A stretch of DNA of 64,000 nucleotides from contig OZ037835.1 of the NCBI GenBank assembly GCA_964035575.1, forward strand, positions 1,426,001 through 1,490,000. Reading direction: 5' to 3'. Made by a program: the position numbers and the translations under genes. The notes under the pieces are model-generated. The model was given only the letters and a program-made list of their open reading frames with translations. It was not told where the DNA came from and ran no database searches. Below are positions 1-64,000 of this stretch, one piece after another (positions within the stretch are counted from its first letter, which is position 1; the number at the start of each line of letters is the position of its first letter). Source of the DNA: Rhynchopus sp. YZ270_cl-10. Its lineage: Eukaryota.

Positions 1-1711
1 TGACCAAAGTTCAGGGGGAAAAAAATCAGGTGGGTTTTGTTTTGTGAAAACGTAGTGTGGAGCTCACTTTTTTTTTTACCTCAAATTTTTCTAGATTTTT
101 GTTGTATATTAATATAGGCGTAGGGTTGGAGAAGGTGATGCCAAAAGAGAGAGGGAGGAGGAGAGTGCTTTGATTATGATACATGCAATGCTAAATAAAT
201 TGAACACCGTGCCCCCTACTCCCTTCCTTTTTTCCTATTCTGGGGCGGGTTGGAGTAGAGCCACATTTCACCGACAGGTCGAGGTGTGTACGTTTCACCA
301 TAACCTCCCTTTTTGGGTTGGAGAAGGTGATGCCAAAAGAGAGAGGGAGGAGGAGAGTGATTTGATTCTCTAAAAAATCATCTAAAAAAGAGTATAGTGG
401 AGCACACTCTAGGGTGGCTCCACTAATACAACCAAGTTTTCAAAAAAAGGCAAACAGGTCTTACTCATCTATACCAACTGTCTTTCTCCCTGCCTCTTTT
501 TTTATTTCTGTATCACGTTTTTTTCCATCCCTCCCCTCCCGGGTTTACGGAGTTTGCAGATGACAGCGAGCAACCCCCTAAACTGATTTGGACCCCCTCC
601 TTTTATTTCAAATCAAAATTTTGTTCTCCCCTCTCCCTCCCCCCCTCCTCCCCTTCCCATCCTCCCCCTTTTCCTTTGTTTTGTAAGATCCCCCTCCGCT
701 CCCACAAAAATCACAGTGGTACGATAAGCCTATGTGTTTGTTGGCTTTATTGTTGTACCCTTTGAAGAACAGAAGTATGGCTCAAGCTATACAAGCGATG
801 CCGGAACGTTAACGCAAGCGTATGACGTGGGTTGTGCACCAACTAAGCAAAAGAGAAACGAGGTTTTTACTATTTATACAAGAAAATCCTCAGTCCGGAA
901 CGGCAGCGGGGAAAAGTACATATCCCGCAGAGCAGGCTCACAACGTGAGGGGCTTAAGTTCATATTACAACCGTTTTTTTTTGTAAAGGTAGCTCAGCAT
1001 GTGACGGTGTAGGTTCATATTGTATACTGTGATTCTTTTGTTTGAAGAAGGAAATGTTTTTGATCCCTATACTGTGCTTTTCAATTCTACCATTTTTTTT
1101 TTATTGAATGGATACATAGATATGGGTCGATTTCAAAACCCCCCCCCCCAAAAGTTCTTTTTTGTCTTTTTCATGATATAGGCAGTTTTTTTGCAGTCTG
1201 AGGTCCGGAACCGCCCCAAAAACGATTTTCTGGGAGGTTTTGGGAGGTTTTGGGGCGAAATGGACCTTTTTTGACCATTTTTATGGTATTTTTAGGCTGT
1301 TTTTGGCCCTTCTTCTTACACAGCCTATTGGGGGTCAAAATAGCTATTTTTGACCAAAAAACATCAAATAAGCACCAAGAAAAGTGCCAAATGTGCCCAA
1401 AACAGGTCGGATTGGGCTCACAGCCCATTTTTGGGATATATTTGGGCCAACGGAGGCCTCCTGGCGTCAAATAAATTGTGTTTTTTGGTCAAAAATAGCT
1501 ATTTTGACCCCCAATAGGCTGTGTAAGAAGAAGGGCCAAAAACAGCCTAAAAATACCATAAAAATGGTCAAAAAAGGTCCATTTCGCCCCAAAACCTCCC
1601 AAAACCTCCCAGAAAATCGTTTTTGGGGCGGTTCCGGACCTCAGACTGCAAAAAAACTGCCTATATCATGAAAAAGACAAAAAAGAACTTTTGGGGGGGG
1701 GGGGGGGGGTA

Positions 1712-4030
1712 GGGGAGGGTCACTGCACGGCGGGGTCCGCACACCCCGAGGGTCCGTAAAACGGCATGTTAGGACACTCCCTCTTTACGGAGTGTCATTA
1801 CGTACCCTAGGGTACGTAATTACGGACCCTAGGGTACGTAATTACGTACCCTAGGGTCCGTAATTACGGACCCTAGGGTACGTAATTACGGAGCCTCCCA
1901 GGGAAAGGGACTCTCGAAAATTTTTTTTTGCCCCCGTTTAGGGCTAATTTGGACGATTTGAGGCCATTAAAAGCAAAATTTGGCACTTTTGAGCATCTGT
2001 GGGGGTCTAAAACGCAGTTTAGAGTACCACAATTTTTAGTGGGTTTTACCGAAAACAAGTCAATTTTTGGGCCGAAAAAAAAATTTTTTTGACATCACAA
2101 AATTGCCCTTGGTGGGCCTATGTGTCCTCAATGCTGGGCGAAAAATGCAAATATAGCTATTTTTAACTTTCACACACAATTTTAACGGGTTTTACCTGTG
2201 TACCTGTGTATCTGTGTACCTGTGTACAGGATATTTGTTGTGAAAGACATCTTCCACCATGCATTGAGGAGGGTAAGACAGTGGTCGCAGTTTGTACTTG
2301 ATAGCATTACAACATTTAACTTCTCCACGGGGGTCTTGGGCCGTTCACTCGGTTATACCTTGACCAGCGGAAGATATTCTTGAGGCCTTTTTGGTCTCTA
2401 GAATATCCGGTATTCCCGAACGGAGGCACACTTTGTGTGTTACTACGACCTGGCAATTTCCAGCAGTAGGTTAAGTAATCTTTCTTGTAAATTGTTGGAT
2501 CATTATCTCCTCAGTGCATGGTGGAAGACGTCTTTGACAACTAACCGAGCTCACGACTTTTTTCGGTATGTAACTTGGGATAGGCCCACATGATCATGGT
2601 CTATCATGTGGTACCTGTGTACCACTCGGTTTGCTCCCAGGGCTTTTCGACCAGCAGTCACACATCCAAACAGTGATTTCCCACCTTAGACCACGTAATT
2701 ACGTACCCTAGGGTCCGTAATTACGGACCCTAGGGTACGTAATTACGGACCCTAGGGTCCGTAATTACGGACCCGGGTCCGCACTTGAGGGTCCGTAAAG
2801 AGGGTCCGTAAAATTTACGGACCCTCGGGTGTGTGGACCCCGCCGTGTGTACTCGATAAATGCGATTTTTCCGATTTTGATCCTCAGAACCGCAGAAGTC
2901 CCCGAAAACTATACCAAACCACCTAGGGGACCCAAAAAACGCACCAGCGACCCAGTTTTGACACAGAAATACTCAGATGATGCCTGAAATGCAATTTTAA
3001 AAAAATGCCTACAGAACTTGTACCTGCCCACCCCCGTAGATAGAGCAAATCACACATTCATCGCGCCTCAGTGTGGGCCAGGGGCCAGAAAAGCCCCCAA
3101 AGCCACATATTTTCACCCCAGAACCTATCCCGAGGGGTACCCAGGCTGTTTCGGGGTGTTTAGAGGGACTTGGTGGAACTTAGAACTATGTTTCAAAAAG
3201 TGTCACGCACCTGGTACCAAGGGTTTTCCCACCCTAAGGTATCTGAAGCCGTCAAAAAACGTGAAGTAGGCAATAAATCAAAAAATACCCCCTGAGGTCA
3301 AAAAAACCACACCATAGGCCCATTTGGACCCCAAAAATCGAATTCCGCCCGGTTTTGGGCACTTTTGACCACTTCTGAGCGACTTTTTTGCATTTTTTAA
3401 AAGTGACCACCAACTTGTACCTTGCCCACCCCCCCTGTAGATAGAGCAACTCACGCATCCATCACGCCTCAGTGTGGGCCAGGGGCCAGAAAAGCCCCCA
3501 AAGCCACATATTTTCACCCCAGAACCTATCCCGAGGGGTACCCAGGCTGTTTCGGGGTGTTTAGAGGGACTTGGTGGAACTTAGAACCATGTTTCAAAAA
3601 GGGTACAAGTACTTGGTCCCTTGAGAGGGCAAACCCTTGGCACAGTACTTGTACCCTTTTTGAAACATGGTTCTAAGTTCCACCAAGTCCCTCTAAACAC
3701 CCCGAAACAGCCTGGGTACCCCTCGGGATAGGTTCTGGGGTGAAAATATGTGGCTTTGGGGACTTTTCTGGCCCCTGGCCCACACTGAGGCGTGATGGAT
3801 GCGTGAGTTGCTCTATCTACGGGGGTGGGCAGGTACAAGTTCTGTAGGCACTCTTTTAAAATTGCATTTCAGGCATCATCTGAGTGTTTCTGTGTCAAAA
3901 CTGGGTCGCTGGTGCGTTTTTTGGGTCCCCTAGGTGGTTTGGTATAGTTTTCGGGGACTTCTGCGGTTCTGAGGATCAAAATCGGAAAAATCGCATTTAT
4001 CGAGAGATTTAACGTGCAGTGACCCTCCCC
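1712..4030. mobile_element. Foldback element B inserted at TA inside a poly-G tract
   Basis: Termini ggggagggtcactgcacg ... cgtgcagtgaccctcccc with TA on both sides (1710-1711, 4031-4032). Arms ~2852-3200 and ~3655-4005 are inverted, and ~3415-3600 is an internal duplication. Confidence 0.8.
1726..2847. mobile_element. CACGG-terminated MITE with palindromic 22-bp subterminal repeats
   Basis: TIR cacggcggggtcc(g/a)cacaccc..gagggtccgtaaa at both ends. Tandem taattacgKaccctagggtMcg units at ~1797-1890 and ~2695-2770. No clean TSD visible. Confidence 0.75.
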
Positions 4031-4684
4031 TAGGGGGGGGGGGGGGGGGGGTTTTGAAATCGACCCATATGGTACAATACTTCCTTTGTTCTTGGGACAA
4101 AGTGCGCAACACATACGCAATATGGGGTCGTCAGGAGCACCCAATATATACTTCTTTTTGTTCCCTCTTATCCCCCAGCCCCCCCCCCTTCTTCCCCGTT
4201 TCCCATTGTGATTTGCAACGTTTTGTTCCCCTACCCCCTTCCTTCTTTATTTATGTGAATTAGACACTCCCTCCCTCTCCTCTCTCCCCCTCACCAAAAA
4301 AACTCACGAAAAAAAAAATTGTCGAAACCCCCCATTTTTATATGTGCGATGCGACGTCGTGGAGCATTTGCAGCCAAAAATGGTGTGATTCAGGGGGGTA
4401 CGGAGAACCCACGGGAGAACTGTTTCGGGCTGGTTTAAGATTTCCTTCGGGGCATATTGCAGAGCACCTTCGGGGGGAACCACGGAGAATCCGTTTGGTG
4501 ATCACACCACAAAGTCGTTCTTCTCCTTCACAGAGTATTGCTCGGTTGTTCGCTTGCACAACCCCATTTTTCATCACCTCAACACACACACACACACACC
4601 CTCTAACACAGAAGACAGAAAAAAAATTACCCAAAAAAAACCACCTCTCTCTTTTCTGCTAGATTTGGAGCATTTTTGCACAAT

Positions 4685-7600
4685 ATGGAGCCGTCCAACT
4701 CCTCCTCACGTCCTCTTATGCTTGGGACTCCTACTCGGCGTGCCAGCCCTTGGAGACGTGATGGTGATTCGACCACTGCTGCTTCAGTGACGCCGTCTCA
4801 CCACCCCCCCAGCGCGGTCTCCTCCTCCACCCACCAGGAACGCAAACACGTTAGTCCACGCCGCCTGCCCCGCGCCGCCCCGCTGTGGGAGCTTGCCGGG
4901 CAGGACCCTCCGAGGGCGAGCAGTTTGAAAAAAAGTGTGAGTGTCAATGCCCATCACCCCCCCTCCGCGCTCCCACCTCAAACCCCGGACCGACACACCG
5001 AGAAAATGCTGTCCGAGATGGAGGAGAGGCTACAGGGAAAGTTCTTTGGGACGGTTCAGACGTTACAAGCTGAGGTCTTGACACTACAGACTAGAGTAGA
5101 CCAATACGAGCATGAGGCACGTAGGAAGGAGAACACCCCAGCTTTGGTGGAAAGCGCGGTGCTTGATGCCTTGGCGTTGTATGCCGACAATGGGGCTTCT
5201 GCGTTGGCAAGGCTTTCCGAGGAATTGTCTGATACGGTGACAGAACCGCATACACACCAAGCGGTTTGCCAGACCCTCAAATCGTCTTTGTCTTCATTCA
5301 TTTCGGGGGTCGTGACAAAACAGATTCATGCCCTCTGGGAGGATCCTTCTACTGCATTGCCGCAAAGCCTGCACCGTCAGGTGTCTGATTTCCTTCGAAC
5401 AGCGCAGGACTCACAACGTGCCCTCCACGATGAAGTTCTCTCCTTAACAGAAACGCATCCGTTGGCTCCAAGGGTGGCCGCGATGGAGTCTCAATTGAGC
5501 AGAACGCAACACCACATCGCAGGAAAACCGTTTATCGAAACCGAAGAATATCTTGCCTTAAAAAAGGCGACTGAAGGAGGGATTCCTGCAATCGAAGCGT
5601 TTAAGGAAGAGGCATGGGGGCATATCAATGAGACAGAGGAGATGTTGACGAATGTTGTGTCAGAAATGCGGGGGGAGCTTCAGGCATTTGCGTCGGAACA
5701 ACAGAAGAGAAATATCATTGAAAACAGGCTTGAAGTCGAGGAGGCTCCAAACGCCCATTTGGCGAGAGTGGAACGCTGTGAAGCTGGGGTTGCGAAGGTG
5801 AAGGACGACTTCCGCATCTTGAAGAATGACCTCCAGGAGCAACTTCGTCAAGGAGACACCGCTGCCTCGCGTACAATGAATGATGCGGTGACCAAAACAA
5901 GGAATGATGTTATGGAAATCCTTGCCGCACTTCGTCAGGACAGCATCTCCAAAAAAGAATTTGCCTCAGAGAAGAAACGTTTGGCGGATATGGTCGATTC
6001 GATCTCCGACACAATCGAAGATTCTGAAGGCCGCGCAATTGATGCTGCAATCGAGATTGTTGAGTCTTCTAAATCAGCTACTGCAACGCGTCTTACTCAA
6101 ATTGAAGAGGATATCCATCAGATCCAAACTGCTGCAACAGATATAGTGTACGTCAAAGCTGCAGTCGATGCGTTGAACAACGACATAACCGCAAGGATTG
6201 CGATTGTTGAGGAAGGTGTCAGTCGGAGAGACGGCATCGAACGGACCCAACGCAAAACCGAACAGCGTCTGAAAGATATCGATGACAAGCTTGCCTCAAA
6301 TGACAAACGGTTTGTCCACACCCATCAGCTTGACCAGCGTGAGCAAGGTCTTCGCGCGTCGCTTCTCGAATTAGAAGATAAGGTGGCCGCAAACACCGCT
6401 AACGGGACCACGATGAAGCATCAACGTGAACGCGACCTTGAAAAACTCAAAAAAAATGCGCAGAGCGGTGCCTCATCCTCCCCTGCTGAAAAAGCGGAGA
6501 TCGACCGGATCCGCCAGCAGGTAGATGAAATCACCCACACCATCCTTCCGGGCAAGCAGGATAGCTCCTCAGCGTTGCTCTTCGAAACAGACCTGAAAGA
6601 TCTGAAACGCCGTTTTGCGGAGAAATCTGCACAGGATTCTGTTCAAATTGGAGATCTCCTCGGAGACGTTCAACGCCTATCTGAAGAAAAAATTGATGGA
6701 AATTATGCAGCAAGCTTGATCCATCCCATTGAAGGGGACGTTAAAGACATTAAAAGACGATTTGCAGAGAAAACTGCGCAAGATAGCGCAAAAATCCAGG
6801 AAATTTCTGCCGAAGTAGGATCGCTTCAGGTCGGGAAGGTGGACGTTGAGGACTACTCTCGGGTGACCACAGCGTTGGAAGGGGAGGTGCGGGATCTTCG
6901 CAAAAGGCAGGTCGAGAAGGGGTCGGCAGATTCCGCAAAAATCGCGGAAGTTATCTCCGATCTGCAACGCATTGCTGGGACAGCTGAAAGCCTTGAAACC
7001 AGAGTCATCCCTCTCGAAGCAGACCTCCTTGCCACCCGCCGTACCGCAGAACAAAAAAGCGCAGATCTTCAATCGATGCAAGCTGATCTCTCTCGCGTCA
7101 TCTCTCAGCAAGCCAACGCTGAAGAAGCCTTTGAACGATTCCTCGAAAATCCTCCGACTAGTGACCCAACCGAGCTCAGAGAACAACTGAAGGAGCTTTC
7201 CGAGGAGATGGACCGGAAGGCGGACGGCATGCTCCTTGATGACCTAACTGAACAGGTCAACGCACTACCTCATGAGCTGGATACTAGAATTCGTGATTTA
7301 GGCCACACCGGTGTGTCTGATGAAACTTCAGATCAGATCAGCTCCCTGCACTCTGCGATCAGCACCCTAGGGGACGATCTGGCATCAGGCCTGGATGAGT
7401 CGCGTCGGAACTACGCAGACATGAAGAGCGACCTCACAGAAATTACACACACCCATAGTTCCATGAGAGACGAGCTTGCGGATTGCCACAGTAGGATCTA
7501 TACTCTAGATGGTTATGTGCGGGAGCTTGCGTCGTCACGCGATGGTGGGGTGGAGGAGCTGCGGACCCGCCTGCAGCAGCTCACCGAAACTGTTGATGAT

Positions 7601-7819
7601 GAAATTAAAAAGCTTCGCAGGCTCGTCGACCGGGCCATTATTGCGCTGGACATCCAAGGCAATTCGCAGCCGGGCACTCCCATTGAGGACCTCCCGAACA
7701 CATCCTTTCCGAAGCCGTTTACAAGCAAAAAGCAGGTCATGTCAGCAGCGATCCGCGACCAGCTTGCGACGCGGCCTTCAGACAGACGGCCGTCAGGAGA
7801 GTCCTACTCCTCGAAGTAA
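4685..7819 (+). CDS. Long coiled-coil protein (~1044 aa) with disordered Ser/Pro-rich N-terminus; possibly cytoskeletal
   Basis: Uninterrupted ORF rich in E/L/K/Q/A heptads, with internal repeats (DLKDLKRRFAEKSAQDS, DVKDIKRRFAEKTAQDS, EVRDLRKRQVEKGSADS). A polypyrimidine tract + AG at 4645-4662 lies just upstream of the ATG at 4685. Confidence 0.85.
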   Translation: MEPSNSSSRPLMLGTPTRRASPWRRDGDSTTAASVTPSHHPPSAVSSSTHQERKHVSPRRLPRAAPLWELAGQDPPRASSLKKSVSVNAHHPPSALPPQTPDRHTEKMLSEMEERLQGKFFGTVQTLQAEVLTLQTRVDQYEHEARRKENTPALVESAVLDALALYADNGASALARLSEELSDTVTEPHTHQAVCQTLKSSLSSFISGVVTKQIHALWEDPSTALPQSLHRQVSDFLRTAQDSQRALHDEVLSLTETHPLAPRVAAMESQLSRTQHHIAGKPFIETEEYLALKKATEGGIPAIEAFKEEAWGHINETEEMLTNVVSEMRGELQAFASEQQKRNIIENRLEVEEAPNAHLARVERCEAGVAKVKDDFRILKNDLQEQLRQGDTAASRTMNDAVTKTRNDVMEILAALRQDSISKKEFASEKKRLADMVDSISDTIEDSEGRAIDAAIEIVESSKSATATRLTQIEEDIHQIQTAATDIVYVKAAVDALNNDITARIAIVEEGVSRRDGIERTQRKTEQRLKDIDDKLASNDKRFVHTHQLDQREQGLRASLLELEDKVAANTANGTTMKHQRERDLEKLKKNAQSGASSSPAEKAEIDRIRQQVDEITHTILPGKQDSSSALLFETDLKDLKRRFAEKSAQDSVQIGDLLGDVQRLSEEKIDGNYAASLIHPIEGDVKDIKRRFAEKTAQDSAKIQEISAEVGSLQVGKVDVEDYSRVTTALEGEVRDLRKRQVEKGSADSAKIAEVISDLQRIAGTAESLETRVIPLEADLLATRRTAEQKSADLQSMQADLSRVISQQANAEEAFERFLENPPTSDPTELREQLKELSEEMDRKADGMLLDDLTEQVNALPHELDTRIRDLGHTGVSDETSDQISSLHSAISTLGDDLASGLDESRRNYADMKSDLTEITHTHSSMRDELADCHSRIYTLDGYVRELASSRDGGVEELRTRLQQLTETVDDEIKKLRRLVDRAIIALDIQGNSQPGTPIEDLPNTSFPKPFTSKKQVMSAAIRDQLATRPSDRRPSGESYSSK

Positions 7820-8258
7820 CAGGGTTTGAGAGGGCATTTTGAGGGTGGGTCATATTGACCCCCCAAAAAAAAAAATTGTGTGTTTTGTTTGAAGCCGTTG
7901 TGAGTATTTCCTGCAGACACCGAAAGCCCTGCGGTGTCGGTGCCTGTGTACCAAAGGTGTTTGGCATTTTCAACTTCACTTTTTTTTTCTTCACTTTTTT
8001 CAGCGAAAGCGAACAAACAACCCTTTTCTTCCCTCTCCCCCGTTTATAGTTTTTTTTTTTGAGAAACAAACAGTACCAAGTCTCTCGAGCATTTTCTTCT
8101 GGGTACTTCTCCCGTTGATTTGCTCCCTCTAAAGGATCCTGTGAAGAAGAAAAAAAATCAGCTACTATCCAGTGATAGTAAGCCTATCATCAAACAAAAA
8201 AAATATTTCTAGGTATTTCCTTGCCGAATCTGCCTTAGGGTAGGTCGTGTGTTTTCTC

Positions 8259-8898
8259 CAGGGTATTAGGGTGGTTAAAAAAACTGGTTTTCAAAGCCAG
8301 TTTTTCCAAAAACTGGTTTTCAAAAAAAAAAAAAAAAAAACAGAGAAATCTGGAGGGGGAAAAAAAGCCGACACTTTTCACCAGGCCTTTCTGTAAATGT
8401 CGTCCCCAGATTAGGGCGGACTCGATTTTTCCCCCCGCATTTTTTCCCCGCCTGGTAGAACCGTGGTTGAACCACGGGAGTGCCTTTGGGAAATGGCTGT
8501 TCCTTGAATTTTTTTTGCCTGCGGCGCCATTTTTCATTTTTTGCTCCGTAAAAAAGGGTTCGTTTGAGTGGCTCTGTGGTGTAAAAAGCTAGATTTTTAC
8601 ACCGTACCCTCAAAAAATTTTCGCCTGCGGCGCCATTTTATATTATTTTTTTGCTCCGCAAAAAAAAAATGCAGTCCCTATGTTCCCAATGTCTACCCTG
8701 GGTCAGCAGCGCCGAAAAATATTTTGAAATCGGATTCCTGGATAAGACACTGACCCCACCCCCGAAAAACTCGAAAGGGGTGACTGTGTCCGTCAACGGT
8801 GGAGGTTTTCGCCAGAAACACTAGTTTTTGCCGCCCAGGAGAGAAAACCAGAAAAACCAGTTTTTTCCGGGATTTTGGATTTTCACCCTAATACCCTG
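8259..8898. mobile_element. hAT-type MITE
   Basis: Perfect 15-bp TIR cagggtattagggtg / caccctaataccctg and an 8-bp TSD gttttctc (8251-8258, 8899-8906). CAG termini plus an 8-bp TSD are typical of hAT. Confidence 0.9.
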
Positions 8899-10244
8899 GT
8901 TTTCTCCAAATATAAAAAAAATACAACTGTAACCATGTACCCCTTCCCCTTTTTTTTGGTGACTCAGTAACAAGGCTGGAGATCATCTTCATGTGTTTGT
9001 TTCTTTTTTTTGCTGTTTAGATTATGTATTGGGTGTGCATAAGAGGCACATTTATCGTTCAATTTTTTTTTCTCCTCTTTTTGTTGTGTTTCCCCTGTTA
9101 TTGTCCCACCCTCCCACCCTTCCCCTCGGTCCCTCCGTCCCTCCGTCCCTGCCCTTGCTTTTAGAAAAACAGGAAACAGAAAAAACCCCCTCGAGCCGGC
9201 TTGCTTTATATAAAGTGCCTTTGCCATTGCATTCTTATTATACCTGGTTCATTGACTGACGTGATAGCGGGAGTAGGACCTCTCATGGTATACAGGGTAA
9301 AGGAAGCAAGCTGACGGAGGGTGGACGTTGCGTTGCTATTTTGTATTGCTGTTGCGACACAATGATTTTTTTTTCCAAGTTTTCACAGTGGAGATTGCAC
9401 AACTGTGGCAACACAACCGGGACATCGACACTACTCCAACAATTTATCAAGAAAAATAAAGAGAAAATATAGTGGAGTTCATCCTCGGATGTCTACACTA
9501 ATACAACCAAGTTTTCAAAAAAACAAAAAAAAAAACAAAAAAAACACGCCTGACCAAACCTATCTCACGCGGGCCTAGCTAGCCTGGGCATCCAATGATC
9601 CCCGTTCGTTACCTAACGAGTGGAGGCGGGAGTAGGACGTAGTAGCGGTAATCCACGAAACGAAAGATAGGCGAGGAAAAGGCTGCGTGGAGTTCACACG
9701 AGAAAAAAGCGAGGTGTCCACAGGTCATCAATTTTTTCAAACAATATAAAAAAAGCAGTTACATATGCATTGAGATGTGAGTTGTGTCTTCATCGTTGTA
9801 GACCAACAACACGCCCATTTCCCTCTCTCCCCTACTGTCTTTTCAGTTTCCACAAAAGTCGCGTAAGCCAATAGAGATAGGAGATAGGACGTCTAGCATA
9901 TGCAGCAAAGTTTCATGTAATCTTGCTTGGCCTTATCCTTTGCAGTGTGACTGAGTGTGAGGGATGCGTTCAAGAATTAAACCCCCCAAACCCCCTTTTT
10001 CGTCTTTGTTTTCTTTATCCAAACGGCAAGTGGGTGCGTAATGATTTTGCAGTTACCATCAAACTAAAATGTCTTTTTCGGAAAAAAGGGGCAATGGAGA
10101 TTGCACAACTGTGGCAACACAAACCGAGGCAACTACACTACTCCAACAATTTATCAAAAAAAAAGCTAAAGCCAAAGCAATCCAGAGAGAACCAATCGTT
10201 TTTTTTCCCATTTTTTTTACCACTTTTTTCCCATTAACCCCTAC

Positions 10245-10731
10245 TGGTGCTTCCCGGGGGGTGTGCATTTCACAAATTTTCACAAAATGTGACAAGTTTT
10301 CACAAATTTTCACCACACGAAAACTGCTACAAAATTGTGAAGGCTGGCGAAAAGTGGTGAAAAGTTGTGAAAAAATGTGAAAAGTTGTGAATAGTTGTGA
10401 AAAGTTGTGAATTGATTTTTTTTTTGTGAGTGCTTTTTTTTTGGGCGGGTGGTGACCCACCCATTGAGGGGCACGCTGGGATTCACAAGATAGAACGTGA
10501 TGTGGTGTACCTGTGTACCTGTGTACTGTGTGATGTGCGGAAATGACGAGAACTTGTCCATTTCGGCAAATTGACCCCACCACTGGCCGGACGGATTCCG
10601 GAAATGCAAATGCCGGCGTTTAAAAGCTTCACCAACGAGAGAAAAAAGGGTAGTGAAAAGTTGTGAATAGTTGTGAAAAGTTGTGAATTGAATTGAAAAT
10701 TTGTGAAATGCATACCCCCCGGGAAGCACCA
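10245..10731. mobile_element. MITE with ~35-bp TIR and 5-bp TSD
   Basis: TIR tggtgcttcccggggggt(g/a)tgcatttcacaaatttt, TSD cctac (10240-10244, 10732-10736), and many ttgtgaaaag subterminal repeats. Confidence 0.85.
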
Positions 10732-10938
10732 CCTACTGTACTTAGATGTAAACCACGAAATGGATGTCGGACTGCATAGTCGGGTTTCAACTGGCACAGT
10801 CACGCACCAAGGCACTCAGTTCGCAACAGGGTTTTTGCACTTCAAATCAAAACTCTTTTTTGCCATTTGAAAATGTGAACCTTTCCTCCCTTCCCCGACC
10901 CCTTCCCCCTCACCAATTGTTCCAGCTGTCCCCAATTA

Positions 10939-11236
10939 CTGGGGGGGGGGCGAATAAGAGATCAGGGGTGAATAAGAGATCAGGGCCGAATAAGAGAGGT
11001 TGAGATTTTGGGGGTATTTTTTTTTTTTTTTTTTGCATGCAACAGGGTTTTATCTTGAATTTTTTTTTTGAAATTTTACCCTGTCTACCCGGTCTGGCAA
11101 AAAAGTGGTCAAAATATTTTTTTTGCCTCCGGCGAAAATGTCTTTTTGCTTTTTTTCCCCCAAAAAAATTTTTTTATTTCTGGCTCGTCCGTTCGCCTAA
11201 TAAGAGATGCCACATCTCTTATTCGCCCCCCCCCAG
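10939..11236. mobile_element. TA-flanked MITE (Tc1/mariner-like)
   Basis: TIR ct(G)ncgaataagagat / atctcttattcg(C)nag with TA on both sides. The aataagaga motif is repeated internally. Confidence 0.8.
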
Positions 11237-12953
11237 TAAGTTTTTTTCTTTTTTAGAGTTTCTTTTTTGCTGTATTTATTAGATATTTTATGCCCTTCAG
11301 GGTCCACACATGCAACGTTCATTTCCCCCCCTCAGCCCCCCTTGCAATATGACTAGAAACCAACAAAAGAGCAAGTCAACAATTGATCTCAGACAATAAA
11401 AAGCAAGCATTTTCGAAAAATTTCCTTTTTTTTTTTTTTTTTGCGTCAAACCAGAATTTGACACCTACCTTGGCTGGAGTTCAAGGAAACAAAGTCTGCG
11501 TTGTTTCTCTTTCTTGATCGTTCTTGTGTTGCATTGATGCATCCACAGAATTGTTTCATATTCTTTCTATTCCACTGAATAGAAGGTATATGGAGGTGCA
11601 CTAAATGTCGCCGGCCGACGAGAAAAAAAGTCTGCTTTGTGTTTCCTTCTTCTTGATCGTTCTTGCTTTGCATTGATGCATCCACACCAACTTGTCTGTG
11701 AGGTATATGAAGCTGGTATAGAGCACAAACATGACATTTTGAGCAACACACAAAAAAGAGTCTCTCGAGCATTTTGTAGAGGGAAAAAAAACCAGGCACT
11801 CCGCTAGGTACTAAAGTTCTGTTGATTGTCAACAGAACTTTTTGAAAATGGGGGGGGAAAAAAAAAAAAAAAAAGTTCTGCTGAGTGGTTCAGACCCGTT
11901 CTACCTGTCAAAAAAGCTCAGGAGAAGAAGATATGGAGAGGTGAGTGCTCAAACGTCCCAAAAAAGTCAAAATCGGGCGTTGGTAAAAAAAAAAGTTGCG
12001 TACCGTGCGCCTGCGGCGCAAGCATGTACCCCACCAACGTGGACCATCAACAGAATATTTTCAAAATCGGAAATCCTAGCGGAGAGCCTGAAAAAAACCC
12101 TGCAAAAAAAAAAAAAAAAAAAAGGTGACTGAAATGTACCGTTTTTTTGAACGTCCCTTGTGTGCTTTCTCTTCTTTGGATGGAAAGTACATGAAATTAG
12201 TGATTTTTTTTTACATTCATTTCTGTGCGGGTTATGGGTAGAAAGGGAAACGTATGACGTTCGGTAGCGTACCAACTAAAAAAAAAGACGAACGGGGGGG
12301 TTTCATTATATCTTTTACTTTTTCTTTTTTAAATTTAATGTTTGAATCTGACTCTGAGCTATTCAATGGTTTCGCCAGATGATGCCCACGAGAGAACGTT
12401 CTCTTTGTTAGGGCTGATGAGCCAGCTGAATGGGGGATGCGATAAGTGGTATAAAGTGCTATTTTGGGGTCGTCAGCCTTACCATATACTTTGTTGGTAA
12501 ATGAGTCCAAAAGGTTTTAAGCCTTTTTGTGTATCCCATCTAGGCATACTGTACAGATGAACGAATGTTTTGTTCACGGAAACAATGTTCGTCAATAAGA
12601 TATGTGTCGAGGAACATCGAGGAACCAACAGTATCACCTTTTTAAGTTCCTTCCCACATCGACAAACCAATGTTTCGTCTGCACAGTATGTCTAGCGGGG
12701 TGTAGCGTAGAAGGAAATCCTTTACTTCCTCTCGCGGGTATTTGCTGAATATTCATCGGGGAATATCCAGAGTTGCAAAGTTCTCTGTTGGTAACATCCA
12801 CATCTGGTCCGTCACATACCTGGACCGTACACACGGCATACGTATCATTGATACGTTCTGTAGCCTCTGTCTCTCGTCTTCGTGCTTTGTATGGTTCGTG
12901 CAATGTGCCCTGCTTCACACATCCTCTTACTACAGGTCACCCCTACCTTATCC

Positions 12954-15900
12954 ATGAATCGATGTCATACGCTGTTGGTGTTGTTCTTGCAAAGTGTCTT
13001 CGCATACGCCGATGTCAACATGCATGGCAGCTGCACAGACTCCGGGTGCTGGCTGAAGTGCGGTGACTATGGCTCCGGTGCCGATCGGAATGTCTACTTC
13101 CTGTACTCTGCCGAGGGGTCGCCACTGGCAAAGGAGATCAACGGCGGTGAGGACGAGAATGTGTTTGCGTGGAAGCTTGGGATACCGGAAGGGGGCAGTC
13201 TTGTGGATGGGTGGACGCTGACACCGGACGGCACCTTCGTGACTGCGTTGAACAGCAGTGCTGACTTTAAGTACACAGCGCTGCTGAAGATGACAGGTGT
13301 GCCCAGTGTGACGCAGATGCCTGACGACTTCTCTGCAGTCGGGAATTTGGAGAACACACACTTCATATCTGTGACCTCGTCGACATCTTTGCGGTACGGG
13401 CCCACCCCTCTCGAGGCAAGGGACATGACCTCATATGATGTAACCGTCACGGCTGTGCACGCCCTGCAGTCGCTGTACCTCGTGGAGGTTGTGCACAGTG
13501 CGTCCAGTTGGACTGCAGTCTGGTGTCTTGCGCTCGACGGCACGCTACACCCCGTGATCCCCACAGCGTGCACGGCGCTGTCGACGACACACAACCCCGT
13601 GAAGGTGCTGACACACGCAGACAGCTTCGCGGTGCTCTACCCAGACGGGACAGTGCAGGCAAGCAGCGTCGGAGCTCTCTCCTCGGTGTCGGACCTCTTC
13701 GTCGTGGACGGCGTCTACTACGCGCTCGTGAACAACACAATACAGACCTGGGGTGCGCTGTCCTCCGAAACCACGCCGGTTGTGCCGTCACACCCGTTCA
13801 ACTTTGTGCCGTACTTCGGGAACACGATCTTCTATGCGAATGCGGAGGGTGGGGTGGTTTTGAACAGGGACAGCACAGTGTCGGTGTGGGGCGACGGCTC
13901 GCACAGCACGGTGCAGACACGCTTTGTGGATGTGGAGAATGTATACGTGAACTCGGGTGCGTTTGTGCTGCTGCACTCCGACATGACGGTGACTGCGTGG
14001 GGGAAGGCGAGCTGTGGCGGGGACTCGTCGAGTGTGGATCATCTGTTTGGGTCTGTCGTCAGCCAGATTGCGACACACCCGGCAAGCCGTGCCTTTGCTG
14101 TCCTCAACGCAATAGGCCGCATCATCACGTGGGGTGGTGGTGATGCATATCTACTGGATAAAGACAGTGCGGAGTTCAACTACTCGTTCATCTTCCCTCT
14201 CCCAACAGGGTTCGTTGGCCAGAGGCTGCCCGATGCGACGGTGTCCTGGGGTGATGTGCCTTCAGACACAGTGATGGAAACCTGTCTGTTGTATGTCACA
14301 GATCAGCGTATGTGTGACACTGTTCGTTGCAAACATGGTTGGTGGAAGCCGAATCCTGCAGAGTTTGTGTGCGACTGGAGCAGTCCGTACCAAGCCTGCT
14401 CAGAGGCAACCTGCTGTGTGGCACCTGTAACAGCTGCACCAACACCAGAACCAACATCTGCACCTGATACGCAGGTTCCAACCACAAGCATCCCCCTGAC
14501 ACTTCCCCCGACACTGCCGCCAGCAACAGCCACCCTCACAGCACCGCCGACAGCGCCTCCTTCAGAGCCGCCAACGCAGGTACCGGCAGAGGACACAGAC
14601 ACTCCACAGAACGATTCAACAGACACAGCTGCAACACTGTCACCCGTAACAGAGGCAACCGTAACAGGGATACCCAGCACACACACTCTGTCACCTGCAA
14701 CAGTCTCACCCTCATCAGAGTTCCCAACGCAGCTGCCAGCAGTGGACACAAATAACGATTCAACAGACACAGTGTCTCCACAGAACAGTGTCACAACACT
14801 GTCGCCCCCAACTGAGTCACCAAGAGATCGCGTGCTGGAGACAGAGACACCTGCAGGTGGCACGGATTCGTCATCCTCTGGCAGCACGGTTGCGGCAGTG
14901 GTATCGAGTATAGGTGTGTGCGTCCTGATGATGCTTCTGTACTGCTGCTATCGTCGCTGTGCTGTGGATGTCAGTGGCGAAGACAATGAGGAAGGTCTCG
15001 TCCTCGAGATGGCAACCGGTCTGCTTGGAACGGACACACAAGAGAACACTGTGCTTGAGACAGACGTTCCTTCCGATGGTATACTGGCAACAGTGGAGGA
15101 TTCTCGTGGCAGTGTGCCGGTGAGTCTTCCCTCGGGTCCTAGTGTCGAAGGCCCATCAGACCCTGTGTACGCGTCGTGGGTGAAGGACCGCGAGGTCGGC
15201 AGTGGTGCCTACGGTGTTGTGTACGTCGGACACCTGTCGGACGGGCGTGTGGTGGCGATGAAGGAGCAGACCTCTGCGACACGTGCAGATGCAGACGAGG
15301 CAGTTGCGAACCTGGAGCTGCTGCGCCGTCTGCGCCACCCACACCTGACGGAGATGTACGACGTGTGCTACGACGTGCCTGGACGGCGCATCTGCTGGCT
15401 CATGGAGTTCGTCTCGGGTGGGTCGCTTGGTGCATACGTGCGCAACCTTGGGCACAAGCTGGAGGAGGCGAAGGTGGTGTTCTACATGCGGCAGGTCCTG
15501 CAGGCAGTGAACTTCCTGCACATGAACAACGTTGTGCACCGTGACATCAAGGGCGAGAACATTCTCCTCACACGTGAGGGCACTGCGAAGCTCTGCGACT
15601 TTGACTCCATCAAATGCTGCGACAGCAACGACACCGACTACAAAACCACTGAAAGCAACATCTGCACACAGATGATGAGCACACAGTACAACACCTTGAT
15701 GGGAACCCCGAACTGGATGGCACCCGAGATGCTTGGACAGCTGACTGGGTTTGTGGAGGCGGGGCCTGCGTGCGACATCTTCAGCTTCGGGAGCACTGTG
15801 TCTGAGGTGCTGAACGAGGGTGTGCCTCCTGGGAACTTTGAGGGTGTGTGGGTGCATCTGGTCAAGACGATGCAGTTCCCGCCTGTGAACATGGTGCAGG

Positions 15901-16961
15901 ACGTGTCGCCTGAGGCCACAAGCTTCCTGTGTGCGTGTCTGAAGCGTGACCCTGAGGAACGCCTCACAGCAGGAGAGCTTCTGGAGGACCCGTTCATGAC
16001 ACGTTGGACAGACGCCCACATGACTGTGTCAGACACGACGTCCTGCCGACTGCTCACACCTCAACAGATGCAGACGAGACAAACAATTGACCCATTCCTC
16101 GGGAAGGGTGCCTTCGGTGTGGTGTACAGGGCAACTGTGGACGGACGTGACGGACACGTTGCTGTGAAGGAAGTGCAGTTGGACGTTTCACACACAAGCA
16201 AGGCACGAGAACGTGTGGAGCGTGAGTTTGTGCTGATGCGTGAGCTGCACCACCCACACATTGTGCCGTACCTCGGACACCTGTGGCGTGACGGGACGCG
16301 GCTCGAGATCTTTATGGAGTACATGCCAGGTGGGTCTGTGCGCAACCTGCTGCGTGCACGCAGGAAGGGTCTAGACGCAGGCACGATCTGCGAGTACACG
16401 AAGCAGGTGCTTCTTGGGCTGGAGTACTTGCACAGGGGTGGGAACGGGTTTGCACCGATTGCACACCGTGATGTTAATGCGGGTCACTTGCTGCTGTCGA
16501 TAGATGCGACAGTGAAGCTGTCGGACTTTGGATGCAGCAAGCTGTTTGAGTCGTCGTCTGAGGAAGTGAGCTTTGGTGCTGCTGGTGCGCAGACGTGTGT
16601 GGGGACGCCGTTCTGGATGGCGCCAGAGGTGCTGCAGCAGCGCACGGAGCGCAGTGGTGACTACGGGACACGGTGCGACGTGTGGTCGCTGGGGTGCACG
16701 GTGATTGAGATGCTGGGTGTGACACCGTGGCGAGCGAACGCACGTGAGGGCGAGCACGAGGTTCTGATGCGCATTCTGACAAGCACAGGTGGCCCGCCGA
16801 TACCTGCAGCTGCGCCGCCTGCACTCACAGCCTTCCTCGCACGCTGCTTTGTGCGCGACCCTGCCTTGCGCCCGTCTGCACAGACGCTCCTCGAAGACGC
16901 TTACATCACACTTGGTGCAGACGAAGACGAGGCCACAGCAGACGTGGAGTGTGTGTGGTAA
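12954..16961 (+). CDS. Receptor-like tandem kinase, copy 1 (signal peptide, RCC1-like beta-repeat ectodomain, Cys module, P/T stalk, TM, two STE/MAP3K-like kinase domains)
   Basis: Signal peptide MNRCHTLLVLFLQSVFAYA; V..WG repeats; TM VAAVVSSIGVCVLMMLLY. Kinase 1: GSGAYG/VAMK/HRDIKGEN/DFD/APE. Kinase 2: GKGAFG/VAVK/HRDVNAGH/DFG/APE. Confidence 0.9.
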   Translation: MNRCHTLLVLFLQSVFAYADVNMHGSCTDSGCWLKCGDYGSGADRNVYFLYSAEGSPLAKEINGGEDENVFAWKLGIPEGGSLVDGWTLTPDGTFVTALNSSADFKYTALLKMTGVPSVTQMPDDFSAVGNLENTHFISVTSSTSLRYGPTPLEARDMTSYDVTVTAVHALQSLYLVEVVHSASSWTAVWCLALDGTLHPVIPTACTALSTTHNPVKVLTHADSFAVLYPDGTVQASSVGALSSVSDLFVVDGVYYALVNNTIQTWGALSSETTPVVPSHPFNFVPYFGNTIFYANAEGGVVLNRDSTVSVWGDGSHSTVQTRFVDVENVYVNSGAFVLLHSDMTVTAWGKASCGGDSSSVDHLFGSVVSQIATHPASRAFAVLNAIGRIITWGGGDAYLLDKDSAEFNYSFIFPLPTGFVGQRLPDATVSWGDVPSDTVMETCLLYVTDQRMCDTVRCKHGWWKPNPAEFVCDWSSPYQACSEATCCVAPVTAAPTPEPTSAPDTQVPTTSIPLTLPPTLPPATATLTAPPTAPPSEPPTQVPAEDTDTPQNDSTDTAATLSPVTEATVTGIPSTHTLSPATVSPSSEFPTQLPAVDTNNDSTDTVSPQNSVTTLSPPTESPRDRVLETETPAGGTDSSSSGSTVAAVVSSIGVCVLMMLLYCCYRRCAVDVSGEDNEEGLVLEMATGLLGTDTQENTVLETDVPSDGILATVEDSRGSVPVSLPSGPSVEGPSDPVYASWVKDREVGSGAYGVVYVGHLSDGRVVAMKEQTSATRADADEAVANLELLRRLRHPHLTEMYDVCYDVPGRRICWLMEFVSGGSLGAYVRNLGHKLEEAKVVFYMRQVLQAVNFLHMNNVVHRDIKGENILLTREGTAKLCDFDSIKCCDSNDTDYKTTESNICTQMMSTQYNTLMGTPNWMAPEMLGQLTGFVEAGPACDIFSFGSTVSEVLNEGVPPGNFEGVWVHLVKTMQFPPVNMVQDVSPEATSFLCACLKRDPEERLTAGELLEDPFMTRWTDAHMTVSDTTSCRLLTPQQMQTRQTIDPFLGKGAFGVVYRATVDGRDGHVAVKEVQLDVSHTSKARERVEREFVLMRELHHPHIVPYLGHLWRDGTRLEIFMEYMPGGSVRNLLRARRKGLDAGTICEYTKQVLLGLEYLHRGGNGFAPIAHRDVNAGHLLLSIDATVKLSDFGCSKLFESSSEEVSFGAAGAQTCVGTPFWMAPEVLQQRTERSGDYGTRCDVWSLGCTVIEMLGVTPWRANAREGEHEVLMRILTSTGGPPIPAAAPPALTAFLARCFVRDPALRPSAQTLLEDAYITLGADEDEATADVECVW

Positions 16962-17317
16962 GAACCTTCGTTCTGACCACGTGCACTGCTTCTTTTGTTT
17001 CAAACGTTTTTCTTACATTGCTCGCTTACGTTTCGTTGTTTCTGTTCATATTTCATACTTTCATACAGCCCATATTAGCGACTCAGGGTTTGTGCTCCTC
17101 TATAGCCTCTCCCACACTGCGAAACAGGCAGAGGACTCCAACCGCACACTACATCACACAGACCTTTTTACCCTGTGTTCGCAATGATCCCCGTTCATCC
17201 GGTGAAGTGACATCATCCCTGACAACAAACTTGTGGAAGCCAGTGCAGCTGATGCTGTGCGATACCGAATATGATAAGGTGACTAAGCACGAGAGTCTTA
17301 GGGTCCTCTTATAAACC

Positions 17318-17838
17318 TTTCTCAACTGAGAAAAAGTAGCTCTGAGCAAACCCAGTGGAAGACGTGTGAGAATAAATACACTTTTCCTCACGCAGTGTGG
17401 AAAAGTAACAATAATTTTTGGCTGGGGTTTGTGTAGAAAAAAGACTATGTGTGAGGATTTATTGAGGCTTTTTTTGGTGTGAGGAAAAGTAGAGGGGGGG
17501 GTCAAAAAAAAAATTGGGTGGGAGAGTGGGTCATTTTGATATCACTGCTTCACATTTTGTCACTGTGACCAAAATGACCATTTTTTGGTCCATTTTTTCG
17601 GCCAAAAATTTGGTACCACAGGGCCATACCATAAACTGGGATTATCAATCTTTTGAAAATACGACCTGGTATTCGGGCATAGTAGCCTTACTGGGTGTCG
17701 AGCAGAGCCAATCTTAATAGTAAAATTCGATTTTCTGTGAAAAATATTTTCACCCAAAAAACGTCTTTTTTTTCTGCATATTCACCCCACACTTCTTCCA
17801 CGGGTTTGCTTAGAGCTACTTTTCCTTCAGTTGAGAAA
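17318..17838. mobile_element. MITE-like insertion in the copy 1-copy 2 spacer
   Basis: Imperfect ~45-bp TIR tttctcaactgagaaaaagtagctctgagcaaacccagtggaaga versus tcttccacgggtttgcttagagctacttttccttcagttgagaaa. Absent from the paralogous spacers. Confidence 0.65.
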
Positions 17839-18650
17839 ACTATTATATTCTGGTGACATCTTCACTTTCCCTCCACTCGTGCCCTTTCGGAAACTCGTGG
17901 CTGACTTTATCACACTCGCTTCGCTCGTGGGGTAAAATGCCACTCGTTTCTGAAAGGTACACTCGTGTGAGGAAAAGTGAATATTTCCTCAGACGAATAC
18001 ATAGATATTTCTTTGTATTTAAGTTCAACTTTCATTTCCTTCCACCACAACAAGCATTTCACACCACATGAGAATATGGCTTGCAAACTCTTGCAGTGCT
18101 TGTCCCCCCATGATCTGAATACGCGCAGCTACGCTGTCGTTGTGTTTTACAGATGCTGTTGTGTCAAACCTTTCGTGTGCTGTGTGCTAGACTTTAGTAT
18201 CCACCTCTGTGAGAGAGTTATTCAAGTGACCGTTTATTTTAAGTTGTCGTACCAATCAAAAAATATGAATTTCTGTACCTCGGGTTTTATTGCCCTGCCT
18301 TTTCATAAATACCACAGTTCTGAACTTCGGGCCAAATGGCTACTTTTACTGACGTCAAGTTCCGGGTTGTTCTGTGTTATCACACTACTCCTGGTAACTT
18401 CTTTCTGTTGTGGACGATGTTCTTCCTCTCGCAGGGATTTGCTGATTAATTACCACGGAAAACACAAAGTCGCTAAGTTCTCTGTTGGTAACAACCACAT
18501 CTGGTCCGTCACATACCTGGACCGTACACACGGCATACGTATCACTGATACGTTCTGTAGCCTCTGTCTCCCGTCTTCGTGCTTTGTATGGTTCGTGCAA
18601 TGTGCCCTGCTTCACACATCCTCTTACTACAGGTCACCCCTACCTTATCC

Positions 18651-21600
18651 ATGAATCGATGTCATATGCTGTTGGTGTTGTTCTTGCAAAGTGTCTTCGC
18701 ATACGCCGATGTCAACATGCATAGCGGCTGCACAGACTCCGGGTGCTGGCTGAAGTGCGGTGACTATGGTTCCGGTGCCGATCGGAATGTCTACTTCCTG
18801 TACTCTGCCGAGGGGTCGCCACTGGCAAAGGAGATCAACGGCGGTGAGGACGAGAATGTGTTTGCGTGGAAGCTTGGGATACCGGAAGGGGGCAGTCTTG
18901 TGGATGGGTGGACGCTGACACCGGACGGCACCTTCGTGACTGCGTTGAACAGCAGTGCTGACTTTAAGTACACAGCGCTGCTGAAGATGACAGGTGTGCC
19001 CAGTGTGACGCAGATGCCTGACGACTTCTCTGCAGTCGGGAATTTGGAGAACACACACTTCATATCTGTGACCTCGTCGACATCTTTGCGGTACGGGCCC
19101 ACCCCTCTCGAGGCAAGGGACATGACCTCATATGATGTAACCGTCACGGCTGTGCACGCCCTGCAGTCGCTGTACCTCGTGGAGGTTGTGCACAGTGACC
19201 CCAGGTGGACGGCAGTCTGGTGTTTCACGCACAGTCCCGTCATCCCCACACCCCTGTGCAACGCTATGGCTCTGCACAACCCCGTGAAGGTGCTGACACA
19301 CGCAGACAGCTTCGCGGTGCTCTACCCAGACGGGACAGTGCAGGCAAGCAGCGTCGGAGCTCTCTCCTCGGTGTCGGACCTCTTCGTCGTGGACGGCGTC
19401 TACTACGCGCTCGTGAACAACACAATACAGACCTGGGGTGCGCTGTCCTCCGAAACCACGCCGGTTGTGCCGTCACACCCGTTCAACTTTGTGCCGTACT
19501 TCGGGAACACGATCTTCTATGCGAATGCGGAGGGTGGGGTGGTTTTGAACAGGGACAGCACAGTGTCGGTGTGGGGCGACGGCTCGCACAGCACGGTGCA
19601 GACACGCTTTGTGGATGTGGAGAATGTGTACGTGAACTCGGGTGCGTTTGTGCTGCTGCACTCCGACATGACGGTGACTGCGTGGGGGAAGGCGAGCTGT
19701 GGCGGGGACTCGTCGAGTGTGGATCATCTGTTTGGGTCTGTCGTCGGCCAGATTGCGACACACCCGGCAAGCCGTGCCTTTGCTGTCCTCAACGCAACAG
19801 GCCACGTCATCACGTGGGGTGGTGGTGATGCATATCTACCGGATATAGGCAGTGCGGAGTTCAACTACTCGTTCATCTTCCCTCTCCCAACAGGGTTCGT
19901 TGGCCAGAGGCTGCCCGATGCGACGGTGTCCTGGGGTGATGTGCCTTCAGACACAGTGATGGAAACCTGTCTGTTGTATGTCACAGATCAGCGTATGTGT
20001 GACACTGTCCGTTGCAAACATGGGTGGTGGAAGCCGAATCCTGCAGAGTTTGTGTGCGACTGGAGCAGTCCGTACCAAGCCTGCTCAGAGGCAACCTGCT
20101 GTGTGGCACCTGTAACAGCTGCACCAACACCAGAACCAACATCTACAGCTGATACGCAGGTTCCAACCACGTCGCCAACAAGCATCCCCCCGACACTTCC
20201 CCCGACACTGCCGCCAGCAACAGCCACCCCCACAGCACCGCCGACAGCGCCTCCTCCAGAGCCGCCAACGCAGGTACCGGGGACAGTGTCTCCACAGGAT
20301 ATAACAGAGTCACCTCCAACACTGTCACCCGTGACAGAGGCAAGCGTAACAGGGACATCCAGCACGCCCACTCTGTCATCTGCACCTGATACGCAGGTTC
20401 CAACCACATCGCCAACAAGCATCCCCCCGACACTTCCCCCGACACTGTCACCTGCAACAGTCTCACCCTCATCAGAGTCGCCTGTGCCAAAGCAGGTTAC
20501 GGCAGTGGAAACAGACACTCCACAGAACGATTCAACAGACACAGTGTCTCCACAGAACAGTGTCACAACACTGTCGCCCCGAACTGAGTCACCAAGAGAT
20601 CGCGTGCTGGAGACAGAGACACCTGCAGGTGGCACGGATTCGTTATCCTCTGGCAGCACGGTTGCGGCAGTGGTATCGAGTATAGGTGTGTGCGTCCTGA
20701 TGATGCTTCTATACTGTTGCTATCGTCGCTGTGCTGTGAATGTCAGTGGCGAAGACAATGAGGAAGGTCTCGCTCTCGAGATGGCAACCGGTCTGCTTGG
20801 AACGGACACACAAGAGAACACTGTGCTTGAGACAGACGTTCCTTCCGACGGTATTCTGGCATCGGTGCAGAGCACTGGTGAGAGTGTGCCGGTGAGTCTT
20901 CCCTCGGGTCCGCACGTCGAAGGCCCATCAGACCCTGTGTACGCGTCGTGGGTGAAGGACCGCGAGGTCGGCAGTGGTGCCTACGGTGTTGTGTACGTCG
21001 GGCACCTGTCGGACGGGCGTGTGGTGGCGATGAAGGAGCAGACCTCTGCGACACGTGCAGATGCAGACGAGGCAGTTGCGAACCTGGAGCTGCTGCGCCG
21101 TCTGCGCCACCCACACCTGACGGAGATGTACGACGTGTGCTACGACGTGCCTGGACGGCGCATCTGCTGGCTCATGGAGTTCGTCTCGGGTGGGTCGCTT
21201 GGTGCATACGTGCGCAACCTTGGGCACAAGCTGGAGGAGGCGAAGGTGGTGTTCTACATGCGGCAGGTCCTGCAGGCAGTGAACTTTCTGCACATGAACA
21301 ACGTTGTGCACCGTGACATCAAGGGCGAGAACATTCTCCTCACACGTGAGGGCACTGCGAAGCTCTGCGACTTTGGCTCCATCAAATGCTGCGACAGCAA
21401 CGGGAACGTGCATTATTCAATTAAAAACAACAAAACCACTGAAAGCAGGGTCCGCACACAGATGATGAGCACACAGTACAACACCCTGCTGGGAACCCCG
21501 AACTGGATGGCACCCGAGATGCTTGGACAGCTGACTGGGTTTGTGGAGGCGGGGCCTGCGTGCGACATCTTCAGCTTCGGGAGCACTGTGTCTGAGGTGC

Positions 21601-22751
21601 TGAACGAGGGTGTGCCTCCTGGGAACTTTGAGGGTGCGTGGGTGCATCTGGTCAAGACGATGCAGTTCCCGCCTGTGAACATGGTGCAGGACGTGTCTCC
21701 TGAGGCCACAAGTTTCCTGTGTGCGTGTCTGAAGCGTGACCCTGAGGAACGCCCCACAGCAGGAGAGCTTCTGGAGGACCCGTTCATGACACGTTGGACA
21801 GACGCCCACATGACTGTGTCAGACACGACGTCCTGCCGACTGCTCACACCTCAACAGATGCAGACGAGACAAACAATAGACCCATTCCTCGGGAAGGGTG
21901 CCTTCGGTGTGGTGTACAGGGCAACTGTGGACGGACGTGACGGACACGTTGCTGTGAAGGAAGTGCTGCTTGAGGTCTCACACACAAGCAAGGCACGAGA
22001 ACGTGTGGAGCGTGAGTTTGTGCTGATGCGTGAGCTGCACCACCCACACATTGTGCCGTACCTCGGACACCTGTGGCGTGATGGCACGCGGCTCGAGATC
22101 TTTATGGAGTACATGCCAGGTGGGTCTGTGCGCAACCTGCTGCGTGCACGCAGGAAGGGGCTGGACACAGGCACGATCTGCGAGTACACGAAGCAGGTGC
22201 TTCTTGGGCTGGAGTACTTGCACAGGGGTGGGAACGGGTTTGCACCGATTGCACACCGTGACGTGAAGGCGGACAACCTGCTGCTGTCGATAGATGCGAC
22301 AGTGAAGCTGTCTGACTTTGGATGCAGCAAGCTGTTTGAGTCGTCGTCTGAGGACGTGAGCTTTGGTGCTGCTGGTGCGCAGACGTGTGTGGGGACGCCG
22401 TTCTGGATGGCGCCAGAGGTGCTGCAGCAGCGCACGGAGCGCAGTGGTGACTACGGGACACGGTGCGACGTGTGGTCGCTGGGGTGCACGGTGATTGAGA
22501 TGCTGGGTGTGACACCGTGGCGGGAGAACGCACGTGAGGGCGAGCACGAGGTTCTGATGCGCATTCTGACAAGCACAGGTGGCCCGCCGATACCTGCAGC
22601 TGCGCCGCCTGCACTCACAGCCTTCCTCACACGCTGCTTTGTGCGCGACCCTGCCTTGCGCCCGTCTGCACAGACGCTCCTCGAAGACGCTTACATCACA
22701 CTTGGTGCAGACGAAGACGAGGCCACAGCAGACGTGGAGTGTGTGTGGTAA
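18651..22751 (+). CDS. Receptor-like tandem kinase, copy 2 (both kinase domains with canonical motifs)
   Basis: Same architecture as copy 1. Kinase 1: HRDIKGEN + DFG. Kinase 2: HRDVKADN + DFG. Confidence 0.9.
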   Translation: MNRCHMLLVLFLQSVFAYADVNMHSGCTDSGCWLKCGDYGSGADRNVYFLYSAEGSPLAKEINGGEDENVFAWKLGIPEGGSLVDGWTLTPDGTFVTALNSSADFKYTALLKMTGVPSVTQMPDDFSAVGNLENTHFISVTSSTSLRYGPTPLEARDMTSYDVTVTAVHALQSLYLVEVVHSDPRWTAVWCFTHSPVIPTPLCNAMALHNPVKVLTHADSFAVLYPDGTVQASSVGALSSVSDLFVVDGVYYALVNNTIQTWGALSSETTPVVPSHPFNFVPYFGNTIFYANAEGGVVLNRDSTVSVWGDGSHSTVQTRFVDVENVYVNSGAFVLLHSDMTVTAWGKASCGGDSSSVDHLFGSVVGQIATHPASRAFAVLNATGHVITWGGGDAYLPDIGSAEFNYSFIFPLPTGFVGQRLPDATVSWGDVPSDTVMETCLLYVTDQRMCDTVRCKHGWWKPNPAEFVCDWSSPYQACSEATCCVAPVTAAPTPEPTSTADTQVPTTSPTSIPPTLPPTLPPATATPTAPPTAPPPEPPTQVPGTVSPQDITESPPTLSPVTEASVTGTSSTPTLSSAPDTQVPTTSPTSIPPTLPPTLSPATVSPSSESPVPKQVTAVETDTPQNDSTDTVSPQNSVTTLSPRTESPRDRVLETETPAGGTDSLSSGSTVAAVVSSIGVCVLMMLLYCCYRRCAVNVSGEDNEEGLALEMATGLLGTDTQENTVLETDVPSDGILASVQSTGESVPVSLPSGPHVEGPSDPVYASWVKDREVGSGAYGVVYVGHLSDGRVVAMKEQTSATRADADEAVANLELLRRLRHPHLTEMYDVCYDVPGRRICWLMEFVSGGSLGAYVRNLGHKLEEAKVVFYMRQVLQAVNFLHMNNVVHRDIKGENILLTREGTAKLCDFGSIKCCDSNGNVHYSIKNNKTTESRVRTQMMSTQYNTLLGTPNWMAPEMLGQLTGFVEAGPACDIFSFGSTVSEVLNEGVPPGNFEGAWVHLVKTMQFPPVNMVQDVSPEATSFLCACLKRDPEERPTAGELLEDPFMTRWTDAHMTVSDTTSCRLLTPQQMQTRQTIDPFLGKGAFGVVYRATVDGRDGHVAVKEVLLEVSHTSKARERVEREFVLMRELHHPHIVPYLGHLWRDGTRLEIFMEYMPGGSVRNLLRARRKGLDTGTICEYTKQVLLGLEYLHRGGNGFAPIAHRDVKADNLLLSIDATVKLSDFGCSKLFESSSEDVSFGAAGAQTCVGTPFWMAPEVLQQRTERSGDYGTRCDVWSLGCTVIEMLGVTPWRENAREGEHEVLMRILTSTGGPPIPAAAPPALTAFLTRCFVRDPALRPSAQTLLEDAYITLGADEDEATADVECVW

Positions 22752-23729
22752 GAACCTTAGTTCTGACCACGTGCACTGCTTCTTTTGTTTCAAAAGTTTT
22801 TCTTACATTGCTCGCTTACGTTTCGTTATTTTCTGTTCATATTTCATACTTTCAGCCCATATTAGCGACTCAGGGTCTGTGCTCCTCTATAGCCTCTCCC
22901 ACACTGCGAAACAGGCAGAGGACTCCAACCGGACGCTACATCACACAGACCTTTTTACCCTGTGTTCGCAATGATCCCCGTTCATCTGGCTGATGAGTGG
23001 AAGCGGGAGTAGCACGTATCAGATGTATGTAGGACTGCATGGTTGTCCATCCCGGTATCCGGTCGTGTACTAAGGTACCCTGTAACGAGAGGGTTTTGTA
23101 TTTCAGTTCAACTTTCATTTCCTTCCACCACAACAAGCATTTCACACCACATGAGAATATGGCTTGCAAACTCTTGCAGTGCTTGTCCCCCCATGATCTG
23201 AATACGCGCAGCTACGCTGTCGTTGTGTTTTACAGATGCTGTTGTGTCAAACCTTTCGTGTGCTGTGTGCTAGACTTTAGTATCCACCTCTGTGAGAGAG
23301 TTATTCAAGTGACCGTTTATTTTAAGTTGTCGTACCAATCAAAAAATATGAATTTCTGTACCTCGGGTTTTATTGCCCTGCCTTTTCGTAAATACCACAT
23401 TTCTGAACTTCGGGCCAAATGGCTACTTTTACTGACGTCAAGTTCCGGGCTGTTATGTGTTATCACACTACTCCTGGTAACTTCTGTTGTGGACGATGTT
23501 CTTCCTCTCGCAGGGATTTGCTGATTAATTATCACGGAAAACACAAAGTCGCTAAGTTCTCTGTTGGTAACAACCACATCTGGTCCGTCACATATCTGGA
23601 CCGTACACACGGCATACGTATCACTGATACGTTCTGTAGGCTCTGTCTCTCGTCTTCGTGCTTTGTATGGTTCGTGCAATGTGCCCTGCTTCACACATCC
23701 TCTTACTACAGGTCACCCCTACCTTATCC

Positions 23730-26700
23730 ATGAATCGATGTCATACGCTGTTGGTGTTGTTCTTGCAAAGTGTCTTCGCATACGCCGATGTCAACATGCA
23801 TGGCGGCTGCACAGACTCCGGGTGCTGGCTGAAGTGCAGTCGCTGGCATTCTGCCTGGAGTTCTCCAACAGGTTACGAGTGGTACGGCTACTTCCTGTAC
23901 TCTGCCGAGGGGTCGCCACTGGCAAAGGAGATCAACGGCGGTGAGGACGAGAATGTGTTTGCATGGAAGCTTGGGATACCGGAAGGGGGCAGTCTTGTGG
24001 ATGGGTGGACGCTGACACGGAACGGCACCTTCGTGACTGCGTTGAACAGCAGTGCTGACTTTAAGTACACAGCGCTGAAGACAGACGGAGCTCTGCCCGA
24101 TGTGACGCAGATGCCTGACGACTTCTCTGCAGTCGGGAATTTGGAGAACACACACTTCATATCTGTGACCTCGTCGACATCTTTGCGGTACGGGCCCACC
24201 CCGCTCCAGGCAAGGGACATGACCTCATATGATGTAACCGTCACCGCTGTGCACGCCCTGCAGTCGCTGTACCTCGTGGAGGTTGTGCACAGTGCGTCCA
24301 GCTGGTCTGCAGTCTGGTGCCTCGCACTCGACGGCACGCTACACCCCGTGATCCCCACAGCGTGCACGGCGCTGTCAACGGCACACAACCCCGTGAAGGT
24401 GCTTACACACGCAGACAGCTTCGCGGTGCTCTACCCAGACGGGACAGTGCAGGCAAGCAGCGTCGGAGCTCTCTCCTCGGTGTCGGACCTCTTCGTCGTG
24501 GACGGCGTCTACTACGCGCTCGTGAACAACACAATACAGACCTGGGGTGCGCTGTCCTCCGAAACCACGCCGGTTGTGCCGTCACACCCGTTCAACTTTG
24601 TGCCGTACTTCGGGAACACGATCTTCTATGCGAATGCGGAGGGTGGGGTGGTTTTGAACAGGGACAGCACAGTGTCGGTGTGGGGCGACGGCTCGCACAG
24701 CACGGTGCAGACACGCTTTGTGGATGTGGAGAATGTATACGTGAACTCGGGTGCGTTTGTGCTGCTGCACTCCGACATGACGGTGACTGCGTGGGGGAAG
24801 GCGAGCTGTGGCGGGGACTCGTCGAGTGTGGATCATCTGTTTGGGTCTGTCGTCAGCCAGATTGCGACACACCCGGCAAGCCGTGCCTTTGCTGTCCTCA
24901 ACGCAACAGGCCACATCATCTCGTGGGGTGGTGGTGATGCATATTCAGTAAGTTCCTACATCTCTACGTATAACTACACCCTCATCAATGCTCTACCCAC
25001 AGGGTTCGTGGGCTACAGATGGATAGACCCTGCAGTACTGCGGTGGGGTGACATCCCTGGTGCCATCGGTCAGTGCACTTCGTTGTTGTATTCTTTTCAG
25101 TCATGTGACACTGTCCGTTGCAAACATGGTTGGTGGAAGCCGAGTCCTGCAGAGAACAAGTGTGGTGCCTCTCCGTATGAAGCCTGCTCAGAGGCAACCT
25201 GCTGTGTGGCACCTGTAACAGCTGCACCAACACCAGAACCGACATCTGCACCTGATACGCAGGTTCCAACCACGTCGCCAACAAACATCCCCCCGACATT
25301 TCCCCCGACACTGCCGCCAGCAACAGCCACCCCCACAGCACTGCCGACAGCGCCTCCTCCAGAGCCGCCAACGCAGGTACCGGCAGCAGTGGACACAGAC
25401 ACTCCACAGAACGATTCAACAGACACATCTGCAACACTGCCACCCGTAACAGAGGCGACCAGCACACCCACTCTGTCACCTGCAACAGTCTCACCCTCAT
25501 CAGAGTTGCCTCCCACATACGTGTCCATAACAGAGTCACCACCACACATGATGCCAACATCACCACCACTGACAGGGACTCCTTCAGGGGCCACTATCTC
25601 AGGTGGCACGGATTCCGCGTTTTCTGGTAGCACGGTTGTGGCAGTGCTTGTGACTGCAAGTGTGTTTGTCCTGTTGGGGTTGCTGTACCGCTTGTATCGT
25701 CGCTGTGCGGTGCACCGCAGTGGGAACGACAACGAGGAACCGCTTATCGAGGAAGAAGAAGACCTTGTTGAGATAATGCACGACGAAGACAACGAAGCAG
25801 TGATGGAGATGCGCAGCAGTGTGCTCGGCACGGACACACAAGAGAACACTGTGCTTGAGACAGACGTTCCTTCCGACGGTATTCTGGCAACAGTGGAGGA
25901 TTCTCGTGGCAGTGTGCCGGTGAGTCTTCCCTCGGGTCCGCACGTCGAAGGCCCATCAGACCCTGTGTACGCGTCGTGGGTGAAGGACCGCGAGGTCGGC
26001 AGTGGTGCCTACGGTGTTGTGTACGTCGGGCACCTGTCGGACGGGCGTGTGGTGGCGATGAAGGAGCAGACCTCTGCGACACGTGCAGATGCAGACGAGG
26101 CAGTTGCGAACCTGGAGCTGCTGCGCCGTCTGCGCCACCCACACCTGACGGAGATGTACGACGTGTGCTACGACGTGCCTGGACGGCGCATCTGCTGGCT
26201 CATGGAGTTCGTCTCGGGTGGGTCGCTTGGTGCATACGTGCGCAACCTTGGGCACAAGCTGGAGGAGGCGAAGGTGGTGTTCTACATGCGGCAGGTCCTG
26301 CAGGCAGTGAACTTCCTGCATATGAACAACGTTGTGCACCGTGACATCAAGGGCGAGAACATTCTCCTCACACGTGAGGGCACTGCGAAGCTCTGCGACT
26401 TTGACTCCATCAAATGCTGCGACAGCAACGGCACCGACTACAAAACCACTGAAAGCAACATCTGCACACAGATGATGAGCACACAGTACAACACCTTGAT
26501 GGGAACCCCGAACTGGATGGCACCCGAGATGCTTGGACAGCTGACTGGGTTTGTGGAGGCGGGGCCTGCGTGCGACATCTTCAGCTTCGGGAGCACTGTG
26601 TCTGAGGTGCTGAACGAGGGTGTGCCTCCTGGGAACTTTGAGGGTGTGTGGGTGCATCTGGTCAAGACGATGCAGTTCCCGCCTGTGAACATGGTGCAGG

Positions 26701-27761
26701 ACGTGTCGCCTGAGGCCACAAGCTTCCTGTGTGCGTGTCTGAAGCGTGACCCTGAGGAACGCCTCACAGCAGGAGAGCTTCTGGAGGACCCGTTCATGAC
26801 ACGTTGGACAGACGCCCACATGACTGTGTCAGACACGACGTCCTGCCGACTGCTCACACCTCAACAGATGCAGACGAGACAAACAATTGACCCATTCCTC
26901 GGGAAGGGTGCCTTCGGTGTGGTGTACAGGGCAACTGTGGACGGACGTGACGGACACGTTGCTGTGAAGGAAGTGCAGTTGGACGTTTCACACACAAGCA
27001 AGGCACGAGAACGTGTGGAGCGTGAGTTTGTGCTGATGCGTGAGCTGCACCACCCACACATTGTGCCGTACCTCGGACACCTGTGGCGTGACGGGACGCG
27101 GCTCGAGATCTTTATGGAGTACATGCCAGGTGGGTCTGTGCGCAACCTGCTGCGTGCACGCAGGAAGGGTCTAGACACAGGCACGATCTGCGAGTACACG
27201 AAGCAGGTGCTTCTTGGGCTGGAGTACTTGCACAGGGGTGGGAACGGGTTTGCACCGATTGCACACCGTGATGTTAATGCGGGTCACTTGCTGCTGTCGA
27301 TAGATGCGACAGTGAAGCTGTCTGACTTTGGATGCAGCAAGCTGTTTGAGTCGTCGTCTGAGGAAGTGAGCTTTGGTGCTGCTGGTGCGCAGACGTGTGT
27401 GGGGACGCCGTTCTGGATGGCGCCAGAGGTGCTGCAGCAGCGCACGGAGCGCAGTGGTGACTACGGGACACGGTGCGACGTGTGGTCGCTGGGGTGCACG
27501 GTGATTGAGATGCTGGGTGTGACACCGTGGCGGGAGAACGCACGTGAGGGCGAGCACGAGGTTCTGATGCGCATTCTGACAAGCACAGGTGGCCCGCCGA
27601 TACCTGCAGCTGCGCCGCCTGCACTCACAGCCTTCCTCGCACGCTGCTTTGTGCGCGACCCTGCCTTGCGCCCGTCTGCACAGACGCTCCTCGAAGACGC
27701 TTACATCACACTTGGTGCAGACGAAGACGAGGCCACAGCAGACGTGGAGTGTGTGTGGTAA
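23730..27761 (+). CDS. Receptor-like tandem kinase, copy 3
   Basis: Same architecture with variant ectodomain patches. Kinase 1 has DFD; kinase 2 has HRDVNAGH. Confidence 0.9.
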   Translation: MNRCHTLLVLFLQSVFAYADVNMHGGCTDSGCWLKCSRWHSAWSSPTGYEWYGYFLYSAEGSPLAKEINGGEDENVFAWKLGIPEGGSLVDGWTLTRNGTFVTALNSSADFKYTALKTDGALPDVTQMPDDFSAVGNLENTHFISVTSSTSLRYGPTPLQARDMTSYDVTVTAVHALQSLYLVEVVHSASSWSAVWCLALDGTLHPVIPTACTALSTAHNPVKVLTHADSFAVLYPDGTVQASSVGALSSVSDLFVVDGVYYALVNNTIQTWGALSSETTPVVPSHPFNFVPYFGNTIFYANAEGGVVLNRDSTVSVWGDGSHSTVQTRFVDVENVYVNSGAFVLLHSDMTVTAWGKASCGGDSSSVDHLFGSVVSQIATHPASRAFAVLNATGHIISWGGGDAYSVSSYISTYNYTLINALPTGFVGYRWIDPAVLRWGDIPGAIGQCTSLLYSFQSCDTVRCKHGWWKPSPAENKCGASPYEACSEATCCVAPVTAAPTPEPTSAPDTQVPTTSPTNIPPTFPPTLPPATATPTALPTAPPPEPPTQVPAAVDTDTPQNDSTDTSATLPPVTEATSTPTLSPATVSPSSELPPTYVSITESPPHMMPTSPPLTGTPSGATISGGTDSAFSGSTVVAVLVTASVFVLLGLLYRLYRRCAVHRSGNDNEEPLIEEEEDLVEIMHDEDNEAVMEMRSSVLGTDTQENTVLETDVPSDGILATVEDSRGSVPVSLPSGPHVEGPSDPVYASWVKDREVGSGAYGVVYVGHLSDGRVVAMKEQTSATRADADEAVANLELLRRLRHPHLTEMYDVCYDVPGRRICWLMEFVSGGSLGAYVRNLGHKLEEAKVVFYMRQVLQAVNFLHMNNVVHRDIKGENILLTREGTAKLCDFDSIKCCDSNGTDYKTTESNICTQMMSTQYNTLMGTPNWMAPEMLGQLTGFVEAGPACDIFSFGSTVSEVLNEGVPPGNFEGVWVHLVKTMQFPPVNMVQDVSPEATSFLCACLKRDPEERLTAGELLEDPFMTRWTDAHMTVSDTTSCRLLTPQQMQTRQTIDPFLGKGAFGVVYRATVDGRDGHVAVKEVQLDVSHTSKARERVEREFVLMRELHHPHIVPYLGHLWRDGTRLEIFMEYMPGGSVRNLLRARRKGLDTGTICEYTKQVLLGLEYLHRGGNGFAPIAHRDVNAGHLLLSIDATVKLSDFGCSKLFESSSEEVSFGAAGAQTCVGTPFWMAPEVLQQRTERSGDYGTRCDVWSLGCTVIEMLGVTPWRENAREGEHEVLMRILTSTGGPPIPAAAPPALTAFLARCFVRDPALRPSAQTLLEDAYITLGADEDEATADVECVW

Positions 27762-27804
27762 GAACCTTCGTTCTGACCACGCGCACTGCTTCTTTTGTTT
27801 CAAA

Positions 27805-28298
27805 CATGGGTAGTATCTGGATCCTGATTCAGGAAAAATGACTGGGGAGTGTTGGTGGCTCCGTGACGCCACAGAGCCGGCACACTCGTTGAGTGCCTCA
27901 CAAAACCTAAAATACTTATTTGCTTTTATCATTTGTCTTCACGCTTTATCGTTGTTGTTGGGGTGGGAAATAAAAGCAAGTGAAAAAGATTGCGGTGAAA
28001 CAGAGGGAACAGAAAAGGAAGAGGGTAGACAGCAGCAGCAGCAGCAACAACAGTTCCAGCGGCAGCAGTGTCTGTATCATTGGCAGCGAGAGCACCATCA
28101 GCAGTGGAAGCAGCAGTGTCAAAAACCGAGTGTTTTGTCATCGTCCACACTTCCAGATCGGACGGTGTGTTTGTGTTGCGTGCAGATTTATGCTTAAACC
28201 CACCTGGAATCACCTGGAATACCTGGAAAACCCCTGGAATTTCACGAAAAATCTGAGAAACCTGGAATCACCTGTAACTGGATCCAGATACTACCATG
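27805..28298. mobile_element. 494-bp MITE with 6-bp TSD
   Basis: TIR catgg(g)tagtatctggatcc / ggatccagatactaccatg and TSD ttcaaa (27799-27804, 28299-28304). The empty site tttcaaacgtttt is seen after copy 1. Subterminal cacctggaat repeats. Confidence 0.9.
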
Positions 28299-29244
28299 TT
28301 CAAACGTTTTTCTTACATTGCTCGCTTACGTTTCGTTATTTTCTGTTCATATTTCATACTTTCATACAGCCCATATTAGCGACTCAGGGTTTGTGCTCCT
28401 CTATAGCCTCTCCCACACTGCGAAACAGGCAGAGGACTCCAACCGGACACTACATCACACAGACCTTTTTACCCTGTGTTCGCAATGATCCCCGTTCATC
28501 TGACTGATGAGTGGAAGCGGGAGTAGCACGTATCAGATGTATGTAGGACTGCATGGTTGTCCACCCCTGTATCCGGTCGTGTACTAAGGTACGCTGTAAC
28601 GAGAGGGTTTTGTATTTCAGTTCAACTTTCATTTCCTTCCACCACAACAAGCATTTCACACCACATGAGAATATGGCTTGCAAACTCTTGCAGTGCTTGT
28701 CCCCCCATGATCTGAATACGCGCAGCTACGCTGTCGTTGTGTTTTACAGATGCTGTTGTGTCAAACCTTTCGTGTGCTGTGTGCTAGACTTTAGTATCCA
28801 CCTCTGTGAGAGAGTTATTCAAGTGACCGTTTATTTTAAGTTGTCGTACCAATCAAAAAATATGAATTTCTGTACCTCGGGTTTTATTGCCCTGCCTTTT
28901 CGTAAATACCACATTTCTGAACTTCGGGCCAAATGGCTACTTTTACTGACGTCAAGTTCCGGGTTGTTCTGTGTTATCACACTACTCCTGGTAACTTCTG
29001 TTGTGGACGAAGCTTCTTCCTCTCGCAGGGATTTGCTGATTAATTACCACGGAAAACACAAAGTCGCTAAGTTCTCTGTTGGTAACAACCACATCTGGTC
29101 CGTCACATACCTGGACCGTACACACGGCATACGTATCACTTATACGTTCTGTAGGCTCTGTCTCCCGTCTTCGTGCTTTGTATGGTTCGTGCAATGTGCC
29201 CTGCTTCACACATCCTCTTACTACAGGTCACCCCTACCTTATCC

Positions 29245-32200
29245 ATGAATCGATGTCATACGCTGTTGGTGTTGTTCTTGCAAAGTGTCTTCGCATACGC
29301 CGATTTGAACATGTATGGCGGCTGCACAGACTCCGGGTGCTGGCTGAAGTGCGGTGGGTGGCATTCTGACTATAACCGGAGTTACCCAACAAGTTACGAG
29401 TGGTACGGCTACTTCCTGTACTCTGCCGAGGGGTCGCCACTGGCAAAGGAGATCAACGGCGGTGAGGACGAGAATGTGTTTGCATGGAAGCTTGGGATAC
29501 CGGAAGGGGGCAGTCTTGTGGATGGGTGGACGCTGACACGGAACGGCACCTTCGTGACTGCGTTGAACAGCAGTGCTGACTTTAAGTACACAGCGCTGAA
29601 GACAGACGGAGCTCTGCCCGATGTGACGCAGATGCCTGACGACTTCTCTGCAGTCGGGAATTTGGAGAACACACACTTCATATCTGTGACCTCGTCGACA
29701 TCTTTGCGGTACGGGCCCACCCCGCTCCAGGCAAGGGACATGACCTCATATGATGTAACCGTCACCGCTGTGCACGCCCTGCAGTCGCTGTACCTCGTGG
29801 AGGTTGTGCACAGTGCGTCCAGCTGGTCTGCAGTCTGGTGCCTCGCACTCGACGGCACGCTACACCCCGTGATCCCCACAGCGTGCACGGCGCTGTCAAC
29901 GGCACACAACCCCGTGAAGGTGCTTACACACGCAGACAGCTTCGCGGTGCTCTACCCAGACGGGACAGTGCAGGCAAGCAGCGTCGGAGCTCTCTCCTCG
30001 GTGTCGGACCTCTTCGTCGTGGACGGCGTCTACTACGCGCTCGTGAACAACACAATACAGACCTGGGGTGCGCTGTCCTCCGAAACCACGCCGGTTGTGC
30101 CGTCACACCCGTTCAACTTTGTGCCGTACTTCGGGAACACGATCTTCTATGCGAATGCGGAGGGTGGGGTGGTTTTGAACAGGGACAGCACAGTGTCGGT
30201 GTGGGGCGACGGCTCGCACAGCACGGTGCAGACACGCTTTGTGGATGTGGAGAATGTGTACGTGAACTCGGGTGCGTTTGTGCTGCTGCACTCCGACATG
30301 ACGGTGACTGCGTGGGGGAAGGCGAGCTGTGGCGGGGACTCGTCGAGTGTGGATCATCTGTTTGGGTCTGTCGTCGGCCAGATTGCGACACACCCGGCAA
30401 GCCGTGCCTTTGCTGTCCTCAACGCAACAGGCCACATCATCACGTGGGGTGGTGGTGATGCATATGTCTTGAATGACTTGAAGCAATCGTTGACTTACTC
30501 GCGCATCTTCCCTCTCCCAACAGGGTTCGTTGCGAAGCACCTCTACAACTATATTATGTTCGGCGACATTCCTTCAGACAGCGGCGGCTGTTTTGGATAC
30601 ATTGTTCCGTCATGTTACACTTTCCGTTGCAAACATGGCTGGTGGAAGCCGAATCCTGCAGAGATCGCTTGTGACAGGAACACTAATCCGTATCACGCCT
30701 GCTCAGAGGCAACCTGCTGTGTGGCACCTGTAACAGCCACCCCCACAGCACCGCCGACAGCGCCTCCTTCAGAGCCGCCAACGCAGGTACCGGCAGCAGT
30801 GGACACAGACACTCCACAGAACGATTCAACAGACACAGCTGCAACACTGTCACCCGTGACAGAGGCAACCGTGACAGGGATACCCAGCACACACACTCTG
30901 TCATCTGCAACAGTCTCACCCTCATCAGAGTTGCCTCCCACAGACGTGCCTAGGACAGAGTCACCACGAAACACAACTACAACTGCGCCACCCCTGACAG
31001 AGACTCCTTCAGGGGACACTAACACATCAGCGTCTCCTTCGGTGGAGACAGCGGCACCACCGATGGAGGACACAGACACACCGATGCCAGCTGCTAAGAC
31101 AGCGCAATCAACTGTGTCACAGAACTTGGACACGGTTGTGGCAGTGCTTGTGACTGCAAGTGTGTTTGTCCTGTTGGGGTTGCTGTACCGATTGTATCGT
31201 CGCTGTGCAGTGCACCGCAGTGGGAACGACAACGAGGAACCGCTTATCGAGGAAGAAGAAGACCTTGTTGAGATAATGCACGACGAAGACAACGAAGCAG
31301 TGATGGAGATGCGCAGCAGTGTGCTCGGAACGGACACACAAGAGAACACTGTGCTTGAGACAGACGTTCCTTCAAATGGTATACTGGCAACAGTGGAGGA
31401 TTCTCGTGGCAGTGTGCCGGTGAGTCTTCCCTCAGGTCCCAGTGTCGAAGGCCCATCAGACCCTGTGTACGCGTCGTGGGTGAAGGACCGCGAGGTCGGC
31501 AGTGGTGCCTACGGTGTTGTGTACGTCGGGCACCTGTCGGACGGGCGTGTGGTGGCGATGAAGGAGCAGACCTCTGCGACACGTGCAGATGCAGACGAGG
31601 CAGTTGCGAACCTGGAGCTGCTGCGCCGTCTGCGCCACCCACACCTGACGGAGATGTACGACGTGTGCTACGACGTGCCTGGACGGCGCATCTGCTGGCT
31701 CATGGAGTTCGTCTCGGGTGGGTCGCTTGGTGCATACGTGCGCAACCTTGGGCACAAGCTGGAGGAGGCGAAGGTGGTGTTCTACATGCGGCAGGTCCTG
31801 CAGGCAGTGAACTTTCTGCACATGAACAACGTTGTGCACCGTGACATCAAGGGCGAGAACATTCTCCTCACACGTGAGGGCACTGCGAAGCTCTGCGACT
31901 TTGACTCCATCAAATGCTGCGACAGCAACGGCACCGACTACAAAACCACTGAAAGCAGGGTCCGCACACAGATGATGAGCACACGGCACAACACCTTGAT
32001 GGGAACCCCAAACTGGATGGCACCCGAGATGCTTGGACAGCTGACTGGGTTTGTGGAGGCGGGGCCTGCGTGCGACATCTTCAGCTTCGGGAGCACTGTG
32101 TCTGAACGAGGGTGTGCCTCCTGGGAACTTTGAGGGTGTGTGGGTGCATCTGGTCAAGACGATGCAGTTCCCGCCTGTGAACATGGTGCAAGACGTGTCG

Positions 32201-33253
32201 CCTGAGGCCACAAGCTTCCTGTGTGCGTGTCTGAAGCGTGACCCTGAGGAACGCCTCACAGCAGGAGAGCTTCTGGAGGACCCGTTCATGACACGTTGGA
32301 CAGACGCCCACATGACTGTGTCAGACACGACGTCCTGCCGACTGCTCACACCTCAACAGATGCAGACGAGACAAACAATAGACCCATTCCTCGGGAAGGG
32401 TGCCTTCGGTGTGGTGTACAGGGCAACTGTGGACGGACGTGACGGACACGTTGCTGTGAAGGAAGTGCAGTTGGACGTTTCACACACAAGCAAGGCACGA
32501 GAACGTGTGGAGCGTGAGTTTGTGCTGATGCGTGAGCTGCACCACCCACACATTGTGCCGTACCTCGGACACCTGTGGCGTGACGGGACGCGGCTCGAGA
32601 TCTTTATGGAGTACATGCCAGGTGGGTCTGTGCGCAACCTGCTGCGTGCACGCAGCAAGGGTCTAGACACAGGCACGATCTGCGAGTACACGAAGCAGGT
32701 GCTTCTTGGGCTGGAGTACTTGCACAGGGGTGGGAACGGGTTTGCACCGATTGCACACCGTGATGTAAATGCGGGTCACTTGCTGCTGTCGATAGATGCG
32801 ACAGTGAAGCTGTCTGACTTTGGATGCAGCAAGCTGTTTGAGTCGTCGTCTGAGGACGTGAGCTTTGGTGCTGCTGGTGCGCAGACGTGTGTGGGGACGC
32901 CGTTCTGGATGGCGCCAGAGGTGCTGCAGCAGCGCACGGAGCGCAGTGGTGACTACGGGACACGGTGCGACGTGTGGTCGCTGGGGTGCACGGTGATTGA
33001 GATGCTGGGTGTGACACCGTGGCGAGCGAACGCACGTGAGGGCGAGCACGAGGTTCTGATGCGCATTCTGACAAGCACAGGTGGCCCGCCGATACCTGCA
33101 GCTGCGCCGCCTGCACTCACAGCCTTCCTCGCACGCTGCTTTGTGTGCGACCCTGCCTTGCGCCCGTCTGCACAGACGCTCCTCGAAGACGCTTACATCA
33201 CACTTGGTGCAGACGAAGACGAGGCCACAGCAGACGTGGAGTGTGTGTGGTAA
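29245..33253 (+). pseudogene. Receptor-like tandem kinase, copy 4, frameshifted in kinase 1
   Basis: An 8-bp deletion near 32104 (tctgaggtgctgaacgag -> tctgaacgag) splits the gene into ORFs ending at 32133 and 33253. Confidence 0.85.
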
Positions 33254-33700
33254 GAACCTTAGTTCTGACCACGTGCACTGCTTCTTTTGTTGCAAACGTT
33301 TTTCTTACATTGCTCGCTTACGTTTCGTTGTTTTCTGTTCATATTTACTAGTTTCATTTCCTTCCACCACAACAAGCATTTCACACCACATGAGAATATT
33401 GCTTGCAAACTCTTGCAGTGCTTGTCCCCCCATGATCTGAATACGCGCAGCTACGCTGTCGTTGTGTTTTACAGATGCTGTTGTGTGTGTGTCAAACCTT
33501 TCGTGTGCTGTGTGCAAGATGAGTATCCACGTCTGTTAGACGTTGCGTTTGATTTCTGCGGTATTTGTTCCCATTCAAATCGATTTATTTGTTCTTTCCA
33601 TCACAACCAACTACTGGTCCCAACGAAACACACGCTCAAAGGTTCGCCCTTGTCCATTTTCTTTTATCTTTTTGTTGAGCGCCACTGATGTAACGTCACT

Positions 33701-36540
33701 ATGGTACTATGGTACTATGGTACTATGGTACTATGGTACTATGGTACTATGGTACTATGGTACTATGGTACTATGGTACTATGGTACTATGGTACTATGG
33801 TACTATGGTACTATGGTACTATGGTACTATGGTACTATGGTACTATGGTACTATGGTACTATGGTACTATGGTACTATGGTACTATGGTACTATGGTACT
33901 ATGGTACTATGGTACTATGGTACTATGGTACTATGGTACTATGGTACTATGGTACTATGGTACTATGGTACTATGGTACTATGGTACTATGGTACTATGG
34001 TACTATGGTACTATGGTACTATGGTACTATGGTACTATGGTACTATGGTACTATGGTACTATGGTACTATGGTACTATGGTACTATGGTACTATGGTACT
34101 ATGGTACTATGGTACTATGGTACTATGGTACTATGGTACTATGGTACTATGGTACTATGGTACTATGGTACTATGGTACTATGGTACTATGGTACTATGG
34201 TACTATGGTACTATGGTACTATGGTACTATGGTACTATGGTACTATGGTACTATGGTACTATGGTACTATGGTACTATGGTACTATGGTACTATGGTACT
34301 ATGGTACTATGGTACTATGGTACTATGGTACTATGGTACTATGGTACTATGGTACTATGGTACTATGGTACTATGGTACTATGGTACTATGGTACTATGG
34401 TACTATGGTACTATGGTACTATGGTACTATGGTACTATGGTACTATGGTACTATGGTACTATGGTACTATGGTACTATGGTACTATGGTACTATGGTACT
34501 ATGGTACTATGGTACTATGGTACTATGGTACTATGGTACTATGGTACTATGGTACTATGGTACTATGGTACTATGGTACTATGGTACTATGGTACTATGG
34601 TACTATGGTACTATGGTACTATGGTACTATGGTACTATGGTACTATGGTACTATGGTACTATGGTACTATGGTACTATGGTACTATGGTACTATGGTACT
34701 ATGGTACTATGGTACTATGGTACTATGGTACTATGGTACTATGGTACTATGGTACTATGGTACTATGGTACTATGGTACTATGGTACTATGGTACTATGG
34801 TACTATGGTACTATGGTACTATGGTACTATGGTACTATGGTACTATGGTACTATGGTACTATGGTACTATGGTACTATGGTACTATGGTACTATGGTACT
34901 ATGGTACTATGGTACTATGGTACTATGGTACTATGGTACTATGGTACTATGGTACTATGGTACTATGGTACTATGGTACTATGGTACTATGGTACTATGG
35001 TACTATGGTACTATGGTACTATGGTACTATGGTACTATGGTACTATGGTACTATGGTACTATGGTACTATGGTACTATGGTACTATGGTACTATGGTACT
35101 ATGGTACTATGGTACTATGGTACTATGGTACTATGGTACTATGGTACTATGGTACTATGGTACTATGGTACTATGGTACTATGGTACTATGGTACTATGG
35201 TACTATGGTACTATGGTACTATGGTACTATGGTACTATGGTACTATGGTACTATGGTACTATGGTACTATGGTACTATGGTACTATGGTACTATGGTACT
35301 ATGGTACTATGGTACTATGGTACTATGGTACTATGGTACTATGGTACTATGGTACTATGGTACTATGGTACTATGGTACTATGGTACTATGGTACTATGG
35401 TACTATGGTACTATGGTACTATGGTACTATGGTACTATGGTACTATGGTACTATGGTACTATGGTACTATGGTACTATGGTACTATGGTACTATGGTACT
35501 ATGGTACTATGGTACTATGGTACTATGGTACTATGGTACTATGGTACTATGGTACTATGGTACTATGGTACTATGGTACTATGGTACTATGGTACTATGG
35601 TACTATGGTACTATGGTACTATGGTACTATGGTACTATGGTACTATGGTACTATGGTACTATGGTACTATGGTACTATGGTACTATGGTACTATGGTACT
35701 ATGGTACTATGGTACTATGGTACTATGGTACTATGGTACTATGGTACTATGGTACTATGGTACTATGGTACTATGGTACTATGGTACTATGGTACTATGG
35801 TACTATGGTACTATGGTACTATGGTACTATGGTACTATGGTACTATGGTACTATGGTACTATGGTACTATGGTACTATGGTACTATGGTACTATGGTACT
35901 ATGGTACTATGGTACTATGGTACTATGGTACTATGGTACTATGGTACTATGGTACTATGGTACTATGGTACTATGGTACTATGGTACTATGGTACTATGG
36001 TACTATGGTACTATGGTACTATGGTACTATGGTACTATGGTACTATGGTACTATGGTACTATGGTACTATGGTACTATGGTACTATGGTACTATGGTACT
36101 ATGGTACTATGGTACTATGGTACTATGGTACTATGGTACTATGGTACTATGGTACTATGGTACTATGGTACTATGGTACTATGGTACTATGGTACTATGG
36201 TACTATGGTACTATGGTACTATGGTACTATGGTACTATGGTACTATGGTACTATGGTACTATGGTACTATGGTACTATGGTACTATGGTACTATGGTACT
36301 ATGGTACTATGGTACTATGGTACTATGGTACTATGGTACTATGGTACTATGGTACTATGGTACTATGGTACTATGGTACTATGGTACTATGGTACTATGG
36401 TACTATGGTACTATGGTACTATGGTACTATGGTACTATGGTACTATGGTACTATGGTACTATGGTACTATGGTACTATGGTACTATGGTACTATGGTACT
36501 ATGGTACTATGGTACTATGGTACTATGGTACTATGGTACT
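33701..36540. repeat. Perfect octamer satellite (ATGGTACT)x355
   Basis: 2840 bp of ATGGTACT with no variant unit that I could see. Confidence 0.98.
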
Positions 36541-37467
36541 ATATACTATACTACGGTATCCTTTTTGTACGAGTATGCAATATGTCTGGAAATTAAAGAC
36601 GCTTTCGTTCTTCGGTTGCCATGAGTCTTACCGTTTTCCCCTCCCCCCCTTTTGTGCTCCACCTCTCCCCCGTACTTCATGATGCGATCAACAAGCAACG
36701 AACAATGAACAAATAATGAAGGGCGGGTATTGCATTTTTGTTTTATTTTTGGGGTGGTGAGTTTTCTCCGTTGCTGAACAGTGTCTGTACACTCCCCAAC
36801 GCATACCTGTGTCGGGAAGCGAGTGGGACAGTAGGGGTGTAGGAGAACTTATTGTGAAGCCTTCACAGCGAGACTTCCCGATGAGGGTAGGAAAGTCCTG
36901 GATTATTCTATTCCAACAAGGAAGGGAACCATGCTGCAGGCGTGCCTGCCCCTTTCCTCCTCTCGGGCGGCGGTAGAACAGGGTTGTTTTGATCACTGTG
37001 CGTATTGCGTTTTTGGGGAGTGCTTGGTTCGCTCAATCGGTTCGGATGGACAGGGCCAGTAGGGTTTTTGTACCCTTTAGAGAAGACGCATGGATGTGTG
37101 CTCGGTCCTCCCCCGCAGAAGCGTGCGGCGGGTACCATGTTCACAGGTTTTCTCGCTTTTCCCACTATTCCCCTTTCCCCCCCTTATACTGCATAGTATG
37201 CTGATATTACGCATCGGTCCCTTTGGGCCATGCTGCGGTCAGCGGAAAAGGACAGTGGTAGATTAGTGAAGACAAACTAAGTGGCAAAATGGTGGTATAG
37301 TTTTTTCTGCAAACCCCAAAAGACTGAAACCCCATGTCCTGAACTATGGTTGAGCTGGGCCATGTGGGGGAAGCGGAAATAGATACCACGACGAGTCTCA
37401 TGCACCCTGCTACGTGTCCTCCCACCATATCACCACACACCACCACACAGCCCCACCCCTCCCCTTG

Positions 37468-39594
37468 ATGAGTCGTCATCGATATCAGACGCTGTTTGTG
37501 TTGCTATTGCGTACAGCGTGTGCCCATATCACTCCACTGAGCGGCTGCACAGACTCCGGGTGCTGGCTGAAGTGCGGTGACTATGGTTCCGGTGCCGATC
37601 AGAATGTCTACTTCCTGTACTCTGCCGAGGGGTCGCCACTGGCAAAGGAGATCAACGGCGGTGAGGCCGAGAATGTGTTTGTGTGGAAGCTTGGGATACC
37701 GGAAGGGGGCAGTCTTGTGGATGGGTGGACGCTGACACCGGACGGCACCTTCGTGACTGCGTTGAACAGCAGTGTTGACTTCACGTACACACATCTGCAA
37801 CGTCTTAGCGCTGCACCCGCTGTGACGCAGATGCCTGACGACTTCTCTGCAGTCGGGAATTTGGACAACATGAACTTCATATCTGTGGCCGCGTCGTCAA
37901 CCTTCGTATGGGTGGGTGTTCCTCCGCGATACCTGGGCTCGGTCAACCTGTCGCTATGGTTCACAGACATCACGGCTGTGCACGCCCTGCAGTCGATGTT
38001 CCTCGTGGAGGTCGTTAAAAATGACAGCTGGACTGCAGTCTCGTGTCTCCTCCATATTAAGAACCCCGGCAGTGACACACGGCAGTATATGTGTGAACAA
38101 ATACTCCCCGACTTGCACAACCCCGTGAAGGTGCTTACACACGCAGACAGCTTCGCGGTGCTCTACCCAGACGGGACAGTGCAGGCAAGCAGCGTCGGAG
38201 CTCTCTCCTCGGTGTCGGACCTCTTCGTCGTGGACGGCGTCTACTACGCGCTCGTGAACAACACAATACAGACCTGGGGTGCGCTGTCCTCCGAAACCAC
38301 GCCGGTTGTGCCGTCACACCCGTTCAACTTTGTGCCGTACTTCGGGAACACGATCTTCTATGCGAATGCGGAGGGTGGGGTGGTTTTGAACAGGGACAGC
38401 ACAGTGTCGGTGTGGGGCGACGGCTCGCACAGCACGGTGCAGACACGCTTCGCAGATGTGGAGAATGTGTACGTGAACTCGGGTGCGTTTGTGCTGCTGC
38501 ACTCCGACATGACGGTGACTGCGTGGGGGAAGGCGAGCTGTGGCGGGGACTCGTCGAGTGTGGATCATCTGTTTGGGTCTGTCGTAAGCCAGATTGCGAC
38601 ACACCCGGCAAGCCGTGCCTTTGCTGTCCTCAACGCAACAGGCCACATCATCACGTGGGGTGGTGGTGATGCATATGTCTTGAATGACTTGCAGCAATCA
38701 TGGACTTACTCGCGCATCATCGCTCTCCCAACAGGGTTCGTTGGCCAGAGGCTGGACGATGTTTTCTTCGGTGATGTCCCTTCAGAGATCGGCCCCTGTT
38801 TGTCGATACACGATACTCAGTCATGTGACACTGTCCGTTGCAAACATGGTTGGTGGAAGCCGAATCCTGCAGAGTTTGTGTGCGATGTGTCCTTTCCGTA
38901 CGATGACTGCACAGAGGCAACCTGCTGTGTGGCACCTGTAACAGCTGCACCAACACCAGAACCGACATCTGCACCTGATACGCAGGTTCCAACCACGTCG
39001 ACAGGTGGCAACCCGCAGACACTTCCCCTGACACTGCCGCCAGCAACAGCCACCCCCACAGCACCGCCGACAGCGCCTCCTTCAGAGCCGCCAACGCAGG
39101 TTCCGGGGACAGTGTCTCCACAGGATATAACAGAGTCACCTCCAACACTGTCACCCGTAACAGAGGCAACCGTAACAGGGATACCCAGCACGCCCACTCT
39201 GTCACCTGCAACAGTCTCACCCTCATCAGAGTTGCCTGGCACAGACGTGCCCACAACAGAGACACCACGAAACACAAGTACAACTACGCCACCACTGACA
39301 GGGACTCCTTCAGGGGACACTATCTCAGGTGGCACGGATTCTGCGTTCTCTGGCAGCACGGTTGTGGCAGTGCTTGTGACTGCAAGTGTGTTTGCCCTGT
39401 CGTGGCTGCTGTACTGCTGCTATCGTCGCTGTGTGTTGCAAGGCAGTGTGGGCGACAACGAGGATGGACTTGCGGAGGCAGACGGATACCTGGTTGAGAT
39501 GCAGCATGACAAGGAACCTTTGATTGAGATGACCTGTGAGCTCGGGATGTGTACACACGAGAACACTGTGCTGGAGAGAGACACGGCTAGATAG
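37468..39594 (+). CDS. Kinase-less paralogue, copy 5 (signal peptide, ectodomain, stalk, TM, short cytoplasmic tail)
   Basis: Ectodomain core is nearly identical to copies 1-4. The stop falls ~55 aa after the TM and no kinase sequence follows downstream. Confidence 0.8.
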   Translation: MSRHRYQTLFVLLLRTACAHITPLSGCTDSGCWLKCGDYGSGADQNVYFLYSAEGSPLAKEINGGEAENVFVWKLGIPEGGSLVDGWTLTPDGTFVTALNSSVDFTYTHLQRLSAAPAVTQMPDDFSAVGNLDNMNFISVAASSTFVWVGVPPRYLGSVNLSLWFTDITAVHALQSMFLVEVVKNDSWTAVSCLLHIKNPGSDTRQYMCEQILPDLHNPVKVLTHADSFAVLYPDGTVQASSVGALSSVSDLFVVDGVYYALVNNTIQTWGALSSETTPVVPSHPFNFVPYFGNTIFYANAEGGVVLNRDSTVSVWGDGSHSTVQTRFADVENVYVNSGAFVLLHSDMTVTAWGKASCGGDSSSVDHLFGSVVSQIATHPASRAFAVLNATGHIITWGGGDAYVLNDLQQSWTYSRIIALPTGFVGQRLDDVFFGDVPSEIGPCLSIHDTQSCDTVRCKHGWWKPNPAEFVCDVSFPYDDCTEATCCVAPVTAAPTPEPTSAPDTQVPTTSTGGNPQTLPLTLPPATATPTAPPTAPPSEPPTQVPGTVSPQDITESPPTLSPVTEATVTGIPSTPTLSPATVSPSSELPGTDVPTTETPRNTSTTTPPLTGTPSGDTISGGTDSAFSGSTVVAVLVTASVFALSWLLYCCYRRCVLQGSVGDNEDGLAEADGYLVEMQHDKEPLIEMTCELGMCTHENTVLERDTAR

Positions 39595-40780
39595 CAACAT
39601 TGGCGAGCACTGACAGCGGTGTGCAAATGACTGCACCCCGAGAGTAGAGCGAGCCGTGCGCGCTGTGGTGAGTCTGCTGCATGCCTGCAACTTGTCTTCT
39701 TCTGCAACGTCGAATCTGCTTGGGAGGCTTGTGAGGCCTTCCCGTGTGTCGCAGTTCACTGCGAAGCAAACCCCGAGGCAACCCTTTTCCTAGCGCGAGG
39801 TAGTGATTGCTGTGTGTCTTAACCCTCTCTGCCTGCCGTGGCATGTGTTCCGGTGGGCAGTGTTCACCCATTCAACCTCTCCCACACCCTCCCCCTTTTA
39901 TACCTCAGGGTGTGTATGTTATGTTTTGTTTCTTTGTCTCGGGTGCATGCAACGTGCCTACCCCAACTCTAAGTGTACAAATGTTGGACGAAAAGTCCGA
40001 ACTGGTCCAGAATTTCAAAAAGGTGCACTTGAGTACGGTATACATATTTCCGATTTTGGAGCTTTCCCAAAAGTCCGTGCTCAAGTACGCGCCACTTTCC
40101 TTTGGTACCTATATTGGATGGTTCAGCATTTGTAGTGTTATGCTTAATGAATAAGAATAGTTTAGTCCTGTGTGACTTGAAGTCTGGAACCCTTCGCACC
40201 TCGTGCCAAGAGTGAACAGGCTTCAGTGTGTGTGTTATGTACTTGCCTACTTGCAACGGATGGAGAAAGAAACCACATCTGCAATGCCGTGTTGTGGAGT
40301 ACTTCTTTCAGTGTTCGGTGCACTTACTGATGGTGTGTGCAGGGGACGTGCTGCCACAGCCGCCTGCACTATTGATACTATGAGTACGCCCCGTTGTTTA
40401 TTGTTGATGCCTTCATGGCTTTTGTTGAAAACTTTGTTACGTGACACAAAAAAACAGTGTCGTGGTGCCCCCTACACACCCCCCTTCCTTTTCGGGCATA
40501 TGTCTCAGTTCTGTACTTCAGGCAAAAGGGGCTGTTTCACTAGCATCCGTTGCAGGTGACCTGTAATTACCCCACGGCACCTCTTTTACCCATGGACGAA
40601 GGTTCTGCCACTTGCGTGCATTTGTGTAGGTAAAAACCATATCTGGGCCGTCACATACCTGGACCGTACACACGGTATACGTAACATCACATCCTCCCCA
40701 CCCACATCAGCAGGTATACATGGGTTGGGCCTTCCTCCCACAAACAACGCTGCTGCAGCAGAACAATGCGAAGGCATATC

Positions 40781-43700
40781 ATGTACGCCGCAGCCTTCTT
40801 GTTGCTGCTTGTGAGTGAAGTGGTGTCGCAGCCGACTGAGCTGCCGTGTGATCGGGCCATTAAGACTATTGTCCAGTTCGCAGACAAGGATAGCATTCAG
40901 CTCCCCGTGCCACCAACTAGTGTGACACTGTTTGGGGGGTATCATTCAGGTTGACTTGGACGTTATTATCAATACATACACCAATTACGGGCGTTTTGTT
41001 GAGTTTGCGAACGGCATCAGCGACGATAATTTTATTATTGGACAGTTCAAAACCACAGGGCATCTGTATGTCAGCAGCACTTGGGGAGAACCGAAGTTAC
41101 GTGTGTTCTACAACAAAACACTGCCGTTGGGAGAGACGTTTCATGTTCGGGTCATTTGCGTGCCCTTTGACGATGCGACATCAACCTACTACGTGTACAT
41201 CAACGACGTATTTGTCACAGAGGGGGTAAGTGAGGCACTCAGATACGTAACTCGTTCGATTTTCTTGATTGGCGAAAGCAGCTACGGAACCGTCGCCTCA
41301 ATTCCCCACATACCCCTCGACGGCAGTGTCACGAACTGTGTCATGTTAATGTGTCCTGGGGATACACCTGCCCCGCCAACTGCTATTCCAACTGCTGAAC
41401 ACACAGACATCCCAACAGCAGTGCCAACAGCTGAACCGACTGCTACTCCTACTGGACCAACCGACATTCCAACTGCAGTGCCCGATACGATTCCAACTGA
41501 AATACCGTGCACTCGGGATGTGGTGACTGTGGTTAATTTCACAGACAAGGATAACATTCAGCTCCCCGTGCCGCCAACTAAGAATACACTTTTTGGGGGT
41601 ATCATTCAGGTTGACTTGGACGTTATTATCAATACATACACCAATTACGGGCGTTTTGTTGAGTTTGCGAACGGCATCAACAACGATAATTTTATTATTG
41701 GACAGTTCCAAACCACAGGGCATCTGTATGTCAGCAGCACTTGGGGAGAACCGAAGTTACGTGTGTTCTACGACAAAACACTGCCGTTGGGGGAGACGTT
41801 TCATGTTCGGGTCATTTGCGTGCCCATTGACGACGAGACATCAACCTACTACGTGTATATCAACGACGTATTTGTCACAGAGGGGGTCAGTGAGGCACTC
41901 AGATACGTAACTCGTTCGCTTTTCTTGATTGGCGAAAGCAGCTACGGAACCGTCGCCTCAATACCCCACATACCCCTCGACGGCAGTGTCACGAACTGTG
42001 TCATGTTAATGTGTCCTGGGGATACACCTGCCCCGCCAACTGCTATTCCAACTGCTTAACACACAGACATCCCAACAGCAGTGCCAACAGCTGAACCGAC
42101 TGCTACTCCTACTGGACCAACCGACATTCCAACTGCAGTGCCCGATACGATTCCAACTGAAATGCCGTGCACTCGGGATGTGGTGACTGTGGTTAATTTC
42201 ACAGACAAGGATAACATTCAGCTGCCGCCAACTAGTGTGACACTGTTTGGGGGTATCATTCAGGTTGACTTGGACGTTATTATCAATACATACACCAATT
42301 ACGGGCGTTTTGTTGAGTTTGCGAACGGCATCAGCGACGACAATTTTATTATTGGACAGTTCCAAACCACAGGGCATCTGTATGTCAGCAGCACTTGGGG
42401 AGAACCGAAGTTACGTGTGTTCTACAACAAAACACTGCCGTTGGGGGAGATGTTTCATGTTCGGGTCATTTGCGTGCCCATTGACGACGAGACATCAACC
42501 TACTACGTGTACATCAACGACGTATTTGTCACAGAGGGGGTCAGTGAGGCACTCAGATACGTAACTCGTTCGCTTTTCTTGATTGGCGAAAGCAGCTACG
42601 GAACCGTCGCCTCAATACCCCACATACCCCTCGACGGCAGTGTCACGAACTGTGTCATGTTAATGTGTCCTGGGGATACACCTGCCCCGCCAACTGCTAT
42701 TCCAACTGCTATTCCAACTGCTGAACACGCAGACATCCCAACAGCAGTGCCAACAGCTGAACCGACTGCTACTCCTACTGGACCAACAGACATTCCAACT
42801 GCAGTGCCCGATACGATTCCAACTGAAATGCCGTGCACTCGGGATGTGGTGACTGTGGTTAATTTCACAGACAAGGATAGCATTCAGCTCCCCGTGCCGC
42901 CAACTAAGAATACACTTTTTGGGGGTATCATTCAGGTTGACTTGGACGTTATTATCAATACATACACCAATTACGGGCGTTTTGTTGAGTTTGCGAACGG
43001 CATCAGCGACGATAATTTTATTATTGGACAGTTCAAAACCACAGGGTATCTGTACGTCAGCAGCACTTGGGGAGAACCGAAGTTACGTGTGTTCTACAAC
43101 AAAACACTGCCGTTGGGAGAGACGTTTCATGTTCGGGTCATTTGCGTGCCCTTTGACGATGCGACATCAGCCTACTACGTGTACATCAACGACGTATTTG
43201 TCATAGAGGGAGTCAGTGAGGCACTCAGATACGTAACTCGTTCGATTTTCTTGATTGGCGAAAGCAGCTACGGAACCGTCGCCTCAATTCCCCACATACC
43301 CCTCGACGGCAGTGTCACGAACTGTGTCATGTTAATGTGTCCTGGGGATACACCTGCCCCGCCAACTGCTATTCCAACTGCTGAACACGCAGACATCCCA
43401 ACATCAGTGCCAACAGCTGAACCGACTGCTACTCCTACTGGACCAACCGACATTCCAACTGCAGTGCCCGATACGATTCCAACTGAAATGCCGTGCACTC
43501 GGGATGTGGTGACTGTGGTTAATTTCACAGACAAGGATAGCATTCAGCTCCCCGTGCCGCCAACTAACGAGACACTGTTTGGGGGTATCATTCAGGTTGA
43601 CTTGGACGTTATTATCAATGCATACACCAATTACGGGCGTTTTGTTGAGTTTGCGAACGGCATCAACAACAGCAATTTTATTATTGGACAGTTCAAAACC

Positions 43701-46433
43701 ACAGGGCATCTGTATGTCAGCAGCACTTGGGGAGAACCGAAGTTACGTGTGATCTACAACGAAACACTGCCGTTGGGGGAGATGTTTCATGTTCGGGTCA
43801 TTTGCGTGCCCATTGACGACGAGACATCAACCTACTACGTGTACATCAACGACGAATTTGTCACAGAGGGGGTCAGTGAGGCACTCCGATACGTAACTCG
43901 TTCACTTTTCGTGATAGGCGAAAGCAGCTGCACCACCGCCTACGTACCCCACATACCCCTCGACGGCAGTGTCACGAACTGTGTCATGTTAATGTGTCCT
44001 GGGGATACACCTGCCGCGCCAGCCTTCACACCACCCCTGACAGAGACTCCTTCAGGGGACACTATCACATCAGAGTCTCCTTCGGTGGAGAGCACAGACA
44101 CAACGATGCCACCTGCTGAGACAGCTGCAGGTGATACGGATTCTGCGTCCTCTGGAAGCACGGTTGTGGCAGTGCTTGTGATTGGAGGCCTTTGTATCAT
44201 GTCTGCGTTGGTTTACAGCTGCTATCGCCGCTGTATCTCGCAGCGGGACAGAATGGACAACGACGAGTATTGTGCGGAGATGCGTCTCATAAGCTCGGAC
44301 TCACAAGAGAACCCTGAGTTTGCTCCTGATGTTCTTTCCGACGGCATTCTGGCATCGGTGCAGAGCACTGGTGAGAGCGTTCCGGTGAGTCTTCCCTCGG
44401 GTCCGCGAGCCGAAGGCCCATCAGACCCTGTGTACGCGTCGTGGGTGAAGGACCGCGAGGTCGGCAGTGGTGCCTACGGTGTTGTGTACGTCGGACACCT
44501 GTCGGACGGGCGTGTGGTGGCGATGAAGGAGCAGACCTCTGCGACACGTGCAGATGCAGACGAGGCAGTTGCGAACCTGGAGCTGCTGCGCCGTCTGCGC
44601 CACCCACACCTGACGGAGATGTACGACGTGTGCTACGACGTGCCTGGACGGCGCATCTGCTGGCTCATGGAGTTCGTCTCGGGTGGGTCGCTTGGTGCAT
44701 ACGTGCGCAACCTTGGGCACAAGCTGGAGGAGGCGAAGGTGGTGTTCTACATGCGGCAGGTCCTGCAGGCAGTGAACTTCCTGCACATGAACAACGTTGT
44801 GCACCGTGACATCAAGGGCGAGAACATTCTCCTCACACGTGAGGGCACTGCGAAGCTCTGCGACTTTGACTCCATCAAATGCTGCGACAGCAACGGGAAC
44901 GTACATTATACAATTCACAACAAAGCCACTGAAAGCAGGGTCCGCACACAGATGATGAGCACACGGCACAACACCTTGATGGGAACACCGAACTGGATGG
45001 CACCCGAGATGCTTGGACAGCTGACTGGATTTGTGGAGGCGGGGCCTGCGTGCGACATCTTCAGCTTCGGGAGCACTGTGTCTGAGGTGCTGAACGAGGG
45101 TGTGCCTCCTGGGAACTTTGAGGGTGTGTGGGTGCATCTGGTCAAGACGATGCAGTTCCCGCCTGTGAACATGGTGCAGGACGTGTCGCCTGAGGCCACA
45201 AGCTTCCTGTGTGCGTGTCTGAAGCGTGACCCTGAGGAACGCCCCACAGCAGGAGAGCTTCTGGAGGACCCGTTCATGACACGTTGGACAGACGCCCACA
45301 TGACTGTGTCAGACACGACGTCCTGCCGACTGCTCACACCTCAACAGATGCAGACGAGACAAACAATGCGCCCACCCCTCGGGAAGGGTGCCTTCGGTGT
45401 GGTGTACAGGGCAACTGTGGACGGACGTGACGGACACGTTGCTGTGAAGGAAGTGCTGCTTGAGGTCTCACACACGAGCAAGGCACGAGAACGTGTGGAG
45501 CGTGAGTTTGTGCTGATGCGTGAGCTGCACCACCCACACATTGTGCCGTACCTCGGACACCTGTGGCGTGATGGGACGCGGCTCGAGATCTTTATGGAGT
45601 ACATGCCAGGTGGGTCTGTGCGCAACCTGCTGCGTGCACGCAGGAAGGGTCTAGACGCAGGCACGATCTGCGAGTACACGAAGCAGGTGCTTCTTGGGCT
45701 GGAGTACCTGCACAGGGGTGGGAACGGGTTTGCACCGATTGCACACCGTGACGTGAAGGCGGACAACCTGCTGCTGTCGATAGATGCGACAGTGAAGCTG
45801 TCTGACTTTGGATGCAGCAAGCTGTTTGAGTCGTCGTCTGAGGACGTGAGCTTTGGTGCTGCTGGTGCGCAGACGTGTGTGGGGACGCCGTTCTGGATGG
45901 CGCCAGAGGTGCTGCAGCAGCGCACGGAGCGCAGTGGGGACTACGGGACACGGTGCGACGTGTGGTCGCTGGGGTGCACGGTGATTGAGATGCTGGGTGT
46001 GACACCGTGGCGAGCGAACGCACGTGAGGGCGAGCACGAGGTTCTGATGCGCATTCTGACAAGCACAGGTGGCCCGCCGATACCTGCAGCTGCGCCGCCT
46101 GCACTCACAGCCTTCCTCGCACGCTGCTTTGTGTGCGACCCTGCCTTGCGCCCGTCTGCACAGACGCTCCTCGAAGACGCTTACATCACACTTGGTGCAG
46201 ACGAAGACGAGGCCACAGCAGACGTGGAGTGTGTGTGTGGTAAGAACCTTAGTTCTGATCACGTGCACCGCTTCTTTTATTCCAAAGAGTACCGTTGTTT
46301 TTCTACGTTTAGTTTCCGACTTATTTGTTCCCATTCGCCATTTATTTGTTCTTTCCCTCACAACCAACTACTGGTCCCAATGAATGACCCCCTTGAAGGT
46401 TCCCATTCGTCTATTTGGTTTATCTTTTGTTGA
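40781..46433 (+). pseudogene. Receptor-like tandem kinase, copy 6, with five LamG/ConA-like ectodomain repeats; disrupted as assembled
   Basis: Signal peptide MYAAAFLLLLVSEVVSQ, five ~660-bp repeats, TM and the same two kinases. Lesions: an extra G at 40934-40939, TAA at 42057-42059 (GAA in sister repeats), and an extra GT near 46235 that extends the C-terminus. Confidence 0.8.
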
Positions 46434-46957
46434 TCGCATCACTTTCATTAGCTTTTTGCTGCAAACCCCAGAAGACTTGAAAGCCCGCGCAACCGTATGC
46501 ACTGGACAATGTTGTAAATGGGCTATTCCTGGGCGAAAGGCGAAAGGGACACTGCGGCTGACGAAGGTGTAGGGACCGTGTTCTCCATTGCAGTGACTGC
46601 TTCTTCCTTTATGTTGACCTCCGTGTTCCTCATCACACACGGCCTCGGCTTCCTCCCGGTAGTTGTTGTGAAGAAACAAAGAGACGTGAAAGTTGTATTT
46701 TTGAGAGTGTACCAACGTTATTGAACGGTCAAACAGTAGACTGCCCCTAAACAAAAAAATTAGACCACATTTTACCACACCGACTCAAAAGATGAAATCT
46801 GTTTCTGGGACTCAGGAGGAATTTTTGAGCTCTGGACATGGGGGTAACACTCCGCTTTGGGGCACCTAACATGAGGTCAGAAAGACAATGAGGAAGGGGT
46901 GGGTTTTTGAATTTGTATCAGTCCTATTCGTGGTCCTTTACCCCCCCCCCCCCCTTA

Positions 46958-48143
46958 GGGGGTACGACTCCAGCCATTTTTTGCGCACGGAAAATTCATT
47001 TGGCATTATCTGGTCATCTCCAAGGCAACTGCGGGTGAAAAACACCCTCAGAGTGGGTCACAGGGGGCCTGTGGGTCGAAAAACGACCCAGAAGCCACCC
47101 CAGAATACAAAAAAATGGAAAAAAAATAGTGAAAAAACGGCTTTTTTCACGTTTTGGCCACTTTGGGCAAAATAGCGATTTTTCGAGAAAAATCAAAAAC
47201 CGGGATATTTTTTGACATCACAAAGCCTCCTTTGGCACAAATATACCCCAAAAGTGGCCTGTGAGTCCATTCCAACCTGTTTTGGACATATTTGACACTT
47301 TTGGAAGTGTTTTTTTGGTGTTTTTAGGTCAAAAAAATGCCCAAGACGTCCCCAAGACATCCCCAAGACACTTTGCACACCCCCTGTTACGGTCATATTT
47401 TTTTCGTTTTTTTGCCTGAAACCCCCAAAATACCCCTCCCGGACCCCACATAGTCCCGAATATCCATCACACACCCACTCAGAGTGAGTAGAAGCACCCC
47501 AAAAAAAATATTTTTTAAAGCCCTTCAACTTCAACATGGATGCTGCCGAAACTGAAGCACAATTTTAGGGCTTTAAAAAATATTTTTTTTGGGGTGCTTC
47601 TACTCACTCTGAGTGGGTGTGTGATGGATATTCGGGACTATGTGGGGTCCGGGAGGGGTATTTTGGGGGTTTCAGGCAAAAAAACGAAAAAAATATGACC
47701 GTAACAGGGGGTGTGCAAAGTGTCTTGGGGATGTCTTGGGGACGTCTTGGGCATTTTTTTTGACCTAAAAACACCAAAAAAACACTTCCAAAAGTGTCAA
47801 ATATGTCCAAAACAGGTTGGAATGGACTCACAGGCCACTTTTGGGGTATATTTGTGCCAAAGGAGGCTTTGTGATGTCAAAAAATATCCCGGTTTTTGAT
47901 TTTTCTCGAAAAATCGCTATTTTGCCCAAAGTGGCCAAAACGTGAAAAAAGCCGTTTTTTCACTATTTTTTTCCATTTTTTTGTATTCTGGGGTGGCTTC
48001 TGGGTCGTTTTTCGACCCACAGGCCCCCTGTGACCCACTCTGAGAGTGTTTTTCACCCGCAGTTGCCTTGGAGATGGCCAGATAATGCCAAATGAATTTT
48101 CCGTGCGTTTGGTCCCAGCCAAAATGGCTGGAGTCGTATCCCC
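46958..48143. mobile_element. Foldback element (~1.19 kb near-perfect palindrome) with TA TSD
   Basis: Termini ggggRtacgactccagccatttt, arms ~565 bp, centre ~47525-47567. An empty paralogous site is present at ~48937-49000. Confidence 0.9.
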
Positions 48144-48337
48144 TACCCCCCCCCCCCCCCTTCCTTTACCCCCCCCCCCCCTTATTTTACCCCCTTTTTC
48201 AGAAAAAAACGGTTCAGGCCAAAATAACATGGTCCTTTACCCCCCCCCCTTATAGTACCCTGTTGTGGCTGGTACTTTACCCCCCTGGGGGGGTAAAGTA
48301 CCAGCCACCAGGCAATTTTTGGGTAATTATCACCGCG

Positions 48338-48430
48338 ACACGCCAGGTGGTGTTTTGCCACGAGGGACCTAAACCCACGAGCGAAGCGAGGGGGTTTAGG
48401 TCCCTCGTGACAAAACACCACCTGGCGTGT
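48338..48430. repeat. Palindrome centred on the GCGAAGC mini-hairpin
   Basis: acacgccaggtggtgttttgccacgagggacctaaaccc-acgagcgaagcgagg-gggtttaggtccctcgtgacaaaacaccacctggcgtgt. Confidence 0.8.
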
Positions 48431-50595
48431 AATTATGGGGTGATAGTTTCACATAATGCCGCGCGTACCTGTTTTGTTTAATGGTTTGCTGGTAGGGGCT
48501 GATGTGTTCAGCGGGTCGTACATCCGGAGACTGTAGGACTGGTCTGATTTGAAGCTGGAGACAAGCTCGAAATGAGGAAAGGGTAAAGTGCAAATAATCC
48601 TTCACCCCTGTTTTTCATCGGGTGTGCAGGTAGATGGGTGCAGGTGGGTACGTTTGTGCCGCGTGGGCGATACGTTTGGGACACCTCACGGAATCTGAGG
48701 CAACATCGTCATCCCTGACCAGTCATGGTACAGGCACAGGCAGAAAGATGATGTGGATGATGTGGATTTCCAGGATTCATGACCACTTGCGAGGTCGCAA
48801 GGAGGTGAGAATTTTTTTCAGACGATACATTTATCATTAGATCATGTGTCGTCACACTGTGTTGCACAAAATTTCACCCCACGGTGTATGAAAAAGTACC
48901 CCCTTCCCACCCAAAAACATGACCAAACCCATAACATGGTCCTTTACCCCCCCCCCTTACCCCCTCCTTTACCCCCCCCCCCCTTATTTTACCCCCCTTT
49001 TTCCAAAATTTCCGGTTCACCGACCCAAAGGGGGGGGGGGGGGTAGGGGGTCGCATTGTCCTCACAAAAAGTGAAATAAAAATTTTTTGCAACATAGAAA
49101 CTCGTTTCCCGTGGAAAACTAGACACATACCCACCCCAAAAATGTTCGGAGGATCCAAAGAAACCATTTTTTTACACTTTGGTGGGCTCAGAAATACCAA
49201 AAATGGGGAAAATTAGTGAAAAATGGACTTTTACCCCAAAATGGGGAAAAATGGTTTTTTAGCAAAAAAATTGATTTTTTTGGATCACCAGAGGTCTATT
49301 TTGGTGACTCTCTGGTGCAAATCGGGTCCCAGGGGTCCTGTGGACCTGATTTCAACGACCAACAGGCTTCTGTACCACTTGCAAATGATTTTTTTTGAGT
49401 TTTTGAGTCAAAAAAAGTGCCTCTGACCCCCTTGTCACCCCCTTGTCCAGTCCAGGACTTTTCCCCTGGCCATCACATAAAGTAGGGTATGATGCAAATT
49501 TGGGTTCATACCCCCCCCAAAAATGGTCTGCGGACCCAACGGAACCGGTTTTTGACCCTTTGGAGGACTTAGAAGCACTAGAAATGGGGAAAAGGAGTGA
49601 AAAATTGCCCTCCCCCCCAGATGGGGGGGCAGGGGCGGTTTTGGGCTAAAAAATACCAAATTAGGGCCGCCAGAGTCCTCTTGGGGCCACTCTCCAGTGG
49701 AAATCGTACTCCTGGGGGTCCTGTGGGCCTGATTTCGACGGGCTGCACCCTTTTGGGCCCTAGAACCGATCTTGGTTTGAAATATTGAGTCGAATATGAC
49801 CCCCTGAACCCGTGCGTATGCGTGTAAAGCACCCCCCTCACCCCTCCCCCCTCACTGCCCACCTTCTCCTCCCCTGACAGGCGTAACAAATAAAAAAACG
49901 GCCTCCCACTCACAAAAAGCGTCTGAGGATGCTGCTGAGTTCGTGAGGAGGTTCGCGGATGCAGAGTGGATCAGGGGTGTGTGCATGCGTGTCCTGATGA
50001 AGTGCTTCAGCTGCGCATCGAAATGCACGACTGTGGGGGGAAGGCAGAAAATGCCAAATTAAGGCCGCCAGAGGCCTCTTGGGGTCACTCTCCGGTGTAA
50101 ATCGTACTCCTGGGGGTCCTGTGGGCCTGATTACGACGGGCTGCACCCTTTTGGACCCTGCGAACCGATCTTGGTTTGAATTATTTAGTTAAATATGTCA
50201 AATTCCTCCAATCATGGGCTGTATACAGTACAAAATCATGAAAACACCAATAAAAAGGCATTTTTTTTCGTTTTTTCACGTCTTTTGCCGCAAAACCCCT
50301 CAAGAACCCCCGGAAACCCATTTTTGGGGTGGCGCAGGGTGTGGGTCACCACTGAAATGGCCCACCGGCGAAAAAATAATAATGAACAAGATAAAACAAA
50401 AAAGCTTGCGTTTCTTTTATCGAACAGATTTTATTCTCCGCCCCGTACCCAAAACGTAAACACCACTTTGAATCAGAAAAAATATTTTCTTTTCTTTTTT
50501 CTTCCACACGCGCTTGGTTTTTGTGTTTCATTAACTTTTATCAAAAAGCTTTACCGTTCTTTTCCCTCTTTTTCTTCTCTTCTTTCTCTCTCATT

Positions 50596-51987
50596 ATGCC
50601 TGCCACGGACACCCGCACGAAGGCGCAGCTCCTTGCGGCTCTGCGAGACATGAAGAGGCAGGCGGAGGATCAGAGGGCGGACCTGGAGGAGCGCGAGGCG
50701 CGGATGGAGAAGAAGCTGGATCGGGCAATGTCATCTTTGGCGGCGCGAGACCCGCCCGCCGACCACCAACAATATTGTTACGACCTCCAGGATGAAGGAA
50801 TGGAGGGTCGCGGGGGGTGGGATCAGAGCGGGTACGAGGCGTGGGACTATGGGGATGATAATGAAGGGGACCCCGTTGATGACGTGCCGGGTAACGGTGC
50901 AGATGTTGACGACGACGACGACCTGACGGAGGAACCGAATACGCAGACGACAAAGCCACCTGTGGTGAAGCCGGCGACGAAGGCTGCGACGCGTGCTGCG
51001 AAACCGTCTCCGCGTGCGTCCCCCGAAAGCCCTGCGACGTTGTCCGAGATGGTGGAGGCCGTGACGGCGGCCGTGCTGGCGCGTCTTCCTCCGCAGCTCC
51101 CCGCGCAGGGCAAGACGCCTGATGTCCCGCCGACGCCGAAGCTGGCTGGGAAGAGACGCAGAGACCCGCCGTGTGACATTTTCCCATTGCTGACAACGGC
51201 GGCTGCGGACGCCTTGTACGTGGCGTACACGGAGGAGCACGGGGACTTTTTCTTTGACCGCATGCCTGAAGAGGTGTCTCGTTTGCTCGCCAACTGCGAC
51301 AAGCAAGCCGAAGCCATGACGGTCTTATCGGATTACGCGCCGCTCTCCGCACCGAAGGGCCCTGTGACGCAGTCTTCTGCCGACGACGACCAGGAGGAGG
51401 AAGGTGCAGACATTCGGTGCTACACTGAAGTGTCCAGGTGGCCTGAGACGTTTGACGAGTCCTGGTTTGCGGAGTTTGAGCGGGTACTCCGTGCTAGGAC
51501 GGACATGTACGCGTTTCTGGGCAACCACGGGCTTCAGGAGAAACGCGACAGGACTTTTCTGACCATCCGAAACTTTTGGATCTTCCGGAACCAGAACCCC
51601 GCAGCGCTGACCGAATGGCTCCGCCGCATGAGGGGGCACATGGCTGAACTGGAGGCCCTCCGTGCCACCTACACCACGAGGTCCCCGGGGGCGGCCGAAC
51701 ACATGCGCAGGCAGCTCGAGTCGAATAATCTTCCTCGCGCCCTGCGTGACGCCCGCAGGAGGTTCGAGGTGGATTTTCGGCCTACGGGAAAGTCGAATGG
51801 GGCCACGCACAACACCACGCACTTTCCCAGAAAATCGACAGGCAGAGCGACCCCGCGGCCGGCCCAGACCCCGAAGCCCACACCGAAGACTGCCCCGAAG
51901 AAGCCGGAGGGGAAGGCCTGCCACCGGTTCCTGAAGGGGCTTGCGTGCCTCAAGCATCCTTGCCCGTTCGAACACCAGAAGCAGTGA
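50596..51987 (+). CDS. gag: Gag-like protein with N-terminal coiled coil and C-terminal CCCH zinc finger
   Basis: First ORF after repeat A1; ends in CHRFLKGLACLKHPCPFEH. Confidence 0.8.
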   Translation: MPATDTRTKAQLLAALRDMKRQAEDQRADLEEREARMEKKLDRAMSSLAARDPPADHQQYCYDLQDEGMEGRGGWDQSGYEAWDYGDDNEGDPVDDVPGNGADVDDDDDLTEEPNTQTTKPPVVKPATKAATRAAKPSPRASPESPATLSEMVEAVTAAVLARLPPQLPAQGKTPDVPPTPKLAGKRRRDPPCDIFPLLTTAAADALYVAYTEEHGDFFFDRMPEEVSRLLANCDKQAEAMTVLSDYAPLSAPKGPVTQSSADDDQEEEGADIRCYTEVSRWPETFDESWFAEFERVLRARTDMYAFLGNHGLQEKRDRTFLTIRNFWIFRNQNPAALTEWLRRMRGHMAELEALRATYTTRSPGAAEHMRRQLESNNLPRALRDARRRFEVDFRPTGKSNGATHNTTHFPRKSTGRATPRPAQTPKPTPKTAPKKPEGKACHRFLKGLACLKHPCPFEHQKQ

Positions 51988-52953
51988 CCACGATGGGAGG
52001 ACTCGGTGGCGGGGCTGGAGGCGCGAGCGACGTGTGCCGCGACGAAGGCGCAGACGCGCAGCATCGTGCGGAAGTACGAAATGTACACGCGCGCCTGCGG
52101 ACTCGGGCAGATGCCGCACCCTTTGCGCCTACGGGCGTTCGCCGCCGCAATGTTGTCGGATCGGATGAGCGCGGAGGAGAAGGAGAGGCTGCTGGTGCGA
52201 GCGCCGGGGCAACGTGGGCGACCCTTCTCCCTGGCGATGACGACGTCGGCGCTGGAGCGGTACGTGAACGTGCTGGCTCGGGTGCTGGAAGTGCCGGACA
52301 GTGTGCTGAGGGAGACCCGCAAGGGGCTGGTGCGCACTCGCCTGGAACGACGGGAAACCCCCACTCACGCGCCACCCCTGCCCTACACCTGCATGCAGCA
52401 GACTTGGAAGCGTCTCTGGCGAGAGGGAAACAGTGTTCTGTGTGCGGCCGTGGCGTTGGCGTGGACGGGTGCGCTGCGCATGGCAGACCTGCGTGCTATA
52501 CTCCCATCAGACGTCGTGCTCCCAGAAGCAGGCAGGGTGGGCACGGGCACCATTGCGATAAGGTGGTGGACGGTGAAGGAGGCCAGGCTACGAGGGGACC
52601 CAGCCGAGCTGCTATACACCCTCCCCGAGCATATGTTCCCTGCCATCCGCCGGTGGAAGCTACGCGGGATGGCGTTCAGTGTGTCAGACATCCGCAACCT
52701 GGGACGGGAGACCTCTCTGCACTTCCCCGAATATCGCGACCACTCCTGGAAGAGAGGGGCCTTGCAGCACTTGGCGATGATGGGGGCCACGTGGGGGGAT
52801 ATGCTGGTGGTGGCACGCCACAAGGAGGTCGACACGCTCCGCCGATACCTCTGGGGGTGCATCACTCCCGACTTCCTGTCCCTGGAGCGCACATCGGCGA
52901 TGCTGCACCGCCCGATACCCCAGAGCTGGAGAGCGTCGGGGCGCTCCGACTGA
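51988..52953 (+). CDS. Tyrosine recombinase (integrase) of the retroelement
   Basis: Motifs GALRMADL (R), TVKE (K), HSWKRGA (H..R), ARHK (H) and LRRYL (Y). The frame is open directly after the gag TGA. Confidence 0.9.
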   Translation, partial: PRWEDSVAGLEARATCAATKAQTRSIVRKYEMYTRACGLGQMPHPLRLRAFAAAMLSDRMSAEEKERLLVRAPGQRGRPFSLAMTTSALERYVNVLARVLEVPDSVLRETRKGLVRTRLERRETPTHAPPLPYTCMQQTWKRLWREGNSVLCAAVALAWTGALRMADLRAILPSDVVLPEAGRVGTGTIAIRWWTVKEARLRGDPAELLYTLPEHMFPAIRRWKLRGMAFSVSDIRNLGRETSLHFPEYRDHSWKRGALQHLAMMGATWGDMLVVARHKEVDTLRRYLWGCITPDFLSLERTSAMLHRPIPQSWRASGRSD

Positions 52954-54719
52954 CGGAACGGAACCGTGTGTCCGACTGGTGTCCGGAGTATGCGCGATCA
53001 TTGGAGACGTCCCACCCTCTGCTTGAGTGGGACTACGACATTGTGGCAGTGGTGGCGACACATGTGCGTGTGCTGGCGCAGGAGATCGATGCGGCGTGGC
53101 AGGGCTGCGACCTGTCGGAGGACAGTGAGACTTGTTTTGTGGAAGATCCGGAAGGCCACCTCCTGCACCTGAGCTCGGGCTCCGATGTGGCTGACTCGCT
53201 CCGCAGGCACGAGCGCATGATTGGGGAATGTGCGGCCTCGGTGTATGCGGTTGGTGTGGCCCGTGGTCCGTCGAAGGGTTGCGATGCGGCATTGGATGTG
53301 CTCCCGGACAGCCGCCTGAACCTATCTGTAGTGGAGGAAGGGCTGAACGAGTGGGAACGTACGCTCCTGAGGGACTATGTGAACGAGCCCATGCTGCATA
53401 CGACCACCCGCAAACAGTGCCAGACCTCCTCCTCGCTCACCTGTGCGGACCTCGCCAGCTTGGTGAAGAAGGGCATCCTGCGCGTAGCTGTGGGCAGGCC
53501 GCACATCACCCTCCCCACCTTCAAGATTGGCAAGAAGAACGGCCTGGCGCGCCTTCTGGTCGATGGGAGGGAGTTTGACAAGAGGTCAAAGCCAGTGCTC
53601 CCTCCGCTCACCCCACAACTCTCCGACCTCGAGCGTTTCGTGCTCCAGCACAACTTCTTCTGCTGTGTCGACTTTCTGGGATATTTTTTCCAGATCCCTG
53701 TCGGCCCCGATCTGCAGACCAAGCTGGGGATCAGGACCACAGAAGGGTATTTCTGCTTCCGGGTGGCGGTCCCGGGGATCAGCAGGGCTCCCTCTGTCGC
53801 GCAGCTGGCCACACTGGGGATGCTACAGCGAGCTAACCTCCGTTCAGTGTCCCTTGCGATATATGACGATGTCTGCATTGCAGGTCAGACACTGGCGGAG
53901 GTGGAGCAGCGACGACAGGCTTTCGATGCGACGTTGCGTGACGCGAACTGCGTGGTGAGGGAGGAGAAGCGGGTGGACCCCACACACTGCGCGGTGTTCA
54001 TTGGTGTCCAGCTGGACATGTCGGCGAAGACGTTGGCGCTGGACGAGGACTGGAGGAGTAAGCTGCTGGCGTCGCCTACGCCCCGGACTCTCACCTGCAG
54101 AGCGGTGGCCCACCACATTGGGTGCTACAGATGGGCGCACTTGGTCATGCGCACGCCGATCGCTGGGTTCACCCTGATGTGCCGCCTCTCTCGGCAGCTA
54201 AGCCGCCACTGCACTACGGCGAAAGAGTGGGACAGGTCGGTTACCTTGACGGGCTCCTTGCTAGCGGAGTTTCGCCGTGCTGAGAAGTGGCTGGCGGCGT
54301 GTCGTCCCCGGCGTGTTCTGGCAGATGCGCCTGCGTGGCACATATGGTCTGATGCCAGCGACGTGGGTGCGTCTGTTGTCTTGCTGGACCCTGTGGCACG
54401 GAAGGTGAAGGCACGTGTGGACTGGACGTGGGATGCTCTCCTGCTGACGTGCCGCCCACCCACGCCTATTCGCAGGAGGGAGCTGGTGACCGCCCTCATC
54501 GCCATGGCTGTGGCTGACTCTGTTGCCCCGCGAGGGTATGGATTGGATTGTTTTCATGACAATTCCACTGCGGAGTCACGCCACCGCAAAGGTTCGTCGC
54601 CCCACCCTCAGGAGGACCAGCTGATGGCAAGACTGATGTCAGGCATAAGTCTTCGGAGAAGGTTCACCACGCACCTGGTCGGGACGAAGCTGATGGTGGC
54701 GGACCTGGACACGCGATGA
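51993..54719 (+). CDS. pol: Reverse transcriptase-RNase H (DIRS-order), overlapping the YR ORF in the -1 frame
   Basis: RT motifs VDFLGYFFQI, PGISRAPSVAQ, IYDDVCI, FIG. RNase H motifs WSDAS, RELVTA, HDNSTA, ADLDTR. The true start is uncertain. Confidence 0.9.
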   Translation: MGGLGGGAGGASDVCRDEGADAQHRAEVRNVHARLRTRADAAPFAPTGVRRRNVVGSDERGGEGEAAGASAGATWATLLPGDDDVGAGAVRERAGSGAGSAGQCAEGDPQGAGAHSPGTTGNPHSRATPALHLHAADLEASLARGKQCSVCGRGVGVDGCAAHGRPACYTPIRRRAPRSRQGGHGHHCDKVVDGEGGQATRGPSRAAIHPPRAYVPCHPPVEATRDGVQCVRHPQPGTGDLSALPRISRPLLEERGLAALGDDGGHVGGYAGGGTPQGGRHAPPIPLGVHHSRLPVPGAHIGDAAPPDTPELESVGALRLTERNRVSDWCPEYARSLETSHPLLEWDYDIVAVVATHVRVLAQEIDAAWQGCDLSEDSETCFVEDPEGHLLHLSSGSDVADSLRRHERMIGECAASVYAVGVARGPSKGCDAALDVLPDSRLNLSVVEEGLNEWERTLLRDYVNEPMLHTTTRKQCQTSSSLTCADLASLVKKGILRVAVGRPHITLPTFKIGKKNGLARLLVDGREFDKRSKPVLPPLTPQLSDLERFVLQHNFFCCVDFLGYFFQIPVGPDLQTKLGIRTTEGYFCFRVAVPGISRAPSVAQLATLGMLQRANLRSVSLAIYDDVCIAGQTLAEVEQRRQAFDATLRDANCVVREEKRVDPTHCAVFIGVQLDMSAKTLALDEDWRSKLLASPTPRTLTCRAVAHHIGCYRWAHLVMRTPIAGFTLMCRLSRQLSRHCTTAKEWDRSVTLTGSLLAEFRRAEKWLAACRPRRVLADAPAWHIWSDASDVGASVVLLDPVARKVKARVDWTWDALLLTCRPPTPIRRRELVTALIAMAVADSVAPRGYGLDCFHDNSTAESRHRKGSSPHPQEDQLMARLMSGISLRRRFTTHLVGTKLMVADLDTR

Positions 54720-55511
54720 GCCGGTGCTTGCGTGTGAGTTTTTGATGTTGTGATGTCTGCGTTTTTATTGCTTTTACTTGTGTTTTTTGATTTTATTGAC
54801 GGCACTCTGTGGCAGGTGAGATAGCCCTGGCGGTCTCTCATCTCTCGGGTGTTTTTTCTTGTTGTTGTTGTTGTTTTCTTCTTTTTGCGTCTGTCGCGCG
54901 TATCGTCCATCCCTTGCCTATGCTGGTGTCCCGCCTGTGGTCACTGGGGCTACGGAGATGGGTGAAAATGAGGGGGGGGTAGTTGTTTATGTCCCTAGTT
55001 TCGACGCGAAACGTTTCCCCATGTATTGCACGGGAAACAATATATATGACAAACAGGTGCAGGGTGGTTCCGTGCTTATCATAGAACCCGGCACCTTGTG
55101 TGTCTTCCAAAAACCAAAAAGCGTTGTGTGTGAAGTTTTGAAGGAAGGAAAAATAAAATGAACAAGATAAAACAAAAAAGCTTGCGTTTCTTTTATCGAA
55201 CAGATTTTATTCTCCGCCCCGTACCCAAAACGTAAACACCACTTTGAATCAGAAAAAATATTTTCTTTTCTTTTTTCTTCCACACGCGCTTGGTTTTTGT
55301 GTTTCATTAACTTTTATCAAAAAGCTTTCCCTCCCTCCACTCCCTGCTTTTTCTTCATAAAGTTGTGCCTTATTGGCTTGATTGCTTGTTTAGCTCTTTC
55401 TCTGTGCTGCTCGCGCATTGTCTGTTTTCCCTTGCGTGCATGTTTTACATGGTGTTTCTCTCTGTTGCTACTGGCACACTGTTTTGTTTCTTCCTGTTGC
55501 ACGAAAGCGGA

Positions 55512-56997
55512 TGAGCTAATACTGGGTAACCCTGCTTGAGCTGAGTTCTTGATGATCCCGGGTGATTCCAGGGTTAGAGTTCTTGTGGCTTCTCGCATGG
55601 GTTGGTTCTGCTTGCGTAGAGATCTTGTTGATCCCGGGTGATAAAGAGACGGAGTGCCGTAGGGGCTCGTCTTTCCAGGGCTAGAGTTCTCGATGCCACT
55701 TGTAGGCTTGTTGATCCCGGGTGATAGGAGACTGAGCTCCATATGGGCTTGTCTCTCCAGGGGTAGAGCTCTGTGGTCGCCTGCATTACTGTGTATTTAT
55801 GCTCGGATGTTTTTTGTGTCTATTCGCGTATCTCTTTTCTTTCCTGGTACATGTATTCGGACGAGTGTATACTGGGTAACCCTGCCTGAGCAGAGTTCTT
55901 GAGGATCCCGGGTGATTCCAGGGGTAGAGTTCTTGTGGCTTCTCGCATGGGTTGGTTCTGCTTGCGTAGAGATCTTGTTGATCCCGGGTGATAAAGAGAC
56001 TGAGTGCCGTATGGGCTCGTCTTTCCAGGGCTAGAGTTCTCGATGCCACTTGTAGGCTTGTTGATCCCGGGTGATAGGAGACTGAGCTCCATATGGGCTT
56101 GTCTCTCCAGGGGTAGAGCTCTGTGGTCGCCTGCATTACTGTGTATTTATGCTCGGATGTTTCTTGTGTCCATTTGCTCTGTCTTACTTTCCTGTTACAT
56201 GAATGCGGATGAGTGTATACTGGGTAACCCTGCTTGAGCAGAGTTCTTGAGGATCCCGGGTGATTCCAGGGGTAGAGTTCTTGTGGCTTCTCGCATGGGT
56301 TGGTTCTGCTTGCGTAGAGATCTTGTTGATCCCGGGTGATAAAGAGACGGAGTGCCGTATGGGCTCGTCTTTCCAGGGCTAGAGTTCTCGATGCCACTTG
56401 TAGGCTTGTTGATCCCGGGTGATAGGAGACTGAGCTCCATATGGGCTTGTCTCTCCAGGGGTAGAGCTCTGTGGTCGCCTGCATTACTGTGTATTTACGC
56501 TCGGATGTGTTTTGTGTCTACTTGCTTATCTCTTTTCTTTCCTGTTACATGAATGCGGATGAGTGTATACTGGGTAACCCTGCTTGAGCAGAGTTCTTGA
56601 GGATCCCGGGTGATTCCAGGGGTAGAGTTCTTGTGGCTTCTCGCATGGGTTGGTTCTGCTTGCGTAGAGATCTTGTTGATCCCGGGTGATAAAGAGACGG
56701 AGTGCCGTATGGGCTCGTCTTTCCAGGGCTAGAGTTCTCGATGCCACTTGTAGGCTTGTTGATCCCGGGTGATAGGAGACTGAGCTCCATATGGGCTTGT
56801 CTCTCCAGGGGTAGAGCTCTGTGGTCGCCTGCATTACTGTGTATTTACGCTCGGATGTTTTTTGTGTCTATTTGCTCTGTCCTACTTTCCTGTTACATGC
56901 ATGCGGATGAGTGTATACTGGGTATCCCTGCTTGAGCTGAGTTCTTGATGATCCCGGGTGATTCCAGGGTTAGAGTTCTTGTGGCTTCTCGCATGGG
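55512..56997. repeat. Tandem array of 350/348-bp units (4 full + 1 partial) between repeats A2 and B2
   Basis: The anchor actgggta occurs at 55521, 55871, 56219, 56569 and 56917. Each unit contains three gatcccgggtgat ... ccagggNtagagYtct modules. Confidence 0.95.
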
Positions 56998-57678
56998 TAT
57001 CTCTTCTGCTGCCTGTAGACACATGATTTTGTACCTGTAGTGCTTGACGTAAGATTTAATGTTGATCTGGCCCGTCCTGGGAAGTGATCTTGTGGTCGGC
57101 ACTGAATGCGGTCATGTGTCTTTGTCTTACGATATTTTTGCCACCTCGATGTGGTGTTTCTTATGACGTTTCTCTGATACCTCCCTTGGGAGCATGAATA
57201 CATGCCTCTTTTAGCTCTGTCAGTACACAGCCAACCGGCGTGCTGCTCTTCTTACGTTTCTCTTGTCTTTGGTCATATATCAGTAGTTTATGCAAACGTC
57301 TCAAATTTAAAAACCCCTGTTACCTGTGTTGTCATTGTTTCCCTAGTTTCGACGCGAAACGTTTCCCCATGTATTGCACGGGAAACAATATATATGACAA
57401 ACAGGTGCAGGGTGGTTCCGTGCTTATCATAGAACCCGGCACCTTGTGTGTCTTCCAAAAACCAAAAAGCGTTGTGTGTGAAGTTTTGAAGGAAGGAAAA
57501 ATAAAAAAATTACATAAAAACGTTAGCCAATGCGACCCTCTAGGGGGGGGGGGGGGGGGGGTACACGACGGACTAGTTATGACCATGACAGGTGATTTTA
57601 CTAGTAAAATGACAGGTGAAAATTTTTGACAGGTGGTACCTGTCATTTTGACAGGTACCACCTGTCAAAATACAGGCA

Positions 57679-57878
57679 CCAGGTACCCAGGTGCCCAGGT
57701 ACCCAGGTACCCAGGTACCCAGGTACCCAGGTACCCAGGTACCCAGGTACCCAGGTACCCAGGTACCCAGGTACCCAGGTACCCAGGTACCCAGGTACCC
57801 AGGTACCCAGGTACCCAGGTACCCAGGTACCCAGGTACCCAGGTACCCAGGTACCCAGGTACCCAGGTACCCAGGTAC
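57679..57878. repeat. Octamer microsatellite (CCAGGTAC)x25
   Basis: Direct reading; one variant unit (ccaggtgc). Confidence 0.95.
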
Positions 57879-59518
57879 CCCCAATGACATAACGAAGTAT
57901 CGCTTGAAAGTACCGTTCAATAACCTTTCTTGGGTGTGCATGAAGTAGCACACAAGGTATATCAAACGGTAAATCAATCAGATAAACGTTACATCATCGG
58001 AAAATTGTTGGCACCGCCCCCCTGTCTTCGTATTTATTACGTCGACAGGCCAAACAGCGTTGGGCTCAGAAGAAGCAGTGCAAAACACTGGGGATCAACA
58101 TGAGAACCAACTCCCAACAACACAGGCTACCAAAGTAGCAGGTGGGGTGTTGCGGGTGTTTGGGGTGAAAGAAAATCGATTTTGGTAAGTTCCAGCAGAA
58201 AATTCTTAAGTTTGCACTAGTCGAGAGAGGCTTACCCGCTGCAGTGAAGCAGTGCACCCATTTAAGGATGGAGAAGCGTGACACGCACATACAAGTATGT
58301 ACGTTACTTCAACAAAGGCTGAATTCTGGTAATTCTAAGGGATGTGAATTCAGCCACCACGCAGGTAGTGTTTTAAGGTTCCTCGCTTTGTTCTGCACAG
58401 CGGCCTTATGATACAAAGGAGTTGCCCCCGCTCTCTTTCGCGCAAACTTAAGAAAATTCTGAAGTAACTACAACCTGGCGTGCGGGTACAGATGCATTGC
58501 TTTGTTCTTTCCTCAAAGTCATGTGTGATCTCTCGGGTCTGTACTAAAGTCAGTGTTTAGATAAGCATCCACTTGACTCGTTCTAACAACCGTTGAAATC
58601 TAGAACAAAACAACACACTGCCCCTTCTCACACCAAGCCGCCATGCTTCAAGAGCATGCCCTGGGCAAAAATTACTGTGACAAAAACTGGTTTCTGGGGG
58701 AACGCAATATTTTCTTGTGTCTAGTCCTCCGCAAGCAGAGGACAGACTTTCCGGATCCCGAAGTCGAATTTCTTGCACTAGCTATGCTCCCTGGGTTAAT
58801 GGCTATAGCAGTGACTGACAAGAGTTTCCCACCCCCAGATGAAGAAAGAACCGACGCAGAGTTGTGGCTTCTTCATAGTTTTTTCTGCATTTTATAAGTT
58901 CATCCTGTGAGGGAGGGTGTTTTTGGAGGTGTGATGGGAAGAGGAAAAGAAAAAGCAAGAAGAAGAGATATTACTTTTTTGGTGTCGCTACTAGTAAATG
59001 ACAGGTGTAAAGTATGACAGGTGGAAACCTGCCATGTCACAGGAAATGCTGTGTGTGTGTGTGTAACAAAATGAACGACCTCACCGACCCGCATAAAATA
59101 AAACTTATAAGAACAAAACCCAAGAAACAAACAAAAAAAAAAAAAAAAAGAGAGAAAACAAACAAGAGCAAACACTCTCAAAAGAAATGCTCGAGACTCG
59201 TTCCTCTTTGCTTGTTGCTCAAAAGACTATTAACGGGGGGGGGGGGGGAAAGTAAAGATTGTTTGTTGTTCGCTTCCACACCACTTCTGCACTCAGATTC
59301 AAGTCTTTTGGCTGTCCTTACAAGCGCCTGCCAAAACGCTCGCCTCGTGGGTGTGGACTTTTTTCTTTTTCTTTTTCCCTTTTTTTTCTTCGACTTGATT
59401 TACGGTATGGTTGTGTTTGACTGAAGTACAGAAAGTGTCGTGGAGCACAGGGAAGAAAAGAGAGAGAGGGAAAACCGGGGAGCGGGAGAGGGGAAAACCC
59501 GCAAACCTTAGATTTAAA

Positions 59519-61345
59519 TTAACTATGAGCAGATTTCATGTGCGAGTCTCTTGCTCTAGCATTTGAGAAACGTGTTGCGCACAACGGGCAGGTTTTTTTA
59601 TCCAAATTCTCAGCGTGCGCATGCAACAGGTGTTGGCTTAGCCCCGCAGTTTCCCTCAAACAAAACGGGCACTTCATGATAGGTGCACGATGTTTGCCAT
59701 CGTAATGGGCAAATAATCCAACTGAAGATTCGAATCCGGTGTTGCAGATAATGCAAGTATGGTCACCATTTTCATCATCTTTTTTTTTATCCTCGCACAC
59801 ATTTTCGACATTTTCGTCATCACTGTTGACTCCAGGCTCCTCATTGCACACACAAATGAGTAAAGTTTCCCCAGCTTTATCTTTTTTATCCCATACGTAT
59901 TTTTGCCCCTCCGCCCCTTTGTTGCAAGTATGCCGCTTCATACCCAGGTTTTTGACACGAGTTCTCAAACTAGTGAAGGCGTCTGTCCAGACAGCGTCTT
60001 TCTCGGTGATGCAGGTATGAAAATGAAAAGTGTTATAGTTATATAATACAGGCAATTTTTTTCTGTCGACTGGGCCAAGTTCAGGCAGGTCGCGTTTGCA
60101 ATTTTGCTCAACCAAATGCTTCTTGCTCAGTTCAAATGCCAGCAAGTCACGTTCCATGGTCTGGACAGATGTACACACAGTCCATCTCTTGCGTTCCCCA
60201 TTGCACTGTTCGAAAGCCTCATCTGAGAGACATATCCGATGTGCATCCTCCACGTCAAACCAGTGCTCAAGGCTATGAGCGTATGACGACCTGGTGACGC
60301 CTGCTTTGAAAAATTCAAGCAAAAATATGAGGGTATGGTATGAGAGGAGGGCGTAAAGGAAGTCCTTCTCGTAGGGGTTATCTGTGCCTTCGTGGTAGTG
60401 ATACCTGACAGGTATGTCTTGGTACCGGAAAAAAATGAGCACCTGCATACAGCTGCACATTATTTCCCGCATGCCAACCGTTTCACGTTCAAGCATGGTG
60501 AGGAGGGTACGTGATTGAGACCCCGTCATGTTCCCATCAGAAGAACCAGTGACTGTTTCTTGTGTGCTTCCTGCGTTGGGGATGGTCTTTATCATCAGGT
60601 TCACCATGCCTTTGCAATCGTGCAACGCAGGGGTTAAGGCATAGCACGGATGCTCAAATCGGTGCGAAATGTAACTGGTGAAGCCGAGCTCATCCATGCG
60701 CTGCAGGCTACACCTCTCACACCGATGAAGCTTCTTCAGTCTGTCATCGATATCAATGGGGCAGAAAGCAGTTCGATGTTTTCCTCCTAAACCCTTACAC
60801 AGTCTCAGCAACTCTGCATGATCACCTCCAAACCTGAAATGAAGGATAGGGATGCGCAACTTCTTAACGTAGCACCCACGCGACTGTATGGACTTCAAAG
60901 CAACGAGGCCGCAGAACAACCACCACTCGTAAAAGTCGCTTTTGGTTTTGTCCGCGACAGTCAGGAATCTACTCGCCTGAAGCCCACTGGCTAATCCCAC
61001 GGCAGCACGTTGACGACCACTTGCACTTCTGAATGCACTTCGAGGCGTGTATGCGTCAGCAGATAATACGAGGATAGCTGGTGGGGAGTTCACGGTGAAG
61101 GGGAACTTTGCAGTCAGAAAGCACACAGCCTTCTCGATGTTACCAATTAAGCTCGTTGCCTTCTCCTTAAACGGCTCCTCGCGTATCCTCAGCGTCTCTC
61201 TGGATAGACCTACCCTCAAGGATGTGTGCTTGCGGATGAGTGAGCCAATTCGTGACACTGTGGTCATTGATAGGCCCAATTCGAAGCGATATCTGGCGAT
61301 GATATCCGCAATTTTCAGGGCTGTGCCAAGGTGAAGTTCACTCAT
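59519..61345 (-). CDS. RAG1/Transib/Chapaev-like DDE transposase with three C-terminal C2H2 zinc fingers
   Basis: Ordered motifs LSAD(97), GGD(175)HAELLRLCKGL..FCP, ALHDCKG, MTGSQSRTL, YAHSLEH and SDEAFE(379)QCN parallel the RAG1-core motifs. Fingers: CIIC..H..H, CPFC..H..H, CPLC..H..H. Confidence 0.8.
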   Translation of the reverse strand: MSELHLGTALKIADIIARYRFELGLSMTTVSRIGSLIRKHTSLRVGLSRETLRIREEPFKEKATSLIGNIEKAVCFLTAKFPFTVNSPPAILVLSADAYTPRSAFRSASGRQRAAVGLASGLQASRFLTVADKTKSDFYEWWLFCGLVALKSIQSRGCYVKKLRIPILHFRFGGDHAELLRLCKGLGGKHRTAFCPIDIDDRLKKLHRCERCSLQRMDELGFTSYISHRFEHPCYALTPALHDCKGMVNLMIKTIPNAGSTQETVTGSSDGNMTGSQSRTLLTMLERETVGMREIMCSCMQVLIFFRYQDIPVRYHYHEGTDNPYEKDFLYALLSYHTLIFLLEFFKAGVTRSSYAHSLEHWFDVEDAHRICLSDEAFEQCNGERKRWTVCTSVQTMERDLLAFELSKKHLVEQNCKRDLPELGPVDRKKLPVLYNYNTFHFHTCITEKDAVWTDAFTSLRTRVKNLGMKRHTCNKGAEGQKYVWDKKDKAGETLLICVCNEEPGVNSDDENVENVCEDKKKDDENGDHTCIICNTGFESSVGLFAHYDGKHRAPIMKCPFCLRETAGLSQHLLHAHAENLDKKTCPLCATRFSNARARDSHMKSAHS

Positions 61346-61437
61346 AGTGTGTTTGCAGTTGTGATGTTTCTCTGTGTGATGAATTTATGTCGAGGGAGGG
61401 GTGACCCACTAAACTTCATCACAGCTGCAATCACACT

Positions 61438-62010
61438 ATGAGTGAACTTCATCACGGCACAGCCCATATCATCGCCAGATATCGCTTCGAATTGGCTCAC
61501 TCATCCGCAAGCACACATCCTTGAGGGTAGGTCTATCCAGAGAGACGCTGAGGATACGCGAGGAGCCGTTTAAGGAGAAGGCAACGAGCTTAATTGGTAA
61601 CATCGAGAAGGCTGTGTGCTTTCTGACTGCAAAGTTCCCCTTCACCGTGAACTCCCCACCAGCTATCCTCGTATTATCTGCTGACGCATACACGCCTCGA
61701 AGTGCATTCAGAAGTGCAAGTGGTCGTCAACGTGCTGAGGGTTAGATTCCTGACTGTCGCGGACAAAACCAAAAGCGACTTTTACGAGTGGTGGTTGTTC
61801 TGCGGCCTCGTTGCTTTGAAGTCCATACAGTCGCGTGGGTGCTACGTTAAGAAGTTGCGCATCCCTATCCTTCATTTCAGGTTTGGAGGTGATCATGCAG
61901 AGTTGCTGAGACTGTGTAAGGGTTTAGGAGGAAAACATCGAACTGCTTTCTGCCCCATTGATATCGATGACAGACTTAACTTCATGATAAAGACCATTCC
62001 CAACGTAGGA
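61438..62010 (+). pseudogene. Inverted, internally deleted copy of the transposase 5' region
   Basis: Near-identical to the reverse complement of ~60570-61345, with several deletions and frameshifts. Confidence 0.9.
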
Positions 62011-62832
62011 AATTTTCGCGCGGAGCGCAAAAAAAAAAAAATTTTCTTTGGAGAAGGCTCGGTTTTCCATTATTGTTACAAAGTGTAGTGATTTAGGATC
62101 TTTTTTTTCAGGAAAATTCAAAGGATAAACCACTTTTCCGGTGACCCCCCTCCCCCTCCTATACCAAAAAAAGTTTTCCTCCCCGGATTTCGATCGGACC
62201 CCCCTCCCCCCCTTTTATTGTTATTTTGTAACAATAAATGGAAAAACGAGCCTTCCCTTGCCCTCGGTAACCCCGTAAGCCAAAACCCCGAAACCTGGAA
62301 AAAGGCCTGGAACGGATAAAAAGATTCAAAAATGACGAAGCAATACAATGAAGAGCCTAGAGTCAACAGTGATGACGACGAAAGTATGCGACGCTGAGAG
62401 CAAGAATAATAAAAAGAAGAGACTCTCGCATGAAATCTGACAAGTTTAATACAAACAGCGTGTAAAAAAAAAGAGGGGTGGGACTCTATTTTTTTTCTTG
62501 GGTGAACAATTGGAGGAAGAATTGCGAGGCAATAATATGCAACTTTTATAAAGTAACGCTACAAGTATGTCTGGTTTTTGTGCGCACCCCAATAATGAAG
62601 TGTAACAAAATAAATTTTTTTTTTGTAGTTTCGACAATCACCTGTCCGAGAACGGGTTCTGTACACAATGTTTTATATATATATTTTTTTTGTAGCTACC
62701 TGCAAAAAAAAAAAAGAAGATGAACCTGAGCCTCTCGGGCTTAACCACCTCGAAATAAAGTGTAAAATGGTGTAAAAAAAAAAAAAAAAGAAAAAAAAAA
62801 AGTTAAAAAGATGACCCTAAGCCCGTACTTAT

Positions 62833-63846
62833 TTAAGTACTTACTTCTGAGAAAGTTCCCGACTTGTCGTCACTCTCCTCGTCATCGTCATCGTCATGGT
62901 CAATGGTATGGTTACTAACCGCTTGAGAAACCATGACATCCTCACTGACTTCTCCAACTTCGCTGCCTTCATCTGCAGAGTCATGGCGGAGGTCATCTGG
63001 AACCTCAGACTCCCATGAGCCACCTCCAACATTTACCTTGGCGGTGGCCACTGCACTGGCGAGAGGAATGTAGACCATGGTATTTCCACCCTTCTCTATT
63101 ACGACTTCTTTACTGAAGTCAATCACGTACGTGTCGGGAACACGATACTTGAAATCGTAAACACCAGGTGTGAAGTTGGTGCTGGGCAATGTTCTTTTGA
63201 ACGACATGGTGAAGTCGCTGCCCGAGAGTTTTGCAGAGTCAGGGACGAGCTTCGTGCACCCGCTCTCCACCATGAGCCAGAGACACTTCACTCCATTGTG
63301 CGTAACCCCGCCTTTGTTTGTGCATTCTGGCCAGCTTCTCGTAATCTTTTTAGCTGGTGTCACTGAGGAGGTCTGTAGTTTGGCCTGGTACAACGTGAGA
63401 ACTTTCGCCTCATCGAGGTTGCATTTCTGTGCCAAGTTCTTCAGGCTCTTGTACTCCGCCGAATTGCTCTGTCCATTGGTGGGCGTTTGGCGCAGGGTGA
63501 AGCCGCAGAATTCGAGGTCGCTGTTCCCACTCGCTCGGCGGGAATAGTACGTCATGCTGCCGGCGTCTACTGCATTTTTGGCAGTCTTAATTTTGTGAAG
63601 TAAGTTCATCTCAATGCTAATTAAGCCGCTCTCTGATTTCAGATTTATCCCGAAAAGATTGTTCAACATCGCCTTCAACGGCGCATGAAGGAATGATTTG
63701 CCCTCTTTTTTCATCACATATATCTTGAGGAAGTTCTGCACCACATCCCTCACCTTAGATTCCACAGCCGGTTTGGGTTTGGGTTTGTCATCTACGACCT
63801 TCGATCTTTTGGTAGGCAGGGGCTGTGTCGCTGAGCGTTTTCCCAT
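62833..63846 (-). CDS. Hypothetical 337-aa protein (basic N-terminus, possible winged-helix and alpha-crystallin-like segments, acidic tail)
   Basis: Clean ATG-to-TAA ORF between A/T-rich flanks. Domain suggestions come from pattern only. Confidence 0.75.
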   Translation of the reverse strand: MGKRSATQPLPTKRSKVVDDKPKPKPAVESKVRDVVQNFLKIYVMKKEGKSFLHAPLKAMLNNLFGINLKSESGLISIEMNLLHKIKTAKNAVDAGSMTYYSRRASGNSDLEFCGFTLRQTPTNGQSNSAEYKSLKNLAQKCNLDEAKVLTLYQAKLQTSSVTPAKKITRSWPECTNKGGVTHNGVKCLWLMVESGCTKLVPDSAKLSGSDFTMSFKRTLPSTNFTPGVYDFKYRVPDTYVIDFSKEVVIEKGGNTMVYIPLASAVATAKVNVGGGSWESEVPDDLRHDSADEGSEVGEVSEDVMVSQAVSNHTIDHDDDDDEESDDKSGTFSEVST

Positions 63847-63850
63847 TTTT

Positions 63851-63996
63851 TATATTGTTTTTGTTGGTTAATTCCTGAATTGAGTGTCAGGGGGCGGGAG
63901 GGTAGCTTGAACCATGCACATTAATTAATAATTATAATGCAACCTCGTTCAACCACCCCCCTGACACCCAATTCAGGAACCAACAAAAGCAATATA
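63851..63996. promoter_or_regulatory. Imperfect palindrome immediately upstream of the 337-aa ORF (putative bidirectional promoter or foldback centre)
   Basis: tatattgtttttgttggttaattcctgaattgagtgtcaggggg ... ccccctgacacccaattcaggaaccaacaaaagcaatata around an AT-rich core. Confidence 0.5.
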
Positions 63997-64000
63997 AACT

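What the first reader, a model, noticed from the sequence alone, without database searches (positions are those of the whole stretch)
55512..56997. Structured repeat array with variable segments inside the YR retrotransposon, between split repeats A2 and B2
Seen: units alternate 350/348 bp, each with ~295 nearly invariant bp plus a ~55-bp segment that differs in every unit. Each unit has three gatcccgggtgat-[insert]-ccagggNtagag modules. The inserts are either empty or ~30-nt hairpins (gagac..gagtgccgtatgggctc..gtc; ggagac..gagctccatatgggctt..gtctct). Further hairpins include aaccctgc-ttga-gcagagtt, and a possible stem (ctgcatt..tgta / tacat..aatgcgg) encloses the variable segment. Known: in split-direct-repeat YR elements B1-A2-B2 are usually close together. 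Inference: an element-encoded structured RNA array (packaging or priming signal, self-cleaving unit, or small guide-like RNAs) linked to RT and recombinase.
Basis: partly seen in the sequence, partly recalled or inferred. Interest (0 to 1): 0.72.

Follow-up and report, generated by a model that had tools for sequence, protein, structure and literature searches.

The report
Hairpin array in VIPER-like retrotransposon tail
A jumping gene of a single-celled eukaryote carries, in its non-coding tail, four tandem copies of a 350-base unit with three predicted hairpins each; the supposedly variable segments are just two alternating pyrimidine-rich linkers, and the hairpins likely serve as a multi-site grip for the element's own proteins rather than as guide RNAs.

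Summary
The array is real: 4.3 units of 350/348 bp (55491-56998) with 13 GATCCCGGGTGAT...CCAGGGNTAGAG modules, between A2 and B2 of an intact gag-YR-RT/RH (VIPER-like) element whose named RT relatives are euglenozoan. The 'variable segment' is not spacer-like. It comes in two alternating homologous types (u1~u3 33/37, u2~u4 32/35 identical), and unit 4's version sits unchanged on a contig about as deep as the ORFs. Contig depths in public runs indicate that the element's other copies carry the array, so it is not a lone satellite insertion. A diverged sister unit family and array-less A-B fusions also exist. Unit bodies are far more conserved than linkers (u3/u4: 0/287 vs 8/31 differences). 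Module hairpins take 5 one-sided, pair-keeping changes and no double compensation. Folding energy is unremarkable (z +0.44), Rfam gives no real hit, and no RNA run was listed. There is no hammerhead core, and the C/D and AGA snoRNA definitions are only partly met. Best reading (0.38): a cis-acting, multivalent bulged-hairpin landing pad built by nested duplication. Rivals: neutral homogenised repeat (0.25), processed snoRNA-like RNAs (0.18).

The parts
50373..50578 (+). Split direct repeat A1, ending in a pyrimidine tract before gag
   Evidence: 95% to A2 by blastn
50596..51987 (+). ORF1, putative gag-like (463 aa, assigned by position only; no Pfam hit below E 0.1)
51988..52953 (+). ORF2, tyrosine recombinase (R, HxxR, H, Y motifs in LRMADL, HSWKRG, RHKE, RRYL)
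   Evidence: nearest ESM Atlas clusters score 0.98, PF00589 on 27-32% of members; Pfam itself gave no hit
51750..54719 (+). Open frame overlapping YR, holding RT (IYDD) and a probable RNase H region from about 52953
   Evidence: RVT_1 E 5e-6, below Pfam cut-off; relatives 36-45% identical
54987..55158 (+). Split direct repeat B1; contains a hairpin (55056-55095) with a CAGGG/CCCGG helix like that of the modules
55149..55354 (+). Split direct repeat A2 (B1-A2 junction)
55491..56998 (+). Tandem array, 4.3 units starting at 55491, 55841, 56189, 56539, 56887; 698-bp higher-order dimer
55554..55579 (+). Module 1, empty insert (also at 55904, 56252, 56602, 56950)
55630..55686 (+). Module 2, 32-nt hairpin insert (also at 55980, 56328, 56678)
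55713..55768 (+). Module 3, 31-nt hairpin insert paralogous to module 2 (also at 56063, 56411, 56761)
55508..55522 (+). 5' strand of the predicted unit-closing helix, CGGA(T/C)GAG motif (also at 55858, 56206, 56556, 56904)
55793..55809 (+). 3' strand of the predicted closing helix, GCTCGGATG motif (also at 56151, 56499, 56849); faces the 5' strand as a tandem G.A/A.G pair
55810..55840 (+). Pyrimidine-rich linker type a (also 56508-56538); type b at 56160-56188 and 56858-56886; each lies in a 95-97-nt AG-free stretch
56999..57334 (+). Unique spacer between array and B2; its 3' part is shared with many other copies
57335..57506 (+). Split direct repeat B2, right end of the element
   Evidence: 57340-57506 identical to B1

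Best explanation
The array is a heritable part of the A2-B2 tail of a VIPER-like tyrosine-recombinase retrotransposon, built by nested tandem duplication, and its repeated predicted bulged hairpins likely act on the element's own RNA as a multi-site landing pad for its Gag or RT. SHOWN: the location; the nesting (about 80-nt module, 350-bp unit, 698-bp dimer); conserved bodies with divergent pyrimidine linkers. INFERRED from contig depth: the other close copies carry the array. PREDICTED: each module folds as a lower stem, 3-nt GNN bulge, CCC.GG/CC.GGG helix with an A.G mismatch, unpaired UGAU(A), and an optional upper hairpin; each unit is closed by a helix with a tandem G.A pair. INFERRED and untested: protein binding, and the advantage it would give an autonomous genome RNA over the many array-less A-B derivatives. 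The linkers are spacers, perhaps doubling as trans-splicing/polyadenylation signals, and not guides.
For: Family trait: junction, post-array and ORF contigs of similar depth in X1 (618, 570, 533-574); in X6 the unit contig is at 7.8 against about 2 (the floor) for ORFs. Unit 4's linker contig has 0 differences at depth 477 (X1) and 531 (X4). Body vs linker divergence: 0-6 of 287 vs 3-9 of 29-31 in all 6 unit pairs, Fisher p 1e-2 to 3e-9. A sister-family contig (X1, depth 2277, 20 substitutions and 7 gap letters over 56802-56960) has none of its 17 listed substitutions or listed indels in 56849-56862 or 56906-56912, the two faces of the G.A motif; 3 substitutions were not listed. Module structure: 93.6% of 125 cells paired against 19-62% for slid controls, 5 one-sided pair-keeping changes, upper hairpin 100% paired; RNAalifold gives nearly the same fold. 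Some other copies end just after the 3' motif (joints from 56858 and 56862), begin at 55494, or lack module 1: modules are dropped while unit ends are kept. The B repeat holds one CAGGG/CCCGG helix (42 of 5000 shuffles; post hoc). Two unchecked AI notes describe hairpin arrays in DIRS and Ngaro elements (leads only).
Against: No double-sided compensation among 25 module pairs, and observed values equal the shuffle control. One such change among 18 closing-helix pairs, matched by 366 of 500 shuffles. Unit folding z = +0.44; only 1 of 19 + strand windows has z < -2, and it lies over the linker. End-to-end duplex matched by 29-103 of 1000 shuffles; in a whole-array fold the closing helix is lost and modules 2 and 3 mostly pair elsewhere; forcing modular folds costs 6 kcal/mol. 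The strand is G/U-rich (T 117, G 106 of 350), so G-U-tolerant changes are cheap. Array-less A-B fusions are common (joints at depth 954, 527, 347, 99), so the array is not universal in this repeat family. The sister unit family is deeper (about 2300) than the close ORFs (about 550), which cis-preference does not predict simply. Most genomic B copies carry T at 55089, changing the shared helix to a G-U pair. One variant (55735 A>T, depth 952 in X1) would break a module-3 pair unless its partner also changed. No binding data.
Confidence: 0.38

Rival explanations
1. Neutral hypervariable tail repeat: template switching or unequal exchange expanded a sequence in the dispensable A2-B2 spacer, conversion keeps the bodies alike, and the low-complexity linkers drift. 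It spreads as a passenger.
For: Nested duplication and a dimer pattern typical of satellites. z about 0 and no significant covariation. Array-less A-B forms exist. Tandem arrays are common in 3' UTRs of Ogre/Tat retrotransposons (PMC7004042, passages), and a 12-copy array of a ~400-bp 5'UTR/intergenic motif is described in Diplonema (PMC10161547, passages).
Against: Body/linker contrast in all 6 unit pairs. Motif islands kept in a diverged sister family. The 13-nt and 12-nt motif arms are the same in three old paralogous modules (one variable position) while their flanks diverged.
Confidence: 0.25
2. Element-encoded snoRNA-like small RNAs: each ~315-nt unit runs from a C-like box (C[G/U]GAUGA) to a D-like box (CGGA), holds hairpins ending in AGA, is cut out at the pyrimidine linkers by host trans-splicing/polyadenylation, and acts in trans or stabilises the element's RNA.
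For: Conserved body with divergent linker, as in RNA gene arrays. 95-97-nt AG-free stretch ending at a fixed AG in u2-u5 (21 of 2000 shuffles). The array opens with the C-like motif and has no D-like motif before it. The sister family has CTGATGA. Modules 2 and 3 are 57-58 nt with an A before the stem and AGA after it. Trypanosomatid snoRNA genes are clustered, repeated and polycistronic (PMC2613932, passages).
Against: The D box is CGGA, not CUGA, in all four full units. The pocket is closed by self-pairing; read as open, its 5' side is 15-16 nt against the 5-11 consensus; module 1 has none. Best Rfam match is SNORD48 at 14 bits against a cut-off of 36. 53 AG-free stretches of 80 nt or more occur in the window. 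Cutting at the linkers would separate A2 from B2, which replication is thought to need on one RNA (inference).
Confidence: 0.18
3. The repeated feature that matters is the RNA-processing signal (pyrimidine tract plus AG): tandem acceptors that tune where the element's transcript is trans-spliced or polyadenylated. The hairpins are secondary.
For: One AG-free, pyrimidine-rich stretch per unit (28-30 of 35-37 nt pyrimidine). Such tracts drive coupled trans-splicing and polyadenylation in kinetoplastids (PMC4006747, passages).
Against: The first AG moves in u1 (55506) and in the sister family. It does not explain why the body is the conserved part.
Confidence: 0.12
4. One reading: self-cleaving units, or guide-like RNAs whose variable segments are acquired or specify targets.
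For: Repeat-plus-variable look; CTGATGAG in the sister family.
Against: Linkers are two inherited homologous types, unchanged in a contig as deep as the ORFs, with no match elsewhere in the window. No Rfam ribozyme hit. Window units read CGGATGA, and no GAAA follows a stem II (seen in the sequence).
Confidence: 0.05

Closest known systems
VIPER and TATE retrotransposons of kinetoplastids (PMC6681497, PMC12278014; passages read)
   Same: gag-like, overlapping YR and RT/RH ORFs in that order; split direct repeats A1 ... B1 A2 B2 of similar size (A ~206, B ~172 here; A 173, B 219 in T. cruzi).
   Different: 1,980 bp with a structured array between A2 and B2. 'tandem' in the main text of PMC6681497 refers to element clusters, and no hit in the supplements searched (13 held, one not searched). 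The RT's close relatives are diplonemid; no direct comparison with T. cruzi VIPER or TATE proteins was made.
SIRE of T. cruzi and solo AB repeats of Cafeteria Ngaro (PMC6681497; PMC8547959; passages)
   Same: Array-less A-B fusions of this element's repeats are abundant in the same runs.
   Different: Whether these are mobile or recombination remnants is open; either way they come from forms without the array.
Tandem arrays in 3' UTRs of Ogre/Tat LTR retrotransposons (PMC7004042; passages)
   Same: Short tandem arrays downstream of the coding region, spread with the element.
   Different: Different retroelement order; here bodies are conserved relative to linkers and hairpin modules are nested.
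TOC1 (Chlamydomonas) and kangaroo (Volvox) internal tandem arrays (recalled; papers not held)
   Same: Recalled as split-repeat YR elements with internal arrays of about 76 and 89 bp.
   Different: PAT-like group; no sequence comparison made; array details are from memory only.
Kinetoplastid AGA-box (H/ACA-like) and box C/D snoRNA clusters (PMC2613932; passages)
   Same: Repeated cluster, short linkers, single hairpins followed by AGA, C-like motif.
   Different: Non-canonical D box, closed pocket, no Rfam match, no target tested, located inside a retrotransposon.

Membership tests
VIPER/TATE-like YR retrotransposon | ORF order gag-like, YR, RT/RH with overlap | tested here: met
   gag assigned by position only
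VIPER/TATE-like YR retrotransposon | Split direct repeats A1 ... B1 A2 B2 | tested here: met
VIPER/TATE-like YR retrotransposon | RT/YR phylogeny inside the VIPER or TATE clade | not tested
   No tree built; named relatives are Rhum and Flectonema transcripts and a Papus transcript at E 6e-32
Guide/spacer array (CRISPR-like) | Non-homologous spacers differing between units and copies | tested here: not met
   Two homologous alternating types, unchanged in a deep contig
Hammerhead or other catalogued ribozyme | Rfam match or CUGAUGA-stem-GAAA-stem-UH core | tested here: not met
   and the sequence; the sister family could only be seen in pieces
Hammerhead or other catalogued ribozyme | Self-cleavage in vitro | not testable with these tools
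   needs experiment
Box C/D snoRNA | Box C RUGAUGA at the 5' end (consensus recalled) | tested here: inconclusive
   CGGAUGA in window units, CUGAUGA in the sister family
Box C/D snoRNA | Box D CUGA at the 3' end (consensus recalled) | tested here: not met
   CGGA in 4 of 4 full units
Box C/D snoRNA | Antisense element to rRNA or snRNA | not testable with these tools
   No host rRNA on hand; the window has none
AGA-box H/ACA-like snoRNA | Single 57-91-nt hairpin, A before stem I, AGA right after it | tested here: met
   Modules 2 and 3 (criteria); module 1 is too short
AGA-box H/ACA-like snoRNA | Open pocket, 5' side 5-11 nt, 13-16 nt from AGA | tested here: not met
   Pocket strands pair with each other in 24 of 24 cells; the open reading gives a 15-16-nt 5' side
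Structured RNA under selection | Significant covariation | tested here: inconclusive
   Only 6 and 4 closely related rows; 0 and 1 double changes
Structured RNA under selection | Expression | not testable with these tools
   No RNA holder listed

The most novel reading that the evidence does not exclude
A tyrosine-recombinase retrotransposon encodes its own tandem cassette of snoRNA-like RNAs, capped by a G.A motif and cut out at pyrimidine linkers by host trans-splicing/polyadenylation, which recruit host snoRNP proteins or act in trans in replication (whose primer is unknown for this order).
Probability: 0.12. Interest if true: 0.85.

Novelty: new variant of a known kind. Interest (0 to 1): 0.45.

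Why it matters
How YR retrotransposons pick out, package and prime their RNA is unresolved: PMC7192593 states that no primer has been determined for DIRS-1 (passage). A 13-fold repeated, modular hairpin in an element with intact ORFs and identical B repeats gives a defined candidate for the RNA signal, with natural controls in the same organism (array-less A-B forms, units lacking single modules, a sister family). If neutral, it extends retrotransposon tail arrays to diplonemid VIPER-like elements.

Tried and rejected
No own genome is held, so copies were seen only as Logan contigs. These give depth proxies, truncated variant tables and loose ends of at most 30 letters; the best holder may be the window's own source. 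Neither laid stretch spanned the whole array, so unit number per copy was not read directly. Both calls dropped rows (for example 35 and 61 variant rows not shown). X4 lacks a window-identical contig over 57019-57110, and X8 covered only 57085-57144; holes prove nothing. No RNA holder listed: no evidence either way. The module pattern had 0 hits in metagenome and viral contigs. The RT profile found no related loci in metagenome (350 pattern hits, 0 confirmed) or viral contigs (62, 0), so there is no cross-species alignment. Rfam: no hit near a gathering score. Module-to-B pairing (UGAUA with the B loop) was rejected: 82-626 of 1000 shuffled B pair as well. Degenerate units in the flanks are not significant (22 and 26 of 300 shuffles), and the model finds none. 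Coding role: minus-strand frames of 108-243 codons cross units, but modules fall in different frames and 0 of 6 frames are open through the 348-nt test unit. Pol III: no B-box-like match, T4+ runs in only some linkers. A K-turn reading of the modules (GNN bulge, G.A, A-U at 2b.2n) is recalled geometry and untested. The TOC1, kangaroo and SIRE primary papers were not held. Earlier-findings look-ups by place and sequence were empty. Ten literature searches were run; none listed a paper on such an array in VIPER/TATE, but most hits were seen only as listings and the library lacks most subscription papers. PMC9659126 had no hit for the terms asked. My note that (ACTATGGT)n interrupts a kinase gene was wrong: it lies between copies.

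Full report
Setting. The window is eukaryotic, with tandem receptor-like kinase genes. At 50373-57506 lies an element with three open ORFs in the order gag-like, tyrosine recombinase, RT/RH and split direct repeats A1, B1, A2, B2. This is the architecture given for VIPER and TATE (PMC6681497 and PMC12278014, passages). The RT's close relatives are 36-45% identical; the named ones are Rhum and Flectonema transcripts, with a more distant Papus hit. I infer a diplonemid-like host. No tree was built.

The observation. The array spans 55491-56998: 4.3 units spaced 350/348/350/348, with 13 modules found nowhere else in the window. It is hierarchical. Modules 2 and 3 are 85% identical over 67 nt, three modules make a unit, and units form a 698-bp dimer. 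The 'variable segment' is a pyrimidine-rich linker (28-30 of 35-37 nt) with two alternating types: u1/u3 33 of 37 and u2/u4 32 of 35 identical, against 23-26 of 37 across types. It differs by substitutions, not by replacement.

Other copies. No genome was held. Six of 12 listed runs hold at least half of the element's words, none on record as RNA. In X1, ORF contigs have depth 533 and 574, the A2-to-array junction contig 618, the post-array contig 570, and unit 4's linker contig 477, all with 0 differences. Lone variant contigs lie near 90-120. With the tool's warning that depth is not copy number, I read this as about 5-6 close copies that carry the array and mostly the same linker. X4 shows the linker contig at 531, and X6 has the unit at 7.8 against about 2 for ORFs. 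Three further things appear. First, a diverged sister unit family: an X1 contig of depth 2277 with 20 substitutions and 7 gap letters over 56802-56960, also seen in X7 as a shorter unit. Second, single-copy-depth derivatives that end just after the unit's 3' motif, go from unit end to B, or lack module 1, and a deeper joint (748) from A to the unit start at 55494. Third, direct A-to-B fusions without an array (listed joints 954, 527, 347, 99), like SIRE or the solo AB repeats of Cafeteria Ngaro, which may be recombination remnants (PMC8547959, passage).

Structure, for. Unit bodies differ at 0-6 of 287 positions and linkers at 3-9 of 29-31 in all six unit pairs. The sister contig's listed changes spare both faces of a tandem G.A motif (56849-56862, 56906-56912) while 9 fall in 56863-56887 (3 substitutions unlisted). 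A named module structure is paired in 93.6% of 125 cells against 19-62% for slid controls, with 5 one-sided pair-keeping changes, and RNAalifold returns nearly the same fold. Each of the four units folded alone closes end to end, the core pairs at P 0.89-1.0. The B repeat holds one copy of the modules' CAGGG/CCCGG helix in opposite polarity (42 of 5000 shuffles, 3 non-B tiles of 361; post hoc).

Structure, against. Unit z is +0.44. There is no double compensation in modules and one non-significant case in the closing helix; the structures were derived from these same sequences. The end-to-end duplex is matched by 29-103 of 1000 shuffles. In a whole-array fold the closing helix disappears and modules 2 and 3 pair elsewhere, partly through the palindrome CCCGGG. 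The G/U-rich strand makes both folding and 'consistent' changes cheap. Structure is therefore plausible, not shown.

What it is not. It is not a spacer-acquiring or guide array. It is not a catalogued RNA or ribozyme. It is not a primer by complementarity to A or B, and there is no sign that it codes. It is not a canonical snoRNA cluster: the D box is CGGA and the AGA hairpins have a closed pocket by the criteria in PMC2613932. The resemblance (C-like start, AGA-ended hairpins, linkers in 95-97-nt AG-free stretches, 21 of 2000 shuffles) keeps that reading alive at 0.18.

Mechanism. In the accepted model the internal junction restores the element's ends (tested for the DIRS-1 ICR, PMC7192593, passages; extended to B1-A2 from my own knowledge). 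The A2-B2 interval is then cargo that travels on every genome RNA. I propose that a hairpin signal was multiplied there by nested duplication and kept because 13 copies bind the element's Gag or RT better than the single related helix in B, which matters where array-less A-B forms may compete for the same proteins. Location, nesting and the conservation contrast are shown; family-wide presence is inferred from depth; folds are predicted; binding and advantage are untested (0.38). Neutral expansion with conversion is the main rival (0.25), with precedent in Ogre 3' UTR arrays (PMC7004042) and gene-flank arrays in Diplonema (PMC10161547). Two unchecked AI notes report hairpin arrays in DIRS and Ngaro elements and reach a similar guess. 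They raised my weighting of the landing-pad reading but are not evidence.

Novelty. Ten searches of the held library and a term search of PMC6681497's supplements (one of 13 files not searched) showed no description of such an array in VIPER/TATE. Internal arrays in TOC1 and kangaroo are recalled only. All papers were seen as passages or listings, none in full. Verdict: a real, family-level feature and a new variant of a known kind, with the most exotic first reading refuted and the function open. Interest 0.45.

Noticed in passing
window 33698-36542: (ACTATGGT)n, 355.6 copies at 100% identity, between two kinase gene copies; (CCAGGTAC)n x25 at 57679-57880.
   Followed up: partly
window 12891-46433: Six tandem receptor-like proteins with two kinase domains and PT-rich extracellular repeats, 66-97% identical by block; the copy at 29182 is frameshifted near 32100.
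   Followed up: partly
window 46984-48107: About 1.1-kb near-perfect palindrome (arms 93-99% complementary, 42-nt centre), possibly a foldback element.
   Followed up: no
window 60735-61979: Inverted duplication with 100% arms of 250 and 237 nt overlapping a 621-aa minus-strand ORF (59519-61384) with C-terminal zinc fingers.
   Followed up: no
window 46928, 48133, 49021, 57533 and 49126-50197: Related G/C-run motifs on both sides of the element and 381-398-bp degenerate repeats just before A1 suggest that this copy sits inside another repeat.
   Followed up: no
window 54987-55354 (runs X1, X4, X6, X7): A and B repeats are far deeper than the ORFs, with many variants and direct A-to-B fusions: an abundant SIRE-like or solo-AB family.
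   Followed up: partly
window 55541-55557 (u1, u5) vs u2-u4: CTGA...TGATGA in the terminal units and CAGA...TGAGGA in the inner units change together, as would a K-loop pair; equally explained by shared descent.
   Followed up: no
proteins P0002-P0006: Several RT families 40-44% identical to this one sit on Mb-size contigs, one with the same length (1,300,354) as a contig holding this family; their A2-B2 spacers are the obvious place to look for other arrays.
   Followed up: no

Follow-up and report, generated by a model that had tools for sequence, protein, structure and literature searches.

A predicted CMCT-type DDE transposase with a Transib/RAG1-like core in an apparently mobile two-gene element of a diplonemid

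The 608-aa protein encoded at positions 59519..61345, minus strand (ORF1, P0001), of the 64,000-nucleotide stretch of Rhynchopus sp. YZ270_cl-10 DNA analysed here (the window) is, as judged from modelling and comparison, probably a CMCT cut-and-paste DDE transposase with a Transib/RAG1-type core, and it likely serves as the enzyme of a two-gene diplonemid element with recent mobility. Its assignment as a CMCT DDE transposase with a Transib-like core follows from an invariant catalytic triad and a predicted fold nearest to those of RAG1 and HzTransib; membership of Transib itself is unproven. The frame is open throughout, in agreement with the intact 608-aa ORF described in the initial annotation, and is preceded by an in-frame stop; its start position is common to close transcriptome relatives. 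The named relatives of ORF1 are from the diplonemids Rhynchopus euleeides and Lacrimia lanifica, which makes the euglenozoan host that had been proposed from the sequence likely.

The three candidate catalytic residues recognized initially are invariant in the family alignment (A4, 18 rows, 16 of which cover D97): predicted first Asp D97 (61055..61057) is present in 16/16 rows, predicted second Asp D175 (60821..60823) in 18/18 and predicted Glu E379 (60209..60211; all on the minus strand) in 18/18, over family rows with 21-46% identity to P0001. In the predicted structure, residues 86-240 form an RNase H-like sheet, with D97 at the end of strand 1 and D175 after strand 4; E379 is in a region with pLDDT <50. 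D97 and D175 are separated by 78 residues, and D175 and E379 by 204, a spacing that is 196-213 in 17 rows and 226 in the distant relative P0150. Residues ~1-85 (61091..61345, minus strand) are predicted to be helical and align with the dimerisation/DNA-binding domain of RAG1 and HzTransib, model residues 1-11 pairing with RAG1 448-461 and HzTransib 21-22 in the VIA alignment. With residue 1 placed at RAG1 448-454, the modelled ORF1 has neither the N-terminal region nor the nonamer-binding domain (NBD) of RAG1, supporting the earlier statement that an N-terminal NBD is absent.

The insertion domain has a split zinc site (60263..60778, minus strand), formed by H190, T192 and C195 together with H357 and H361, at the positions of the CMCT motifs C(2)C and H(3-4)H. 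In A4, C195, H357 and H361 are each conserved in 17/18 rows and a cysteine is present at 192 in 5/18, giving C-x-x-C in five rows and S/T-x-x-C in 12, including ORF1; P0150 lacks both zinc-site cysteines. H(3)H is found in 17/18 rows, and C(2)C is a property of the family that is degenerate in ORF1. The ORF1 letters that were quoted initially as matching RAG1 motifs do occur in the sequence, but ORF1 has T-x-x-C (T192, C195) and not the two-cysteine zinc half of RAG1. The core is followed by a Cys4 module (H/C443, C445, C498 and C500; 59846..60019, minus strand) that is conserved family-wide, with C445, C498 and C500 each in 18/18 rows and C443 in 17/18, replaced by His in ORF1, and that likely binds zinc. 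The C-terminal C2H2 array noted initially consists of three fingers within residues 530-607 (59525..59758, minus strand), with Pfam matches to zf-met (530-551), zf-Di19 (557-607) and jaz (586-605), of which zf-met alone scores above the curated cut-off; inspection by eye indicates that the spacing in finger 2 is shortened.

Word-index searches for ORF1 relatives yielded 6 clusters, and a full HMMER scan identified 33 proteins at E up to 1e-30, weaker matches being mostly to the fingers alone. These relatives terminate in three fingers, one finger, a CCHC knuckle or no such tail and, as read from the alignment, the C2H2 fingers make up a tail that can be exchanged, and the Cys4 module is the conserved part. 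A CX2CX3GHX4C C-terminal tail, as in RAGL proteins, is absent from P0001; a G-to-A version, CX2CX3AHX4C, is present in one relative, P0041 (1/18 rows). Mb-scale contigs also carry copies, at least 99% identical, of each of three other subfamilies that share 29-47% identity with P0001, and the copies of a fingerless subfamily, on several long contigs, are 99.6-99.8% identical; some copies within the four subfamilies are truncated or frameshifted. In a tree of the 18 core sequences, built from every A4 row over the columns of residues 85-410, tail types group by subclade; of the 15 inner branches, 7 are open, and P0150 and P0046 have long branches. This tree, made up of the ORF1 family alone, cannot locate the lineage among known families. 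ORF1-type loci were found neither in viral contigs nor in prokaryote genomes, and the metagenome contigs provided one 1026-nt fragment of this kind, too short to show ends.

A Foldseek search of the predicted structure, as advocated in the initial annotation, gave RAG1 and HzTransib as the best matches, albeit weak ones (best E 1.5e-4, probability 0.99); all listed rows to rank 44 are RAG or HzTransib, with the first unrelated row at E 0.07. In an unbiased VIA search of 48,161 chains, seven had Z ≥5, namely five RAG1/RAG1L chains, the P element transposase and one unrelated chain, with RAG1 4wwx as the top match (Z 5.8, rmsd 8.6, 323 aligned). A second VIA comparison gave Z 6.6 for RAG1 6xnx (rmsd 8.5, 330 aligned), 6.0 for HzTransib 6pqx (rmsd 9.2, 306 aligned) and 5.5 for the P element transposase 6pe2 (rmsd 8.2, 294 aligned). 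These are weak matches, every Z being <8 with TM-scores of 0.18-0.27, rmsd of 8-19 Å and ~10% identity, obtained with a mediocre model (mean pLDDT 61, pTM 0.52, <50 around E379). Range-end offsets of 579-583 would place E379 at mouse RAG1 958-962, a position that is derived from range ends only and is in the low-pLDDT region. When the core of relative P0004 was used in the Atlas, RAG1 ranked first (0.94, 177 shared), RAG1 clusters ranking over those of Plavaka, Transposase_21 and DUF1280 (0.92 for DUF1280); full-length P0004 also matched Plavaka (0.89) and Transposase_21 (0.85) clusters. RAG1 and Transib were absent from the full PDB sequence-match lists for ORF1 and for a family profile, and from the best 60 of 159 PDB matches of another family profile; the core profile had a single PDB sequence match, to an unrelated protein. 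Pfam recognized zinc fingers alone in ORF1 and its family, with no match to Transib or other CMCT families, and a BFVD fold search returned 0 matches at E up to 0.001.

Among known systems, the Transib transposases (HzTransib, PDB 6PQX/6PQY/6PQN; Kapitonov and Jurka 2005, PMC1131882) resemble ORF1 in predicted fold, over residues ~10-437, in the split zinc site, in having the dimerisation helices at the start (from residue 21 in HzTransib) and in D2-E spacing, which for Transib is reported as 206-214, against 253 for RAG1 (PMC1131882). In contrast, HzTransib is ~10% identical to ORF1 with no profile match, and has a D1-D2 spacing of 99 (D125-D224) rather than 78; ORF1 further differs in the replaced first zinc cysteine, the Cys4 module, the C2H2 tail and the second gene. 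RAG1 and RAG1L (mouse RAG1 4WWX and 6XNX; BbRAGL 6B40) provide the best structural match and have the same domain order, and RAG1L, like ORF1, has a zinc-binding C-terminal tail, although that of ORF1 is C2H2 rather than CCGHC. The D2-E insertion of RAG1 is ~50 aa longer, and the N-terminal region, RING and NBD of RAG1/RAG1L are not present in ORF1. AanRAGL of Aureococcus (PMC9435367), too, is preceded on its strand by a second gene. The initial proposal that three fingers are used instead of an NBD is weakened by the presence in HzTransib, too, of only ~20 residues before the matched region, and further by the zinc DNA clamp already known at the C-terminus of RAG1L (PMC10629977) and by the multiplication of the fingerless subfamily.

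These comparisons bear on placement more than on function. The initial reading of ORF1 as RAG1-related holds in that an RNase H-fold DDE enzyme is predicted and RAG1 and HzTransib are its best solved relatives, but a closer kinship with these two than with other CMCT groups is not established. That ORF1 belongs to a separate CMCT lineage, such as ESTA, Plavaka, Chapaev or Mirage, no nearer to Transib/RAG1 than these groups are and with RAG1 heading the lists simply for want of other solved structures, is a possibility to which we give somewhat less than even odds; what it contests is where ORF1 is placed, and its function is not at issue. Between D2 and E, the ORF1 family has the motifs C(2)C and H(3-4)H found throughout CMCT, in EnSpm/CACTA, Mirage, Chapaev, Plavaka, ESTA and Lanisha, and ESTA, a distinct lineage, also yields RAG1 in HHpred as its nearest solved relative (PMC12730594). 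A separate lineage is consistent, too, with the lack of a sequence link to RAG1/Transib in the profile searches, the additional Atlas clusters matched by P0004 and the H(3)H His pair of ORF1, as opposed to H(4)H (H937/H942) in RAG1. Some ORF1 motifs may also be as Chapaev-like as they are Transib-like. Arguing for the Transib/RAG1-type core are the Atlas ranking, in which the other CMCT lineages score lower than RAG1, N-terminal helices in register with RAG1 and HzTransib, a D2-E spacing within the Transib range and the P0041 tail, spaced as the RAG1L CCGHC, although knuckles of this kind are widespread. It is very improbable that ORF1 is instead a large-insertion DDE transposase outside CMCT, P-element-like or otherwise: the P element transposase reaches Z 5.2-5.5 over residues 1-397, level with HzTransib, but is absent among the listed Foldseek and Atlas rows, and the ORF1 family carries C(2)C and H(3)H, motifs that are hallmarks of CMCT.

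A second gene, ORF2 (62833..63846, minus strand like ORF1), lies upstream of ORF1 and encodes a 337-aa protein with an acidic tail and of no known family. It has no Pfam or PDB match, its only detected relatives are near-identical, its AlphaFold model (pLDDT 33) is uninformative and an ORF1-ORF2 complex prediction gave no answer (score 0.00). A PHD-type Cys/His pattern was not apparent by eye, and nothing in ORF2 points to a RAG2-like kelch-PHD gene, in the DNA read to 64000. P0001 is identical on 6 contigs, with two further truncated or frameshifted copies, giving near-identical ORF1 on about 8 contigs; ORF2 is identical on 7 contigs, with one 99.7% variant. Contigs of 840302 and 2160207 nt recur in the sets for ORF1, ORF2 and an inverted, mirror copy of ORF2, and one of 969288 nt in the ORF1 and ORF2-mirror sets; this co-location at other loci is judged from equal-sized contigs, possibly of more than one assembly, and not from DNA. 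ORF1 and ORF2 apparently travel together in about 8 near-identical copies. Neither ORF2 nor the inverted copies were mentioned in the initial annotation.

ORF1 and ORF2 are each positioned head-to-head with an inverted, deletion-ridden copy of themselves. A partly palindromic 92-nt spacer (61346..61437) separates the ORF1 start codon from that of its inverted copy (61417..62439, plus strand), a non-coding sequence in which the reading frame is lost after 28 codons. Two blocks of this copy, of 250 nt (61488-61737) and 234-237 nt (61743-61979), match ORF1 exactly and are predicted to form helices of 248 and 234 bp with it, and there are short remnants with 74-94% identity that reach the 3′-end of the gene. 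One of four junctions examined has an 8-nt microhomology. The inverted, deleted ORF2 copy starts at 63957..64000 (plus strand; arms I7 and I18), continues beyond the window and is present on 8 contigs (proteins P0031, P0033-P0039). Contigs from runs X1, X2 and X4 (two studies) span the spacer and cross the ORF1 palindrome centre with zero differing letters, and so the mirror copy is real; an assembly artefact was considered and rejected on the same grounds. The opposite-strand joint 63767/64000 is likewise present in contigs of X1, X2 and X4.

The DNA past a poly-C tract that follows the ORF2 mirror copy is identical in all 8 copies (three reading frames, one sequence), and the repeated unit is therefore larger than the portion seen. 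Downstream of ORF1, the stretch 58832..59116 is probably inside this unit, its contig depth being ORF1-like (956 vs 1038 in X1; 565 vs 557 in X3), a weak basis given that contig depth is not copy number. In a candidate left end (57564..57667), a poly-G run and TA precede CAC, and 6 TGACAGGT motifs, of either orientation, come after it, with 2 more at 58999-59022; the window has 12 matches to TGACAGGT where 3.6 are expected, and 8 of the 12 are in these two clusters. CMCT elements are characterized by 5′-CA..TG-3′ termini and a target-site duplication (TSD) of 2-5 bp. Terminal inverted repeats and a TSD, the length of which was expected initially to be informative, were not found within the window, and the right end lies beyond it. 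No terminus was detected in two contig mappings covering 57900 onward, and CACRRTG has no match between 53046 and 59685. An RSS-like TIR start, CAC(A)ATG, and the 5-bp TSD vary among Transibs (bioRxiv 10.64898/2026.08.26.747230). The locus is within a nest of other repeats, with high-copy repeats at about 57950-58834, 59193-59462 and 62600-62810. No RNA data set was listed as containing it, a result that bears on expression in neither direction.

This nested setting, the extension of the repeated DNA past the ORF2 mirror copy in 8 copies and the lack of ends and TSD within the window would all fit a unit that is not moved by its own enzyme, as cargo of a larger repeat, through segmental duplications or as a domesticated DNA-binding protein. 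We regard this as improbable, as the triad is invariant over rows at 21-46% identity and four divergent subfamilies have near-identical, partly broken copies, the usual pattern of young transposons. As to the mirror copies, read-through RNA over a gene and its inverted copy could form long duplexes and so limit the element by RNA interference, a tentative and rather doubtful suggestion. It is somewhat more likely than not that they are inert fold-back duplication scars, with parts kept identical by gene conversion and no regulatory role, a view that contests only the silencing step and is favoured by the eroded, non-coding ORF1 copy (28 codons in frame) and the microhomology at 1/4 junctions. 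Long palindromes undergo conversion and deletion spontaneously. The head-to-head layout at both genes, the two long blocks that are 100% identical beside remnants at 74-94% and the retention of the ORF2 mirror copy at 8 loci argue against inert scars. In maize, Mu killer (PMC3440606) is a transposase gene partly duplicated in inverted orientation, for which read-through is proposed to give a hairpin RNA, as envisaged here. Mu killer, however, is a rearranged locus of its own by which other copies are silenced, whereas in the diplonemid the mirror copies adjoin intact genes, occur at both genes and seem to travel with the unit, and silencing is hypothetical.

For ORF1, the model predicts N-terminal dimerisation helices, an RNase H core and a zinc-bound helical insertion, and no NBD. 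A homodimer acting in the manner of HzTransib and RAG would bind both element ends, nick the DNA, make a hairpin on the flanking DNA and join the freed ends to a target. The Cys4 module, aided in this subfamily by the three fingers, may grip subterminal DNA, like the RAG1L CCGHC tail, with the TGACAGGT clusters as candidate sites for such binding. A more elaborate scheme, which we consider unlikely, has a deep diplonemid Transib/RAG1 branch with a swappable, end-binding zinc tail on a constant Cys4 base, in a young two-gene element carrying its own silencer in the inverted copy of each gene; the read-through duplex of several hundred bp would then make a self-limiting transposon suited to polycistronic transcription.

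RAG1-like transposases beyond animals are already published, and we found no report of the ORF1 lineage or of the mirror-copy layout. The initial statement that Transib-like transposases are mostly animal was overstated: RAGL is reported in a stramenopile alga, and bacteria, fungi and plants have Transib-like proteins (PMC9435367). No joint report of Transib/RAG1-like transposases and diplonemids or Euglenozoa was found in the openly accessible literature that was searched. The text of the PMC9435367 supplement, as distinct from its pictorial species figure, has 0 mentions of Diplonema, Euglen, Rhynchopus, Discoba, diplonemid or kinetoplast, and seven supplements of PMC10161547 have 0 mentions of Transib, RAG1, Chapaev, CACTA or EnSpm. 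The account of the origin of V(D)J recombination is unchanged, as neither a RAG2-like partner nor an RSS-like end is shown and protist RAG1-like elements are already published. ORF1 likely extends RAG1/Transib-type transposases to Euglenozoa and, as a compact (608 aa), apparently young and probably single-subunit enzyme, offers a test of end recognition without an NBD. Should the mirror copies yield siRNA, the element would be a transposon with a built-in, Mu-killer-like brake. The series of tails within one family makes testable the redundancy of NBD and tail proposed for RAG1L.

ORF1, on the minus strand at 59519-61345, is open without interruption for 608 aa, as the initial annotation had it. 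Its core has no sequence match in Pfam or by PDB sequence search; zinc-finger families are the only Pfam matches (residues 530-607), the PDB search returned finger proteins only, all with E >0.1, and a core-only family profile searched against PDB sequences found neither RAG1 nor Transib. Two word-index searches identified 6 clusters of related proteins (39-100% identity), the named members being Rhynchopus euleeides transcriptome proteins, and a full HMMER scan with the family alignment A2 recovered 33 proteins at E ≤1e-30; relaxing the limit to E ≤0.001 gave 425, and the weaker matches mostly covered only the fingers. Eighteen long family members, 21-46% identical to ORF1, make up alignment A4, one being from Lacrimia lanifica, like R. 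euleeides a diplonemid, which makes a diplonemid the probable host. The D97/D175/E379 triad proposed initially is invariant in this family, D97 in all 16 rows covering the site and D175 and E379 in 18/18, and H176, H242, D243, D375, C445, C498 and C500 are also invariant. The D175 to E379 spacing is 204 in ORF1 and 196-226 across A4; published values are 206-214 for Transib and 253 for RAG1 (PMC1131882). A C-x-x-C and a His pair are described as the two marks of the CACTA-Mirage-Chapaev-Transib (CMCT) clade (PMC12730594), and RAG1 is reported to have zinc ligands C727, C730, H937 and H942 with triad D600, D708 and E962 (PMC4914335). In A4, an H(3)H pair is present in 17/18 rows, and the C-x-x-C is intact in 5/18 with S/T-x-x-C in 12/18, including ORF1. 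A distant EukProt relative, P0150 (713 aa, E 9e-7 in the HMMER scan), retains both triad and Cys4 module. Its split zinc ligands are lost, and it carries an extra region at its N-terminus; it is a possible bridge to other lineages.

The AlphaFold model of ORF1 (13 sequences) is mediocre (pLDDT 61, pTM 0.52), with N-terminal helices, an RNase H-like sheet that places D97 and D175 at the usual sites, and a helical insertion. All Foldseek matches shown, to rank 44, are RAG or HzTransib chains. The best has E 1.5e-4 and prob 0.99, HzTransib reaches E 6e-3, and the TM-scores are low (0.18-0.27). A VIA search of 48,161 chains gave seven at Z ≥5 and none at 8, namely five RAG1/RAG1L chains, the P element transposase and one unrelated chain, with HzTransib at 4.9; on a second look, the values were Z 6.6 for RAG1 (rmsd 8.5, 330 aligned), 6.0 for HzTransib (rmsd 9.2, 306 aligned) and 5.5 for the P element (rmsd 8.2, 294 aligned). 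The offset to mouse RAG1 of 579-583, taken from range ends, puts E379, which lies in a poor part of the model, at 958-962, a placement consistent with RAG1 E962 at the level of range ends rather than residue-level superposition. In the ESM Atlas, residues 1-420 of the relative P0004 had RAG1 clusters on top (0.94, 177 features), and full-length P0004 had unnamed C2H2-bearing proteins on top, with Plavaka at 0.89 and Transposase_21 at 0.85. Structural context is provided by PMC11844651. Judged from these models, the ORF1 protein very probably acts in the manner of a Transib/RAG1 core, and we are confident that it functions as a CMCT transposase. The initial assignment as RAG1/Transib-like thus agrees with the best fold matches but has no sequence match behind it, and since ESTA, described as a separate CMCT lineage, likewise returns RAG1 as its structural match (PMC12730594), the RAG1 match does not settle Transib membership; it is slightly more likely than not that Transib/RAG1, rather than another CMCT group, is the nearest kin of ORF1. 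Taken as a whole, the locus is probably best explained as a recently mobile two-gene element encoding a CMCT transposase with a Transib/RAG1-type core.

The proposal that three fingers stand in for the RAG1 nonamer-binding domain (NBD) holds if the fingers are taken as an end-binding tail that was gained or exchanged, but not as a required replacement. The first residues of the ORF1 model pair with RAG1 448-461, so ORF1 lacks an NBD, but the HzTransib match also starts early, at HzTransib residue 21, and this absence is therefore nothing special. In invertebrate RAG1L, a C-terminal CX2CX3GHX4C knuckle is described as a DNA clamp redundant with the NBD (PMC10629977). Tails in A4 have three fingers (10/18), one finger-like unit (4/18), a CX2CX3AHX4C knuckle (1/18), a divergent sequence (1/18, P0150) or are absent (2/18, one of these being P0049, a possibly truncated sequence on a short contig). 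Tail types sort by subclade in a tree of A4 cores, and what stays constant is the Cys4 module (residues 443-500). The fingers are probably dispensable for spread, as a fingerless 524-aa subfamily has 99.6-99.8% identical copies on several long contigs.

ORF2 (62833-63846, minus strand, 337 aa) has no family match in Pfam or PDB sequence searches. It lies upstream of ORF1 in the same orientation, an arrangement also seen for RAG2L in AanRAGL (PMC9435367); nothing RAG2-like was found in ORF2. The ORF1 protein is identical on 6 contigs, with a truncated and a frameshifted copy on two others, and ORF2 is identical on 7, an eighth carrying a 99.7% variant. Contigs of the same size carry ORF1, ORF2 and the ORF2 mirror copy (840302 and 2160207) or ORF1 and the ORF2 mirror copy (969288), and from these equal sizes we infer that both genes and the ORF2 mirror copy belong to a single unit at about 8 loci, perhaps in more than one assembly. 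Three further subfamilies, 29-47% identical to ORF1, also have near-identical and broken copies, and two share contig sizes with the ORF1/ORF2 sets. A stramenopile alga is reported to have RAGL, and Transib-like proteins are recorded in bacteria as well as in fungi and plants (PMC9435367), Transib-type elements with two genes have been described (PMC4411706), and a broad DDE screen reports only 35 Transib transposases (bioRxiv 10.1101/2021.09.26.461848). Searches of the literature and of the supplements of two papers returned no report of Transib/RAG1-like transposases in Euglenozoa, diplonemids included. Distinctive features are still the lineage itself, a zinc tail that can be exchanged, and a layout of two genes that each face a mirror copy.

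Each gene faces an inverted, deletion-ridden copy of itself. The ORF1 mirror copy (61417-62439) lies directly upstream, head-to-head across a 92-nt spacer. Two blocks, of 250 and 234 nt, match the gene exactly; short stretches at 74-94% identity survive as far as the gene's 3′ end, numerous deletions interrupt the copy, and its reading frame closes after 28 codons. Contigs from runs X1, X4 and X2 span the palindrome centre with zero differences; X2 is from another study, and the best-matching run may be the source sample itself. ORF2 is arranged likewise, with inverted arms at 63849-63998 and an opposite-strand joint in three runs. Eight database proteins are ORF2 versions with in-frame deletions, and as their tails read a single sequence in three frames after poly-C of varying length, the unit runs further right. 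Read-through RNA over a gene and its mirror copy would form a hairpin, with predicted helices of 248 and 234 bp for the ORF1 pair, that could silence the element. Such hairpins are plausible because Diplonema papillatum is reported to transcribe its genes polycistronically and to have a complete RNAi pathway (PMC10161547), and maize Mu killer offers a precedent (PMC3440606). Silencing is possible but doubtful; an inert palindrome with gene conversion accounts for the mirror-copy pattern at least as well. A MITE-like insert of ~200 nt (62053-62255), with inverted ends of 19-31 nt, lies within the ORF1 mirror copy.

The element ends were sought within the window and not found; TIR and TSD features are reported to vary even inside Transib (bioRxiv 10.64898/2026.08.26.747230). 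Contig depth at 58832-59116 is the same as that of the ORF1 gene, weakly suggesting that the unit reaches leftwards over this region. At 57564 is a candidate left end that opens with CAC, preceded by a poly-G run and TA. Six TGACAGGT motifs come next and two more are at 58999-59022; the window has 12 against 3.6 expected. These motifs are candidate binding sites for the fingers. Two 8-mer tandem arrays are present, at 33701-36600 (~2.9 kb) and 57679-57880 (25 copies), the latter including the CAGGT core of the adjacent motif cluster. Dispersed repeats of very high copy occupy 57949-58834 and 59193-59462, where contig depths add up to as much as several hundred times the value for the gene, and the second comes after poly-A at several loci.

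A tyrosine-recombinase retroelement (50375-57506) contains a gag-like ORF (50596-51987), an ORF (52081-52953) that we take to encode a recombinase from a motif judged by eye, an RT ORF with a Pfam RVT_1 match, and a 350-nt tandem array. Its split direct repeats are 54987-55158, repeated at 57335-57506, and ~50381-50550, present again, by eye, at 55157-55330. Also by eye, short TA-flanked inverted ends at ~49045-57542, inside a poly-G tract, apparently delimit another element interrupted by this retroelement, and a nearly perfect 1.2-kb palindrome, a fold-back element, lies at ~46950-48145 inside a poly-C tract. A tandem array at 12891-46433 encodes intronless receptor-like proteins with two kinase domains and variable extracellular parts; one copy is split and one truncated.
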